From positions 1-59,903 of the forward strand of contig JABANN010000156.1 in the NCBI GenBank assembly GCA_013115125.1: a stretch of 59,903 nt of DNA. The letters run 5' to 3'. Below, one piece after another: positions 1 to 59,903 of the stretch. The position numbers and the translations under genes are program-made. Position 1 is the first letter of the stretch; every line of letters starts with the position of its first letter. The notes below the pieces were generated by a model. The model did not search any database, had not been told where the DNA came from, and was given only the letters and a program-made list of their open reading frames with translations. This DNA is from Perkinsus olseni. Its lineage: Eukaryota.

Positions 1-3000
1 TGACGGTATCAATATACGCGTGAGGTTGGGGTCCGTCTGTATCACGAACCGTCAGGCAACAACGAGGACCTCATGAACCCCATTACCTTGGCCTCTATAC
101 CCTGAGCATGTAGCCAGTGCTGCAATGCATTCACCTCCTTATCACGATTGTCACCGAGGGTTATCTCTAAGCCTTGAATGCCTCCAGCAGGCATCTAAAC
201 GAATGAGCCGTCGCCAGGGATTGAACCCGTGCAACTAGACTCGTCGTACTGGTCTAGCTCCATCATCAGCCCCTCCTGAGTATCGATCCATGTCCTCCCG
301 TTTACCCATACCGCTCTGGTATTTAGAGCTCTCCAGCCAGTGGAAGGCATCACATAACGGAGGCAACGACCTGAACACCACCATCGTGAAGAGCATCGCG
401 GGGAGAAGGGGGACCTTACCCATGCCCGCCGCCTGCTTGCCGATCAGACTCGAGACCGCGTATAATCCGAATGAGCATCGATCGGACAGCCTTTGCTTGA
501 GGAGGCTGATCACCTACAAGGAAGCCACACCCCATCAGTCCAACCACGATTAACCTAAACAGTACATTTAACCAAGACGTGTATCCGTGCCTCGGTATCG
601 AAGTGGCGCAGATCAGGCATCTCCTCAGCTCCTCCACCTGATACGCATCATCATCCACTACACCAGAGCCGAGATCCACTTACCAACACTTCCATCCTTC
701 ATCCCCATACCCCTAAAGTATATCCGGCTCTGGGTGGCTGATTCCATCTCCTTATGATTTTGACCTGAGCCCCCACAGGATCTCTCCCTACACCCCCACC
801 TAGCAGCCCCACCTCTAGAGCCCACGATAGCTCTAACAGCATCACGACCAAGCATGCCAACACCCAGCAACTCGTCAAGGAATATGCGCTCGATCCACTT
901 ATATTTCTGATCTGGCAGTATCGGAGGCGGGGTAGCAGGGAGTATCTTGAGGTAGGACAGAAGACACTAACCATAGAGACCACAACGAGGCCCAGCCTAC
1001 CGGCTTGATAGTTCCAGTGGAACTAGCCTCGTTCTCAGCCGCTGTTGCCTGAGATATGCATGGAGTACAGTCTGCCTGCACGCTCGGACGCAAGTTCTCA
1101 CCTGATCCGCCAGACCCTCCTCCGCCTTCACGGCACTAGCATTTGCTAATGACCTTTCAAAGTGTTCCTTCCAATCATTCGGTAACCATTGGCCGGCGTT
1201 GTACCTGCGTGCAGGGAATGCTCGTACCACTCCTTTCCGAAATCATCCTCGCAGACTCACAGTATGCGAACCATCTCCACTATCTCATCACTCCAATCCT
1301 TGCCCGCAGCCTCAGCGTTCGAGATTGCTGTCTCCACATCTAGGTACCTGTGGTTACCAGCTGAGAGGAGTGTGGTCTAATCCAGCCCTACGTCCGATTG
1401 AGTTGGAACTGCTCTTGGTAGTGGCGATTCTTGGCCCACTCCTGTGCCCTTCTACCCCCTCTTTTAACACATTCCAATAGTACAAAGGCACTATGGTTAC
1501 ACTGGCAGAACCTAGAAAGAATGAGGGTTGACAGTACGGACGTCACCGCGACTACTACTACTACTACCTGCAACGTGTAGTGCAAGTGTGACCTTGATGG
1601 GCTCCATGGCAGTTCCAGCAGACCTGACCATATCAACTTGATCATGTGCGGCAGGGAGATGAGGACGACGCTGTGGAAAGAGGTTCGGATACATGCTTTC
1701 GTATAAGATAGAAAAGCACAGCTCCAAGACGCCTTGCCAAGGCGGCCTTGGTTGCAACAATCACACCACCGCTACTCCTACCAACCATGCGGGCCCATAC
1801 CGACCTTCCGTCTAACCCCACAATCAGCAGGTTTATGTGTAATATCATCACAGTTGAGGCACAGGGCTCCCTGTATGAACGCATCCCTCATCTGCTGGCG
1901 TGATAGCCTTAATGGTCTAATGAGCTCTGTTGGAACCTACCATCACAAACCCCGTCACCACCAACCCACTCCGCCCTACTACCACCACTACCTCTGGATC
2001 GCTCTCACCATAGTCGTCTTGACTCTCATGATCATCATAATCCGACACTAACTCTTGTAGTTGAGGTTGGAGTGCCCCCAGAGGCAAGGATAGCATATAC
2101 CTCGGGATTCGGACTGAGGGGAGATCCTCAACATCACCAAGGGCCAAAGCACAACAGATTCAACGACACTTGGATTCTGAACGCTACACTAGCACCGCAC
2201 CGTCATTCCCTCTACAAAACATACTCCTCAGTTACACTAAGTCCCAGTCAAGTACACAGAGTTAGTCAACCCGTTGCCATTGGAGTGATGAATGATGAAG
2301 CCAGCAGTAGAAGGCCCCTCACTACCAGATCCTGCCTCATCTCCCAACAACCGGTTTATTTGCTTGATACCCTCTCGATACCTGACGACCTGCATGACAA
2401 CAGTCCGAATCAACCCATCCTTAGTACATAGCCTTCCGCCTTAGACCACCGATGAAGTGTACTCTATCATAGTCAATGATAATAGCACCTCCATGACGTA
2501 GCCATCTCGGCCAAGCCGCGCATGCTGCTCGCAGCTGAAAGGATATGCATGCTTCTTGATACAACGGATGGAGGTATCACCTTATCAATGATGTCATTCT
2601 TCCGACTACCCTTTGGCAAAAACCAAACATGATTCTGTTGCCGGTTGAGGCTGCACTCGGGGTACCTAACGACGAGAAGTGCCACCGCCGCCAGGGATCG
2701 AACCCACGCTCGTACTCATCAACGATCAGGGTACGATAGTCTCCAGCAAATACAGTGAGCTTCGGGCTCACCAAAGCAACGTGACAAGAGAGCAAGGGTT
2801 GAGTCGGCTGCTCCCTCTTCGCAGTCAATGGCGGCTGAACGACCTGAAGTGAGCGTAATCAAAGCACCCTAGCCAGGGATCGAACTCAGGACCCCTACCG
2901 GTCCATCCTCTGCCCCTCCCTTCTGCAGCACGCTCTGAGCTAGCTCATCAGCCGCCACTTGATACTGTTGTCGCATATGATGTATCCATTGCAGCAAGTC

Positions 3001-6000
3001 CTGTAGACTGAGCCAAAGCCGTTGAGGCCGATAGCCAGTTGCAGAGGGCTCTGGTGGGGACACGGAATTCATCTGAGACAGTGATCAAGATAGTAGATGC
3101 AGAGGGTATCATCACAACAAATAACTTACCGACAAAGTACAACTTAGACGAGGCGTCTCGGCTACCCAGAATGAGTCCCACTGGACGCTCTCTGGCTCCT
3201 GCTGTGTAATACGGTATCGTAGTTGTGACGGGTATTTATTAATACCCAGATCATGGACTGAACAGGATCGAAAATATCGACGACATCGATAGCAGGAGAC
3301 TTCCCACCCTTCTGGTCTAGAAGGTCCCGCATGATCACCTCATTCGACATCATACCACCTCGCCCCCGGATCTACAAGGAATAACTGCAGAGCCCGGAGA
3401 TCGAACTCGGGACCTCTTACCAACATCTCAGCCGTCATCCACTGCTCCTCACCGGACAATCTGTCCAGAGTGAGCATAGAAGCATCCTCGCCACTCAGTT
3501 GTAGCGGTGGCTGGGACACTAAATGCGAGTCCATGTTACTGGACATCTCCATTTGTATCAGCCCCCACACCTAAGACCATCACCTCTTAGCTTCTACTAC
3601 CCCGCCGGCCGACAAGCAGCAGCAGCAGCAGCTTACATGCATCGACAAGTCGCTCTTCTCTACAGCCTTCTGGAACTTGCCATGCCATGTTACGTCCAGA
3701 GCACCAGGGTCCAGCATACGGGCTGAAATAACAAGGCGCAAAATACCAAGCCTGGGATTCGAACCTGGCTCATCCCCTACATATAATATCGACCTTGACG
3801 TACAAAGGCACTCCGAATTTGTTGCAGACGGCCTGAATCAACTCCAGTTCCGACGAAGTAGATCTCGAGAACTTGTTCACTAGCCGGTGAATCTGACAGC
3901 GAGTTCTTGCGATCTTGCGCTTCCTCGAGTATCCTCAACTTACATCTTTAACCTTCCCGCGGTTGTACGCCTTGTAAATCTCCTTGACGACATTGAATAC
4001 TTGCTCTTGTCTCTGCGTCTTCTGCCTCTCATGGTAAGTCTCCACGACAGAGGCCTATGCATAGCCATCCAGCACCCAGGTTCGATCCCATCACCCGACA
4101 TTACCAGCCTCTCTTCGTCGACAGCCACTCCGTACTTATCACACACAGCCAAATACACGTACAATTCCCTCGAGCGGTACTGCGTGAAGACCGTATGCTC
4201 AATTGACCCTGAGCCCATCATGGCAAACAACAGAGTGGTGATAGCGGCCGCCTACTTAGCAAGTCCGGGTTGTACACGGCCAGTACTTCCCTTATGAGCT
4301 CCAGTATACCGTACTCAGGACAGCTAGGTGGATAGTACGTCCCTGAACCCATTGGTGACTGGATGCTTAAGTGGTATGCTAATGCATGCACCAAAATATG
4401 ACGGAATTGACAGGTACGAACCCACGGATACGTCGAGTATCCGCGTACACGAAAACTAGTATCCTCAAAAATTTCGGCAACGCAGCCGTCGCAGGACAGG
4501 ACGTATGCAGTAAAAGGCATACCGCGGATAGTGCACTCGGGTGCTCAACTCTGTTAAGTTGCCCAATCGTACTACCGGGCCTGCAGCCACGCCCTTCATC
4601 ATATTTTTGGCGAATGGCAGCCACCACCTGCGCCTCCTGGTTGGCATTCTTAGCCAGAATATCCTCAATTTCATCCAACTTTGCTGGGTTGTATGTTGCA
4701 TAGAGTGACCGTGCCTGACAGGCTCCGAGATAAATCGAAAAAATAAAAATGCGGGACACTATCGAGGTGGTGATCGATACTAACCCAACTCTTACACTCG
4801 CCAAGCAGTACGCGGCAAACTCTTCCATTGTCTTGTAGTTCTTGATGTTGGACTCGGTCGCAAATTCGGCACCTAACCCAACGCTCCATCGCCCCCCCCT
4901 CTCCCCTGTCTATTACAGTCAACGCCGTACTTCTTGCAGATACTCTCGTACAGGGCCTTCAGTGTTGCCGAGTACTTTGCTATAAGGCCGGGCATCTGAC
5001 CAACAACACCCAGTCGTACCTCCCTCCCACAACCACGAGATATCACCTCCGAGAGCTTGCTGGGATTTTTGGCAGCATACACTAAATGGATTAGGGTACA
5101 GATATCACCCTCATCAGTATCCTCAGATTCACCAAACCTAAGCAAGAGCACACTCGCGACTACCCAGGAGCCGAGTGTGCGCTACATCTCATTTTGTGCT
5201 TTAGTGAACTCCGCCACTATGGGGTCATCAACAGCCTCAGCGGTTTCCTCCATTTCAACTGAATAGCGCGGTATGATTCTAGCGGAGCGATGCAAAAACA
5301 GAATGGATGTAAGCATTACCATCGTTGGAGCCATTAATCAAAGCATCCACATCAACATCAGCTACACTGCCTCCACCTTCTCCCTCGCTGAACTCCTCCA
5401 CTTTAGTAGAATTTTCTTCCTTCAAGGCAGCCATCCAAGAGCATATAGCCCGAAACGTTGACACGTTCATGAGGTTGTAAGACGGTGAGCCAGTAGCATG
5501 CACATGGTGATGGCGATTGAACCAATCTTGAAGCATCTTTGACGTCATCGTTGGTTGCAGCCTGAGTTGTCGCGCCAACCTCAATAAGCATTCCTTGAGA
5601 TCAGCTCGAGTGGCCTCATCCAAGCCCTGTAGATTGGCCGTCATGCTCCACATGAGGTCCACTACAGCTTGCTCGTATTGCAGATCAGCCGTTACCGACG
5701 ACTCCGCATCAGTGCCGTAGAGGTACTCTATGAAGAGCTTATTAACCTTAGTCTCCGGTAGATACCGCACACCCGCCGTGTTGACGATTCTCAGTACTGC
5801 ATTCTGTTTCAAATCATCTACCATGCCTGCCAACCACGGACATAACTTCATTATTCCACATCACTATTACTACCAAATAATCCTCCGCGGAATCTTGCAA
5901 CCGGGATAGGGCGAGGCGGCAGTGCTCCTCGATTTCCCATAGTGGTATCCGAAGGGGTTGGCTGATACCCCTACACCAGAAGAACGATGAACCATGTTCC

Positions 6001-6722
6001 CTACTTCATTATACTAGATACACTATAACCTAGTGTCCTGTGTGGGACTGTGGCTGGGGTATGATTCAAATTAATCCCCTGTACTTTCCTCGTACAACAA
6101 CACACACTGAGCGCTATAGTTCCACGACTCAATCCCACCGCGACACGGTTTTGAATGTCGTTATCACCTTCATCTTCTCATCCTCATTGGGTTTCCGAGG
6201 TTGCTGCTCGGCCCCAGTGGCACCATTGGTAGGCTCCTCCTTAAGGTCCTCATCATCACTAGACTCGCTGTGCGATGTATAGTCATCTCCAGATGCTAAC
6301 CCAGAGCAAGACACATCATTTTCATGCCGCGCGAATTGACCGCCTTACAGCTCGATCGACTGGGACTCCGTTTTCGGTAGACCTTTCGAACGACCCCCTT
6401 AGGCCCTGTTACTGCCTCGGTCGGTTTTCTGCCTCTGAAGCGCTCTTTTTTCTGCCGCAGCGTCTGATTACCACCAAGATACCGAGTAAGACCATGACCG
6501 ACGCTGTCAACTATACCTCCTTCACGTCATTAAGACCGGATCCAATATTGCCCGATGGTTCCCAAGTGAGCTCTCGAGAGTTTTTCCATTTGACCAGGAA
6601 CCTGCCACACCACATCTTCCCCGTATCTATCACTCTCGGCCATATTATTACTCTTCTTTCCTCCCCGATATCTTCCGCACGTCCAACAAGGCCTGAACTT
6701 CGTAATACTCAGGAGAGGCCAT
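1..6722 (-). CDS. Large multi-exon chromodomain protein with four 'YNPxKL...KY' helical repeats; 3' end runs off the window
   Basis: Hand splicing from ATG 6722 gives MASPEYYEVQALLDVRKISGRKEEFLVKWKNSRELTWEPSGNI (chromodomain signature). A basic/acidic linker and repeats such as LYATYNPAKLDEIEDILAKNANQEAQVVAAIRQKY follow. Successive ORF fragments join in frame across ~50-nt GT-AG introns. Continuity below ~2500 was only partly checked. Confidence 0.7.
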
Positions 6723-6803
6723 GACTACTACCAAACGGCGGCAGAGAACGAATTGAAGACGACCAGGAGCAAGGAAAAACTAACACAGAGAGATCACCGA
6801 GCT

Positions 6804-8178
6804 ATGACCATCTCGTACAGAGTGGTAGTTGAGACCGCAGCGGTAGTGAAGCCTCCATGTGCCGTAACTGCTGTCCCGTGCTCTACTGTCCGCCTACTAC
6901 ACCGGTTGGACTATTGGAGACTAAAAACTAACATATCCGCGACGAAAGAAGCAAGTACATGATTCGGGGCCCGTCAAGGGCTTTAACGCCAGCAGCATTC
7001 ATGATCACATCGGCATCAGTTCCCACACGTTCAATCATTCTACAGTTGGACTAGCCGCTCCATCTGCCCAGCCTGCAAACATTGCACCAGTCTGGTTCTA
7101 CACAGGCATATCGATCACCAGGGCGCACGCTCATGACAATTGGTCGGTAAATCTTCCTACGACCAGCGCAATCACGGTGCGCCCTTTCCTTGAAGCTGGA
7201 CCAGCCTCTATAACATCCACGGTGGAGACGACTTGCTCCCTCCGTTTACAGCTGACGATGTTCGGAGAAGACTCGGGACAGGTCTAATGCCCTCCGACCG
7301 CTCCTGACGGGTCAGTAAGTGAGCTGCTCCGTCGTGTGTTGCCCATACCTGAATGGTCTAGATTTCTATCGACCTTAGTGTCGTTATCGCTCTTTTTGAT
7401 GGCCTCTAGTCTCCTCTGCCGTACCCTCTCACGCCGTGTGGTGCCATCTGGACTGGTGTTCCCGATGGCCATGACCCCGAATCGCTGTTTTTCTATGCTG
7501 ACAGTGGACAGGTTCACCAGGGCCGAGGCCCTCCAGCGAGCTTCCAACCTCTACTATCAGGTCGGGGTTCCTCTGCATTCTTCCATCTCGATGATTTCTC
7601 GCCAAGGTACTCGGCACGAACTGGGAGGATGGACTCAATCTCGTACTGGACGTCCCTTTCTGGGAATCGGAACTCGAGAAGGTAAGGCGTCCTCCACTCA
7701 AGAGCAGCTTACGTTACCATTGTAGGTCGATCATATGTGTGAGCCCTACTTGTGTGACGATGAGATCGGCCCTATCATACGCGGCCTTCATGAGACTATG
7801 AACTGTATGTACGCCTGTGAAGATGTTAGGGACCATATTAATGAGCTTATGGAGCTGTCAAGTCGCGCTGAAGGTGAGTGTTTAGATGACGGGTGCCGGG
7901 ATCGATCCAGAGACCCCAACCAGGCGTTATGGGCTCCGGCGCTGCCGCCTCCGAAGAGGTTGAAAACATGCCAGAACAGTGCGCCATGGTGACTAAGGCC
8001 TACGAGGATCTCCGCGAAAGGTATGAAGTATTCTAACACCTCTAGCGCTCACTCGATGTCAACTGTAAGATACCCGGACCACCATCCGAAGATCGAACAG
8101 ACCGTGGGACACGGACTCGCTATACTGCGCCAGCTCGAGAAGTTCAACTTCAAGAGCAGCCATCGATACTTCTTTTAA
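6804..8178 (+). CDS. Multi-exon hypothetical protein
   Basis: Spliced fragments include VLGTNWEDGLNLVLDVPFWESELEK|VDHMCEPYLCDDEIGPIIRGLHETMNCMYACED and KIEQTVGHGLAILRQLEKFNFKSSHRYFF*. Start uncertain. Confidence 0.5.
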
Positions 8179-8368
8179 ATGCTCTTCAACAGAGTAATTT
8201 CGTGGCGCAGTGAAGGCTGTATGTCATACGTTTTTGGATCATCTATGGCGACGGTTAAGAGAATGAACATGACGAGATTGTTTGTTTTCGTCCCGCGTTA
8301 GTGTCGTGTTACTGGACATTCGCTGAGGTGATGAATACTCTCCTTGTAGCTACTATTGTTATCCAGCA

Positions 8369-9355
8369 ATGGCTCCTCGACAATCGAGAAAGCATTCCGG
8401 CGGTATAACAGTCGGTCTGGCAGATCTGGGCCGTACTTTACCTCATCTCTGTCCAACACCGCTGCCCTCACAGGTGACCTCACACTGGCTTTCTCATCGC
8501 TCTATACTGCTGTTCTCAGAGCTTAGCATCACGTATGGCATCAGCGCGGCCGTCACTACCGGCAGCAGCATTAGAGGAGAGACCAGTACGTCAGGCACCG
8601 AAGTTTGTGCCTCGTGAAGATGTTCGGATTTTACCTCATCCCCCGAAAGGCCGGCAAGAATCTCCGGACACGCCGGAGCTAGCGCCACGGATGTCGGGGG
8701 AGACTCTGGTAGAACTATGGGATGCCCCTATCGAGGAGACTCTGCCCGATTCGAAGTTGGCTAAGGAGATTGTAGCCTCTCGAACGAGTCCAGTTTTCAG
8801 TCCTAAGATGGGGCATGTAAGTCGTTATCGAAGGCGGAGAGACCCTCAAGATACTGTGTCAGGTACGGATATTAGCACGGCCGCATTCCAGTACAGAAAG
8901 TACAACGCAGTCTCCTCCTATGTCGACCGGTGCCAAGTCTCCTACAGCCGAACCGCCACCACCGACAGCAGCAGCAGAAGAAGCACGGCCAAGTTCACCA
9001 GGCGACTCCCCGGCAGTTGACAACGACTCTACCGAGATAGTTCCGCCCACGGACGTATCTTTACGAGAGAGCAGCGGGTCTAAAGTGATTGCGAGTCGGA
9101 AGTTGCCTGTGACCAAACTCAAAAGTGATAGGGATCGTCCATCAAAAGAAGAACAGAAGAATTCCGAAGCTGACGGTAGGCAATCATATTCGTGCATTGT
9201 TAACTCGAACTTCGTTCTCGTCAGATACCAGTGCACCGGCGGCTTCGACGAAGCCTCGACGGCATCGGAAAGGGAAGGGCAAAGGTGGCGGCAGTCGGCG
9301 GCAGGATCGGCACTACAAGCAGTGGAATTACAACTCCTATTACTATTACTACTGA
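8369..9355 (+). CDS. Low-complexity (Pro/Ser/Arg-rich) hypothetical protein
   Basis: ORFs at 8369, 8535, 8920 and 9125 can be linked by short GT-AG introns; ends RHYKQWNYNSYYYYY*. Confidence 0.45.
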
Positions 9356-9924
9356 GACAGCGTTGTTGCCACCTCCATGCTGGAGACAGCAGCAGCAGTT
9401 ATAACTAAACTACAACAATTCATCAGATTTTGTCACTTTTGCTTATGTTTTCCCATTATTGTGACAATCGTCGTATCATTTGACTTGTGAACGACATCCG
9501 TTGTGTACACAGTTTGAGCATCAATATCAAGCGTTTGGAAACATGAGCATCCGCCCAGAATGATTCGGGATTATACAACAGAGCTGAGTACAATGGACGA
9601 GGCTGCATCAATTATAGGCGCCTACCCAATTTTTTATTCGGGAGTACTAAACGCACGAGAAATAGCACGATTATCCAAGTGAAAAGAACTCAACAGATGT
9701 GGTTGCGTACCGAATAGTGGTATATCAGGGTTTTCTCACTCTGTAAGTAAATTGAACTTGCCTTATGACATTCTCACTTTCTCCAAACACTCCTAATGAC
9801 AACACAATAAAGTTCCTTCCGTAGCATCAGGTAAACTAAGTTCCAAGTTTAGGCCAATCGTAATAATGCAATTATCCACTGTTGCGACAACACTGCTGTC
9901 AATATATATCACCACGGCTGGGAG

Positions 9925-9960
<36 letters not shown>
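9925..9960. repeat. (CAT)12 microsatellite downstream of eEF2
   Basis: Perfect trinucleotide run read directly. Confidence 0.95.
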
Positions 9961-9963
<3 letters not shown>

Positions 9964-10093
9964 CAATTTAAGTGATAACAAATGATCATCTTTTTTATAA
10001 CCGAGGCCGGGAATCAACAGAGAACGACGCAGCAGCTTCAAACTACACCAGCAGCGGCGGCTGCAGCAGCTTTGAAATGGTTCTATTGAGAGC

Positions 10094-12610
10094 TTAGAGC
10101 TTATCCATGTAGTTGGAGAGATCGGGCATCTCGACCTTGATGTTCTTGCGCTTACGGATGTTGAGAACGAGCTCCTGAGCCTTGGAACCCTCCTGCATCG
10201 GGTCACCGGGAAGAGCCTCCCAATGATCGAACACGCACTGAGGGAAGGCCTGACCAGAGGTGGCCTGACGAAGGGCACCGGTGAAGCCGAAGGACTCAGC
10301 AACGGGCAAGTAGGCCTTGAGCTGAAGAAGAGGGGTACCCTCCTTCTGGTTCTCCTCGAACACGCAACCACGACGCATGGTGAGGACGTTGTAGATACCA
10401 GACATGGCCTCAGTGGGAGCAGTGATCTCAGCGAGGAAGACAGGCTCCTGGAGAGCAGGGCTGGCGAGCAACTCAGCAGCGAAGCAGACACGACGAGTGG
10501 CAGGCATGAGCTGACCGGCACCACGATGGATAGCATCAGTATGCAAGGTAACATCCTGGAGGTTGAAGCGGATACCACGCATGTTCTCCTCACAGAGGGG
10601 ACCCTCCTTAGAAGCCCACTGGAAGGCAGAGTTGACATGCTCCTTAATCTCATTAAGGTACTGGACACCCTGGGTGACATCGACGACGACGTTGGCACCC
10701 TCAGTCTCGGGACCGAAGCACCAGATCTTACGGGCGGCGTTGATATCCCAGTCGTACTTCTCAGCAAGCTCCTTAGCGCGCTCCTTAGGATCGACACGAG
10801 GGCCCAACTTGCCGCTCTCGATCTCAGCGCTGACCTCATCACCAAGAGGCTCGGCAGTCACGAACAAACGGTTATGCTTGTTGGGGGACTTGGCAAGAGC
10901 AGTCTGGCTGGAGGTAGCAGTGACGGTCTCTCTGTAAGAGACGACGGGATCAGAGACAGTGAAGTCGCACTGAGCATACTCATCCTTAAGATCCTTGAGG
11001 CAGATCTCAACGTGCAACTCACCGCAACCAGCAATGATATGCTCACCAGACTCCTCGGTGGTGCAGACAACAAGAGGATCGGACTTGGACAACTTCTTAA
11101 GACCCTCAACGAGCTTGGGGAGATCCTTACCATCCTTGGGCTTCACGGCAACACGCACGACAGGAGACACGGAGTACTTCATATCAGCGATGTTATGAGC
11201 ATCAGGGATATCAGTGATGGTACCGGACTTAAGCAAGTACTGATCAACACCGACCAAGGCGCAGGTGTTACCGCAAGGGATATCAGAGACCTGCTCGACA
11301 TAACGACCCATCATAAGAACAGTACGCTGGATGTTCTTGATGTTCAAGTCATCCTTAGAGCCGGGCATGTAATGGGGTCCCTGGATACGGACCTTCTTAC
11401 CAGTAGCAATGGTACCAGAGAAGACACGGCCGAAGGCATAGAACCTACCCTTATCAGAAGTGGGAACCATCTTGGAGATGTACATCATGAGAGGACCATG
11501 GGGATCACAGGCGCGGATGGCGTTAGCAGCGGCATCATCCATAGGACCTTCGTAAAGGTTCTCAACACGATACTTCTGGGCGAAGACGGGACTGGGCAAA
11601 TGATCAACGATCATAGCCAAAAGAGTCTCGGCGGCAGGCAACCAAGTCTGCATGACCTTCTTCATCAAAGGCTTGCCAGTGAGAAGCTTATCATCACCCT
11701 TGAGGGTGATGTTAAGGGACTTGAGCATCTTCTCGTACTTCTCCTTGTCCTCGTTCATGATAGCGCGGATCATCATAGTGATGGGCTCAATGATGAACTG
11801 GCAGAAGGCACGAGGGAGGGGCTTGCCGGTGTGACCAGCGGGCTCGGAGACGTTAGTCCAGGAATGCTTCTTGGCGTTGAAGAAGGTATCACCCCAGAGA
11901 CGCTTCATCATCTTGGACTTAGGGACACCGAACTTAGAAGCGTACATCTCGGCGAACCTCTCGATGGAGAAAGCCCAACCATGAAGACCAGAACCGAAAG
12001 CGACGGTGCCTTTCTCGGGGTAGACTTGGCAATCGCCCATGAGCTCATCGTTGTAGGTGGCGATGATAACGTTGACATCCTCAATGCACTTACGGAAGTT
12101 GAGGTACATTTCCTCAGGGTCCATCTGCAACTCCAAGATGCATCTATCGACCTTGTTCATGAAGAGAACAGGCTTGACCCTCTCGCTCAAGGCCTGACGA
12201 AGCACAGTCTCGGTCTGGACAGCGGTACCCTCAATGCAATCGACAACAACCAAAGCACCATCGGTAACACGAAGGGCAGCAGTAACCTCAGATGAGAAAT
12301 CAACGTGACCGGGAGAATCGATAAGGTTAATGAGGTAACCGTGCTCCTTGTCCTGGTCCTCGGCCTTGTACTCGTAGAACAGAGAGACACCAGTAGACTT
12401 GATAGTCACACCACGCTCCTGCTCATCAGCACGAGTATCGGTGAAACGGGCATCACCAGCGGCCTTAGAAGAGATAATACCGGCACGGCAGATAAGAGAA
12501 TCGGTCAAAGTGGACTTGCCGTGATCGACATGAGCAATGACACTCATGTTACGGATGTAAAGAGGCTCATCCATAGCCGCGCGCATCTCCTCCACTGTGA
12601 AGTTCGGCAT
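10094..12610 (-). CDS. EEF2: Translation elongation factor 2
   Basis: Intronless 838-aa ORF with [27 protein letters not shown] and the diphthamide loop [12 protein letters not shown]. Confidence 0.99.
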
Positions 12611-12632
12611 TTTGGCAAGTGGTCCTTGGGAA

Positions 12633-12650
12633 CTAAAAATGATAATGACA
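12633..12650 (-). promoter_or_regulatory. Candidate 3' splice / spliced-leader acceptor upstream of eEF2
   Basis: Minus strand reads TGTCATTATCATTTTTAG|TTCCCAAGG, 22 nt before the ATG. SL trans-splicing is known in perkinsids, but use of this site is inferred. Confidence 0.4.
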
Positions 12651-13595
12651 TGTAACGCAACCGAGAACTAGGCCCAGGACAAGCACTAGCGTCACAGTGA
12701 AAAGCCGCCGAAGAGTTTATCAATCACAACCATTTCACTGCTAAGAGGTCCTAGAAATATGCCAAAGCCCACAGCGCTCTGAGGACAGCTCCTATGCAAT
12801 AAGTTTGCGATCAACGTAAGCTACAGGCCCCCCGGTCGCCGCATCCGCGTGCAGAAATAGAAGGTTACGAGCTGCGCAAATCTAATCGATTTGCCTCAAA
12901 TTCGCTATAATCGTCCGGTCGGCATCGGCGCAGTTTTATATCGCGACGCCATGTCAACTTGTGTTGTTAGTCGTCCCGCCTTAGCAAGGCTCGCTGCTGC
13001 GGTCAGTGAGGAAACGCTACCTGCTAAAGGGCTCTACATATGCAGGTATGGCAAGGGACAACTCCGATGCCTTGTTACGGTATCATTCCCATTGTGCGAG
13101 ACAATTTCTTGCGAGTATCTTCCAAAGATATGCATAGCAACAGCATTAGCTTCTCGTTCGCACTCTTTGTGTTCGACCGTAGGGCCGTCTTAGGAAGTGT
13201 GGAATAGTCCATTCAATGTATCACGTACCCGGTTGTTGGCCGGTCTCCGTTTCATAGAGCTATACCGCATGTCTTGACGTTTGAGTCTTCAGTGTTCCAC
13301 CGCCGTATTATCGGCTTATAGAGGTCAGATTATTCGGCACTTGGGTTTTAACGTCCGGGACATCTTGGTGCTACTCAACGTTAAAGATTCACAGCTATCG
13401 GCAGAGAACGTGATAGAATTTCATGTTTTAAACGGTGTATCTCCGTGATGGTTTGGGAGGGTCTCAGTTTGCCAAACAGACAAGTCGAATCTAGTACAGC
13501 GTATCTAGTACCGTAAAAATAAGAACAGTAGTGAAGCATCTATGCCATCATCTAGATCTAGATCTATCTATCATCAGCCGGCTGTGATAGTCTTA

Positions 13596-15035
13596 TGAGT
13601 GTGAAAGTTCGACCCTATCGCAGGATGCATGGGTGTGGGTGATACTCCCGATCGGCTTCACGCTTAGTCGGACTCCCACTCTGTGTGAACGGTCGAGAGG
13701 TGAGCGTTCGGAGTATACGAGCTCTGGAGCGTGTTGCTCCCCCACCCGGCATAACTAAACATAGGTCTCAAGTGAGACAAGTCCTATGAGCAGTTATTCT
13801 CTCAACTTCGTGTCAACGTTTTTACAGAAAGCTACCGCGCGAGATTATCCGCCGGATACTGCACGTGAAGTGACCACGATGACGTTGCACTATGACTCAT
13901 CCCTGCGAATGGTCGATGGTAGGTTCACGTCTCGAGAGCTGGTCGGCTTCTGTGAGGCGGCTGTTGCTGAGCTTCGTGGCGCTCCAGACCTACCAGCCTT
14001 GACAAAGACAGCGCGGCACGTGGGTCTGGTTGACCTTAGGATGCGCCGATCGAGCGTAGTGGATCCCGACCAGTAGGTTTGAATTCCGCTGGGCGCTCTG
14101 CTGCTGGCCCAACAGCTTCACGCTAGCATGTCACTACGCTCAGGTTCGAATGCCTTCAGCCATTTGCTGACACTATATGGCTCCCCCTTGCAAAAGCCGT
14201 GGATGCAGTTCGACCGCCTCTGCAAATGCTAGCACGAATAGTATCCTTTTTCTCCGACGCACTTCAACGACCAGCCGTAGTCTTTACTCGGGGAGCCCTC
14301 GACCAGGCAGTTAATGGCGCCTGGCAGCAGAAGGCTCTTCTAGTGAGATCTCTCCGACGTTTGGATATCGACCATCCGGGAATAGAGCACCGTTGTAGAG
14401 GTAACTTTTCGATATGGGTATTGGTCCGTGGCGCGAAGCAATAGTGTGTTAGTTGCCTTGTTGTCGCGACCAACGATAACCCAAAGGTTCGAGGTTCAAT
14501 TAATATTAACGCTCATGCACGCGTCACCAATACCGCCCCTACTGACTGAGGCACAGTTTGCTCAAGTCCTGGTCAGCATCGACCCCCGCTTGCTCGAACG
14601 TATCAATTCTGCCACTGTGATGAGGTAACCGCTGGCGTCTGCTGGTGTCTGTCGTCTAGGCGCTCTTCAGAGCACTTATGGGTTTCGATCGAAGCCGACT
14701 ATTGGAGGCCATGTCGTTACCGGTATTGCGGACATTGCACCGAATGGACTTAGTTCGAATGCCAAGCAAGGACGAGGACGGACCTAACGGAAGGATGACC
14801 ATTAACGCTTTCTTACAGAGTGGCATGGAGCGGAGAGTAACTCCTTCAGTTCATCGTAGTTGCCGATGATGTGATGTGGTCGTGCTTCCAGGTTTTTGCT
14901 GCTCTCTACGCCGCGTGTGGTGCTGACTCGAGTGACTCTCTACGAAAGTTCCGGAGGTCAGTTATGAGCCAAGTTGACTGTTTCCCATTCTCTGTTGACT
15001 TTGTTCTAGACTGGCGCCATGCAATGGAAACATAG
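13596..15035 (+). CDS. Multi-exon helical hypothetical protein
   Basis: ORF fragments at 13786, 14199, 14428 and 14678 are bounded by GT/AG; last exon SVMSQVDCFPFSVDFVLDWRHAMET*. Ends uncertain. Confidence 0.45.
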
Positions 15036-15596
15036 CTATGCCTTGACGTTTCTGTGAGTGCTGTTTCTCCCTTCCGTGGTGCTCTAGTTAGTCGACATGG
15101 ATCGGACATGCTCCGGCTGCCGTATACGAATGGGAGGGAAAGGCATTCGCGTCTTTACCATACAGAACTGCCTAGTCGCACGAATCACATCACATAGGTC
15201 GAGCCGGAAACTCTACGGCTGGATGACTCGATCGTCAGGTAGCGTGAAAGACGTAAAGTTGCTTTTGGAGAATTCTTTTCTGATAGAGAAATCGAGTGAT
15301 AACTTGTGAACCTTTCCTCGGGCGTGTGGTGTAGGGGTATCACGTCTGCTTCGCATGCAGAAGGCCTCGGGATCAATTCCCGGCACGTCCATTCTTGATG
15401 ATCGTTTCACGAAGTACTGGGGTGATATCACAACTTGAGCCACGGCTCGTTTTGTGAAAAGATCACTCACCTTGGCCGACGCGAGAGGTAGTGGCCTTGC
15501 TCGCGCTAGCTTGACTGTACTCTTATGCACTAGTGACAACTCGGAACGAGGAGCTTCCACAGTGAATGTAACAAAACAGTGTAACGATCATTACGG

Positions 15597-17336
15597 CTAC
15601 TGCCGCTTGAAGGCCTCATTAAGTGCGTTGAAAATGCGATCCGCTCTATACTGCTGGTCAGCCGGGGCACTTTGATGCCTGAGCGGCACCGAGAAAAGCG
15701 CCATCTTGGCAAGCGAGGGACGACCACGTCCCACCTGTCTGGATGGCAGAGAATAATCGCTTTCCGATAGGTCTTCTTAACGGCTCCAGTATTCACCATC
15801 AGTTCGCCTGAGAAGTCCCGACTGCTCGGAGGCGCAAGGATCCCTGAACCCACCCACCTGCACTGACTGCCTTCCATCCGGAATTGGGCCAGAGGACATC
15901 GTCCATGTTCGAGAGGAGTGTTCTAATGTCCTTCGGTTGACCCTGAAGGAACTATCCATCGTAGGATGGCCTAGTGCGTCCTCGTACCTGCTCGGTATAA
16001 GCCCAATGGTCCAACTCTTCTGCTAACCGGTCTTGGGCCTCAAGCTTGGCTTCTCGCTTCGTAGCCTCCTCGCGTTGTCTCGAAGCAAACTCCTCCTTCC
16101 CAAATATACATCATGACAGGCACAACGTGGGTAATGAGCTCACATGCTTCGCACGAATGCGCTCCTCTTTTGCTTTCAGCCTTGCAGCCTTCAACGCTTC
16201 CCTATCAAGGCTCTCCGCTCGGATTTGCGGTGCACTGGGGGCCGCCGCCCGAGAGGTGACGCCAGAATAAGCGGCCGAGCTTGAAGGAGGATTAGATACT
16301 AACAAGTATAGATCCCGAGTCACGAGCTTTCTTCCTGCGGCTAACACACCTGTTCGGTGATTAGCATGACCACCCCCAAGGTCCATCAGATCCGCGCCGG
16401 CCTGCTGCTGTCGGGGTTGGTGGCCGCCACCGCTTGGAGGAACGGAGCTTCGTCCTGAAAATTCCTCTAGTGTTGACGCTCAGTAGGCCCGCCGAAGGAG
16501 GGACCGCCTCTCCTGCCCAGCTACTCGAATCGGCCGAGGACTTCTTCTTTGGCCGAGGCTCCGCCTTCGGGGTTGCTGACATTGCACTCCTATACGCCGC
16601 CACTGCTGCCTCAACCTAGTGGGGAACCCACGAGATTAGCGTTGCTGCAGAGCGAAGGCACCCAACCTCAGGGTCCTCCTGATAAAAATAATCTGATTCC
16701 GGCAGGCGGAAAGGGCTGACCGGCAGTGCCTTGACCCAGATCTCTCCTCGATACCTGCGAGCCAGCCATCGAGGAAGGGAGGCCCACACCACACGAGAGT
16801 TTACGTAGGTGGACGGATGTCATCGAAGTCCTCCGTCATGTCCAACCAGACGTAATCATCGAAGTTCTCATCGCTACACCGGAAGCGGTAAGTGAAGGCC
16901 CTTGCTCGAAAGAAGGCGGGCTGTACTGGAAAGTGTTCCTTCACGGAGGCGACGGTGAGGTCGTAGGCGCCGCAAGGCACCACGAACCTGCAAAGAACAA
17001 AGTTCAACTGCAGCGGGCGTACACGGGGCCGTACATGTTGTATTTACCGTTGTCCGGGGACCCTTCCCGGCCAGGGTCCACCACCAGGTAATGCACGAAG
17101 GTGGAGGACGAGGAAGAGTAACCATCTGTACCGTAGTGAGAATCTTACAACAACAACTAGGCGAGCGGCCAGATGGTTCCTGGACGTACCTCGTCGTGAG
17201 CCTACTTCCCCCGCTACCGCTTCCCGTACCTTATCCTGAGAAAGAGAGAGTAAACTGCTAGAGACCTCCAAGCCACGGTGGTGCGTCCGCCCCTTACCTG
17301 CATGAATCGGCTAGCCTGCTCGAGGCCTCGAGACAT
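15597..17336 (-). CDS. Auxilin-like J-domain protein with N-terminal DIX-like domain
   Basis: C-terminal DIRTLLSNMDDVLWPNSGWK...VKKTYRKAIILCHPDR|HQSAPADQQYRADRIFNALNEAFKRQ* is an auxilin-type J domain with HPD. N-terminal LTVASVKEHFP...YRFRCSDENFDDYVWLDM resembles DIX. Confidence 0.85.
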
Positions 17337-17349
17337 GGACTCTAGGTTC

Positions 17350-19218
17350 TTACGGGAGAATATCGAGCTCATGTCGAGGACGGTGACGACAAGGGAAGAC
17401 TACCGACTGCAGCAGCACCACGACTCCGCCATTCCTTCGACTTAACGCAAGGACTCGTTGATGAGCGGAGGCAATGAGAGCATCATAAAAAAGTTGTATT
17501 GAACGTGCCAGGAGTTGACATTCTTCAGACAACTACGTGATTAGGCGGGGCAACCGTCACGGCGGGTGCGGCAGCGGAGGTGGCATTTAGTGAAGGAGTG
17601 GTAGCAGACCAGGGTGGCCAGGGTGGACGCTTGTTCCACATACTGTCGATCTGAATGGTATGGCAATAGCTGTGGAAGGAAGGCCAGCAGCGGCAGGCTC
17701 ACCCCCCAAACACTGGCCCCGTGCAGCCAGATGCCGACGAACAGTGACTGCCAAGCAAAGCTTAGTCGACTACGAGGCTCACGGCAACTGAAGAAAAAGG
17801 AAGAAGTAGGGCGGAGCGAAGCAAAGGTGTACATGTTACATCATAGCCATTAGATAGGCTGTGAACCAATGATGTAGGTGCAGTCCATCGGATGTCGGCT
17901 CGGCAACCAAGGTGAGAAACGTCTGATAGGTAGGGGTGGAAGGCGAAGAGGTCTGTTGAGGCTTACTATGGCTATCAACGCCCCTGTAGTCCCTATGACA
18001 AACTGCTTCAGATACCGCCCACGGATAGCGAATACTATCTGATGACGATGGAGCGCACTTGTGGATGCAGGATGCGGGCTTGTTATGGTATTACATGGAG
18101 CCAGAAGCACCATAGGGTAGCTGATAGAAGTATGCCAGCGGCAATCCACTGTAGTAGCTTCCAATGGGTGATGCTCTTCAGCGACAGCGTCATGTGAGTA
18201 CCGACAATCTCTTGAAACAGCGTACAGGACACCGTACTGAGCTGAGGGAGGGGTGGTACGAGGAGACGAGGTCGTTGTCCTACTGTAGCGAACAGTGTGA
18301 AGGCGAGCCAGGTACCGACAGTGGTGAGTCTATCTTTCAACTTTCCAGCCGAGTAAAGGCCAACTCCTAGTAGGAGACAGAGCAGGGCATCGAAGGCATG
18401 CGGGGATATCCTGACCACAACAAGGAAGGGCTGGGCCGACCCTCAGGGCTCTGCTGCTTCCTACCCCTTGGGGTTGCTGCCCATGTGCACACTCGCCGCT
18501 GACGCATACCCCAGATAGAAAACAGGCAAAACGACCCCGAACGACCAAGTAGCTGGGCGATAGAGGAAAGGTACCGGACGATTGAATCTGAGCGATGACC
18601 AGAATCTGGTCACCAGATACCAACTACATTTGGGCAGCCGAGTCGGGCAATGGTTCCATAACAACTGCCACCGATGCAGCAGCGTGGCTATACGATTTAT
18701 AATCGCCCGATCGATCACCGAAATTTCTACCTCCACTATGAGTCACCGCCGAAGTAAATCGACGATTCAGAATAAGACTCACGGCTCTCGAAGCAACCTC
18801 CCAGATGACTCGATCTTCTCGGAAGTGGCCAGCCCTGCTGCTCACACTTAGTTGGTACTAGGATTCGCTAAGTTGTCCGCCAGCGATGAGATACCCTCAC
18901 ACAGAGCGCTACGATGCACAATCTCACCACCCTCTTACAGAACGCATCCACTGCTGCTGCTCTCGCTGACCAGATCCTCATCACCCACAAAGCCATGGGA
19001 GTCGGGTATGAGATGAGCCCGGGCGGCAGATATCCCCATAGTCCTGAGCAACAGGAGCAGCTGCTACGCTGCAATCCTGCCAGGCTGCACTACTACTCGG
19101 ATGAAAGTAGGGCCTCCTCCGGGCTTTCGATTTCCAGCGGAGGCAGCCTAGCTGTCGAGGCATGGAGGGCCCTAGCCGCGCCGCCGCGAGAGAAGAATTG
19201 GCGAAAGGAAAACACCAT
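17350..19218 (-). CDS. Multi-pass membrane hypothetical protein
   Basis: Several hydrophobic exon fragments (WSFGVVLPVFYLGYA; ALLCLLLGVGLYSAG; LLQWIAAGILLSATLWCFWLH) separated by short introns. Ends uncertain. Confidence 0.45.
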
Positions 19219-19446
19219 CTAGCAGCATCAAGACTGGCTGAAGAGAGGGAGAGTTTGGTTCCTGCTGCTGCTGCTGCTGTGCCCACCCCTCCACTGGAAT
19301 CAACGACAACACTGGAGATAGCAAAAGGGTAATCATCATCATCGTCAATACAAACTCATCACGACTTCCGTACTTTATTATTGCATCTACTGAATCACAA
19401 CTGTTGCTACTGCTGCTGAAGAGGTTGCCGAGCCTCAGTTCTGTAG

Positions 19447-22400
19447 CTAGTAGGAGTAGCCATCGCCTTCTGCATCATCCTGCTGATACCAGTTATGAAC
19501 TGTCAAACTACAGTTGTAATCATGTAACTTCACACCACCAATGGCTAGGGCCATACGACGGGCTCGCTGAATCTGCTGCTCACTGCCGAAGCCCTCATGA
19601 TGAAGAGGAGCAGAAGCAGCTGAGCTCTTGGTACGGTGGTCACCTAGGGCGTCCAGCCACTGCTCAGCAACCATGTCGATGGCTTCACGGAATATCAGTC
19701 GGACATTCCACAGAATTTCCAACGCCTCACAGTCGCTCATCAAGGCTTTATCACTGAGATAGAGCCCAGCGCCGGGACAGTAGCGCATCCTAGCCGTAGA
19801 GGCCACCACCAGTGTTGCTGGCATGATGGGGGTCAAGCAGCCAATCCGACCTCGGGCCTCATCCCGACCGAACCACATACCATCAGAGCGACCAGAGTAG
19901 GCGAAGAGCTGTAGGTACTGATAACCTTGGTTGTCGGGACTTAATTGTGGGTATAGATGTATAACAGAGGATTCCGACGGCCTCAGTTTGGTGCTATACC
20001 CAATTTTGCCCACTTCATAGGGCGGGTCTATGGTTCTCATCCCACCGGCGGCATCCGACTGACATATGTCAGAACCGACCACTGCTGCTAATACCGTCTC
20101 CAAGGCAGGTACATGATGTATTATTAAATCCCTCGCGCACCAGCCATCACCAATGATGATGCGCTTGGTGCCCTCCCCCCAGGGAAAGTGCTTCTGTGGT
20201 GCCAGACCGTTCCGATCCAACCAGTCTAGGAGGAGGTCCCGCTCAGTCCACATCCCCGCCAGAGCACTGTGCCGCAGATGACGACGCTTAGCGAACGATT
20301 TGGCAGCACGATGGCCCTCGCGTATCCATTTCTGCTCCCATTCGATCTCGAATATCACCTTCTCAAAGTGGTCACTGAGTATCGGGTCTCGTCGGGCCTC
20401 TTGACCATCCACGCCGAAGTGGACCTCAGTCGCCGCCTCAATAGGTAGGAGCTTCTTCCTTGGCCCGATCGACCTGCCTTCATCTGAATCGTCACCGGAA
20501 GCATCGTCGCCATCCAGGACCTCCGACTCAGCTCCGACGTAGATGTCGTGATGGCCCGAGAGAAGAATCAGAGTCACCGCCAACCAGAATCCAATAGCAT
20601 CATCATAGGACCCCGTATTGAAGAGTAAGCGAGCGCAGAGTAGGCCACAACCCTGAGTGGCGCCCAAAGGAAGCCTAGCCAGCACCCTGCCTCTGTTGGT
20701 GATATGACCAGCCTTGTTGAGAGCACCAGCCTCTCTCAGCATCGACGCGGACAGCACTACCCGCCGAGCCTCGGGATCGTGCGGAAGGCTCCTGTAGAAG
20801 CTGAGCAGCTCATCAAGGCCTCTAATAAAGCGACCATCAGAGATGCAGAGCGACTGCAGTAGAATATCCTCGAGAGGCTCCCGAGCTATACTGGGCTGCA
20901 GCTGGTCAGGGAGGCCGAAGTGGAACATTCTTTCGAGGACGAGGTGGAAGCAGGTGCCGCTGCACGTACGACCGGTTCGACCTCTGCGCTGCAGACAATT
21001 GAACTTACCGGCCCACCAAACCTCCAGGTAGTGCTTGGACTTCTTCACCTTCTGCCGGCAGCAGTCTATGACGTATCTTAGGTCGGGGATGGTGAGACTC
21101 GTCTCAGCCACATTGGTGGCAAGAACGCATTTAATTCTAGGACCCTCGACGCTCTCAAGCCGCTTGAATAGCTGACTCGCATGCTGGCCCGCTGTCACCC
21201 TGTGAAAGGGTATAAAATAGTAGTGCTGTCTGAAGGTCTCCGCGCACGGTGAAGATTTCACAAGATACCTCATCAGCTTTGCTATAGAGCCCATACCAGG
21301 CAAAAAAATAAGCACCGCACAGTACCGTTTTTCGCTCTCCTTCTCCGGTTGATACATCTCCTCCATCTTGTCCGTCCAATCGTTTATTATCCACATCAGC
21401 AGACTTTCGATCAACTCCGTGGGGATCCTGCGAGCCTCCAGAACCGGCGAGCTCAACGCAGTCTGCACCAGCTCGTCGTCATCGTAATTAGTCAGCCCAG
21501 CTTCCTCTGCCTTCTTGTTGACCTCGGCATCACTGAGAGGCAGGGAGGCCCAGGCGCTCACGTAGTCCCCCACGTCAGCGCTCGAGTTCATCTTGACGGA
21601 GGGCGGAGGTTCGAATCCCAGCAGCTTCACCGTCTCCTCCAAGTAGTACTCTTTGATATCATAATGATTCTCGTTGACAGTGAGAAGGTTCCCTTGCGCA
21701 GCGCTGCCAGGCTTCAAGTACTCCAGCATATCCACCACCGATGCCGAGGCAGACATGAGGATGATCTTCAACCGTCCTTGACCGACAAGATTCGACTTAA
21801 CCACTCCCAGTAGTACATCCAATTCCTTGCTCCTCTCGTGCACTTCATCCAGTATAAGGTGGGTAACACCATTGAAGTCAGCGCCATCCTTCTGACCAAT
21901 GGAAGCTAATAGGCTCCCCTCAGTACAGTACAATACCGACCCCTTGTCCACTGTTGTTAGGTGACCAGGAAGAGACGATATATTATGAACTATATAGCCG
22001 ATGGATTGCTCATCCCCTTTACTACGACGCCTCTCATTACGAACCTTCATTGCCACCGATAGGGTCGCCATCCGCCTCGGCTGCGTCACAAGAATTCTAT
22101 AAGGAACTCCGATCTCCCTGCCATGGTCCAGCAGCATCTGGGGCACTTGTGTAGTCTTGCCCGACCCAGTAGATGCCTGGATGCCCACCACGTCCGTACG
22201 GCGCAGTAAGGCCTTCAATGGCTCGAAGATCTGCCGTATCACCAATTCCTTGGGTGGGACCTCCGAAAACACCGTCCTGGAGACCCCGTGAGTCTCCGAC
22301 TTGTTTACACTATCTCCCATTCTTTGGTCCCTGAATCTTGATCTCCACGGATCGTAGGCAGCATAAGCTCCCGATGGCGGTGGTAGCCTGTGCCTCTTTT

Positions 22401-22506
22401 TCTTAACATCCCCTGGTCGACCCAGAGGACGAAAGTGGCCCTCTGGGCCCTCAATATCCACGTAGTTGGGTATGATGAGAGGAGAAATGAACGCGCAAGA
22501 GCACAA
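19447..22506 (-). CDS. DEAH-box RNA helicase (DHX9/DHX36/DHX57-like)
   Basis: Uninterrupted ~1000-aa ORF with GSGKTT, TQPRR, DEVHER, MSAS, IFLPG, ATNVAETSLTI and QRRGRTGR. True start uncertain (first in-frame ATG at 22320). Confidence 0.93.
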   Translation of the reverse strand: MCSCAFISPLIIPNYVDIEGPEGHFRPLGRPGDVKKKRHRLPPPSGAYAAYDPWRSRFRDQRMGDSVNKSETHGVSRTVFSEVPPKELVIRQIFEPLKALLRRTDVVGIQASTGSGKTTQVPQMLLDHGREIGVPYRILVTQPRRMATLSVAMKVRNERRRSKGDEQSIGYIVHNISSLPGHLTTVDKGSVLYCTEGSLLASIGQKDGADFNGVTHLILDEVHERSKELDVLLGVVKSNLVGQGRLKIILMSASASVVDMLEYLKPGSAAQGNLLTVNENHYDIKEYYLEETVKLLGFEPPPSVKMNSSADVGDYVSAWASLPLSDAEVNKKAEEAGLTNYDDDELVQTALSSPVLEARRIPTELIESLLMWIINDWTDKMEEMYQPEKESEKRYCAVLIFLPGMGSIAKLMRYLVKSSPCAETFRQHYYFIPFHRVTAGQHASQLFKRLESVEGPRIKCVLATNVAETSLTIPDLRYVIDCCRQKVKKSKHYLEVWWAGKFNCLQRRGRTGRTCSGTCFHLVLERMFHFGLPDQLQPSIAREPLEDILLQSLCISDGRFIRGLDELLSFYRSLPHDPEARRVVLSASMLREAGALNKAGHITNRGRVLARLPLGATQGCGLLCARLLFNTGSYDDAIGFWLAVTLILLSGHHDIYVGAESEVLDGDDASGDDSDEGRSIGPRKKLLPIEAATEVHFGVDGQEARRDPILSDHFEKVIFEIEWEQKWIREGHRAAKSFAKRRHLRHSALAGMWTERDLLLDWLDRNGLAPQKHFPWGEGTKRIIIGDGWCARDLIIHHVPALETVLAAVVGSDICQSDAAGGMRTIDPPYEVGKIGYSTKLRPSESSVIHLYPQLSPDNQGYQYLQLFAYSGRSDGMWFGRDEARGRIGCLTPIMPATLVVASTARMRYCPGAGLYLSDKALMSDCEALEILWNVRLIFREAIDMVAEQWLDALGDHRTKSSAASAPLHHEGFGSEQQIQRARRMALAIGGVKLHDYNCSLTVHNWYQQDDAEGDGYSY

Positions 22507-22692
22507 ATAACCTACAACGGAGCGCCCCTGGGCCTATGGTTTAATTGGACAGCTCGAAAACGTGTAAGTAGTGGAAGCAGCAGCATTAGCCTCATGTGAC
22601 GGTGACCTCGATTACGGAATCGTGCAGCAGCTGCTCAATAAATTGCAATGTACTTGATAATAGTATCATACTATGTTACATCATCATGATGC

Positions 22693-24327
22693 TCAACATT
22701 CTTCCACTTCTTCATCATCTTGCCTACCACACCGGAATACCCGTTTCAGTTTTGCGCATGACTTCTGGTGCTGGCATTCCTCCGGTATAGCATCCAGCCC
22801 CCTACCCCCCATACTACTACCCACTTTACTCCTCTTTATTTCTCTCCTATCATTCTGCCATCGCTTGAAAAAGTCCCTGGTCCTAATGTAAGGTGGATCT
22901 TCGACATCGAAAACTCCAACAATATTCCGCGTGATGGCGTCGCCACCAGTGACAACAGAGATATCCGACGCGGATGGGGATCGGCCTACTGAGGAATTGG
23001 CTATATAAAGATGATGGAATCCCGATCGTTCAATAGTCTCAACATCAGGCAAGGCCCCAACAGACATGACTGACATGAGGACGTTGACACCAGTAGTACT
23101 CCGAGGAGACGAACTTGAAGGGGCAGCTACCGAGGGAGCCTCTTCCACACCGATCTCAACCTGCTCAGGATCTGCTATTGAATGAAGATGATGCTCTAAT
23201 GCTTCCTGAGAAGGCACAGAGAGGGCCGAGATACTTGGCGAGACCATCGCCGAGACAGCTTCAAGCATGCTGCTGGCGTTATCCACTTCCGGCGATTGCT
23301 GATGATGTTGTTGACGTGGTGATGGATGAGGCTGAGGCAATCGTTTCTTCTTAGGGGCGAGCAAAGATACGCCCCAGAAGAGTACCAGTGTACCAAGAAT
23401 GAATAGAGGTAGCTGCCAACTAGCCATCTTGTCGAACTCTTGAAAGACGACCCCTCCTGAAATCATAGTCCAGGACGTCCAACACACTTGCGTGAGCGGT
23501 ATAATGTAGGCACCAGCAAAGACACGCAGCGATCGATTCAACTGTATGACCCAGATGATGGCCGCTATTACCCACAGAAACAATACTAAAAAAGTACGTC
23601 CCTTATACAGTTCCTGCCATTGACCGTCAGTGAAGGCCTCCGCTATGATTAGCGACAACACTTTACCACTGACAACGGACTGGGCACCAAGCATCGCCGA
23701 TAACATAACAAACGAGGTGGGTAGGAAGAACCTCGTTAGCGGGGTCTGGCTCCTCGGCAGAGACAGTTCAAATACTAGGACACGCTCTGAGCGGGAATGA
23801 TGCTTCCACACAGGAAGGACACCTGTCCGGAACCAAAAGGCACTGGCAAGAAAGCAGACCACGCCGACAACAGAGCATATGAAGACCAGATGGTTCTCGG
23901 AGAAGTAATACTCGTCAAAGAAGTAGTTGACCGTCGCCGAGTCATCAGAGTTGGCACTGGATACCACAACTAAAGCGATGCCACCTATCAGCCAGCATGT
24001 ACCCAATACACTACGGAACGTCACCGGTTCTCCCAACAGATACCGGGAGAAGACTAAGTTGGATACGAACTGGATCGCTGATATTCCAGCCAATAGAGTC
24101 TGTGGGGCTAGAGAGAAGGATAAAAACGTCAGTATCGTGCCGAGGACGAATAGAGTAACACCAATCCTCAGATAGGGTCCAATGCCTTTCCGCTGCTCTG
24201 TGTGGAACTTCATCAGCACTGTGCCCAAGTTAGTAGTTATCGCACCGAGGACGTTGATACCGATACCCGGGGCCAGATTCTGGGAAGAAGAAGAGCTAGA
24301 GGTGTCAGAATCATTAGTGAAGGGCAT
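22693..24327 (-). CDS. NIPA-family (DMT) Mg2+ transporter-like protein
   Basis: Intronless ORF with about nine hydrophobic segments; SLAPQTLLAGISAIQFVSN...LLGE and IIPLTQVCWTSWTMISGGVVFQEF match NIPA motifs. Confidence 0.85.
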   Translation of the reverse strand: MPFTNDSDTSSSSSSQNLAPGIGINVLGAITTNLGTVLMKFHTEQRKGIGPYLRIGVTLFVLGTILTFLSFSLAPQTLLAGISAIQFVSNLVFSRYLLGEPVTFRSVLGTCWLIGGIALVVVSSANSDDSATVNYFFDEYYFSENHLVFICSVVGVVCFLASAFWFRTGVLPVWKHHSRSERVLVFELSLPRSQTPLTRFFLPTSFVMLSAMLGAQSVVSGKVLSLIIAEAFTDGQWQELYKGRTFLVLFLWVIAAIIWVIQLNRSLRVFAGAYIIPLTQVCWTSWTMISGGVVFQEFDKMASWQLPLFILGTLVLFWGVSLLAPKKKRLPQPHPSPRQQHHQQSPEVDNASSMLEAVSAMVSPSISALSVPSQEALEHHLHSIADPEQVEIGVEEAPSVAAPSSSSPRSTTGVNVLMSVMSVGALPDVETIERSGFHHLYIANSSVGRSPSASDISVVTGGDAITRNIVGVFDVEDPPYIRTRDFFKRWQNDRREIKRSKVGSSMGGRGLDAIPEECQHQKSCAKLKRVFRCGRQDDEEVEEC

Positions 24328-24542
24328 TCTCGTCGTCAAGTTGGACACTCGGTTGAGCGTGATAGTAACTATACAAGCCAACTGAAGAGATACACCCCTA
24401 CGCTATGATGTAACACAATACACCTTTGGAGTGGTACCATGACAAAAAGCAATGTTTGGCGCGGCAGCTGTATGATAGACAGTACGTCCCTACTGGTCGG
24501 ACCAGTGTGGTCCGTGGACTGTATGACCAAGCCAGCTACTAC

Positions 24543-24863
24543 TCATGCAAATGCTGAGGCTGCGACTAAGGTTCTCAGGTCGATACCAAGGGACTCGGCC
24601 AACTCTTTAAAGGCTAATAAAAATGAATGCACTTTGTCGGTGATAAAGGCGATGAGGTAGCCGACGGTGGCACCGAATACGCCCACTAAGACGCACCGTG
24701 AGAGGGTTACCAGGGCCAAGTTGTCACCCCAGACTGCCGTGGTAAGCATGAGATAAATAATCCTCGGGTTTTGGAGGACGTAGTAGAAAGTAGCGCCCAC
24801 AGGGCGTAGCCAGAAGATGATGTAAGGCAGCGGCATGAGGCCTGACAGCTCATGTTCGGCCAT
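24543..24863 (-). CDS. Small hydrophobic protein (106 aa), paralogue A
   Basis: ATG-started intronless ORF with clear similarity to 24994-25293 (SGLxPLxYxxFWLRP; ESxGI...ASxFA*). Confidence 0.75.
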   Translation of the reverse strand: MAEHELSGLMPLPYIIFWLRPVGATFYYVLQNPRIIYLMLTTAVWGDNLALVTLSRCVLVGVFGATVGYLIAFITDKVHSFLLAFKELAESLGIDLRTLVAASAFA

Positions 24864-24993
24864 TGTTTATAAAGTATAGCTGCTCCTTAACTCAAGTCCT
24901 CTATGCTGACAACTCGACTACCGGTGGCTATCCACACAGACAACAGGGATGCATGATTAACACACGACAAAGGGCGTTTAAACAAGTAGGGAT

Positions 24994-25293
24994 TTAGGCG
25001 AAGGTTGAAGCTCGAGCAAGGGCCGCATAGGTGATACCGATAGACTCAATGGTGCGATGGAATGATATTAATGACTCGTGAATGAGTAGAGTTAGTAGGC
25101 CCATCACAGATCCCATCAGGCCTCCAACAGCCGCACCAGCCGAAGTAAGGATGATGAAGTTTATAGATCCACCGGCATCCACTAGGTCCACAGCAGAGGG
25201 TTGACTTAGCGTGTAAAGAGCTATTTGGGCCATGGGACGGAGCCAGAACACCCCGTAAACGAGGGGGAGTAAACCAGAGCCCTTTAGACTCAT
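24994..25293 (-). CDS. Small hydrophobic protein (99 aa), paralogue B
   Basis: Paralogous to 24543-24863; protein-level conservation despite DNA divergence supports coding status. Confidence 0.75.
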   Translation of the reverse strand: MSLKGSGLLPLVYGVFWLRPMAQIALYTLSQPSAVDLVDAGGSINFIILTSAGAAVGGLMGSVMGLLTLLIHESLISFHRTIESIGITYAALARASTFA

Positions 25294-25341
25294 TAAGGGC
25301 GATCAAGGCGATCGGCGGCAGCCATGCGCGAGTCAGGGCGA

Positions 25342-25369
25342 GCGCGATCTCATATACAAACGCGCACGC
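25342..25369 (+). promoter_or_regulatory. Candidate promoter motif at a divergent strand switch
   Basis: GCGC-GATCTCATAT-ACAAAC-GCGCACGC; near-copy on the opposite strand at 43557-43586. Confidence 0.5.
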
Positions 25370-25600
25370 CCAGAAAATCCAGTTTCTCCCCGCCTTCCCT
25401 TATTCGACGACGGGATGGGCGGCCAATATGAATGATTGAGTGTTTCTCGTCCGTGGGGGTCGGAAGTAGTCTAATCTCGATGATAAGGGATGGGTGATGA
25501 GGGAAGTCTAATTGGTTCATAACAAGGGGGGGGCGTGCAGTGCACGCCGTAACCTGGATGACTATGCATTAGTATCAGCAGTTGTATAGTAGTAGTGGAG

Positions 25601-27268
25601 ATGTCTACTGCCGCTAGCTCCATTCCTGACGACCTCTTCAAGAAGGCCAAGACCGGCAAGGGACGGAGGATACTGGCCGAGAGGGCATCGAAGATTCAAG
25701 TACATCATCACCCCAGGGTGTCCTTGTGTATCATCAGCACTGTTGTTGTCTTTAGGAGAATGACAAGACCGTTATGCTGCTCCGAGGGCCTCAGGCTGGA
25801 CAAGATGTCAACGCGCTGTTGAAGGATCTGTAGGCTGCAGCAGTGGGGATGAGGGGCTGGGAGTGGGTGTACTTAGATACGACATGCTCAAGCCGAATGC
25901 TGTCAATCTTAGAAGAAACGAGAGCGTTCAACCTTTCGAAGATCCTGGTAGTATCTAGGGTTGCACCTGGGAAGATGCAGATTAGGTCAAGACTGGCGTG
26001 AAAAAAAGTGGATATTCTAGGCACTCTGGAATTCCTCGCCAAGAAGAACGATGCCAGTCTGTTCATATTCGGATCGAAGTAGGAATAGGTCATCTAAATA
26101 TTTACAGTAGTAACTCCTTCTCACAGGACTAAGAAACGGCCGTTCCGGTTGGCTGTTGGTCGTACCTTCGACCACCAGCTCCTGGACATGGAGGAGATGC
26201 ACGTTTACAACTACGTAACACGGCCTTCTACTTCTGCTGTGCTGCCATGACCCATCGTGATCACCATCCACAGGTGCCGGCTAGTCAGTTCAAGGCAGAG
26301 GCCCCTCGACTGGGTAGTAAGCCTCTGGTCATCTTCCAAGGGGATGGCTTCGGCAGCGTGCCCGATCTTCAGCATGCTAGGTCGCTCTTGCTGGACGTAT
26401 TCAGAGGCTCACAAGTAGGCTCCCTTCCTTCGCGCAGTCCCTAGATCGATCCTTGAATCAGGCAAAGGCAGTGGCTTTGGATGGCCTAGATCATGTCGTG
26501 GTCTTCACTGCCGTTGAGGACCCCGAAGAGCCTGGCGCTCATCTTATATGCTTCAGGTAGGCCAATTATCGTTCTCATCAAGTTGGTCCATACCACCTTT
26601 GCATGACACACCATTGATACCATCATACCACACACCATTGGCGAACATCCCTTCAAATCACCGGTCGCCTCGGAAACAGACATCATTGTTGAACTCGCAG
26701 GCATTACCGCATGACGTTCAAGCGTACTGGGACCAAGCTGCCCCACGTGGAGCTCTCCGAGCTTGGACCGAGGTTCGATCTCAAGACGGATAGGGACAAG
26801 GCTGCTGACCATGAGAAGTGGAAGTAGGGGTTCAACCTCGAGGGAACGAGCTTTGAGAGGGATATGCGTGGTTGTAGGTACGCCACTAGGCTGCCTACGC
26901 AGACGTCTACTACCGAGTACAATAAGGAGAAGGAGCGTCCCAATAAGTCCAAGAACATCACGACGGACATCATGGGACAACGTGATGCTACTTGAAGGGA
27001 CGGATAGGGGGAAACGATATGTGTTCAGGTCGTGGTCGTATCCATCTCGAGAGTCAGAACTTCAATAAGCTTTATACTCCTCATCATAAGACATTCCTCA
27101 AGAGGAAGGAGAAATTCGCTGAAACTGCCGCCGATGAGGAAGGAGGAGGTCATACGGGGTCCACCGGGGAGAGCCATCAACGGCTCTTAACACCGTTATA
27201 CTCGGTGTGAGCTCTTATTCGGTCGTGCTTCAGATGGTCCCTCTCCTAAGAAGGCCAAGTCCACTTAA
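25601..27268 (+). CDS. RPF2: Ribosome production factor 2 (Brix domain)
   Basis: Spliced: KAKTGKGRRILAERASKIQENDK...LEFLAKKNDASLFIFGS...KKRP...GRTFDHQLLDM...LPHVELSELGPRFDL...KNITTDIMG...GRIHL. Confidence 0.93.
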
Positions 27269-27473
27269 GTGGCCGGAGCAATCATTGCTACCCCGTCCCT
27301 ACGTACTACTATCTACGAACGTTGCCGTTTCTCTCTCTGAGGCGGAAGTGTTGTGCAAGTTGTAGTATAATAATCGTCATCGAAAAAGTCTGCAGAGGTC
27401 GTTCAATAGGCATCATTGCAGCACTTCCCATCGTTAAGCCTCAGAGCAGAGCCCTACTTCTCTTGTTGTGGTG

Positions 27474-29136
27474 ATGTCTGCTACTCCAGCTTCCTTCGAG
27501 GTGCCTCCGAGTTCGAGAGGGATTAAAGTCTATTATAGAGGGGAGAAGGAACTGTCTCAAGGGGAACCGTAAGTACCCCAACTAGGGTGAGGCTTTTCCC
27601 ACCACAGCGGCCTATCGGCCTTCACGTGTTTTCGTAACGGGTGGCGCGAATTTGATTGGGGTGATTGCATAAAGCTGGCATCATGCTTTTGCTGTTATCA
27701 TCATAGTGCAACTGCAGACTGTGCCCCCTGTGTCCTCAGTTTCACTCTGAAGTACACCGAATGGTGTCTGGACGAGGCCACAGGCGTGTGTGTATGGTGA
27801 GTTCGGCATGGGATACCCCGGCCATCGATGCCTCCTCGTAGTTTTCTATCAAACCCGAAGAAGCTGAACCCCTTCACCTTCAACCTGCTCTGGGAGGTCC
27901 TCTTCTGTGTAGAGCATGCTGAGCGGGACCCCAGAGTTAAAGTGGTCATCTGGGCCGGTCGTGGTAAAGCTCTCCTCCTCGATACCGTCCCTTCCCGGTA
28001 TCACTGATCACCAGGTCGCTGCTTCTCCGGCGGTGCCGACTTCACGTCCCTCTTTGCTATCGACATCGACCCTGAGATCATAGCTGGCTACAGACGAGTT
28101 GGTAAAGGCATGGCTAGGGACATGGACGTAGCCTTACAGGTGACGCATTTCGGAGTAGAATTCTCCCCCAGGATCGCTGAACCCCCTCAGGGTGTCACAC
28201 AGCGTTTGCTGGCCTTCAAGAAGCTATCAATCTCAGCAGTCCATGGGCCATGCATTGGTGGCGGGGCCAACTTCGCACTACTACTGCACGACTTCGTTTT
28301 CATCTCTAAGAGTGCGAAATTCCGGTACTCCGTCTAATCGGCGCTCACGCCCTCCTTGGGATCGGACGAACTGTTAGTTACCCCTTCGCCGAGCTTGGCA
28401 TCCCTGCGGAAGTTGGCTCCTCCTTCCTACTGCCCTACAACGTTGGCCCACAGCGTGCCAAGGAGCTCCTCATGCTCGGGGAGTTCTTTGGAGCAGAGAA
28501 GGCTTTTCATTTGGGTGTGGCCCCTTCCTGCCAGTTTTTGTACTCGTCAAATCTCGACGATGTTCTCAGGCCTCGCACATCAGATCGTAGAGAAGGATGA
28601 AGACCTTCTCCCCACTGCCATCGCTTTTGCCGCGACTAAGTTGGCCCATAGGAAGTGATGCCCCCCGTGAAAGGAGACTGCCCCTCGCTGTGGGGCATCA
28701 GCGCTGCTTATCAGATACATGGACTCATATGCTTACACCAAGGCTTTGGTTAACGGTAATTTGCTTGCTATTATGAAAGCCCACAGATCATTGGATAAAG
28801 AGGTGATAGCACCGCGTGCTAGGTGGTGCTATCTTCATAATTCTCTCGCGCAACGCTTGTGGTGGTCCTAGGACTATGCCTAACGGAATAGCGTGGGCCG
28901 CCCAATACCGTCACTCGCCTTCAAAACAGACCTGATCCCGCTTGAATTAACTCCACTGCCTTTGGGATATCGCTTTTCGCGGGTATCATTATGTGTAGGA
29001 CGGTTTGTTCTTCCTCTATTAGAACGAAGCCTTCGAGGTAGCGTTGAAGTCCGAGGGGTTCATGGCAGCTATGGCGGCCTTCAAGGCCAAGATTGGAGGG
29101 AAGAAGAAGCAAGGAGCCCAAAAGTCCAAGTTGTGA
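27474..29136 (+). CDS. Enoyl-CoA hydratase/isomerase (crotonase) family protein with C-terminal PTS1
   Basis: NPKKLNPFT...GRCFSGGADF...AVHGPCIGGGANFAL...PFAELGIPAEVGSSFLLP...AKELLMLGE; last exon ends GAQKSKL*. Confidence 0.9.
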
Positions 29137-29276
29137 ATCGGATCAGCTTTCCTATTCTGAAAGTCCCCATGTGCTAGTTTTTAATGAGTTTATCTGAAGA
29201 TTTCATCAGCTTCGTGTTGTAGAAGTGGGGCCGGGCTCAAGACTGGTGTAGGACAGGCCTCGGGTCCAGTACCAGC

Positions 29277-30616
29277 ATGGGACGTCTATCCAAAGACAAG
29301 CGGGACATATACTATCGGCTGGCTAAGGAGGAGGGCTATCGGGCAAGAAGTGCGTATAAACTCCTACAAGTCGATGAGCAGTTTCATGTACTACTCGGGT
29401 CTGTCCCACGGGGTTTAGGTTAGAAACCTGAGCTTTGGAGTGGTACTGCTACTGTTGCCGTGCGTGATTTGTGTGTTTCAGATATTGGGTGATGACTTGG
29501 AACGAGTTGTGGACTTATGTGCTGCCCCGGGGAGTTGGAGTCAGGTAGTACGAAGAGGGCGCGATTGAGGGGGTATTGGGGACTGTCGGAAGGTCCTGAG
29601 TAAGAAGCTGTGCGAGAATCTCAAAGGCTCCGAGAAGAAAAAGCCATTGATCGTCTCTGTTGATCTTCAAGAGATGGCTCCCATACCAGACGTTACCTGC
29701 ATCCAAGGGGATATCACCTCTGAGAAGACTGTGAAGGAGGTAGTCCAGCGGCCAACACAGAATGCCACCCGGCCACACGGTTCCTCGCTGGTCAGGTGCT
29801 CGACTGCTTCGGAGGACAGTTGTCTGACTTGGTGGTGTGTGATGGCGCACCTGATGTCACGGGAATGCACGACATGGATGAGTAAAGGGACTGACGGGCA
29901 GTGTTGGGAGCCGGTGTTACCTGCCTTCGTCGTGAAGATACGTACAGTTCCAGCTGCTACTGGCCGCCCTCAACATCACCACTCTCTTACTGAAGCCGGG
30001 CGGAAGTTTCGTAGCGAAAGTCTTCCGTGGAGAGAATGTTGATCTACTCTACGCTAAGATGTCCGTATCACCCGTTACCGCAGTCCAAGCCATCCCTTGC
30101 CGCCTCAGGTACGTCTTCTTCGAGTGTGTGTGGGTGGCCAAGCCTCGAAGCAGCCGTAACAGTAGTGTGGAGTCTTTCATAATCTGTAGGCGGTGTGAAG
30201 CCTCTTACCTCCATGAGGGGATGCCTTCGGCTGTAGGTAAAAACTTTCGGTTGCCCAAAGGCTACACGCCCCGACTGTACAGTGCACACGAATTCAAGAC
30301 GGTCATTGAAGGCTGTGGTGAGTTGCACGAGCGCAGCTTCCGTAGAGGAGACGGTATCTTTGCAGAAGCCACGCAGGACGAGAAGCGACTTGTCCCATTT
30401 GTTGCATGCGGCGACCTGAGTGGCTATGATGCTGATATGAACTACAGCGCTCCTACAGGTGGGAACGGTGGGGCCCCTCCACCTTCGAAGCTGTTGTCGT
30501 TGTTAGATTCTAGCGAGCCCCTGGCACCGGTACAACCTCCCATTAATCCGGCCTATGCTGATGCTATCAGGGAGAAGAAAGAGTCCCAGAATAAGAAGAG
30601 GGCGAAATTGACGTGA
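29277..30616 (+). CDS. TRM7: tRNA (C32/G34-2'-O)-methyltransferase (FTSJ1)
   Basis: [86 protein letters not shown]. Confidence 0.96.
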
Positions 30617-31044
30617 ACCACAGCAACAACTGTCTGTTACCAAACTACCTCGCCCGTGCTGTGTTGAATTGTTGTTACACTAGCTTCGCCACTCTCTTGT
30701 CATCGCTATGTTATCGGCCGAAAAAGGATTTTATTTGCAGCTATTGGATGAGCTAAGGAGATGAAGTACTGAAAATAGTGTCAGAGGCACTCGGAGCTTG
30801 GAGCTCTTGAAACACATGGCCGGATCGACTCGGGGTTGTGAATGAAACAGTACGCTAGTCGAACGGTGCGTACTGTCGGACTCAAAGTTGAAGAGTTTCC
30901 ATAGCCGGAGGGAAGGTGTCTAGTGCGATATCACATAGTAGGGGCCACTATGGCCCGCACCACGAAGAAAGCATGGGGTCGTCGTTGTCCTATGATAATG
31001 GCGATGGACGCGTACCCTGCCCTGGTTAGATCACCTCTCCCGCC

Positions 31045-32985
31045 ATGACAGACTCACGAACCTCATCAAGGCATAGTGAGCGGAGTGCCGAGCCAGCGTC
31101 GACTCCCCACCCAATGGAAGCTGCAATCCGGGCGCCGGATGCCCTCGAGGAGGCGTTCGAGCTCCTCAGGCAGCAGCTCCGTAATGAGCGTCAATGTAAT
31201 CTCCTCTGCATCCAGCCCCCCCCCCTCATCAGATGATAGAGAACGTGAAGTCTTGCACCTCCAGAGCAAAGTCACAGCCTTGGAGGCCGCGTCGTAAGAT
31301 ACCATGCTCCCAGTGCCGACCTTCTCTTTCGTGAGTAAGGCAATACTCAGGCGTGTACGCATGGACGGGCCTCTCGACATACAAGCAGTCACTCAACAGG
31401 AGGAGGAGGAGGAGGGATGTCGAGAAGAAGCAGCCGACAGTATAGAACTCAAACGAGGCGATGGGAGACTGCCAGTTGGCGCGGGTGACTTATCGACACG
31501 AGACACCACTCGAAGCTTCTCCGCTACTCGCCGGGCATCACCGCGGCTCGTAGTTGGTCCGTCACACAAGGCCACGAGAGCCCTCAGGTAGCTGTTTCGT
31601 AGCTATCCACAAACACCTAATTGACATCTTCCCGCAGACACTATGAGAGGGTGTACGGCACGCTGAAGCCAACACGACGGGCCTCAGCATCGGCCAGACA
31701 AAGCCCGGTTTCGACAAGGGAGACCAGCAGCGTTGAAGCATCCGTAAGGACACTCAATCGAACTCCGCAGCAGTGAAGAACTCCCAGGTACCCAGCCGCT
31801 CCTCGCCGCAACCGAGCTCCGTAGGGGAGGCCCCAGATCTCGAGGTTAAGAATCAGAAACTTCAGGAAGTAGCAGGTTCTCTATGGGCTCAACTTGTGAC
31901 TAGTCGACCCTTCCACGGCCACCAGCCAGCGAAGGCTCTACCGACGGTGATTCGACTAGTTCCCTCCGTAGGCAGTTTGGAATCTCCGTCAAGAGCTCGC
32001 CGAGATGAGAGACCAGTACAAAGCTCTCTTGAGAGATTCCAGAGAGAATGCATCATGGCGGCGTGAAAAGAGCCTTCAAAAGGCGTAATTCCGCCAGCAC
32101 CCGGTCGTAGCCCTTCCAGTCGGCCTTCGGGCAGGTGTCGACAGATACGCGTGCTGAACGAACAAGTGGGCATGCTCTACACAGAGATGACGCTGATGCA
32201 GGCACGGGGAGATAATTGCTGCTCTCCCGCTGAGGATATCTTCGTCGTTGAGGCGCTTCTTTCAGGCGTCAGAATTATACTCAGAGTCGGTTAATGGAGA
32301 GCGCTCACTGAATGATGTGACACTGATAACAACTGGGCACGAAGCAACGGTTCACGTTCCTCTGTAGAGTAATGTTGTGCAACTGGAGAATAAGCGTCTC
32401 AAACACGAGTTGGAGTGCGCCAATGGTCGGATACGGGAACTGCTGCAGGAGGTGGAGACACTAGCTCAGAGCCGAGACCGAGCATTCGAAGAGATTCAAC
32501 GCCTGTGAGGAGTTTCTGGAAGCTCTCCTCTCTTCCATGTATCAGTGTGGCATGACGAGCACAGAATTCTCTCCCTCAGGAGGATGACGGCCTTCGATAG
32601 AGCGCTGCGAAGAAGAGCCACTGGGTGAGCTACAAGAAGTTGTCATTCTAAGATTCGTCATTGATGCTCACTGACAGGGAATTAATTCCCGTAACGCCCA
32701 CACGACCGAGAGCAGAGCCGGAGAAGAAACGGCGTCCGGTACTCGTTTCGCGGCTGGATAGAGTGTTTATGTACATCTTGCCTTCAGGGCCGCCGCCTCG
32801 CCGCCTCGAGTATAACGTGAATTCTCTGGATGTTATCTTCGCACGCTTTTGGGTTGCGTTGGTTTCGAGAAGGGTGCTCGTTACTCGTTATGGTGGGGGC
32901 AATGAGTTGGAGGTTTTTTTTGACCCTTTATATGCTCCGGGAAAACGCAGCCTCCAGTTTGCCGAGCTCAACCAGGGGCGCGTGA
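31045..32985 (+). CDS. Multi-exon coiled-coil hypothetical protein
   Basis: Heptad-rich fragments (LEEAFELLRQQL; EVLHLQSKVTALEAA; LEVKNQKLQE) flanked by splice-like sites. Structure not fully resolved. Confidence 0.45.
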
Positions 32986-33619
32986 ATGCGGGATTGTTCG
33001 TCTTGTCTTGTTCACTGGAACACATACGGCGCTAAACTGGCTACGTGTTTTGTTTGCGTGAGTCTTGTCGGGGCTGTCGGAAGAAATTTGATGCATTACA
33101 CGATACATTGCCCTGGTTAAGCTCAGCACTAATTTACAAAAACTACACATGCTCGGCCCGTCAGCGTTGCTGCGTGTGCCATCTCACTTGGACGACATAC
33201 AGTAGGAGCATCACCACGACTAACCCGCTCACCATCACTCAGCATGTTGCGTTGACCACCGGTCGTAGTGGCATCAGCAAACTAAATCCGACGCTAGGCG
33301 CGACACCTGATGCCCCCGCCGTATGCTTCGAATACCGTGCATACCAGCAATGGTAACAACGGATGCCTCTTCGTGCGCTGGATTCACCGTAGCAACCGAC
33401 GAACGTCGGCTACCCCCTCGAAGGGTTCGTATCGCCCCAGTTTAAGTTGCGTGTTGGCAATCGGCTATAGTATCATCACGTGACTACGTCTACACTTCTG
33501 CGCAACACTCGGATCTGAATCCTTCGAGAAAGTTCAGATGACATGGCCCAAGAATAGTTAATAACAACAGCAGCTCGGATGTTCACTGCCCTGCGGCGAA
33601 CGGCAGGTTGCTCGTCCCT

Positions 33620-36399
33620 TCAACCACCAGTTGCTCCCTGATGACTGGACTTGTCCTCAGTGGTTTCTTGATTAACATCAAGTATCTTATCCGGACTGCC
33701 TGGTCTGCTGTATCCGTCGCCTCGACACGCAGCCTCCCATGATGGTGTCGATGTAGCCGTGAACCCTCCGGCGTAGCGCGGTCCCCCCTCAGCAGCCTCA
33801 GGAGGCCCAAGACCGGGCAGGAATATCTCAGTTTTGGTTCCACGAGCTTTCGAAAAGCCCTCGTTCAGCTCTGGGAACTTCGCAACAAGCTTCTTCGCCA
33901 CTCGGTAATTCCTCCCAACCAACGAGTTACCCGAACTGCCCTGTCCATTGCTGCTGCTGCTGTCGCTGCCAGCTGCATTCTTATTGTTCTTGAGAATGCA
34001 GTGTATGGAGGGCTTGAGGGCCTTGACGAGCTCCCCGAACTCTGGTAGGCCACGATTCTTCATAACTATGAGCAGCTTCTGCAAGACGTAGTTGCCATAA
34101 GTATCCCAAAGGAGCTCCTCAAGCCGCCTGTCGGACAGGAGATCCTTGGCAAAGCTTCGGGCAAACGCTGAAGGGCCGCGAACGAGGAGAAGCTCGACAC
34201 AGTTGGAGGAGTATTTATCTTTCGATAGAGTGACTATCGAGGTGGAGAGGATTCTGGAGATCTCGGCGAGGGCGTTGCAACCTTGAGTGCTGCCAGAGAG
34301 GGCCGGGCTCTGAAGGATATGCTGTACTGCATAGTTGCCATATTGATGCCGCGCCATAACGACAAAATCCACCACAAATATCTGAGGAAAGGTATCCTCG
34401 CCTGGTGGCGAGGTCGAGGCCTTACTTCCAGTAGCCTCGAAGTGTGGCGGCCGACAATGACAGGATGCTCGGTCCACCCAGACCCATTGGGATAGTGCTG
34501 TTGCATGTCGGGTATCATCTCAACCTAGCAGCACGGGCAGGGAAGGGCAGACTGCGTTCACTCCGTCCCTCACTCGATCGACTGCCGGGCATCTTTCGAT
34601 AACCTTCTTGGCGGTAATGACGCCCCACTGTGAGCAGCTTATCTCGATGAACCGATCCAGAAGGCACTCCAGCAGCCAGCCACTTTGAGCCATCACGTCT
34701 AGTATCTGACATCACTGCAACCTTCCTGCATCTTGCAAGGGTCGACCCTAGATACCCACCTACCTTGAGGAGAACATAACAGCCATTAGCATCAACAGCC
34801 AGCTCCCTACAGCAGACTCGGATGGCACCGAGTAGAGGCAGCTGATTGGAGCCGCCGTAGCGGACGTTGGCCTCACTAATTAGTTTCTGTACAGCACGAG
34901 TTCCATGGGGGTGTATGCATAGATCAAACAAAGCACGGCCCTTGAGGATTTGGGTGTTGAGCAGCTGCTCAAAGGTGGCCATGTCGCTGACCTCGAGGAC
35001 AGCCTGGGAGACGTAGTTACCAATGGCATGGAACGAGAGCGGTAAGAATAAGGGCACGAGTCGATCCACCACTCGAGAGACCTGAGCACGACCATGATGA
35101 TGATGGAGGCCGTTGAGGTATCCTACCTGAGAGGCATTGCGGAACTCAGCCCTGAGAGCATCCTGCAGGTAGAGGGAGGTGACGTGGTCCTCAGCGTAAA
35201 CTCGGACCTCCTCATCAGTCAAGGCGAGGAAGTCATCGAAGGGGAACTGTCCAGCGTTCTTGACAGACAGTCTGTCCAGAGATTCCCTGTTGGGACTAGC
35301 TCCAAGAGAGGGGGCAGGGTAATCCGCATGGCCTGATGGTAGGGAAGGTAGACCCAAGCGAGGGGCAGGAGGATGATGATGATGGTCGTAGCGGACGTTA
35401 TTAGAGGGCAGGGCAGGGTAGAGGGCAGTGGCTGGTGGTGTCTCGTAGACCAGAGGGTTCATCACAGGGGAGAGAGTAGGGTCTCCTCCTCCTACTGCGG
35501 TAGAGGGATGCTGCTGCGGAGGCATGGTGTAGTGAGGGTGGAGGGTAGTGCTGCCTCCGACCGCCGCTGTGGCGGAGTAGGACATAGTTGGTGATAACAC
35601 AGGGGACGGAGGAGATGACAACGACCAGGGGTCATAGCAGGTGGGGTCTGATGGAGGAGGGGAAGCGTAGGGCATGTAGGACCTGAAAAATGGGCGCCCA
35701 GTCGCCAGTGACGCTTGGCCCGACGCTCACCCAGGTGCCCAGGGCTGAGCGTAGAAATACTCGTCAGCTTGGTCCGAGTACTCGGGGGAGATACTCGACC
35801 CTGGTGCTGCTGCTGCTGCTGTGACAGGGGGAGGGACCCCATGGTCATAGGGCGCAGGCATGCTGCCGACTGGTCCTGGATGTCTTTGGATAGGTGCCGC
35901 CATCTCCACTAGGCCTGATAGAGAGAGTGAGGGGGAGTAGGAGGGGTGTACACTTACGCATGTCGCCCACACTGGGGGAGGGGTTCATGCAGCTGCTGCT
36001 ACTGCTACCTCCTACTCCACTACTACCGAGCCACGGCTGCGAGGGGCCACGGTCACACCACTGGTTGGGGGGATACTCGAACTGCCCCCCAGGTAGAGGC
36101 CCGCTCCCTGGTGGGCTCATCGTTGGAAGTGGAGGAGGATGGGGAGGCATCATCAGCTGTGTTTCATAGTCAGTACTCCCTACCATGCCCTGTGGGGCCG
36201 CTATCTGTAGCAGAGGCACGAACACTGAGGACTCGAGTAGGCACAGCTGGGTACTCACCCCGGGCGGAGAGGAAGGTGGAGGGGGTGGAGGAGGAGGCAT
36301 CATCCACCTAGAGTCAGTTGGGGGGCCGTAGAGTGGAGCACTAGTAGTAGCAGTAGTAGTAGCGGAGGACAGGAAGCAGTCGCGCGGCGAATTCGCCAT
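33620..36399 (-). CDS. Pumilio/PUF RNA-binding protein with Pro-rich N-terminus
   Basis: PUF repeats HAIGNYVSQ, HPHGTRAVQKLI, DANGCYVLLK, HQYGNYAVQHIL, DKYSSNCVE, DTYGNYVLQKLL. Confidence 0.9.
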
Positions 36400-36721
36400 G
36401 GATGAGCAGGGATGATAGAGCCGTGTCCAACACGGAGATGGAGAGGCGGGCAGTGGAAAGATATACCTACCACTCGATAACAATGACGACACGCAACCCG
36501 ACGCCGACGACTAGGACGGTGATGTCCTACGGACAACATCATCCTAGTCGTCATCGTCCGTGGCCTAAGCTGTCTTATAGATAGCTTCATACTGCTGTAT
36601 GCTAGCAATAATATTATATACCAGAGACGGGTAGACGCTAATTGACCATGGCTGCAACACAACCGCTGAGGATATGATGTTGGAAAGTTATGGTAAGACT
36701 GTTACGATGGAGGTGTTGTCA

Positions 36722-37197
36722 TCAATCTTTGCCTTCATCAAAATCAGCCGGTTTATCTGGACCGAACATACACAAATGGCCCAGGCCTCGAGCCTCCATG
36801 TCCTCCACTAAGCAGGCCCGATACTCCTCGAAGTACTCATCACACGATAGGGCGAGGTCCCCTCGGAGGAAGGCATGCCGGTACCTACAACCAAGATGAG
36901 GATGATGCTCGAGGAGTGGTACTAGGAGGGTACCAGTTGTTGAAGCATTGGTCGTATCGGTCCTTGAGATGCTTGCAAGATTGAATGGCCTGTTTATGGG
37001 CATCTGCCACTTGCTTACCGTCCTGGAGGATATCACTACAGTACCCAACAGCGGCCCGGAAGGGTTACATTAGGATCGACCTGCTCCCTCGGTGCCGTCG
37101 CTGCAGCTGCTTCTTTACTGTCAGCGGCGTTCTTGTCCTCGTTCTCATTCCCAACATGAGCCTCCTCCTTCTTGTGACCTCCCCATAACCACCCCAT
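36722..37197 (-). CDS. MDM35: Mdm35/TRIAP1 mitochondrial intermembrane-space twin-Cys protein
   Basis: Spliced SCKHLKDRYDQCFNNW|YRHAFLRGDLALSCDEYFEEYRACL matches the UPF0203/Mdm35 pattern. Confidence 0.85.
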
Positions 37198-37370
37198 TAT
37201 TGGTATGCCAAAGTCAACTACCGACAAGGAGAGGAGAAGGCCAACACCCAAAGCATCTCGCCCCAGGAAGAGAAGCATTGAGCTCAAGTCGATGTAAGAA
37301 AGGAGAAGTAGGAGGAGGAGACACGGCAAATATGATAATGATGAAAAGCTAATCGCTGATGTAAAAAACG

Positions 37371-38606
37371 TTAGGCCGGTGGTGATACTGGTCGGTCTGG
37401 GTAAGAGAGGGCGGTAGCATATTTGACACTACGAGTGAAGTGCTGAGCCTCTTCTCGACACCGGCCTACCACTCCTCGGAGCCGAGCCTGCTGGGTACCC
37501 AACGTACACCTCTGCTGGGAGACAGGATGGTTAGCAACAGCAGCTGATGATGATGATGCCCGCCTTTGTCTTATCAAGGCTGCTATATGATGGCCAATCA
37601 TCAGTGCTGACTCCAATAGGATGAGGAGCTCCTCGACCTCCTCCGACCCGAAGTCCTCCAGATCGCCTATCGCCCGAGTGAGCTCAGCCAGAGCCTTCGC
37701 ATAAGACTCTTCGTCACCATCATCGACACTAAGACTCCCTCCCAAACTAGAAACACGCTCGGCTACAGCTACTGCCACGTGGACACTTCCTAGCAGCTTT
37801 CGGCGAGTGCCAACAGAGTCGGGGGTGTCGGGTGCTGGGGTCGAACCCGAGTCATCCTGAGGATCACGAAGCCACCGCCAGACGTTGGATAGCCAGGAAG
37901 CATCCTGAGCACTCTCATCACTGGCACTGGCTAGAATCGCGCTGCTACTTGAGGCACCGAAACCAGGCGATACCAGCGGGCTGTCCGAGTGTTCAGGGAC
38001 CGTGGGTATGGGTACGGAGGGGAGCTCCTCAGCGCGGGGAGTAGGGGTACTAGTGCCTCTACGGACGAGACCTTTGTCCTTCTCCCTGCCGTCAATGACG
38101 ATGAGGCGGCGAGGCGAGCGATGATCACTAGATGCCGAGGACAGACTGCTGCTGCCTCCTATAGAGTCACGAGATCTCGAGAATACTCCGGGCATCTCCA
38201 TCCGGCATTCTGCAGGGGGTGGCCGCTGCTGAGGGGACCCAGCAGAGAGGCTGTCCTGGACGACGACCTGGCCTGGCGGGTATGCATCCCGTGGGGTGCT
38301 CACGGCCTGCTGGGCAAGGGAGAATATCTTGTTACCGAAGCCTGCCAGGTACTCAGCACTAGCGAGAGCCGCCGCTTCGATGCCTGAGGAGAGGTCTTCT
38401 CCAAGGTCGTCAGCTACATCCCCCCAGAGGGGAGGCGGAGTGTTCACCAGGTACTCCACCGGCATGGCTCCCATTCCGGCCGCACCTTGAGATCGGCTCC
38501 CGTAGGAAGTAGAAGGACTACATTGCGAAGATCCACTGATTTCTGCCGCTATCGGCCTGTGGTAGGCCAGGTTCTCCTCGCTGTGGTCATAAGAGTGATC
38601 AGTGCC

Positions 38607-38647
<41 letters not shown>

Positions 38648-38860
38648 GAACGTTCACCGCGGTGGAAGGCTGCGCCACGGAGCTGCTTTCCTGTGAGACT
38701 GCCGCGACCTGCCTGCTCTTACACGGAAACGTCGATGATGATGATGATGCTAACGATGAACGAGATGAGGTGGAGGGGGAACGCGAGGTCAATTGACGAG
38801 AAGGCTGCGGTGAATGGGATAGCCCTCCTGGTTGAGAGGAACCTCCAACGTTGGCCACAG

Positions 38861-38905
<45 letters not shown>

Positions 38906-40354
38906 CAGTGGTTTCACTCGCTACAGCACACGAGCCTCCAGCTGCAGGTAGATCCTCCTCTTGAGGTACCGAGGAATACTCGTCATCGACCTCAGCTCCC
39001 GTGATGGCCAGGTGCTCCATACCCTCCGCGGATGCTGAATACTCATCACCCGGACAGGGCAGGATGGGTTGCTCTGTTCTCCCCGCATCCTCGGATACCC
39101 CGGCCGTATCATCGCTATGGGCATCATCATCATCATCATCAGCAGCAGCCCCCTGCCATACTACCCTATCCATGTCGTTCAAGGCATCACCCTCCGGTCC
39201 ACTGGTGTCTACCAATTCCGCGACATCCTGTGGGGCAGCTAAGTCGATAAGGTCCTCCTCCTCATAGCTGCTCCCTATGCTACCCCCACCACCAGAGGTA
39301 TTGGCCTCCCCTGAGCCGGTCGCTGTAGTGCTACCGTTGCCTCCTCTACTGAGCTTGGCGAACTCCTTCCGTATCATCGGTGATATGGCACTGTCATTGT
39401 TGATGAAGGTCGGGGTGCCGAGCAAGGGGCATTGAGCATACCACCCACCAGTCTCCAGACAAAGGCCCGTAAGGAGCAGCTCCGGCATGCCCATATCGTT
39501 AGCGGACGGCTGGACCCCGAAGACCGCCACATGGACGGGTATGGCGCGGACCACACAGCGACTAGCGAAGCTAATGAGAGCATCCTCAGGGAAGGAGGAC
39601 AGGGACTCCACATGCAGGAAGAGCAGCAGGCCGAGGTCGCCTGGCTGAGGGAAGATACTGTCGAGGTCGAACGGGCAGCGGGCCGATTCAGTACTGTGAG
39701 GGGAGGCCTCTACTGAGTCGATAAGCTGTTGGATATTTACCAAGCCCAACTTAGGATACTTCAGCAGGCCCTCAGGAGGCGAGTTTAACCGCACTTCGAG
39801 GCTGGCAGACACCAGCATGGACTCGGGCAGATGTAGGGGAAGTGTGGTAAGGAACTCACGAAAGGATGTGGATAGGATGGTGCCTGGCAAGTTCACGCTG
39901 CCCTGACAGGGGCCGCAAGCTGTACTACCGTATTTCGCCCGAATCTCCAAAGCTAGATCATCATTACAGTTAAGGGTGCCCATTCCTCCATTGGCAGTGA
40001 GCTTAGCCGTCCTCTCCCTGACCAGCTCGGACAGCCGATGGCGACGCTCCTGTTTCGAGAGAACGGAGAGCCGCAGCCAAGTGGAACCTCGAAGAGGCGC
40101 CGTGGTAGACAGATGAAACTTCGGTGATGACTATTACCACTCTCACACTCCCTGAGGACCTGTTCCCTTATCTCTGCCTCGAGCTCTACTCTCGTGCAGA
40201 GGGGAGCCCGCAGCCTCGGATTGCCACTATCAACATACAGCAACAGCCGGTCACCGCCTCCTCTACTGGCAGGCGGCGTGCCGGTGGCAGCGGCCAACAT
40301 CGGAGCAACCCGAACAATCAACTGAGAAGCCATTTGTACCCCCTGCTGAGCCAC
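37371..40354 (-). CDS. Large low-complexity hypothetical protein with possible degenerate vWA-like N-terminal region
   Basis: 870-aa ORF plus an upstream 133-aa ORF, probably joined by one intron. PVHVAVFG...LLLTGLCLETGGWY resembles the end of a vWA fold. Confidence 0.65.
38608..38646. repeat. (GCA)13, poly-Ala on the coding strand
   Basis: Read directly. Confidence 0.95.
38862..38903. repeat. (GCT)14, poly-Ser on the coding strand
   Basis: Read directly. Confidence 0.95.
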
Positions 40355-40502
40355 TTCATCCCTAGTGACAATACCAACGAAATGAGGCCCTTATGCTGAT
40401 GAAACTATCCGTAATGAGAGCAGCAGCGAGCGCTGGCATAAGCCAGCATACAACTCTACTAAAGGCCGAAACCTTGGTCCAACCGGGCAGCTCCACCGAC
40501 CA

Positions 40503-41833
40503 CTACGGCTGCAGCAGACGCTCAGTATGCGGCGATCGGGCGCTCCTGCTCAAGTGGGCCCTTGGGGACACCTTCCTCTCCGCTGGGGACGCTACCAATG
40601 GTGCTGATAGGGGTACCAGGCTTGGCGAGACCTGAAGAGATAATAGTAAAGGCAATGTACTGCTGCTCTTACTCTAGCCTTGGTGTCCAATCCGAAGGGC
40701 AGGCGGACCGCTTGGTCGTAGACCAGCTGACCGTATACCAGTAGTACGAAGCCGAGAGCCTGCACCCAGGAGTACTTAGTAAGGGGCTCCCCTAAACCGT
40801 AACCGGGAGCAGCATAGTACCTACAACTCTAATGAGGACAGAGAAGCCATCACTTTACTCATTACATCAGTACTGACACTAGCCAGATTACTATGGTCCT
40901 TGAGGCGTCCAAAAAAGTATGATGTATAGCCGAGGCCTCGGCAGTGACCATGACGCCGCATATGTTGAAAACAAGGATGGAGATGATGAACCCCAGTGTG
41001 CAGGTGAGAAGCAGAGGAGAGTTGGACAACATAACGAAGGAGTCCTCAGTATTCTCCATCACCTTGCCCGTGTCCGATCCAGGTAGGTTCTGCAGGGCTG
41101 GTACGAAGACTAGGCACATGAGTAGAGTGCCCCAGAAGCCCTCCAAGCCCACCAACGCCATCGGAGCTACGTCGTTGGGCGGCTTGAGTAGGAACTCCTC
41201 CAAGACGTATTGGGCAGCACACACCACTTGGCCGGCTACTATGATGAATATCCCTAGGAGCATCAATGGTAGGGTCACCACCTGTGTCTGCTGTTCACGC
41301 GATGATAGGGAGGATACCCCCACCAAAACGAGGGCAATAAGACAGAGGCAGACTCCTACCCAGTGATGGCGGTACATTTTACGGCCGAGGAAAATGACAG
41401 AGAAAAGGGCCGAGAATAGTAGTATACTTCCCTTGAGCATTTGGTATACTGATACTGGGGTGTAGACTAGGCCAATAGCCTGCAGGGACGACCCCAACAG
41501 ATCGAACACTGATGGGATACATACAGTAAACCACATACGGAGGCCAATGCTGCTAGCTGCTGCTGCTGCTTCAGGTGCTGCTGCTTCAGGTGCTGGAGCA
41601 TTGGCCGAGGCGCTGCTACTGCTCTTGCCACTCCGACGACGCAAACAGTAGTGCAGTGGTAGCGCTAGCAGCATGGCAAGGAACATGACCAGGCTCATGA
41701 ACCAAGGCTTCTGGAAGTAATGAAGCGTACCGTCTACTCCCATACCAGTACTTTGGAACATCAACTTCTCTATTATAGAGTTGGCGGACCCAGCCAATAG
41801 CCCGATACCAAATATGCATGAGAAGGTCACCAT
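40503..41833 (-). CDS. SLC35F6: SLC35F6-like DMT / nucleotide-sugar transporter, paralogue 1
   Basis: FQKPWFMSLVMFLAM, IPSVFDLLGSSL, SVYQMLKGSILLFSALFS, LVGLEGFWG, ASAIHHTFLDASRTIVIW. Start uncertain. Confidence 0.85.
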
Positions 41834-42147
41834 GGACGAAGATGGAAAAAAGATATGACTTGGCATGGCCGCAGTGAGACAAACTGCAGAACACAACACT
41901 CTGGGAGTGTGTACGAAAGGTAGTGCGGTAAGCACTATAAGAATAAAATGAAGCATATGCCAGCAGGTGGCTAGACAGCACTACATAGACCCACAAAGCC
42001 CATGCAGCAGCAGCCACCATGCCAAGGTTCTAGGAGGGGGGTCACATAGAGGAGTGGACGACGATTAGATAAATCTGACTAGTATCAGCCGTGGGATGGT
42101 ACATACAGTAATCAGAAGGTGGACCAAGACCACAGCAGACGGCGGGA

Positions 42148-43328
42148 TTATGGCCGACTGCAAGGATGCTCCTCGAGATCCTCGCTAACTCCTTGGTCCT
42201 TACGACGCTCTACTTCAGGCGATGAGCTGAAGCATGCTGAGCGGAATGGAATGCTGAGAACATTATCATAGATGAGTTGACCATATACAAGTACCGTGAA
42301 GCCAAACGCCTGTATAATAGAGTACCAAGTGAGGGGTTCTCCCAGGTGATGATCACTGCTCGTGTAGTACCTGATACAGGGGGAAATCTGCGTGAAATGA
42401 GCTGCCTCCCAGCCTACATTATGATGGACAACACCCAAACAGATAGAGTCCTTGTAACCTCTAAGAATGATCGATGGACTGCCGACGACTGTGCTGTCAC
42501 CAATGCAGCACTGAGCTTGTATATGAAAAAGGCTGTGAAGAGTCCAACAGCCAAACTCATAAGGACACTAGATTCCCGCAGCATCATCAGTGTATCCGAA
42601 GTATTTTCTAGAACACCTCCAACGTCATAGCCTGGTACGTGCTGTAACAACGGTAGGGCGAATGACAACATCACTAAAGATCCCCAGAAGCCCTCTACTC
42701 CAACCATCAGCAATGGAGGTAGAGTGTGTGGCGGTTTAAGGAGATACTCTTCTACAACGAACTGTGCACCTCGCATGAACTGAGCAGCCAGCACAAGGCC
42801 AAGGCCGAGAGCTATGTCCGCTGACCCAGCCCTACCGGGGGTCCTCTTGGAGAGGACATGGGCGATAGCGACAGGGATAAGACCGAATACACAGATACAC
42901 AGACCGACCCAATTGCTGTCTGTGAATCTTTTACGCAAGAAAATGCGACGAAAGAGCGCCGAAAAGATGAGGACGCTTCCTTTGAGGATTTGAAAAATCG
43001 AAGCTGGGATGTAGACTAAGGCTATGTTCTGTAGCGAAGAGCCAGTGAGTTCGCAAAGGGCGGGGATGGCTACAACTAAGAGAATCTTCAACTTGACTGA
43101 TTGCAGGTTTTTACGGTATCCTTGGAAACATAGGGAGACCAAGTGAACGAAAGCGGACGTGAACATAGCCAACATTGTGACGGTAGTGACGAAACCAGGC
43201 TTGACGAAGAGATGGGGGGCCCAGCCATCGAGACCGATGGAGGAAGACTGATACATGGTCTTCATGATGGTGTAGGTCCCTGTACCAGATAATACACCGA
43301 CTATAAAGTAGAGTAGATAACGAGACAT
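42148..43328 (-). CDS. SLC35F6: SLC35F6-like transporter, paralogue 2
   Basis: FVKPGFVT, IPALCELTGSSL, SIFQILKGSVLIFSALF, MVGVEGFWG, SSAVHRSFLEVTRTLSVW; intron at the same M|YY position as paralogue 1. Confidence 0.85.
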
Positions 43329-43556
43329 ACTGACAACAGGAGGATACCGACAAAAGACCTGACAAGGGACGGGGCCATATGCGGACATCCAATCTCACGA
43401 AGCGAAGCAGCGGGTGCTGCTGGTCGTACTACTGCAGTACAGCGGGTCTCCAGTCCAGGCCCATGTGATGACGAACCAGGGAGGGAACTTCTCTCAGGGA
43501 AGGGTCACTGCCAACAAGGAGCAGCCGCCGTCACGTGCACGCATGCGCAAGCAGTA

Positions 43557-43586
43557 GCGCGCGCCCTTAAATATGAGATCCTGCGC
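43557..43586 (-). promoter_or_regulatory. Candidate promoter motif at a divergent strand switch
   Basis: Minus strand reads GCGCAG-GATCTCATAT-TTAAGG-GCGCGCGC; near-copy of 25342-25369. Confidence 0.5.
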
Positions 43587-43678
43587 AGACGGTCGCGCGC
43601 AAGAAGTGTGAGAGGACTGCCGGGCAGGTGTCATCGTTTGCAGTTATTGAGGGTGCAACCCCACCCTATTTTATTATT

Positions 43679-46110
43679 ATGAGCGGTCCTGATGATGCCC
43701 CTACTGATGGACGGGGATGGGATGCCCTTTGGAAGAGTGGCCAAGGCTTGGCTGCGGCGCTACAGAGTCAGTCACAGGAGGTCGCCGCTAAGATACAGGT
43801 CCAAGCTCATGACCTGGCTCATCAGGTACTACTATCACCATCCATCTCGCTTTCCTCGTTCTTACTATCGTACAGGCTTGTCCGAGTTGGCCCTTCGGTT
43901 AGGTATCCTCGACGGAGTGGGGAGGTAGAGTGACCACTGTAGTGCAGCAGGTGGTACGGGCATCACTAGTGGTGGTGACTAAGCTGTGGTATGGTGACAG
44001 GCCGCTGAAACCCTACATCGCGACTATCGCAAGGCTGCGGCAGCCGCTTTGCCTACAGAGAAGCCGCCCAAAAGGAATGCTGTTATCAAGCTGGCTCCTC
44101 GGGTATTCATCATACCCTTCCCTGAGAAGAACAGGGCCTCCTCGATTGCTGCGGCCCTTCCCGACAACTGCAAGATTTTTAACATGTCGGAACGGAAGTA
44201 GTATCTTGAGAAATCTTAGGTTGAAGCTGGCGAATCATACACTTTTAGATACGACCCTTCAGAGATGTTCCCCAGTCTATCAATCTCGGTGGTCGACATA
44301 GTCTTCCCCGGGCTGCCGTATCCTTCTCTCGTCAAAACTGCTGAGATTTGTCTTCAAGTGGAGGAGTGGCTTAACGGTGATCCTACCCGCTGTGTTGCAG
44401 TAGTACAGTTGGGCCGTTCCATTCACGACGCTAACTCCTCTACCTGCTGTAGTTACACTGCATCCCAAGCGGCCTGCCTACCCGTACAGCAGTGGTCTCA
44501 GCATGCCTCCTCTTCTGGCTCTACCCAGCTGAATACAGTCATCCCTTGGATGCGGTCCCACGGGCGTGCAAGTGTTTGCCCCTCAAGGAAGATGATTTGT
44601 TACCGAGTCAGAGACGGTAATACACTGGGAACGGCTTTATCGTGATATACTACCTCTCCGACTTGTGCATGCATCGGTCCTCGCGGACGTTTCGATAACC
44701 TACCACGCCTGCAGGTACCTCTCTTACTTCTACCGCTGCATCTGCAGTCGTCGTAGTAGTAGTGGCAGTAGCGATGACAGCTCTGATTCTACCGTGGAGG
44801 GAAACTACCTAACACCCCTACCAGTTAGCATGAAGATCGTCCAGGTCATTGTCAAGGCTAATGATGATTGTGATAGTGGTAGTAATCGGGCTGTACTCTT
44901 GTTGATTTCTCGACGATGATGATGCAGATAGCACACCGCTGGCTAACCCTACATCCAAGGTTGGGTGGAGGCCTTACTTGGACCTATGGCAACAGGGACG
45001 AAAGCTCTACTCAAGTTGGGAAGCCATTGGGGACGACTCGGCACCCGCTAAGAAGTCGAGAGCGGATGAACCTGTCCTCACCTTTACGATACCTAATGGC
45101 GGTATACCGATCAGCGAGGATGTAGTAGCGGGGAGAGTAAGGGAAGGCATTGCTGTCTACAGGTCATCCTGCGACTGCGGACGTATCCCGGGCCTCATAC
45201 GGTGTTCCGCGTCCCTTTGCCGTGCCCCGGGGTGCTCTATCACGACCAAACCAAGCGTATACTGCTCACCCGAGCTGACTTGGACGGCGGCGTCCTGTCG
45301 GAATTCGTGGACGATGTGGAAGTGGTCTTTTCATTTGACGGTGATACTATTACTACTGCAGTGGGGAGGCAAGTGGGCAGCTTATCGAGTTTTCAGATAC
45401 GCAAGTTGATGAGGATAATCCCGCGATACGGAACGCCCGTCAAGTGCTGGTCGACTGCAGAGCTAAGTTTAAGCGGCATTACACTGAGGACATCACTAAA
45501 GGAGGTCGTAGAAGCATTAGTAGCAGTAGAAGTAGTAAAGGGAACGGAGGCAGCAGGTCGAGTCGAAAAAAAGAGGTGAGGGTGAGACTTTCCATGGGAT
45601 AATCTGAGGATGGGCATTTCAGGGCAAGTCATCGGGCGACACTCCCAAGCGGAGGACCAAAAGAAGCGAGAAGCTTCCTAAAGTCACCGAGGCAGTGAAT
45701 TCTACGACGGCTATTCAGAAGGAGGAGAAGGCTGCTGGGTTTGTCACGACTGGTACTGTCCCCTCTTCTAATACTGGTGTGAAGGAGATATCAATCCCAA
45801 TAGAAGCCGCGGTGGGTGATGCTGAGCTAGGACTGGATGATCTGTAATACTAGCGGGGCTCTTGAGTCAGCATCGGCATAGTGGCTAGTGGTAGGTATGG
45901 CTTGACAGCTGTAGACGATGTATGGGGTGATGCTGCCATACAGCAGAATGGTGACTCACTTGGAGAGGAGACTATCGTTTTACCGTCTAAGGAGGAAGAG
46001 GATCGGCGAAGCGATCCATCATCTATCCCTTCTTTATTCGGCAAGAAAGATGCCGGATGACACTGGATGGGATACTGTCAGTATCTTCATCATCATCAAC
46101 GTCATCATAA
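43679..46110 (+). CDS. PTEN/tensin-like phosphatase-fold plus C2 domain protein
   Basis: KIFNMSER|YD, PYPSLVKTAEICLQVEEWLNGDPTRCVAVLHC, LLPSQRR|YLSYF, PYLDLWQQGRKLYSS. 3' end uncertain (46060 or 46110). Confidence 0.8.
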
Positions 46111-46554
46111 TCATCTTCACGTACCATTCCTCTCGTCTGATAGTGTAAAGCCGCTGCTGTTCTCCCCCTCCTGCTGCTGCTCTACCAGTCTCCTCCCACT
46201 CCGTCCCTGTAAATAGAGGCTCGTATGGCCCTAGAGTGGTTGAGGAGGTGCTGGTCGTCATCTTCATCAAGGGTAGTGCTGAATGTCTTATCAGGCTTGC
46301 TTGCGTTGAGCAGTCATCTCAAATCCCGCGCCTCCTACCTCATCGCCCGACTGGAAACGATAGAAATCGCGCCTGGTGTCTCTCCGTCATCGCCATCGGC
46401 TTGTGATGGCCCTTCCCAGTCTGCAATTTCATATTGCTGCGGCCCCGTAGAAGGCCACCCGTGGTCTGGGTAAGATGCCGTTCATTCAAAGGACAACAGT
46501 ACACTGGTTGACTACTGAGAGTAATCTAGGGCGTTTTGCGTGATTGTCCTTAAA

Positions 46555-48928
46555 ATGGATCCAGCAGAGGAGACGATGGGAGTAGAGGGCAGCAGTAGCA
46601 GCGGGGAGAGGGAGAAGGAGGCTGGCAAGGAGGAGAAGGACTTTATGTCCCACCTGTATGTGTTCACAGCACATAAGGGTGGGATGGATAACGTGGATAA
46701 GAAGCTACAACTAGAAGTGATAGAGGAGATGAGCAAGAATAGTAGTATCAGGGCCGGGGCTAGGGTTGGTAGTAATGAAGGGTATCATGAGTAGGCACTC
46801 ACCATGCTGCTGCCTTGAGGAGGGACAAGAGGGTCGCTGAGCGTATAGAGACCATCAAGGCAGCTGTCGTGGCGATGACTAAACAGGACAGAGCCCAGAG
46901 GGGGGCGGAGAGCGACGCGTGAGAGGGGGCCTGAGGTCTGAGCCGCAGCAGTATCCTGTGTCCTCTCTTGCAGTATCATAGCATCCGCGAGGAGGCACTG
47001 TGCTTGCGACTCTGATAGATGGTGCTGTGTAGTCGACATGGATATGTTCTACGCTGCAGTGGAGATCAGGGATGATCCCTCCCTCAATGGTAGTATTATC
47101 ATCGGCATCCCTCGACCCTCGGTGAATTCAGATGTCCCCCTGGCTGTTGGTGGTGACTCTATGATATCCACCGCCAACTATGTGGCCCGGAGGTAGGGCC
47201 ATCACCACACAAGGGCCGTCCCTTGCCTCCCAGCGTAGGTACGGCGTGAGAGCTGCCATGCCCGGCTTCATCGCTCGGGAGCTTTGCCGACGACAGGGCG
47301 TGGAACTGAGGTTCAAGCCGGTGGACATGCCGCGGTATCAAGCTGCTAGTGACCTGTTCAAGGAGGCCGTCTTGCCGTGTGGTCCAATGAAGATGCTCTC
47401 ACTGGATGAGGTGCTACCAGTAGTTGACGTTGGTGCCGAGTCTAGTAGTGCTTAGGCGTATATCGACATAACTGCTAGGGTTAAGGAGGCAGCGACGGTG
47501 GCTGATGACAACACGACGCCGCAAGTGGACGCGGAGGAGGCGGCAGCGACCCGGCTGGTAGCGCCATGACGCTGTCCGTACAAGAGTAGTCCTGCTGGAC
47601 ACAGGTGTCTCGTATGAGGGAGGAGGTCCGTGAGAAGACTGGTGGCCTCACTTGTAGTGCTGGTATAGCGAGGGGCTGCTTCCGTCTAGCGAAGATGGGC
47701 TCTGATATTAACAAGCCCAATGGGCAGTTTATGGTACCAACCACTCGTGAGGAGATGCTGCGGTGGCTGCATGATTTGCCCATCCGAAAGGTGAGGCGCT
47801 GTGGGAGGCTGTGGGGAGCAGAGGTCTCCTGCCAGTTGCACGGGGTTGGCCGGGTCAGTGAGCGGGAGCTCAGTGCCGGCCTTGGTATAGAGAAAGTTGG
47901 TGACGTCATCAAGAAGGCAGCCGAACTGTTACACACTATGTCGAGCAATGGCGGCCACTGGGTAGGAGATAGAGGCTACTGCTGCGTCACGCGCCACGAA
48001 ATTGGCCCCTTCACTCAGCTCATCAATGCAGCAATGGGTGTGGCGGACACGGAAGATATCATCGGGGCCACCGAGTCCGGACCTAAGTCCATCAGCCAAG
48101 AGAGTAGTACTTGCGTCCGAAGTGAGAGCGGGTGGGCTAGTAGGCACTCACCTCAGGGTCGCTATCGACAACTGAATCTGGATCGACAGCTTACCTTCAC
48201 GAGGTCCTGCAGGAGTTGTGTACTAAGGTCATGGAGCTGTGCCAAGAGAAAGGACAATATGGTCGTTGTGTCACTTTGAAGCTCAAGACGTTCGAGTGGG
48301 ACGTGAAGCAGAAGTCTAACACGCTAAGGAGGGAGGTACCGCTCACCTACCGTCTACCGGGGGGTCAGCGTGGCTATGGTACAGGTGAGGAGTGAGAGGC
48401 TACTGTACGAGACGGCCAGTGAGCTGATGGGAGCAGCAATGACAGCAGCTTCTATCAAGAAACCTGTACGCCTGCTTGGGGTCAGAGTGTCAGCCTTCCA
48501 CACAGCGCCCCAAGGCCAGAGTAGGGGTATACCACCGGGGTGGGATCATCGCCCCTGCAGGTACTCTGGGAGAGTTCTTAGCAGCACACCAGTTCAGCAG
48601 CAGCAGTAGTAAAGCGTCGATGGAGGAATGCGTTGCAGTTGAGGAGAGTGGAGGGGATGAGCGGAGGGAAAACGCTTGTTGGGATTGTACAGTGTGCACC
48701 TTCCTCAACAAGACGACGGCTCGGAGTTGCGCGATGTGCGGTACGGCCCGCAGGAGCGAACCGATGGTCGATGAGCGGGCATGTAGCCGCAGTACCAAGA
48801 GGGCTATGGTGGACGACGGTCGAAGGCCTAGGAAGGTTCACAAAGGGGGAGGTATGGAGAGGTATATGATCAGGGGCTCGGGGGCTCGGGACAAGGAAGC
48901 AGGGATAATAGATTTGACCGATGACTGA
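46555..48928 (+). CDS. POLK: DNA polymerase kappa (Y-family, DinB)
   Basis: [10 protein letters not shown]-clasp, [82 protein letters not shown]. Confidence 0.95.
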
Positions 48929-49118
48929 GGCCGAGTGATGGCATCCTGGAGAGTTGAAGGCTACGAGGCACCGAGGGTTATCCCATGGCTCGGAGAGGCC
49001 ATGGTGGGGCAGTAATTAGGACAAATGCAGCTGCTGTTTCATCGTACTTCACTATCGCAGGAGGGCTTGTGTTTGTAGTTGTGCCAACACTGGGATTAAC
49101 TCAGTCCTTAGTCGCCTT

Positions 49119-50024
49119 ATGATCGGCCGTGGTCTTGTTGACTCTACCACTGCAGTTGATAATAGGGAGCCTCTCACTGCTGCTGCTGCTGCTGCTGCTG
49201 AGCCCCAGCAGCAGCAGCAGCGTGACGATGCAGAGGAGCATGTGGGGTCGTCTAGCAGGAACGAGGAGAAAGAGGCAACAGCTGATGCCTCCGCTCCTCT
49301 CCCTCCAGGGGTGATTCTCATCTCATCTCTCCCATGCCTCGGTGGTCCACTTTGCAGACTCGGATGAGTGGCTGGGGGACTGGGACTACTGCTGGCCTTG
49401 GTGAGCAACGGGCGCAGAGGCGAGCAGCGGCGGACTTGACCGATGATGACGACGACGATGGCATACCGGTGATACCAGACCTAGAGGAGGAGGACATGAC
49501 GCGGTAGTAGCAGCCTGTGGTGGTGATAATGATGGGTGATGTGCGTACCAGGCAAGTGGCGGCTCCTCCTACGGACTATGCCCTACACCTCAGTACTCAG
49601 AAGGAACTACAAGAAGCAGCAGCAGCATCACCCGATGGCAACAAGAGTACACGCAAACTGGTTCGGATACTTCCTACGTCTCACGCTGAAAACAGCTCAA
49701 CCTCGCAGTTTTCTACAGCGCGAGGCAGCTCCGGATGCCCCCTTAGAAGGGGATGCTGTACCGAGGAGTTGCGATTACTTCAGGCGAATCATCGTGTTTG
49801 CGCCCGTTGGACCCTCACCCGGAGCCAGGGATAGATCTATCGGTCCTCTTCGAAGTACTCCTAACCCCAGAGGAGCTAGAGGTGAAGGTCTACTCCTCTC
49901 GAGATCTCCCCACCACCCAGCTGCTCAGGATCCGAATGAAGTGTGGGACCACGGGCTGCTCCTACAACAGTTGGCTGCCGAGATGGCCGCAGAGGAGGGG
50001 GGTCCGCCGCAGCCTCTGCTCTGA
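49119..50024 (+). CDS. IFT43: Intraflagellar transport protein 43
   Basis: Spliced GIPVIPDLEEEDMTRQVAAPP...IDLSVLFEVLLTPEELE|DPNEVWDHGLLLQQLAAEM matches the IFT43 conserved blocks. Confidence 0.85.
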
Positions 50025-50224
50025 CATCTCTAGCTGTCCTCCGCCATCCAGATACTCCTCAGCAGCGGACGGACAAACTTAGAGGGGCCAAGGCGTCTTC
50101 CTAGCGGCCGTTGGTGTGCTCTTCCCAGCATGTGCGTGTCGTTACCGATACTCTCTTTCGATCGGCCTTCCAGTGTTGGGTTCTGACACGTACATGACGG
50201 TACCATTCCAGTTGGCGTATCATT

Positions 50225-51573
50225 ATGTCATCATCGGTCTCGACCAACAGCCCATCAGGCCCTGAGAGTGATGTGGTGTTGGCTGGGGGCGTAGGATCCG
50301 ATGCTCCTGTGGAGTCCAACAGGCAACGGAAACGGAATAAGAGGAGAGAGCAGAAGAAGGAGAAGTGGTTGTGAGTTGGGGAGGGCCGATCGTGCAAGGA
50401 GGTTCCATGCAGCGTCTGGCGATTGCCTGGTGTAGGGAGGGCAAGCGGAAGAAGGCCAATCATGCCAGCAGCAGCAGCAGCAGCAGCCCAGCCTCAACCG
50501 ATGGTGTATCTCGGAACCCAGTTAGACGGGAGAGAAACGCCATGATGAAAGCTGATACCGAGGCCAAGGCTCTCATGAGCCCTCTGGTGAGTCACTCTCC
50601 TCTTCGCGGTGTTAATTATTTTCTACCTCGTCACTGTCAAAACGGCCAACTTTATTTAGGCCTAATGCCTGGCATGTCGAGTAACTGCTATCGACTGGCA
50701 GGTACTGTTCGACTGTGAGTTCCGAGCACAGATGCATACTCGAGAGAACATATCCCTGGCCCAGCAACTGATGTTCTGTTACGGAGCCAACAAGAAGTGC
50801 GAGTGGCCCCTCAGACTGGTTACAGCATGCCCACTTGATGGCGACATGCATCAGGTAAGAAGCCTGCCTTTCCCTGCCTCCTATCACGGCTGCTCAGCAC
50901 TTGAAAAAGAACAGCGGTCTCGCCAACTGGACCTGCTTCACGATGGACCATCGTCCGCTGAGTACCATCTGTGTCGAGGAGCATCAGCAGCAGTTCGTCT
51001 ACTTGACTGCTGACTCTGAGGACACTATGTGGTCCTTCGAGCCCAATGTGGTGTACATAATAGGAGGTTTGGTCGATAAGAACCGCCATAAGAACATAAC
51101 TAAGGATAAGGCTGCCGAGCTGGGCCTGAGGACGGCTCGGCTGCCCTTGGGGGAGGTCGTTGATATGGGGGAGCACTCGAAGGTGGGTGGGCACCTAGAG
51201 TCGGGCTCACACACTTCCGCCGCCCTGCAGGTGCTTACTGTGAATCATGTGCTGGAGATCATGGCTAATCTATGGCAGCGTCAACGGAGCAAGGTGAGGG
51301 TCGCGCCGCCCCGGCGGCGAGGGGAGGATGGCGTTGCAGCGGTGGGCCTTTCAGAAGTCCGTTACAGCGGAGGACTGGCGGGAGGTGTGCCTGGAGTGCC
51401 TTCCTGGACGGAAGAAGGTGGACGATAGAGAGGAAGGCGGATCCCCCGAGGCAAAACGGCAGAAGGTCGAGTCCCCCGCCCCGGCTGCTGCTGCTGCTGC
51501 TACGGCGGAGGAGGAGGGGGAACCTGGGGTGCCGAAGTCACCTCCAGCTGAGGCAACGAGTGGCCCAGCGTAG
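50225..51573 (+). CDS. TRM10: tRNA m1G9 methyltransferase (SPOUT)
   Basis: SLAQQLMFCYGAN, FVYLTADSE, VYIIGGLVDKNRHK, TARLPL, VLTVNHVLEI. Confidence 0.93.
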
Positions 51574-51699
51574 CCCCCCCCGTCCCCGAGCTGCTATTCT
51601 ACGTTTCATTGCCGCGTTTCTCTTCGCAGTCAGTCGTTGGGTTGACCAGCGCGGGGGTCATGGCTTTTCTACTGCAGTTGGTAGTGTTGTTCCGCGGCG

Positions 51700-53272
51700 A
51701 TGAGTGACCGACCCGCCACTGAGGGAGGGTCCCCGACTAAAAGGCCGAGAGCTGATTCTGGGAAGGGCCACGGAGGAGCCAAACACAGGAAGGGAGGCGT
51801 GGCACCTGTACAACAGGGCCATCACTTCCACAGCAAGAATAAAATGGCCAGAGCTATTGGTAGTAGTGGCATACCCTCTGGAGGCGGCCTGAACTGTGGG
51901 ACTGAGCAGGTGCTGTCAACGAGGAGTGCACGGTCTTCATGTCCGGCCTTCCTTTCACTACCAAGGAGAGTGATATCGAAAATGCACTTAGTGAGGCTAC
52001 AGTTGAAGAGACCACCTCCACCCAGCAGGGGGCCGAGGTGGCCAGTGGCAGTACACTCTCGGGGTAAGTCACATGCTGTGGATGTTCCGTAGTGGAGGTA
52101 CCCTTCCTCCTCTCCAGGGACAGCGCTCCTCTCAAGCCAACGGCGATACGGCTAGTCCGTGATCGGCTGGGTCACTTGAAGGGCTTCGCTTATGTTGACT
52201 TCGCGTCCCACAGCCAAGCCCAACGAGCGGCTGATCTGATGAATAAGAGGATGGTGCATGGCAATAAGATATTCGCCAGGATATCCCGTCCGACCAAGCC
52301 ACTGTGAGCGTCGGGGCAGCCTCCACCGCAGACAGCGTCTCCTCCACAGGTTCGAGCCAACAACTCTAGTGATGGCGCCTGCTGTCGACCAAGGGGCAGC
52401 AGCAGCCGCCGAGGTGTCCCTGGATGCCTCGAGAATTCTCGCTGCCCTTCACAGTGTGGGGTGCCCCGGGGAGAGCGTCACTTACCCTCGAAATCCTGAC
52501 GCCCATCTCTGCTATGTAGGGAAGGTCGAAGCCGCTGGTGGTAATCCCTTAGGAGTCCTGTCAGGTGCATTTTGGTAAGCCTGAGGAGGCCGACAAGTGC
52601 CTGGCCTTGGAAACTCTCCAGCTGGAGGGCGAAGATGGTCCAGTTCTGAGGATAGAGAGAAGCATCCCGAAGAAGGCCCCTAACATGGGGTCGAAGGCGC
52701 CGCAGCCGAAAGACAAGAAGGCCCTGTTGGAGTACAAGACCTCGGGTAAACGAGAGCGCACTTTGTTCGTCCAGAACTTGTCCTTCGAGACTGAGTAGGC
52801 GGCCCCACTATTGCTGCATCGACGGTTGAGTCATCCTTCTCAGTGAGAATACGCTGCAGAGCTTCGTGGGGTGGTCTATGGCGGAGCAGGGCCTGGTCAC
52901 AGCATGTCTCATCGTCCGCAACAAGAGGGGCAAATCACGAGGGTTCGGTTACCTGGAGTTGGCCACGAAGGAGGCCGCTCAGAAGGTCTCAGAGGCCATC
53001 AATGGTTGTGAGCTCAACGGCCGAGCGATAAAGGTGAGGTGGGCAGACCTCGGCACGCGACCGGTTACAGCGTGGATTAGGTGTCCCCGAGTGACCGGCC
53101 CATCACCAGTAAATCCCATCCTATGGAAGGCGTCACGGAGACCTCTGCTGAGGCGGGGGCTGAGAAGGCTCTACCACAAAAGGAGAACAAGGGGGAGGAA
53201 GAGGAACAGCCTCCCAAGGCGATGATGACCAACTCTGATTTCAGAGCGTGGCTCCTCAGCGGGTCCAGTTGA
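51700..53272 (+). CDS. PRP24: Prp24/SART3-like U6 snRNP recycling factor (multi-RRM)
   Basis: RRMs (TVFMSGLPF...KGFAYVDF; TLFVQNLSF...RGFGYLEL) and C-terminal MTNSDFRAWLL, matching the LSm-interaction motif SNxDFR. Confidence 0.8.
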
Positions 53273-53366
53273 GTGCCATCTTTCCATACCCCTCCCTCGA
53301 CTCGCGTTGGTAGCCACCCGAGAGTCGGCCCTTCACAGTTTTCCTGCTGCTGCTGGCGTGTGGTGG

Positions 53367-55354
53367 ATGTCCTCGTCTGTCTTATGCTGCGTTGACACCC
53401 AGGCGGTGCGTACCGGGGTCCTTTGGTCAGCAGCCTGGCGCCCGGCCTCTTACCCCTTACTAGCTGTATGCGGCCAGGGACCGGAGGTACGGTTGTATGC
53501 GGTACCACAACCCACTCCGGCGAAGGAGGACGACTCACAGCGAGAGGTCCGTCTCAGCTGCTCGACTACCATAGCGCTGCTGTGATCGTTCCCTCGGCAG
53601 GCCGGCACTCCTCAGCTGAAGTTAGTGAAGACCATAACCACCAACCACACTCGAACACTACGGAGGGTTAATTGGCTGCAAGATGGGTAAGCCCCTTCCT
53701 TGCCGTGTGCGGCTCGCCCGGTGTGGTGGTGCAAGGCTTTGGGAATGTGCTCTCCTCCTCCCTCAGGAAGACGTTGGTGGTGGCCTGCTTCGACGCTTCT
53801 GTATCCCTCTGGGCTGTCGAGGGTTCGGACCCCGAAAATCTTTTAGTCCGCCATAAGGCAACCATACAGGTGACCCCTTCGCTGTGCATCACCCTCCTCC
53901 CGACGCATCTCTCAGGGCCACGAAAATGAAGTGAAGAATGCGTGTTTCTCGCCCAGTGGGAGGTAGGGAGGGTGTTGTGTTGGTTGGCGGCTACGGTCGT
54001 ACTACTACCGCAGGTACCTAGCGACCTGCAGCCGAGACAAGACAGTGTGGGTGTGGGAAGAGTGCGATGTGCTGCCTGAACGACAAGTCGACGAGGATGG
54101 TGAGGAGCAGCCGTCACGGCCGACTCGACCTCGTCACCCTGGTTCCTTCAGAGGACACTCCAGTGGAGGGTCAGGAGATAGACTTTGAGTGTGTTGGTAT
54201 CTTACAAGCGCACAGCCAAGATGTGAAGTCAATAGCCTGGCATCCCTGCGACGATAATGTCCTCTTCAGTGCTAGCTACGATGATACAATACGAGTAAGC
54301 CTACCGCCGCCCAGCCAATTGGAGAGGCCTCTGTATCACAGTCCATAATTTTAGGTGTGGTCTCGCTCGCCTGACGGTGGTGGTGATGATGACTGGCACT
54401 GCATTCAGACCTTAAAGGGGAACGAAAGTAACCCTCCTCCCCGATCTCTACCACTGCTGTCGTTGCGCATTCGTGTATTCCCCACTCTCACCCCTTCTCA
54501 GCTACAGTGTGGAGTCTATCGTTGATCGATGCTGGCTGTCAGCCGTTGATGCTATCAGTGGCCGGTGATGGTGCAATAAAGGCTTGGTTACAGCAACCCA
54601 AACAGGAGGGGGACGTCCCTCTAGAGGTACGCTACACCCACCCTCCGGTCCATCGGCAGTGCACTCCCTCTGCAGCTCCCACAAGGCCCATTGGGGCTCA
54701 CCAATTGGTACACAGCACAAGCGTTCAGTGGATACACCCGAAGTGCTGCGGTGCGGGTCGAGGCGGATCGGCCCACCTGGGAATGTGTTGGTAGGTCCTC
54801 CACTAGGAGTTGTTGTTGGAGTGGTATGAGCAGATACCGCCCGTGTGGGCAACGGCTTGCCAGTATATGACGTTGATACAGCATTAGATCCCTCTGATGG
54901 AGCCATCATCGCTGCCACAGCGGGAGGGTGAGTCATCGGCAAGGGGCTACTGTCCAGAGGTCGTTGCTCTGTATCTCAGGGACAACTCAGTGCGTATATT
55001 TGCGTACACACTGTCAAGCACGGGTGGATGGATGTCGGCCCGCCATGAGGAGCTAGCGGACTCCGCGAAGCTGATGGGTCGGAGGCAGGCCCACACCAGC
55101 GATGTTAACAGCGTAAGTGTCTGAAGCCCTAGGGAGTCTTGCGGCATCTCACGCATACTCAACTGAGTGGATACCGTGCCCTCTTGGTCCCGCGGCATTG
55201 CTCTTGAACGCCCGCACTAGCGATGCGCCACCTCTTCTCTCAGGTTGCCTTCCTTCCAGACCGACAGCCGGACGGTTCCTGGCTCCTGGCCAGTGTGAGC
55301 GATGATGAGAGTGTCAAGTTGTGGAAGGTCCATCGACCTCAAGACCTTCTGTGA
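53367..55354 (+). CDS. CIA1: Cytosolic Fe-S assembly WD40 protein (CIAO1)
   Basis: [87 protein letters not shown]. Confidence 0.95.
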
Positions 55355-55548
55355 GCCTCCGAGATACCACTAGTGTCACCGTTTCATCAGCGTATCATTG
55401 CATCAACAATAACAACACTGCAACCTTCCCCCGAGGCCAGTGCTTCGTGTTCCTTCACATGATACAGTGTTGGGTTGTTGTTACCGGTCTTGGGTGGTCA
55501 TCAGTGCCGCTGGGTAGGGGAGGCATCTCAATTCTCGTTGATTCGAGC

Positions 55549-57681
55549 ATGGCATCAGGACCGCCTCCCAGTAGCTCACACGGCAGTAGCAGCCTGCCCC
55601 TTCCTTTGCGGCAAGAGCTCCAGCTCGATAATAACTTCAATCAATCACGAGTACGAGGATGCCTCGTTACCTCACACTGCCAATCTATCGCCATTCGACC
55701 ACCATGAGGAATCTTTTTCCTTGACGCTGCGCCGTTGGTTACTGGTCACTCTTGATCGGTTGTTGTTAGGTATGTAGCACGTACAATGGCCATGATAATG
55801 AAGCGTATAAAGTAAAGTACTGGGCTGACTTAGTGTCGACTGTATTGCAGTACGAAGGAGGCGTGGCGACAACTTGTACCGAAATAAGAAAGGCAAGGAG
55901 TGTCCTCCCTCCTGTAGCTGCTGATGGAAGTGCCTCTCCTCTCAGTGGTGGGCTCGCCACGTAAACCCACACCAAACCCTGCCGAGCCTCCCCGCCATCT
56001 TAGCAGCCTCGAGCGACCTACGGACTGAGACGGAGGCCGATCGAGAGTGCGCAGCGCTGTGGTCTACTTCTGATGCGACAACAGCTGATGCAGACACCGC
56101 GAAGTGAGGTCTAGTTCCCTTCCTTCCCTGTATTGCTTACATCCAGCCCGCCATCAGATCCGGACTGATGTCGAAGATCACCGGGCTGGCGATGGGGTTG
56201 TTGTGGAGCAGGGGCGGCACTGCCTGTGATGGCAAGGAAAGTAACCATCGTAGCTAACTATGGGACGGGCAATGTTACCGCTCGCGCGTCCGCTGGCAGG
56301 TGTGTCGGATAATACGATAGTGTTCTCGGTGCAGCAACTGTCGCAGCTAGGAGCTCGAGTGTTACGGAGAGCTTCATCTTATGACAACTCAGTCTTAACG
56401 CTGCAAGAGTTTGATCTTATCGTCGAGGAAGAGCTCACAGCCAGTAAGCAGTGGAGTTCATCCCTCCTGAGGTCCACCCTTCTGAGCCTTCAGTGCGGGT
56501 GACTGCGGTTGAGTTCGGCCTGAGCGTCCAAGCCGGTGGGAAGGCGAGAGGGGCTGTTTTGGCGTACATGGCATCAGTTGACAAGGCGTCTGCGTTCTGT
56601 GATGCTGTGGGCGCAGCATCGGAGATGTTGCGGGGTGTGAAGGTAGCGCCCCCCTCCCCGGCGCCCTCCCGTATTCAACAGTCAGGTTGGCAGCCCGACA
56701 CCAGCTACTCCTGCTGAGAAGGCACACCTCGTTCATAGGATTGCTTTGGAGAGGATCGACACCATGGAGGTCGACAGCACTGGCAATGAGGCACGCTGCA
56801 CGCTTGCAATGAGGCTATCTTCAGGAGTCCCTCACAGCTGGGTGGTCGAAGGCTGATGGCCGTGCTCGGGAACACCTCCGTGCGGGTGAGCAGTTCTGAT
56901 GACCTCTCTTGCCTGGCCATGTGTCTCTTCGTAGGCCGAAAGCCCTTAGCATTGCAAGCCCTCAAGGAGCGCTCCCTCCTGCAGGGCCGACTGGACGAAC
57001 TTGGTAAATATCGTCTGCAGCTGCAAAGCACGAGTGAGTCGTCAGCAGCAGCAGCTGATGTCGTGTGAGGGAGGGGGCTGTGATACGTCTATCAGGTGGG
57101 GTTACAGCAACTGCCGAAATACAGAGTATAGTAGTCGAAGCGTTGTCAGCCAGCACTATGATGGCGAAGAAGCAGAAGGTGAGTGTGTCCTCTAGGCAGT
57201 CCATGAGGTCAGGCCTGCTTAGGTCCATTTGGACCAGGTTGATCAACTCGCCGAGGACATGCAAGAAGTGCGAGAAGACATTGACGTGAGCTTGTCTACC
57301 TGCGGGAGTCGAGGGGATTTTCTCTATTCAGTTGGTGTCGGACGCCATCGCAGCGATGTCCCTGAACGGTGGAACCGCAGCGGCGGAGGAGGACCCCGAG
57401 CTCCAGGCAGAACTCGACAAGATCATGGAAGAGCAGCGAGACATTGACGTTGTCACCGCTAAGGCTCAGGTGAGCTCCCCATGGTTGCATGAAGCTCGGC
57501 GCGGGATGGCTGCACAGCTGTTCCATCACTACCACGCCTTCAATCGGGTCAGGTGGTTGCAGCACCATCCGTCCCGACAGAGGCTGTGGGAGCCGAGCCG
57601 TCGAAGAGCTCTACGGATGACTCGAAGGCCGACAGTACTGCTAGCTCCCCTTCAAGGCTCATGATGTACCAACCTGTGTAG
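55549..57681 (+). CDS. CHMP7: CHMP7-like ESCRT-II/III hybrid (Snf7 family)
   Basis: N-terminal NEAYKVKYWADLV; Snf7 core RKPLALQALKERSLLQGRLDEL...LDQVDQLAEDMQEVREDID|LVSDAI...DPELQAELDKI. Confidence 0.75.
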
Positions 57682-57812
57682 CATCTCTCATACTGTCTTC
57701 TTCATCCGTCCACGGTGCAGAGTTATTGAAGAGGGGATGAGGGGCGATTCATGCTTTGCGGTTGCTGTTGCTGTGCCAGGCTTTTATATATGCTCCCATA
57801 AAAGAGCACTTC

Positions 57813-58316
57813 ATGGGTTGCGGTTCTAGTTTCGAAAGAAGTCGACCGTTGGAGGAGCCTGTAGTGGCATCACAGCGATCAAACCAAGGAGAGTTGGCTG
57901 CCGCTGATGACCGGCCATCTACAGGTATGGCCCCCCAGCGCACGGAGGAGCAGCCATCATCACCGGCGCCTCCTGATGTGGTGTACTTTTAGAGACCCTC
58001 ATCGGTCGATCTTTTGATAGTATCACTCAGGATAAAGCACCTCTGGCGTCGACCAACGGCGTCCTCACACAACTTGAACTACCAGTCGCAGAGACTGATG
58101 CCGTGCAGCCCCCGGAGGAGAGTGTTGCTGTGGATTTTCCAACTGCATTACCACAGCTCATGTCGTCCCAGCCGGGGAGGGATGAACTCCCGATAGAAGT
58201 TGTATTATCAAGATTGCTGCTTGAACAAGCGTAGGCCTACTGATCGTTGGGTTGTCTGATGTTATTCTATCAGGTATCGAACGATTGTCGAGTGCAGCCA
58301 TGATGAGCTACCATGA
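57813..58316 (+). CDS. Small protein with an N-terminal MGCGSS acylation motif
   Basis: Three exons splice in frame: MGCGSSFERS...PPD|DKAPL...LLEQA|YRTIVECSHDELP*. Confidence 0.6.
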
Positions 58317-58749
58317 CTAGTGTTCACTTTTTCCGATAAATTAACGTTGAGTTTTCCAGTTGTCGACTACTAGACCCTTATGGGTAAATCGCGTGAGTGA
58401 ATATTTAGGCTGATCCAGCAACGCAGAAGTGAGGATATACCACCCCTGACTTAAACGAAATCCCAAGGAAGATGTAAAGAAGATACTCTTCGAGTGTTGC
58501 TATTAATTACCGACTATCTACGCATGATGAAACAACATTGCCGATGGTAGCGGCTGTAGCACAAAAGGAGAGAGGCTATTAACCTGAAAAAAACGATTAG
58601 TCCTCTCTACGCCTCGCACACTCACCGTCATATCCCCGATGTGCATCGGCATTGCCGAGCCTATTCTGCCGTAACCTGTCATGGTGCTTCTCATCAGTGG
58701 ATAGTGACGGTGTACCTTGGAGGGTACGAAAGGTCGTAGGAATACACGG

Positions 58750-59833
58750 CTGATGTATGACCTGTCTCTGATAGAAAGGGGACCAGCTAGTATAGATAGG
58801 CTGGCTCTTAGTGATGGGATGGTACGGCCGGGTGGGGCGGGTCGTCAGGAAAGGCGACGGGTGGGGCGAAGGAGGAGGGCACCGCCATTGCAGCATCGGT
58901 GATGTGATGCGTCTTGGTGAGAAGGCAATGTGTGGTGGCGGGGAGGAGGCCTACACTCTACCACTGGCGGGAGCATCAGGCTGAATGACCCACATGTATC
59001 ATCCTCACAGCTGCAGGGAAGACCTTCACAGAGGAATGCCGCTGCTGCTGAGGAGGAGACATCAGGTGGGATAATCTGGAGGGCGGACACCTTTCCGACT
59101 GAAGAAGGGTAGGGTGCACGACCGCATGAACCGTTCTTGAACCAAGGCTGCCTACCTGGGATAACGGATGCACTGCAGCAGACGTCGCGCGGTACTCGAC
59201 CTTCTTCGGAGTCGGGGTCCACGAGTTGGGCAGCACAGAGGGACCGACCGCAGCCCGAACTGGCTCCTTATCCCCGGCGCGCCGGGCATCGAACGACCTG
59301 GCCTCATCGGGGCTAATCGATCTGCATACAATGAGATGTATAGTAGATCCCGGGAATGCTGATGGACACGGACAAGAAAGATCGTCATGAGCTGTATGAG
59401 AACTGGATGCTTTACCGACTGCTATTGCCGTCTGCCGGCTGTCTACTCAGCCACGAGGGAGAGGGGCTCGACAATGTAGCCCACCTTGCAGATCCTGTCA
59501 GGGATGATGACGACTCCAGCTGGCGTCCGGACTTGTAGATTCCCGGCGAATGCGGGCGGCTGCTCGGAGCCGTACTGACAGCACCGCTGTGGAGGATAGG
59601 GTCGGCCTCTAGTCGCTCGGGGAGGACCTTCCCACATCAATCCCGCCAGGCCGATAACTGTCGGCCTCTTACCGGTACTGTGCGACTCTCCAACCAAGCC
59701 GCCTCTTCGAAAGAGTCGTACAGCTCCATGTTTGAGGAAGTGGAGCTCGGCTCAGCTGAGGAGAAGGAGGAGCGGCGGTTCGTGAAGCGAACATTCGCAA
59801 TGATGATGCACCTGCGGGTTCGAAGTCGTCGTC
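58750..59833 (+). CDS. Partial multi-exon hypothetical gene
   Basis: Protein-like fragments (DKKDRHELYENWMLYRLLLP; EEKEERRFVKRTFAMMMHLR) with possible introns; not resolved. Confidence 0.3.

Positions 59834-59903
<70 letters not shown>
59834..59903. repeat. (TTG)n microsatellite running to the window end
   Basis: About 23 perfect units read directly. Confidence 0.95.

Follow-up and report, generated by a model that had tools for sequence, protein, structure and literature searches.

A 45-nt sequence shared by two divergent gene gaps of Perkinsus olseni, a possible promoter element

Two gaps between divergently oriented genes in a 59,903-nt stretch of Perkinsus olseni DNA (contig JABANN010000156.1, here called the window) share a sequence motif of 45 nt that is rare in this DNA and that, in one of the gaps, lies 56 nt from a spliced-leader trans-splice acceptor. 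The likeness of the two copies moderately exceeds chance, and the best reading is that they are a real shared cis-element and not members of a repeat family; perhaps they form a local protein-binding promoter module common to the two gene pairs. The short word may be a promoter element; a general role as the start signal of gene blocks is unproven, and we regard the finding as a lead from two copies, which gives a sensible hypothesis to be tested genome-wide and is not a result. The window is Perkinsus nuclear DNA; its EF2 is 98% identical to that of P. marinus.

The two sites and their flanking genes

The gaps, referred to as A and B, and the genes on either side of them are:

25234..25600, divergent gap A, ATG to ATG (367 nt; six-frame reading, ORF scores and frame check)
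24546..25233, minus strand, near gene of site A, small and expressed (ATG 25233; ORFs 24546-24866 and 24997-25302)
25601..27327, plus strand, far gene of site A, with a Brix domain (Brix hit; 10 GT..AG introns, with spliced joints in runs X7, X8 and X19)
43361..43641, divergent gap B, acceptor to acceptor (plus end from the loose end at 43642; probable minus end)
41912..43360, minus strand, far gene of site B, EamA/nucleotide-sugar-transporter-like (Pfam and RNA contigs; poly(A) site 41912)
43679..44400, plus strand, near gene of site B, trans-spliced and expressed (six-frame reading and RNA contigs; 44400 is not a mapped 3' end)

The sequence-only reading had placed both copies of the motif between divergent genes, and the six-frame reading and ORF scores confirm this. 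Measured from ATG to ATG, gap B is 290 nt long, its minus ATG being at 43388 or 43328 and its plus ATG at 43679. The RNA data are assembled contigs of runs X7, X8 and X19, which carry no starts, ends or strand; spliced or expressed contigs cover all four flanking genes, the contig depth over 24500-25163 in the near gene of site A being 377.9 in X7 and 83.3 in X8, and the poly(A) site of the EamA/nucleotide-sugar-transporter-like gene is marked by a loose end of poly-T ahead of 41912. At both gaps two expressed genes stand head to head at a distance below 1 kb, and CpG is enriched locally. As had been proposed, the flanking genes are unrelated: one far gene has a Brix domain and the other is EamA/nucleotide-sugar-transporter-like, while the two near genes, neither of which matches a Pfam family, encode proteins without similarity to one another. 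The picture of a minus block diverging from a plus block at each site needs some qualification. Runs of about 3-6 co-oriented genes do depart from both sites, but the left minus run is broken by two plus-strand tRNA genes and by a plus-strand gene at about 7.3-8.0 kb, which has a DUF6827 match (7726-7989, E 9e-14).

The motif itself was originally delimited as two strings of about 28 bp, both of which are present in the sequence, and extends beyond them:

25342-25369, plus strand, site A, the 28-mer of the sequence-only reading, GCGCGATCTCATATACAAACGCGCACGC
43586-43557, minus strand, site B, the 30-mer of the same reading, GCGCAGGATCTCATATTTAAGGGCGCGCGC
25325..25369, plus strand, site A, extended 45-nt element TGCGCG-N15-GATCTCATAT-ACAAAC-GCGCACGC, with the 10-mer at 25346-25355
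43557..43601, minus strand, site B, extended 45-nt element TGCGCG-N15-GATCTCATAT-TTAAGG-GCGCGCGC, with the 10-mer at 43580-43571

The coordinates and strands of the two strings were correct, but the likeness is longer than about 28 bp: the sites align without gaps over 45 nt, with 31/45 positions identical in three blocks at fixed spacing, the first of which, TGCGCG, lies 15 nt ahead of the 10-mer at both. Beyond 45 nt the likeness ends; a gapped alignment is no longer, the flanks have no homology and no likeness was found downstream of the motifs. An exact search bears out the impression that the 10-mer GATCTCATAT is confined to these sites: it matches the 59.9-kb window at two positions only, 25346 (+) and 43580 (-), and nowhere with one mismatch. 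TCTCATAT likewise occurs twice in the window, once per site. GCGCRCGC is found at three places (7123, 25362 and 43557), two of which lie 6 nt from the 10-mer, so that the proposed arrangement of 10-mer, 6-nt spacer and GCGCRCGC holds at both sites. CATGCGC, which had also been listed as common to the two regions, is indeed present in both gaps (two of its four places in the window), but it is out of register, preceding the motif in A and following it in B.

Strength of the match and search for further copies

Scored without gaps at +1/-1, the 45-nt alignment reaches 17, a value attained by 1/1500 whole-sequence dinucleotide shuffles and by 0/1500 block-wise shuffles; it is equalled by none of 201 other windows compared with A and by one of 158 compared with B. 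With stricter, gapped +2/-3 scoring, the A/B score is attained by 59 and 75 of 1500 shuffles and by 14/201 and 16/158 other windows, and other parts of the window offer gap A better local matches (29 vs 23). The significance of the match therefore depends on the scoring scheme; of the six schemes that were tried, a single one yields the strongest p-value. The sharing of an exact 10-mer is in itself ordinary, since an equally long exact run is found in 40/201 other windows for A and 40/158 for B. When all pairs of windows are considered, 78/16290 score at least 17. The top-scoring of these pairs repeatedly involve a few coordinates, seemingly low-complexity coding repeats or paralogous transporter genes, among those of the 78 that were classified.

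A core promoter element would be expected to recur, and within the window there are two copies only, with no third or degenerate one. At up to two mismatches the motif has 34 matches in the window against 51.8 expected, and the best third match to the consensus (19-20/31) is close to the shuffle mean of 19.6. Eight other gene-upstream gaps score at most 16/31. The third strand switch of the window (5.9-7.3 kb, between a minus ORF at 5282-5860 and the plus DUF6827 gene) lacks the motif, with a best score of 16/31, as does the region upstream of EF2 beside the tRNA genes. The motif was defined from the same two copies on which it was scored. A metagenome scan for it returned 0 matches, the literature searched contained no description of a promoter motif for Perkinsus, and the 10-mer was encountered in print only in papers, available to us in part, that are on other organisms and seemingly unrelated.

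A putative promoter module and its alternatives

Two features of the RNA contigs bear on the function of gap B:

43642..43643, plus strand, acceptor AG for spliced-leader addition to the mRNA of the plus gene (in run X19 a loose end, CTTGGCTCA, precedes 43642)
43430..43570 (approximate), RNA contig inside gap B, in X8 only, adjoining motif B (about 123 nt by depth arithmetic)

The loose end CTTGGCTCA corresponds to the 3' part of the Perkinsus spliced leader, ACCGTAGCCATCTTGGCTCAAG, as given in the available part of PMC9399869. Between its acceptor, 43642/3, and the edge of motif B lie 56 nt, and in gap A a candidate AG lies 59 nt from the motif. The minus acceptor of gap B would be at 43360/59, to judge from record 13 of X19, whose end at 43360 leaves 5 letters unplaced, and arithmetic on contig depths suggests that the mature Brix mRNA begins near 25572-25582. 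The two gaps are similar in layout: the motif is 197 nt from the mature 5' end of the far gene in B and about 209 nt from it in A. Leader tails are also seen, among the matches listed, at an internal gene with its acceptor at 29250, and a further internal acceptor probably lies at 41860. From the poly(A) site at 41912 to the latter is about 52 nt, and another tandem pair almost touches at about 37190; for a few genes, among the matches listed, spliced-leader trans-splicing is coupled to upstream polyadenylation. As the mRNAs are trans-spliced, with one acceptor 56 nt from motif B, transcription must start upstream of the acceptors, and for the plus gene of gap B, trans-spliced at 43642/3, this places the start in the motif-bearing stretch. 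Upstream promoters and co-transcription of neighbours are both plausible. The X8 contig (depth 126.4 at 43451 and 43456, 0 at 43425 and 43375) appears to end at motif B, which is a weak hint, and X7 and X19 have no contig at that place.

The explanation towards which we lean, tentatively, is that a composite protein-binding module of about 45 nt sits in the promoter gap of these two unrelated divergent gene pairs. It would consist of an AT-rich core, reading CATATWYAA on one strand and ATATGAGATC on the opposite one, held between CpG-rich GCGC boxes as in a clamp, and would most likely act by recruiting either a sequence-specific factor or, through its TATA-like core and GC-rich flanks, the basal machinery; primary transcripts would start beside the module, and their short outrons would then be lost by trans-splicing. 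GCGC boxes are otherwise scarce in the DNA of the window (156 observed, 310 expected), and the genes on either side of the motif have their spliced-leader acceptors downstream of it. Gaps A and B rank among the three densest GCGC/CGCG clusters of the window, site B being the densest of all with 11 in 120 nt, and the CpG observed/expected ratio, 0.77 over the whole window, rises to 1.0-1.3 at the gaps. The likeness, its rarity, the divergent placement and an acceptor at 56 nt are observed; we infer that a protein binds, that transcripts begin next to the motif and which gene of each pair is served. On our reading such a module would be local to these gene pairs or to a subset of promoters and not a universal block-start signal; a general block-start element is supported by its two defining copies alone, and its generality is not supported.

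That two CpG-rich gaps share a 10-mer by coincidence, with self-complementary GCGC runs mimicking a longer motif, is nevertheless a substantial possibility. Shared exact 10-mers are common, the gapped score is reached by some shuffles and some other windows, the best p-value belongs to one of six schemes and a third copy is absent from the window; moreover, as 78 of 16290 pairs reach 17, about one such pair is to be expected somewhere among some 190 gene-upstream gap pairs. However, block-wise shuffles, which keep local GC-rich patches, reach the score in none of 1500 trials, the match falls on the single pair of prior interest, and GCGCRCGC, at three places in 59.9 kb, stands twice at the same 6-nt offset. 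The proposal of the sequence-only reading, that a bidirectional initiation element at each divergent switch drives multi-gene arrays, which spliced-leader trans-splicing would then resolve, we consider unlikely, and with it the notion that Perkinsus gene runs are started by a quasi-palindromic bidirectional promoter built of a GCGC box, an AT core with GATCTCATAT and a second GCGC box. To our knowledge, transcription start in Perkinsozoa and dinoflagellates is essentially unknown. If such a promoter existed, this lineage would have its first defined start element for RNA polymerase II; with a defined element at divergent gaps, it could be tested directly whether gene blocks are transcription units, and the design of expression vectors for Perkinsus, a shellfish parasite, would benefit. 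The two largest divergent switches do both carry the motif (2/2), internal genes are also trans-spliced (at 29250 and, probably, 41860), the distances at 41912/41860 and about 37190 leave little room for internal promoters, and the quasi-palindromy of site A, which when reversed matches 14/19 core positions, would suit two-way use. Yet neither the third strand switch nor the region upstream of EF2 has the motif, the blocks are short, and the related dinoflagellate blocks are reported, in the part of PMC7789003 available, without evidence of polycistronic mRNA.

It is improbable that the two copies are functionless remnants of a single dispersed or mobile sequence, or of a patch copied between the gaps. 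Three blocks fixed over 45 nt do look more like homology than like the site of a single factor; a 22-nt pattern resembling a transposon-excision scar has two exact and two near matches in the window (at 1730, 18597, 24492 and 43481), one of them (43481-43502) in gap B, and an inverted repeat, 43492-43521 / 44114-44162, marks that gap as rearranged DNA. The motif, however, does not fit the scar pattern, neither copy is bordered by a terminal inverted repeat or target duplication, there are just two copies whose likeness ends at 45 nt, and the metagenome scan was empty. Still more improbable is that the motif serves in each gap as promoter for a small, unannotated RNA that is non-polyadenylated, as the X8-only contig adjoining motif B might suggest. 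This contig has no counterpart in X7 or X19, and 25525 in gap A is covered by no RNA contig of X7, X8 or X19. The Rfam covariance models find 0 matches in gap A at E up to 1 and, in gap B, a single spurious one (E 0.11), whose 15 bits fall short of the gathering score, 34. Next to each motif, a stretch of 141 nt shows no better folding than its shuffles on either strand (z -0.2 to +0.8), and downstream of the motifs A and B are unlike in sequence.

Comparison with known systems

The co-oriented runs that diverge here from a short gap recall the divergent strand-switch regions of trypanosomatids, with which they share spliced-leader trans-splicing (43642, 29250) and a very short distance from poly(A) site to acceptor, here about 52 nt. 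Trypanosomatid start regions have, according to the part of PMC13532274 available, no consensus except a GT-rich motif in T. brucei, whereas the Perkinsus candidate is a GC-clamped, AT-cored word; furthermore, the Perkinsus runs are only a few genes long, their genes are full of cis-introns, and they are known here from contigs and not from polycistronic transcripts. Another comparison is that with the dinoflagellates, of which Perkinsus is the sister lineage, with a homologous spliced leader (PMC9399869, in part). Their genes lie in alternating co-oriented blocks transcribed from divergent sites, as excerpts of the Hi-C study of Symbiodinium microadriaticum (PMC8110479) and of the Amoebophrya genome paper (PMC7789003) describe, and these unidirectional gene blocks and 'bidirectional loci' resemble the Perkinsus runs in meeting at divergent sites, but are far longer. 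The word 'promoter' has 0 occurrences in PMC8110479, and the available portions of both papers name no sequence motif at the divergent sites.

The CpG-rich bidirectional promoters of animals offer another parallel. Perkinsus gap B holds a GC-rich palindromic box, CGCATGCGC, as they do, but the Perkinsus motif differs in its AT-rich centre. Such animal promoters serve head-to-head pairs less than 1 kb apart and combine CpG enrichment with GC-rich palindromic boxes; we know of no homologs in alveolates of the factors that act on them. A TATA box with TFIIB-recognition (BRE) elements likewise has an AT-rich core and G/C-rich flanks, at roughly -30 from the start. On the plus strand of site B, CTTAAATATG is closely preceded by GCGCGCC, and the mapped acceptor follows 62 nt downstream; neither Perkinsus core, however, is a canonical TATAAA, and site A does not fit the upstream BRE consensus. 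The potential for folding also differs between the sites. A hairpin at site B is no better than those of shuffles (z -0.9 and +0.4), whereas at site A GC-rich inverted-repeat arms (25336-25346 and 25360-25370) enclose the AT-rich core, and the 37-mer folds as single-stranded DNA with a z of -5.4, equalled by 0/200 shuffles.

A motif common to two divergent gaps

Two short, similar motifs lie in intergenic gaps between divergently transcribed genes: site A (25342-25369, +) in gap A, which separates a small minus-strand gene from the Brix-domain gene, and site B (43586-43557, -) in gap B, which separates an EamA/nucleotide-sugar-transporter-like gene from the first gene of a plus block. Both sequences are confirmed as the sequence-only reading first wrote them, and its impression that the common 10-mer GATCTCATAT occurs nowhere else holds throughout the window, with 2 exact copies and 0 one-mismatch copies. 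Allowing as many as 2 mismatches gives 34 matches in the window vs 51.8 expected, so degenerate copies of the 10-mer are not in excess. The likeness is longer than first noted, extending ungapped over 45 nt with 31/45 identities (TGCGCG-N15-GATCTCATAT-NNAANN-GCGCRCGC). As for its smaller elements in the window, GCGCRCGC occurs at 3 places (7123, 25362 and 43557), TGCGCG at 11 (3 of them inside the gaps) and CATGCGC at 4 (2 inside the gaps). This last heptamer had been reported in both regions and is indeed present in each gap, but out of register, preceding the motif in A and following it in B.

The setting also stands as it was described: ORF, six-frame, Pfam and protein comparisons together place the two copies in divergent gaps with unrelated flanking genes. 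The gene order was derived from ORF scores together with six-frame reading and Pfam.

Genes in the window (coordinates, strand, feature)
7288-7989 (~7.3-8.0 kb), +, gene with a DUF6827 match (E 9e-14)
13041-13114, +, tRNA-Asn
15320-15391, +, tRNA-Ala, the only one of the two tRNA genes above the Rfam gathering threshold
leftward block, up to ATG 25233, -, minus genes (ORF scores, six-frame, Pfam)
ATG 25601, +, Brix-domain gene (ORF scores, six-frame, Pfam)
after the Brix-domain gene, +, enoyl-CoA hydratase and FtsJ methyltransferase genes
after the FtsJ methyltransferase gene, -, PUF protein, small UPF0203 protein and 919-aa ORF
up to ~43360, -, two EamA/nucleotide-sugar-transporter-like paralogues
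from ATG 43679, +, plus block including Y-family polymerase, tRNA m1G methyltransferase, RRM protein and WD40 protein

The DNA is eukaryotic and nuclear, with short GT..AG introns. Its single-exon EF2 gene (10094-12667, -) shares 98% identity with its counterpart in Perkinsus marinus ATCC 50983, and the matches that follow are dinoflagellate-like with an identity of at most 79%; this search returned no Perkinsus-level relatives beyond the NCBI record. The left minus block is not the pure array that it had been taken for, being interrupted by the plus-strand DUF6827 gene and by the two plus-strand tRNA genes (13041 and 15320). The DUF6827 gene adds a further divergent and a further convergent switch at ~5.9-9 kb, without the motif. 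Upstream of EF2 there is a 4-kb stretch poor in ORFs (12700-16800), which contains both tRNA genes. Elsewhere, in a contig of the ~6%-divergent DNA run X17, positions 31413 and 36345 are separated by just 23 other letters. This points to a structural difference of ~4.9 kb, which would take in both the PUF gene and the weakly expressed stretch at 31-33 kb.

Significance and generality of the likeness

By itself the exact 10-mer is ordinary, an exact run of that length being found in 40/201 other windows compared with A and in 40/158 compared with B. Under gapped scoring at +2/-3, 14/201 and 16/158 other windows reach the A-B score of 23, as do 59/1500 whole-sequence and 75/1500 block-wise shuffles, and gap A has better matches elsewhere in the window (score 29). 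Ungapped scoring at +1/-1 is appropriate for an alignment with ~70% identity; here 0/201 and 1/158 windows reach the A-B score of 17, as do 1/1500 whole-sequence dinucleotide shuffles and 0/1500 shuffles within 40-nt blocks. When 181 windows of 330 nt were compared all against all, 78 of the 16290 pairs reached 17; the top-scoring ones keep returning to a few coordinates, apparently those of the paralogous pair of transporter genes or of coding repeats of low complexity. Significance hinges on the scoring scheme, six of which were tried, and p ~0.003-0.05 is a fair summary for this pre-specified pair. The observation is confirmed and is modestly non-random.

No other copy is present in the window. 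Further matches to the consensus cover at best 19-20 of the 31 shared positions (shuffle mean 19.6, maximum 21) and 14/19 of the core (shuffle mean 13.7, maximum 15), and the top ones are the two sites overlapping themselves. Eight other upstream gaps, including the EF2 upstream region and a likely third divergent gap (5861-7290), give at most 16/31 and 12/19. The GCGCRCGC at 7123, in this possible third gap and with CATATCGATC upstream, was considered as a further copy and dismissed, its 12/19 core positions being at chance level. A metagenome collection scanned for the 24-nt pattern GATCTCATATNNAANNGCGCRCGC yielded 0 matches. Our literature search found no promoter or start-site work in Perkinsus and, judging by titles and abstracts, the published mentions of the 10-mer are all in apparently unrelated papers on other organisms.

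Trans-splicing and transcripts around the gaps

The reads comprised three RNA runs (X7, X8 and X19), used as assembled contigs, and the DNA run X17; stretches without cover were not counted as evidence. The read-derived results are among the rows listed, beyond which there are a further 1158 differences, 71 loose ends and 591 pieces. The genes are transcribed, since contigs of X7, X8 and X19 contain them in spliced form. Among the loose ends listed for X19, CTTGGCTCA precedes both 43642 and 29250; it forms the 3' end of the Perkinsus spliced leader, given in PMC9399869 as ACCGTAGCCATCTTGGCTCAAG. The plus gene beside site B is therefore trans-spliced at AG 43642/3, which lies 36 nt before the ATG and at a distance of 56 nt from the motif's edge, so that initiation of its primary transcript must take place farther upstream, within the motif-bearing stretch. 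The X19 contigs of the two transporter genes end at 43360 and 41862 with 5 unplaced letters each, where the sequence permits an overlap with the leader's end, so that acceptors probably lie at 43360/59 and 41860/59.

The poly(A) site of the upstream EamA-like transporter gene is marked by a poly-T loose end preceding 41912, ~52 nt (41859-41912, -) short of the putative acceptor of its tandem paralogue; likewise, almost no space separates the 919-aa gene from the UPF0203 gene at ~37190. Tandem genes spaced so closely are compatible either with co-transcription or with promoters inside the upstream genes. Within gap B, RNA contig depth in X8 alone is 126.4 at 43451 and 43456, and zero at 43425 and 43375. 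Depth arithmetic hints at a contig of ~123 nt within ~43430-43570 that ends at motif B (~43548-43573). In gap A, position 25525 is not covered by any RNA contig, and similar arithmetic suggests that the mature Brix mRNA begins at about 25572-25582. Acceptors in this gap are predicted at AG 25283/2 for the minus gene and at ~25578 for the Brix-domain gene.

The pentamer ATGAG lies 62 nt upstream of 29250 and 65 nt upstream of the acceptor in B, but this likeness was noticed post hoc, is absent before the two putative minus-strand acceptors and was discarded. The final 8 nt of the spliced leader, GGCTCAAG, stand at 29233-29240 (+), 10 nt upstream of the mapped acceptor at 29250. They resemble the relic leaders left by mRNA recycling in dinoflagellates. 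Another stretch, ACGTAGCCATCTCGGCCAAG (2493-2516, +), resembles the 22-nt Perkinsus leader through an 11-nt identical run, after which one base is changed and one is lacking; it is not followed by a GT donor, and may be a relic leader of a retro-copied mRNA, or chance.

Anatomy of the sites and possible explanations

Each site has an AT-rich core between GCGC boxes. The tetramer GCGC is rarer than expected in the window (156 observed vs 310 expected), and GCGC/CGCG is most concentrated in the windows at 43541 (11), 59181 (6) and 25321 (6); CpG observed/expected is 1.0-1.3 in the gaps vs 0.77 overall. The element is quasi-palindromic, 14/19 core positions matching when site A is read backwards. 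In the sense of the nearer gene it reads GCGYGCGC-N6-ATATGAGATC, and 3' of ATATGAGATC the mapped acceptor AG of B comes after 62 nt and an AG that may be the acceptor of A after 63 nt. The far gene's mature mRNA begins 197 nt from the motif in B and ~209 nt from it in A. Gaps A and B are alike in build. Site A also forms a near-perfect GC-rich inverted repeat (25336-25370, +; GGGCGAGCGCG / CGCGCACGCCC) with an AT-rich loop of 13-14 nt, and its DNA hairpin is strong (z -5.4; 0/200 shuffles as good). Nothing comparable is seen at site B (z -0.9 and +0.4); a cruciform or hairpin was consequently rejected as the feature that A and B share.

From the likeness, rarity and setting of the two sites and the one mapped acceptor, we infer, tentatively, a composite protein-binding module common to two divergent promoter gaps, with transcription starting beside it. 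An AT-rich, TATA-like core with GC-rich flanks would recruit a factor or the basal machinery, transcription would initiate next to the module, and the short outrons would then be removed by trans-splicing. In form such an element is like CpG-rich bidirectional promoters and TATA-plus-BRE cores. A mere chance likeness of A and B is close behind in probability, because there are two copies only and the p-value varies with the scoring scheme. The sequence-only reading had gone further, proposing a general bidirectional start element that drives multi-gene arrays. Trans-splicing and the tiny tandem gaps fit such an element, but copies are missing at the other block starts and we consider it unlikely.

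The closest analogues in function are the divergent strand-switch start regions of trypanosomatids, for which PMC13532274 reports the lack of a consensus save for a GT-rich motif in T. brucei; the "bidirectional loci" between dinoflagellate gene blocks, as they figure in PMC8110479, are likewise close. The motif could instead be a relic of copied or mobile DNA, but it does not match the transposon-excision scar pattern, which was rejected as its identity, and this origin seems decidedly improbable. Least credible of all is the promoter of an unannotated small RNA: there is no Rfam finding in the gaps and their RNA folds are no better than those of shuffles, on which grounds a small RNA gene there was rejected. 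The motif is a reasonable candidate for testing across the genome; its interest would be high if it were truly an array promoter, and as it stands is moderate to low.

Four 22-mers in the window match the scar pattern X[1-7]+revcomp(X)+X[2-8] (1730-1751, 18597-18618, 24492-24513 and 43481-43502), two exactly, one with 1 mismatch and one with 2 mismatches; that at 43481-43502 lies within gap B, 55 nt from the motif. Finally, an inverted repeat (43492-43521 / 44114-44162) has 25-nt arms (76%) that include 14 nt of perfect complementarity and lie ~610 nt apart; between them are motif B and both the trans-splice acceptor and first exon of the plus gene.
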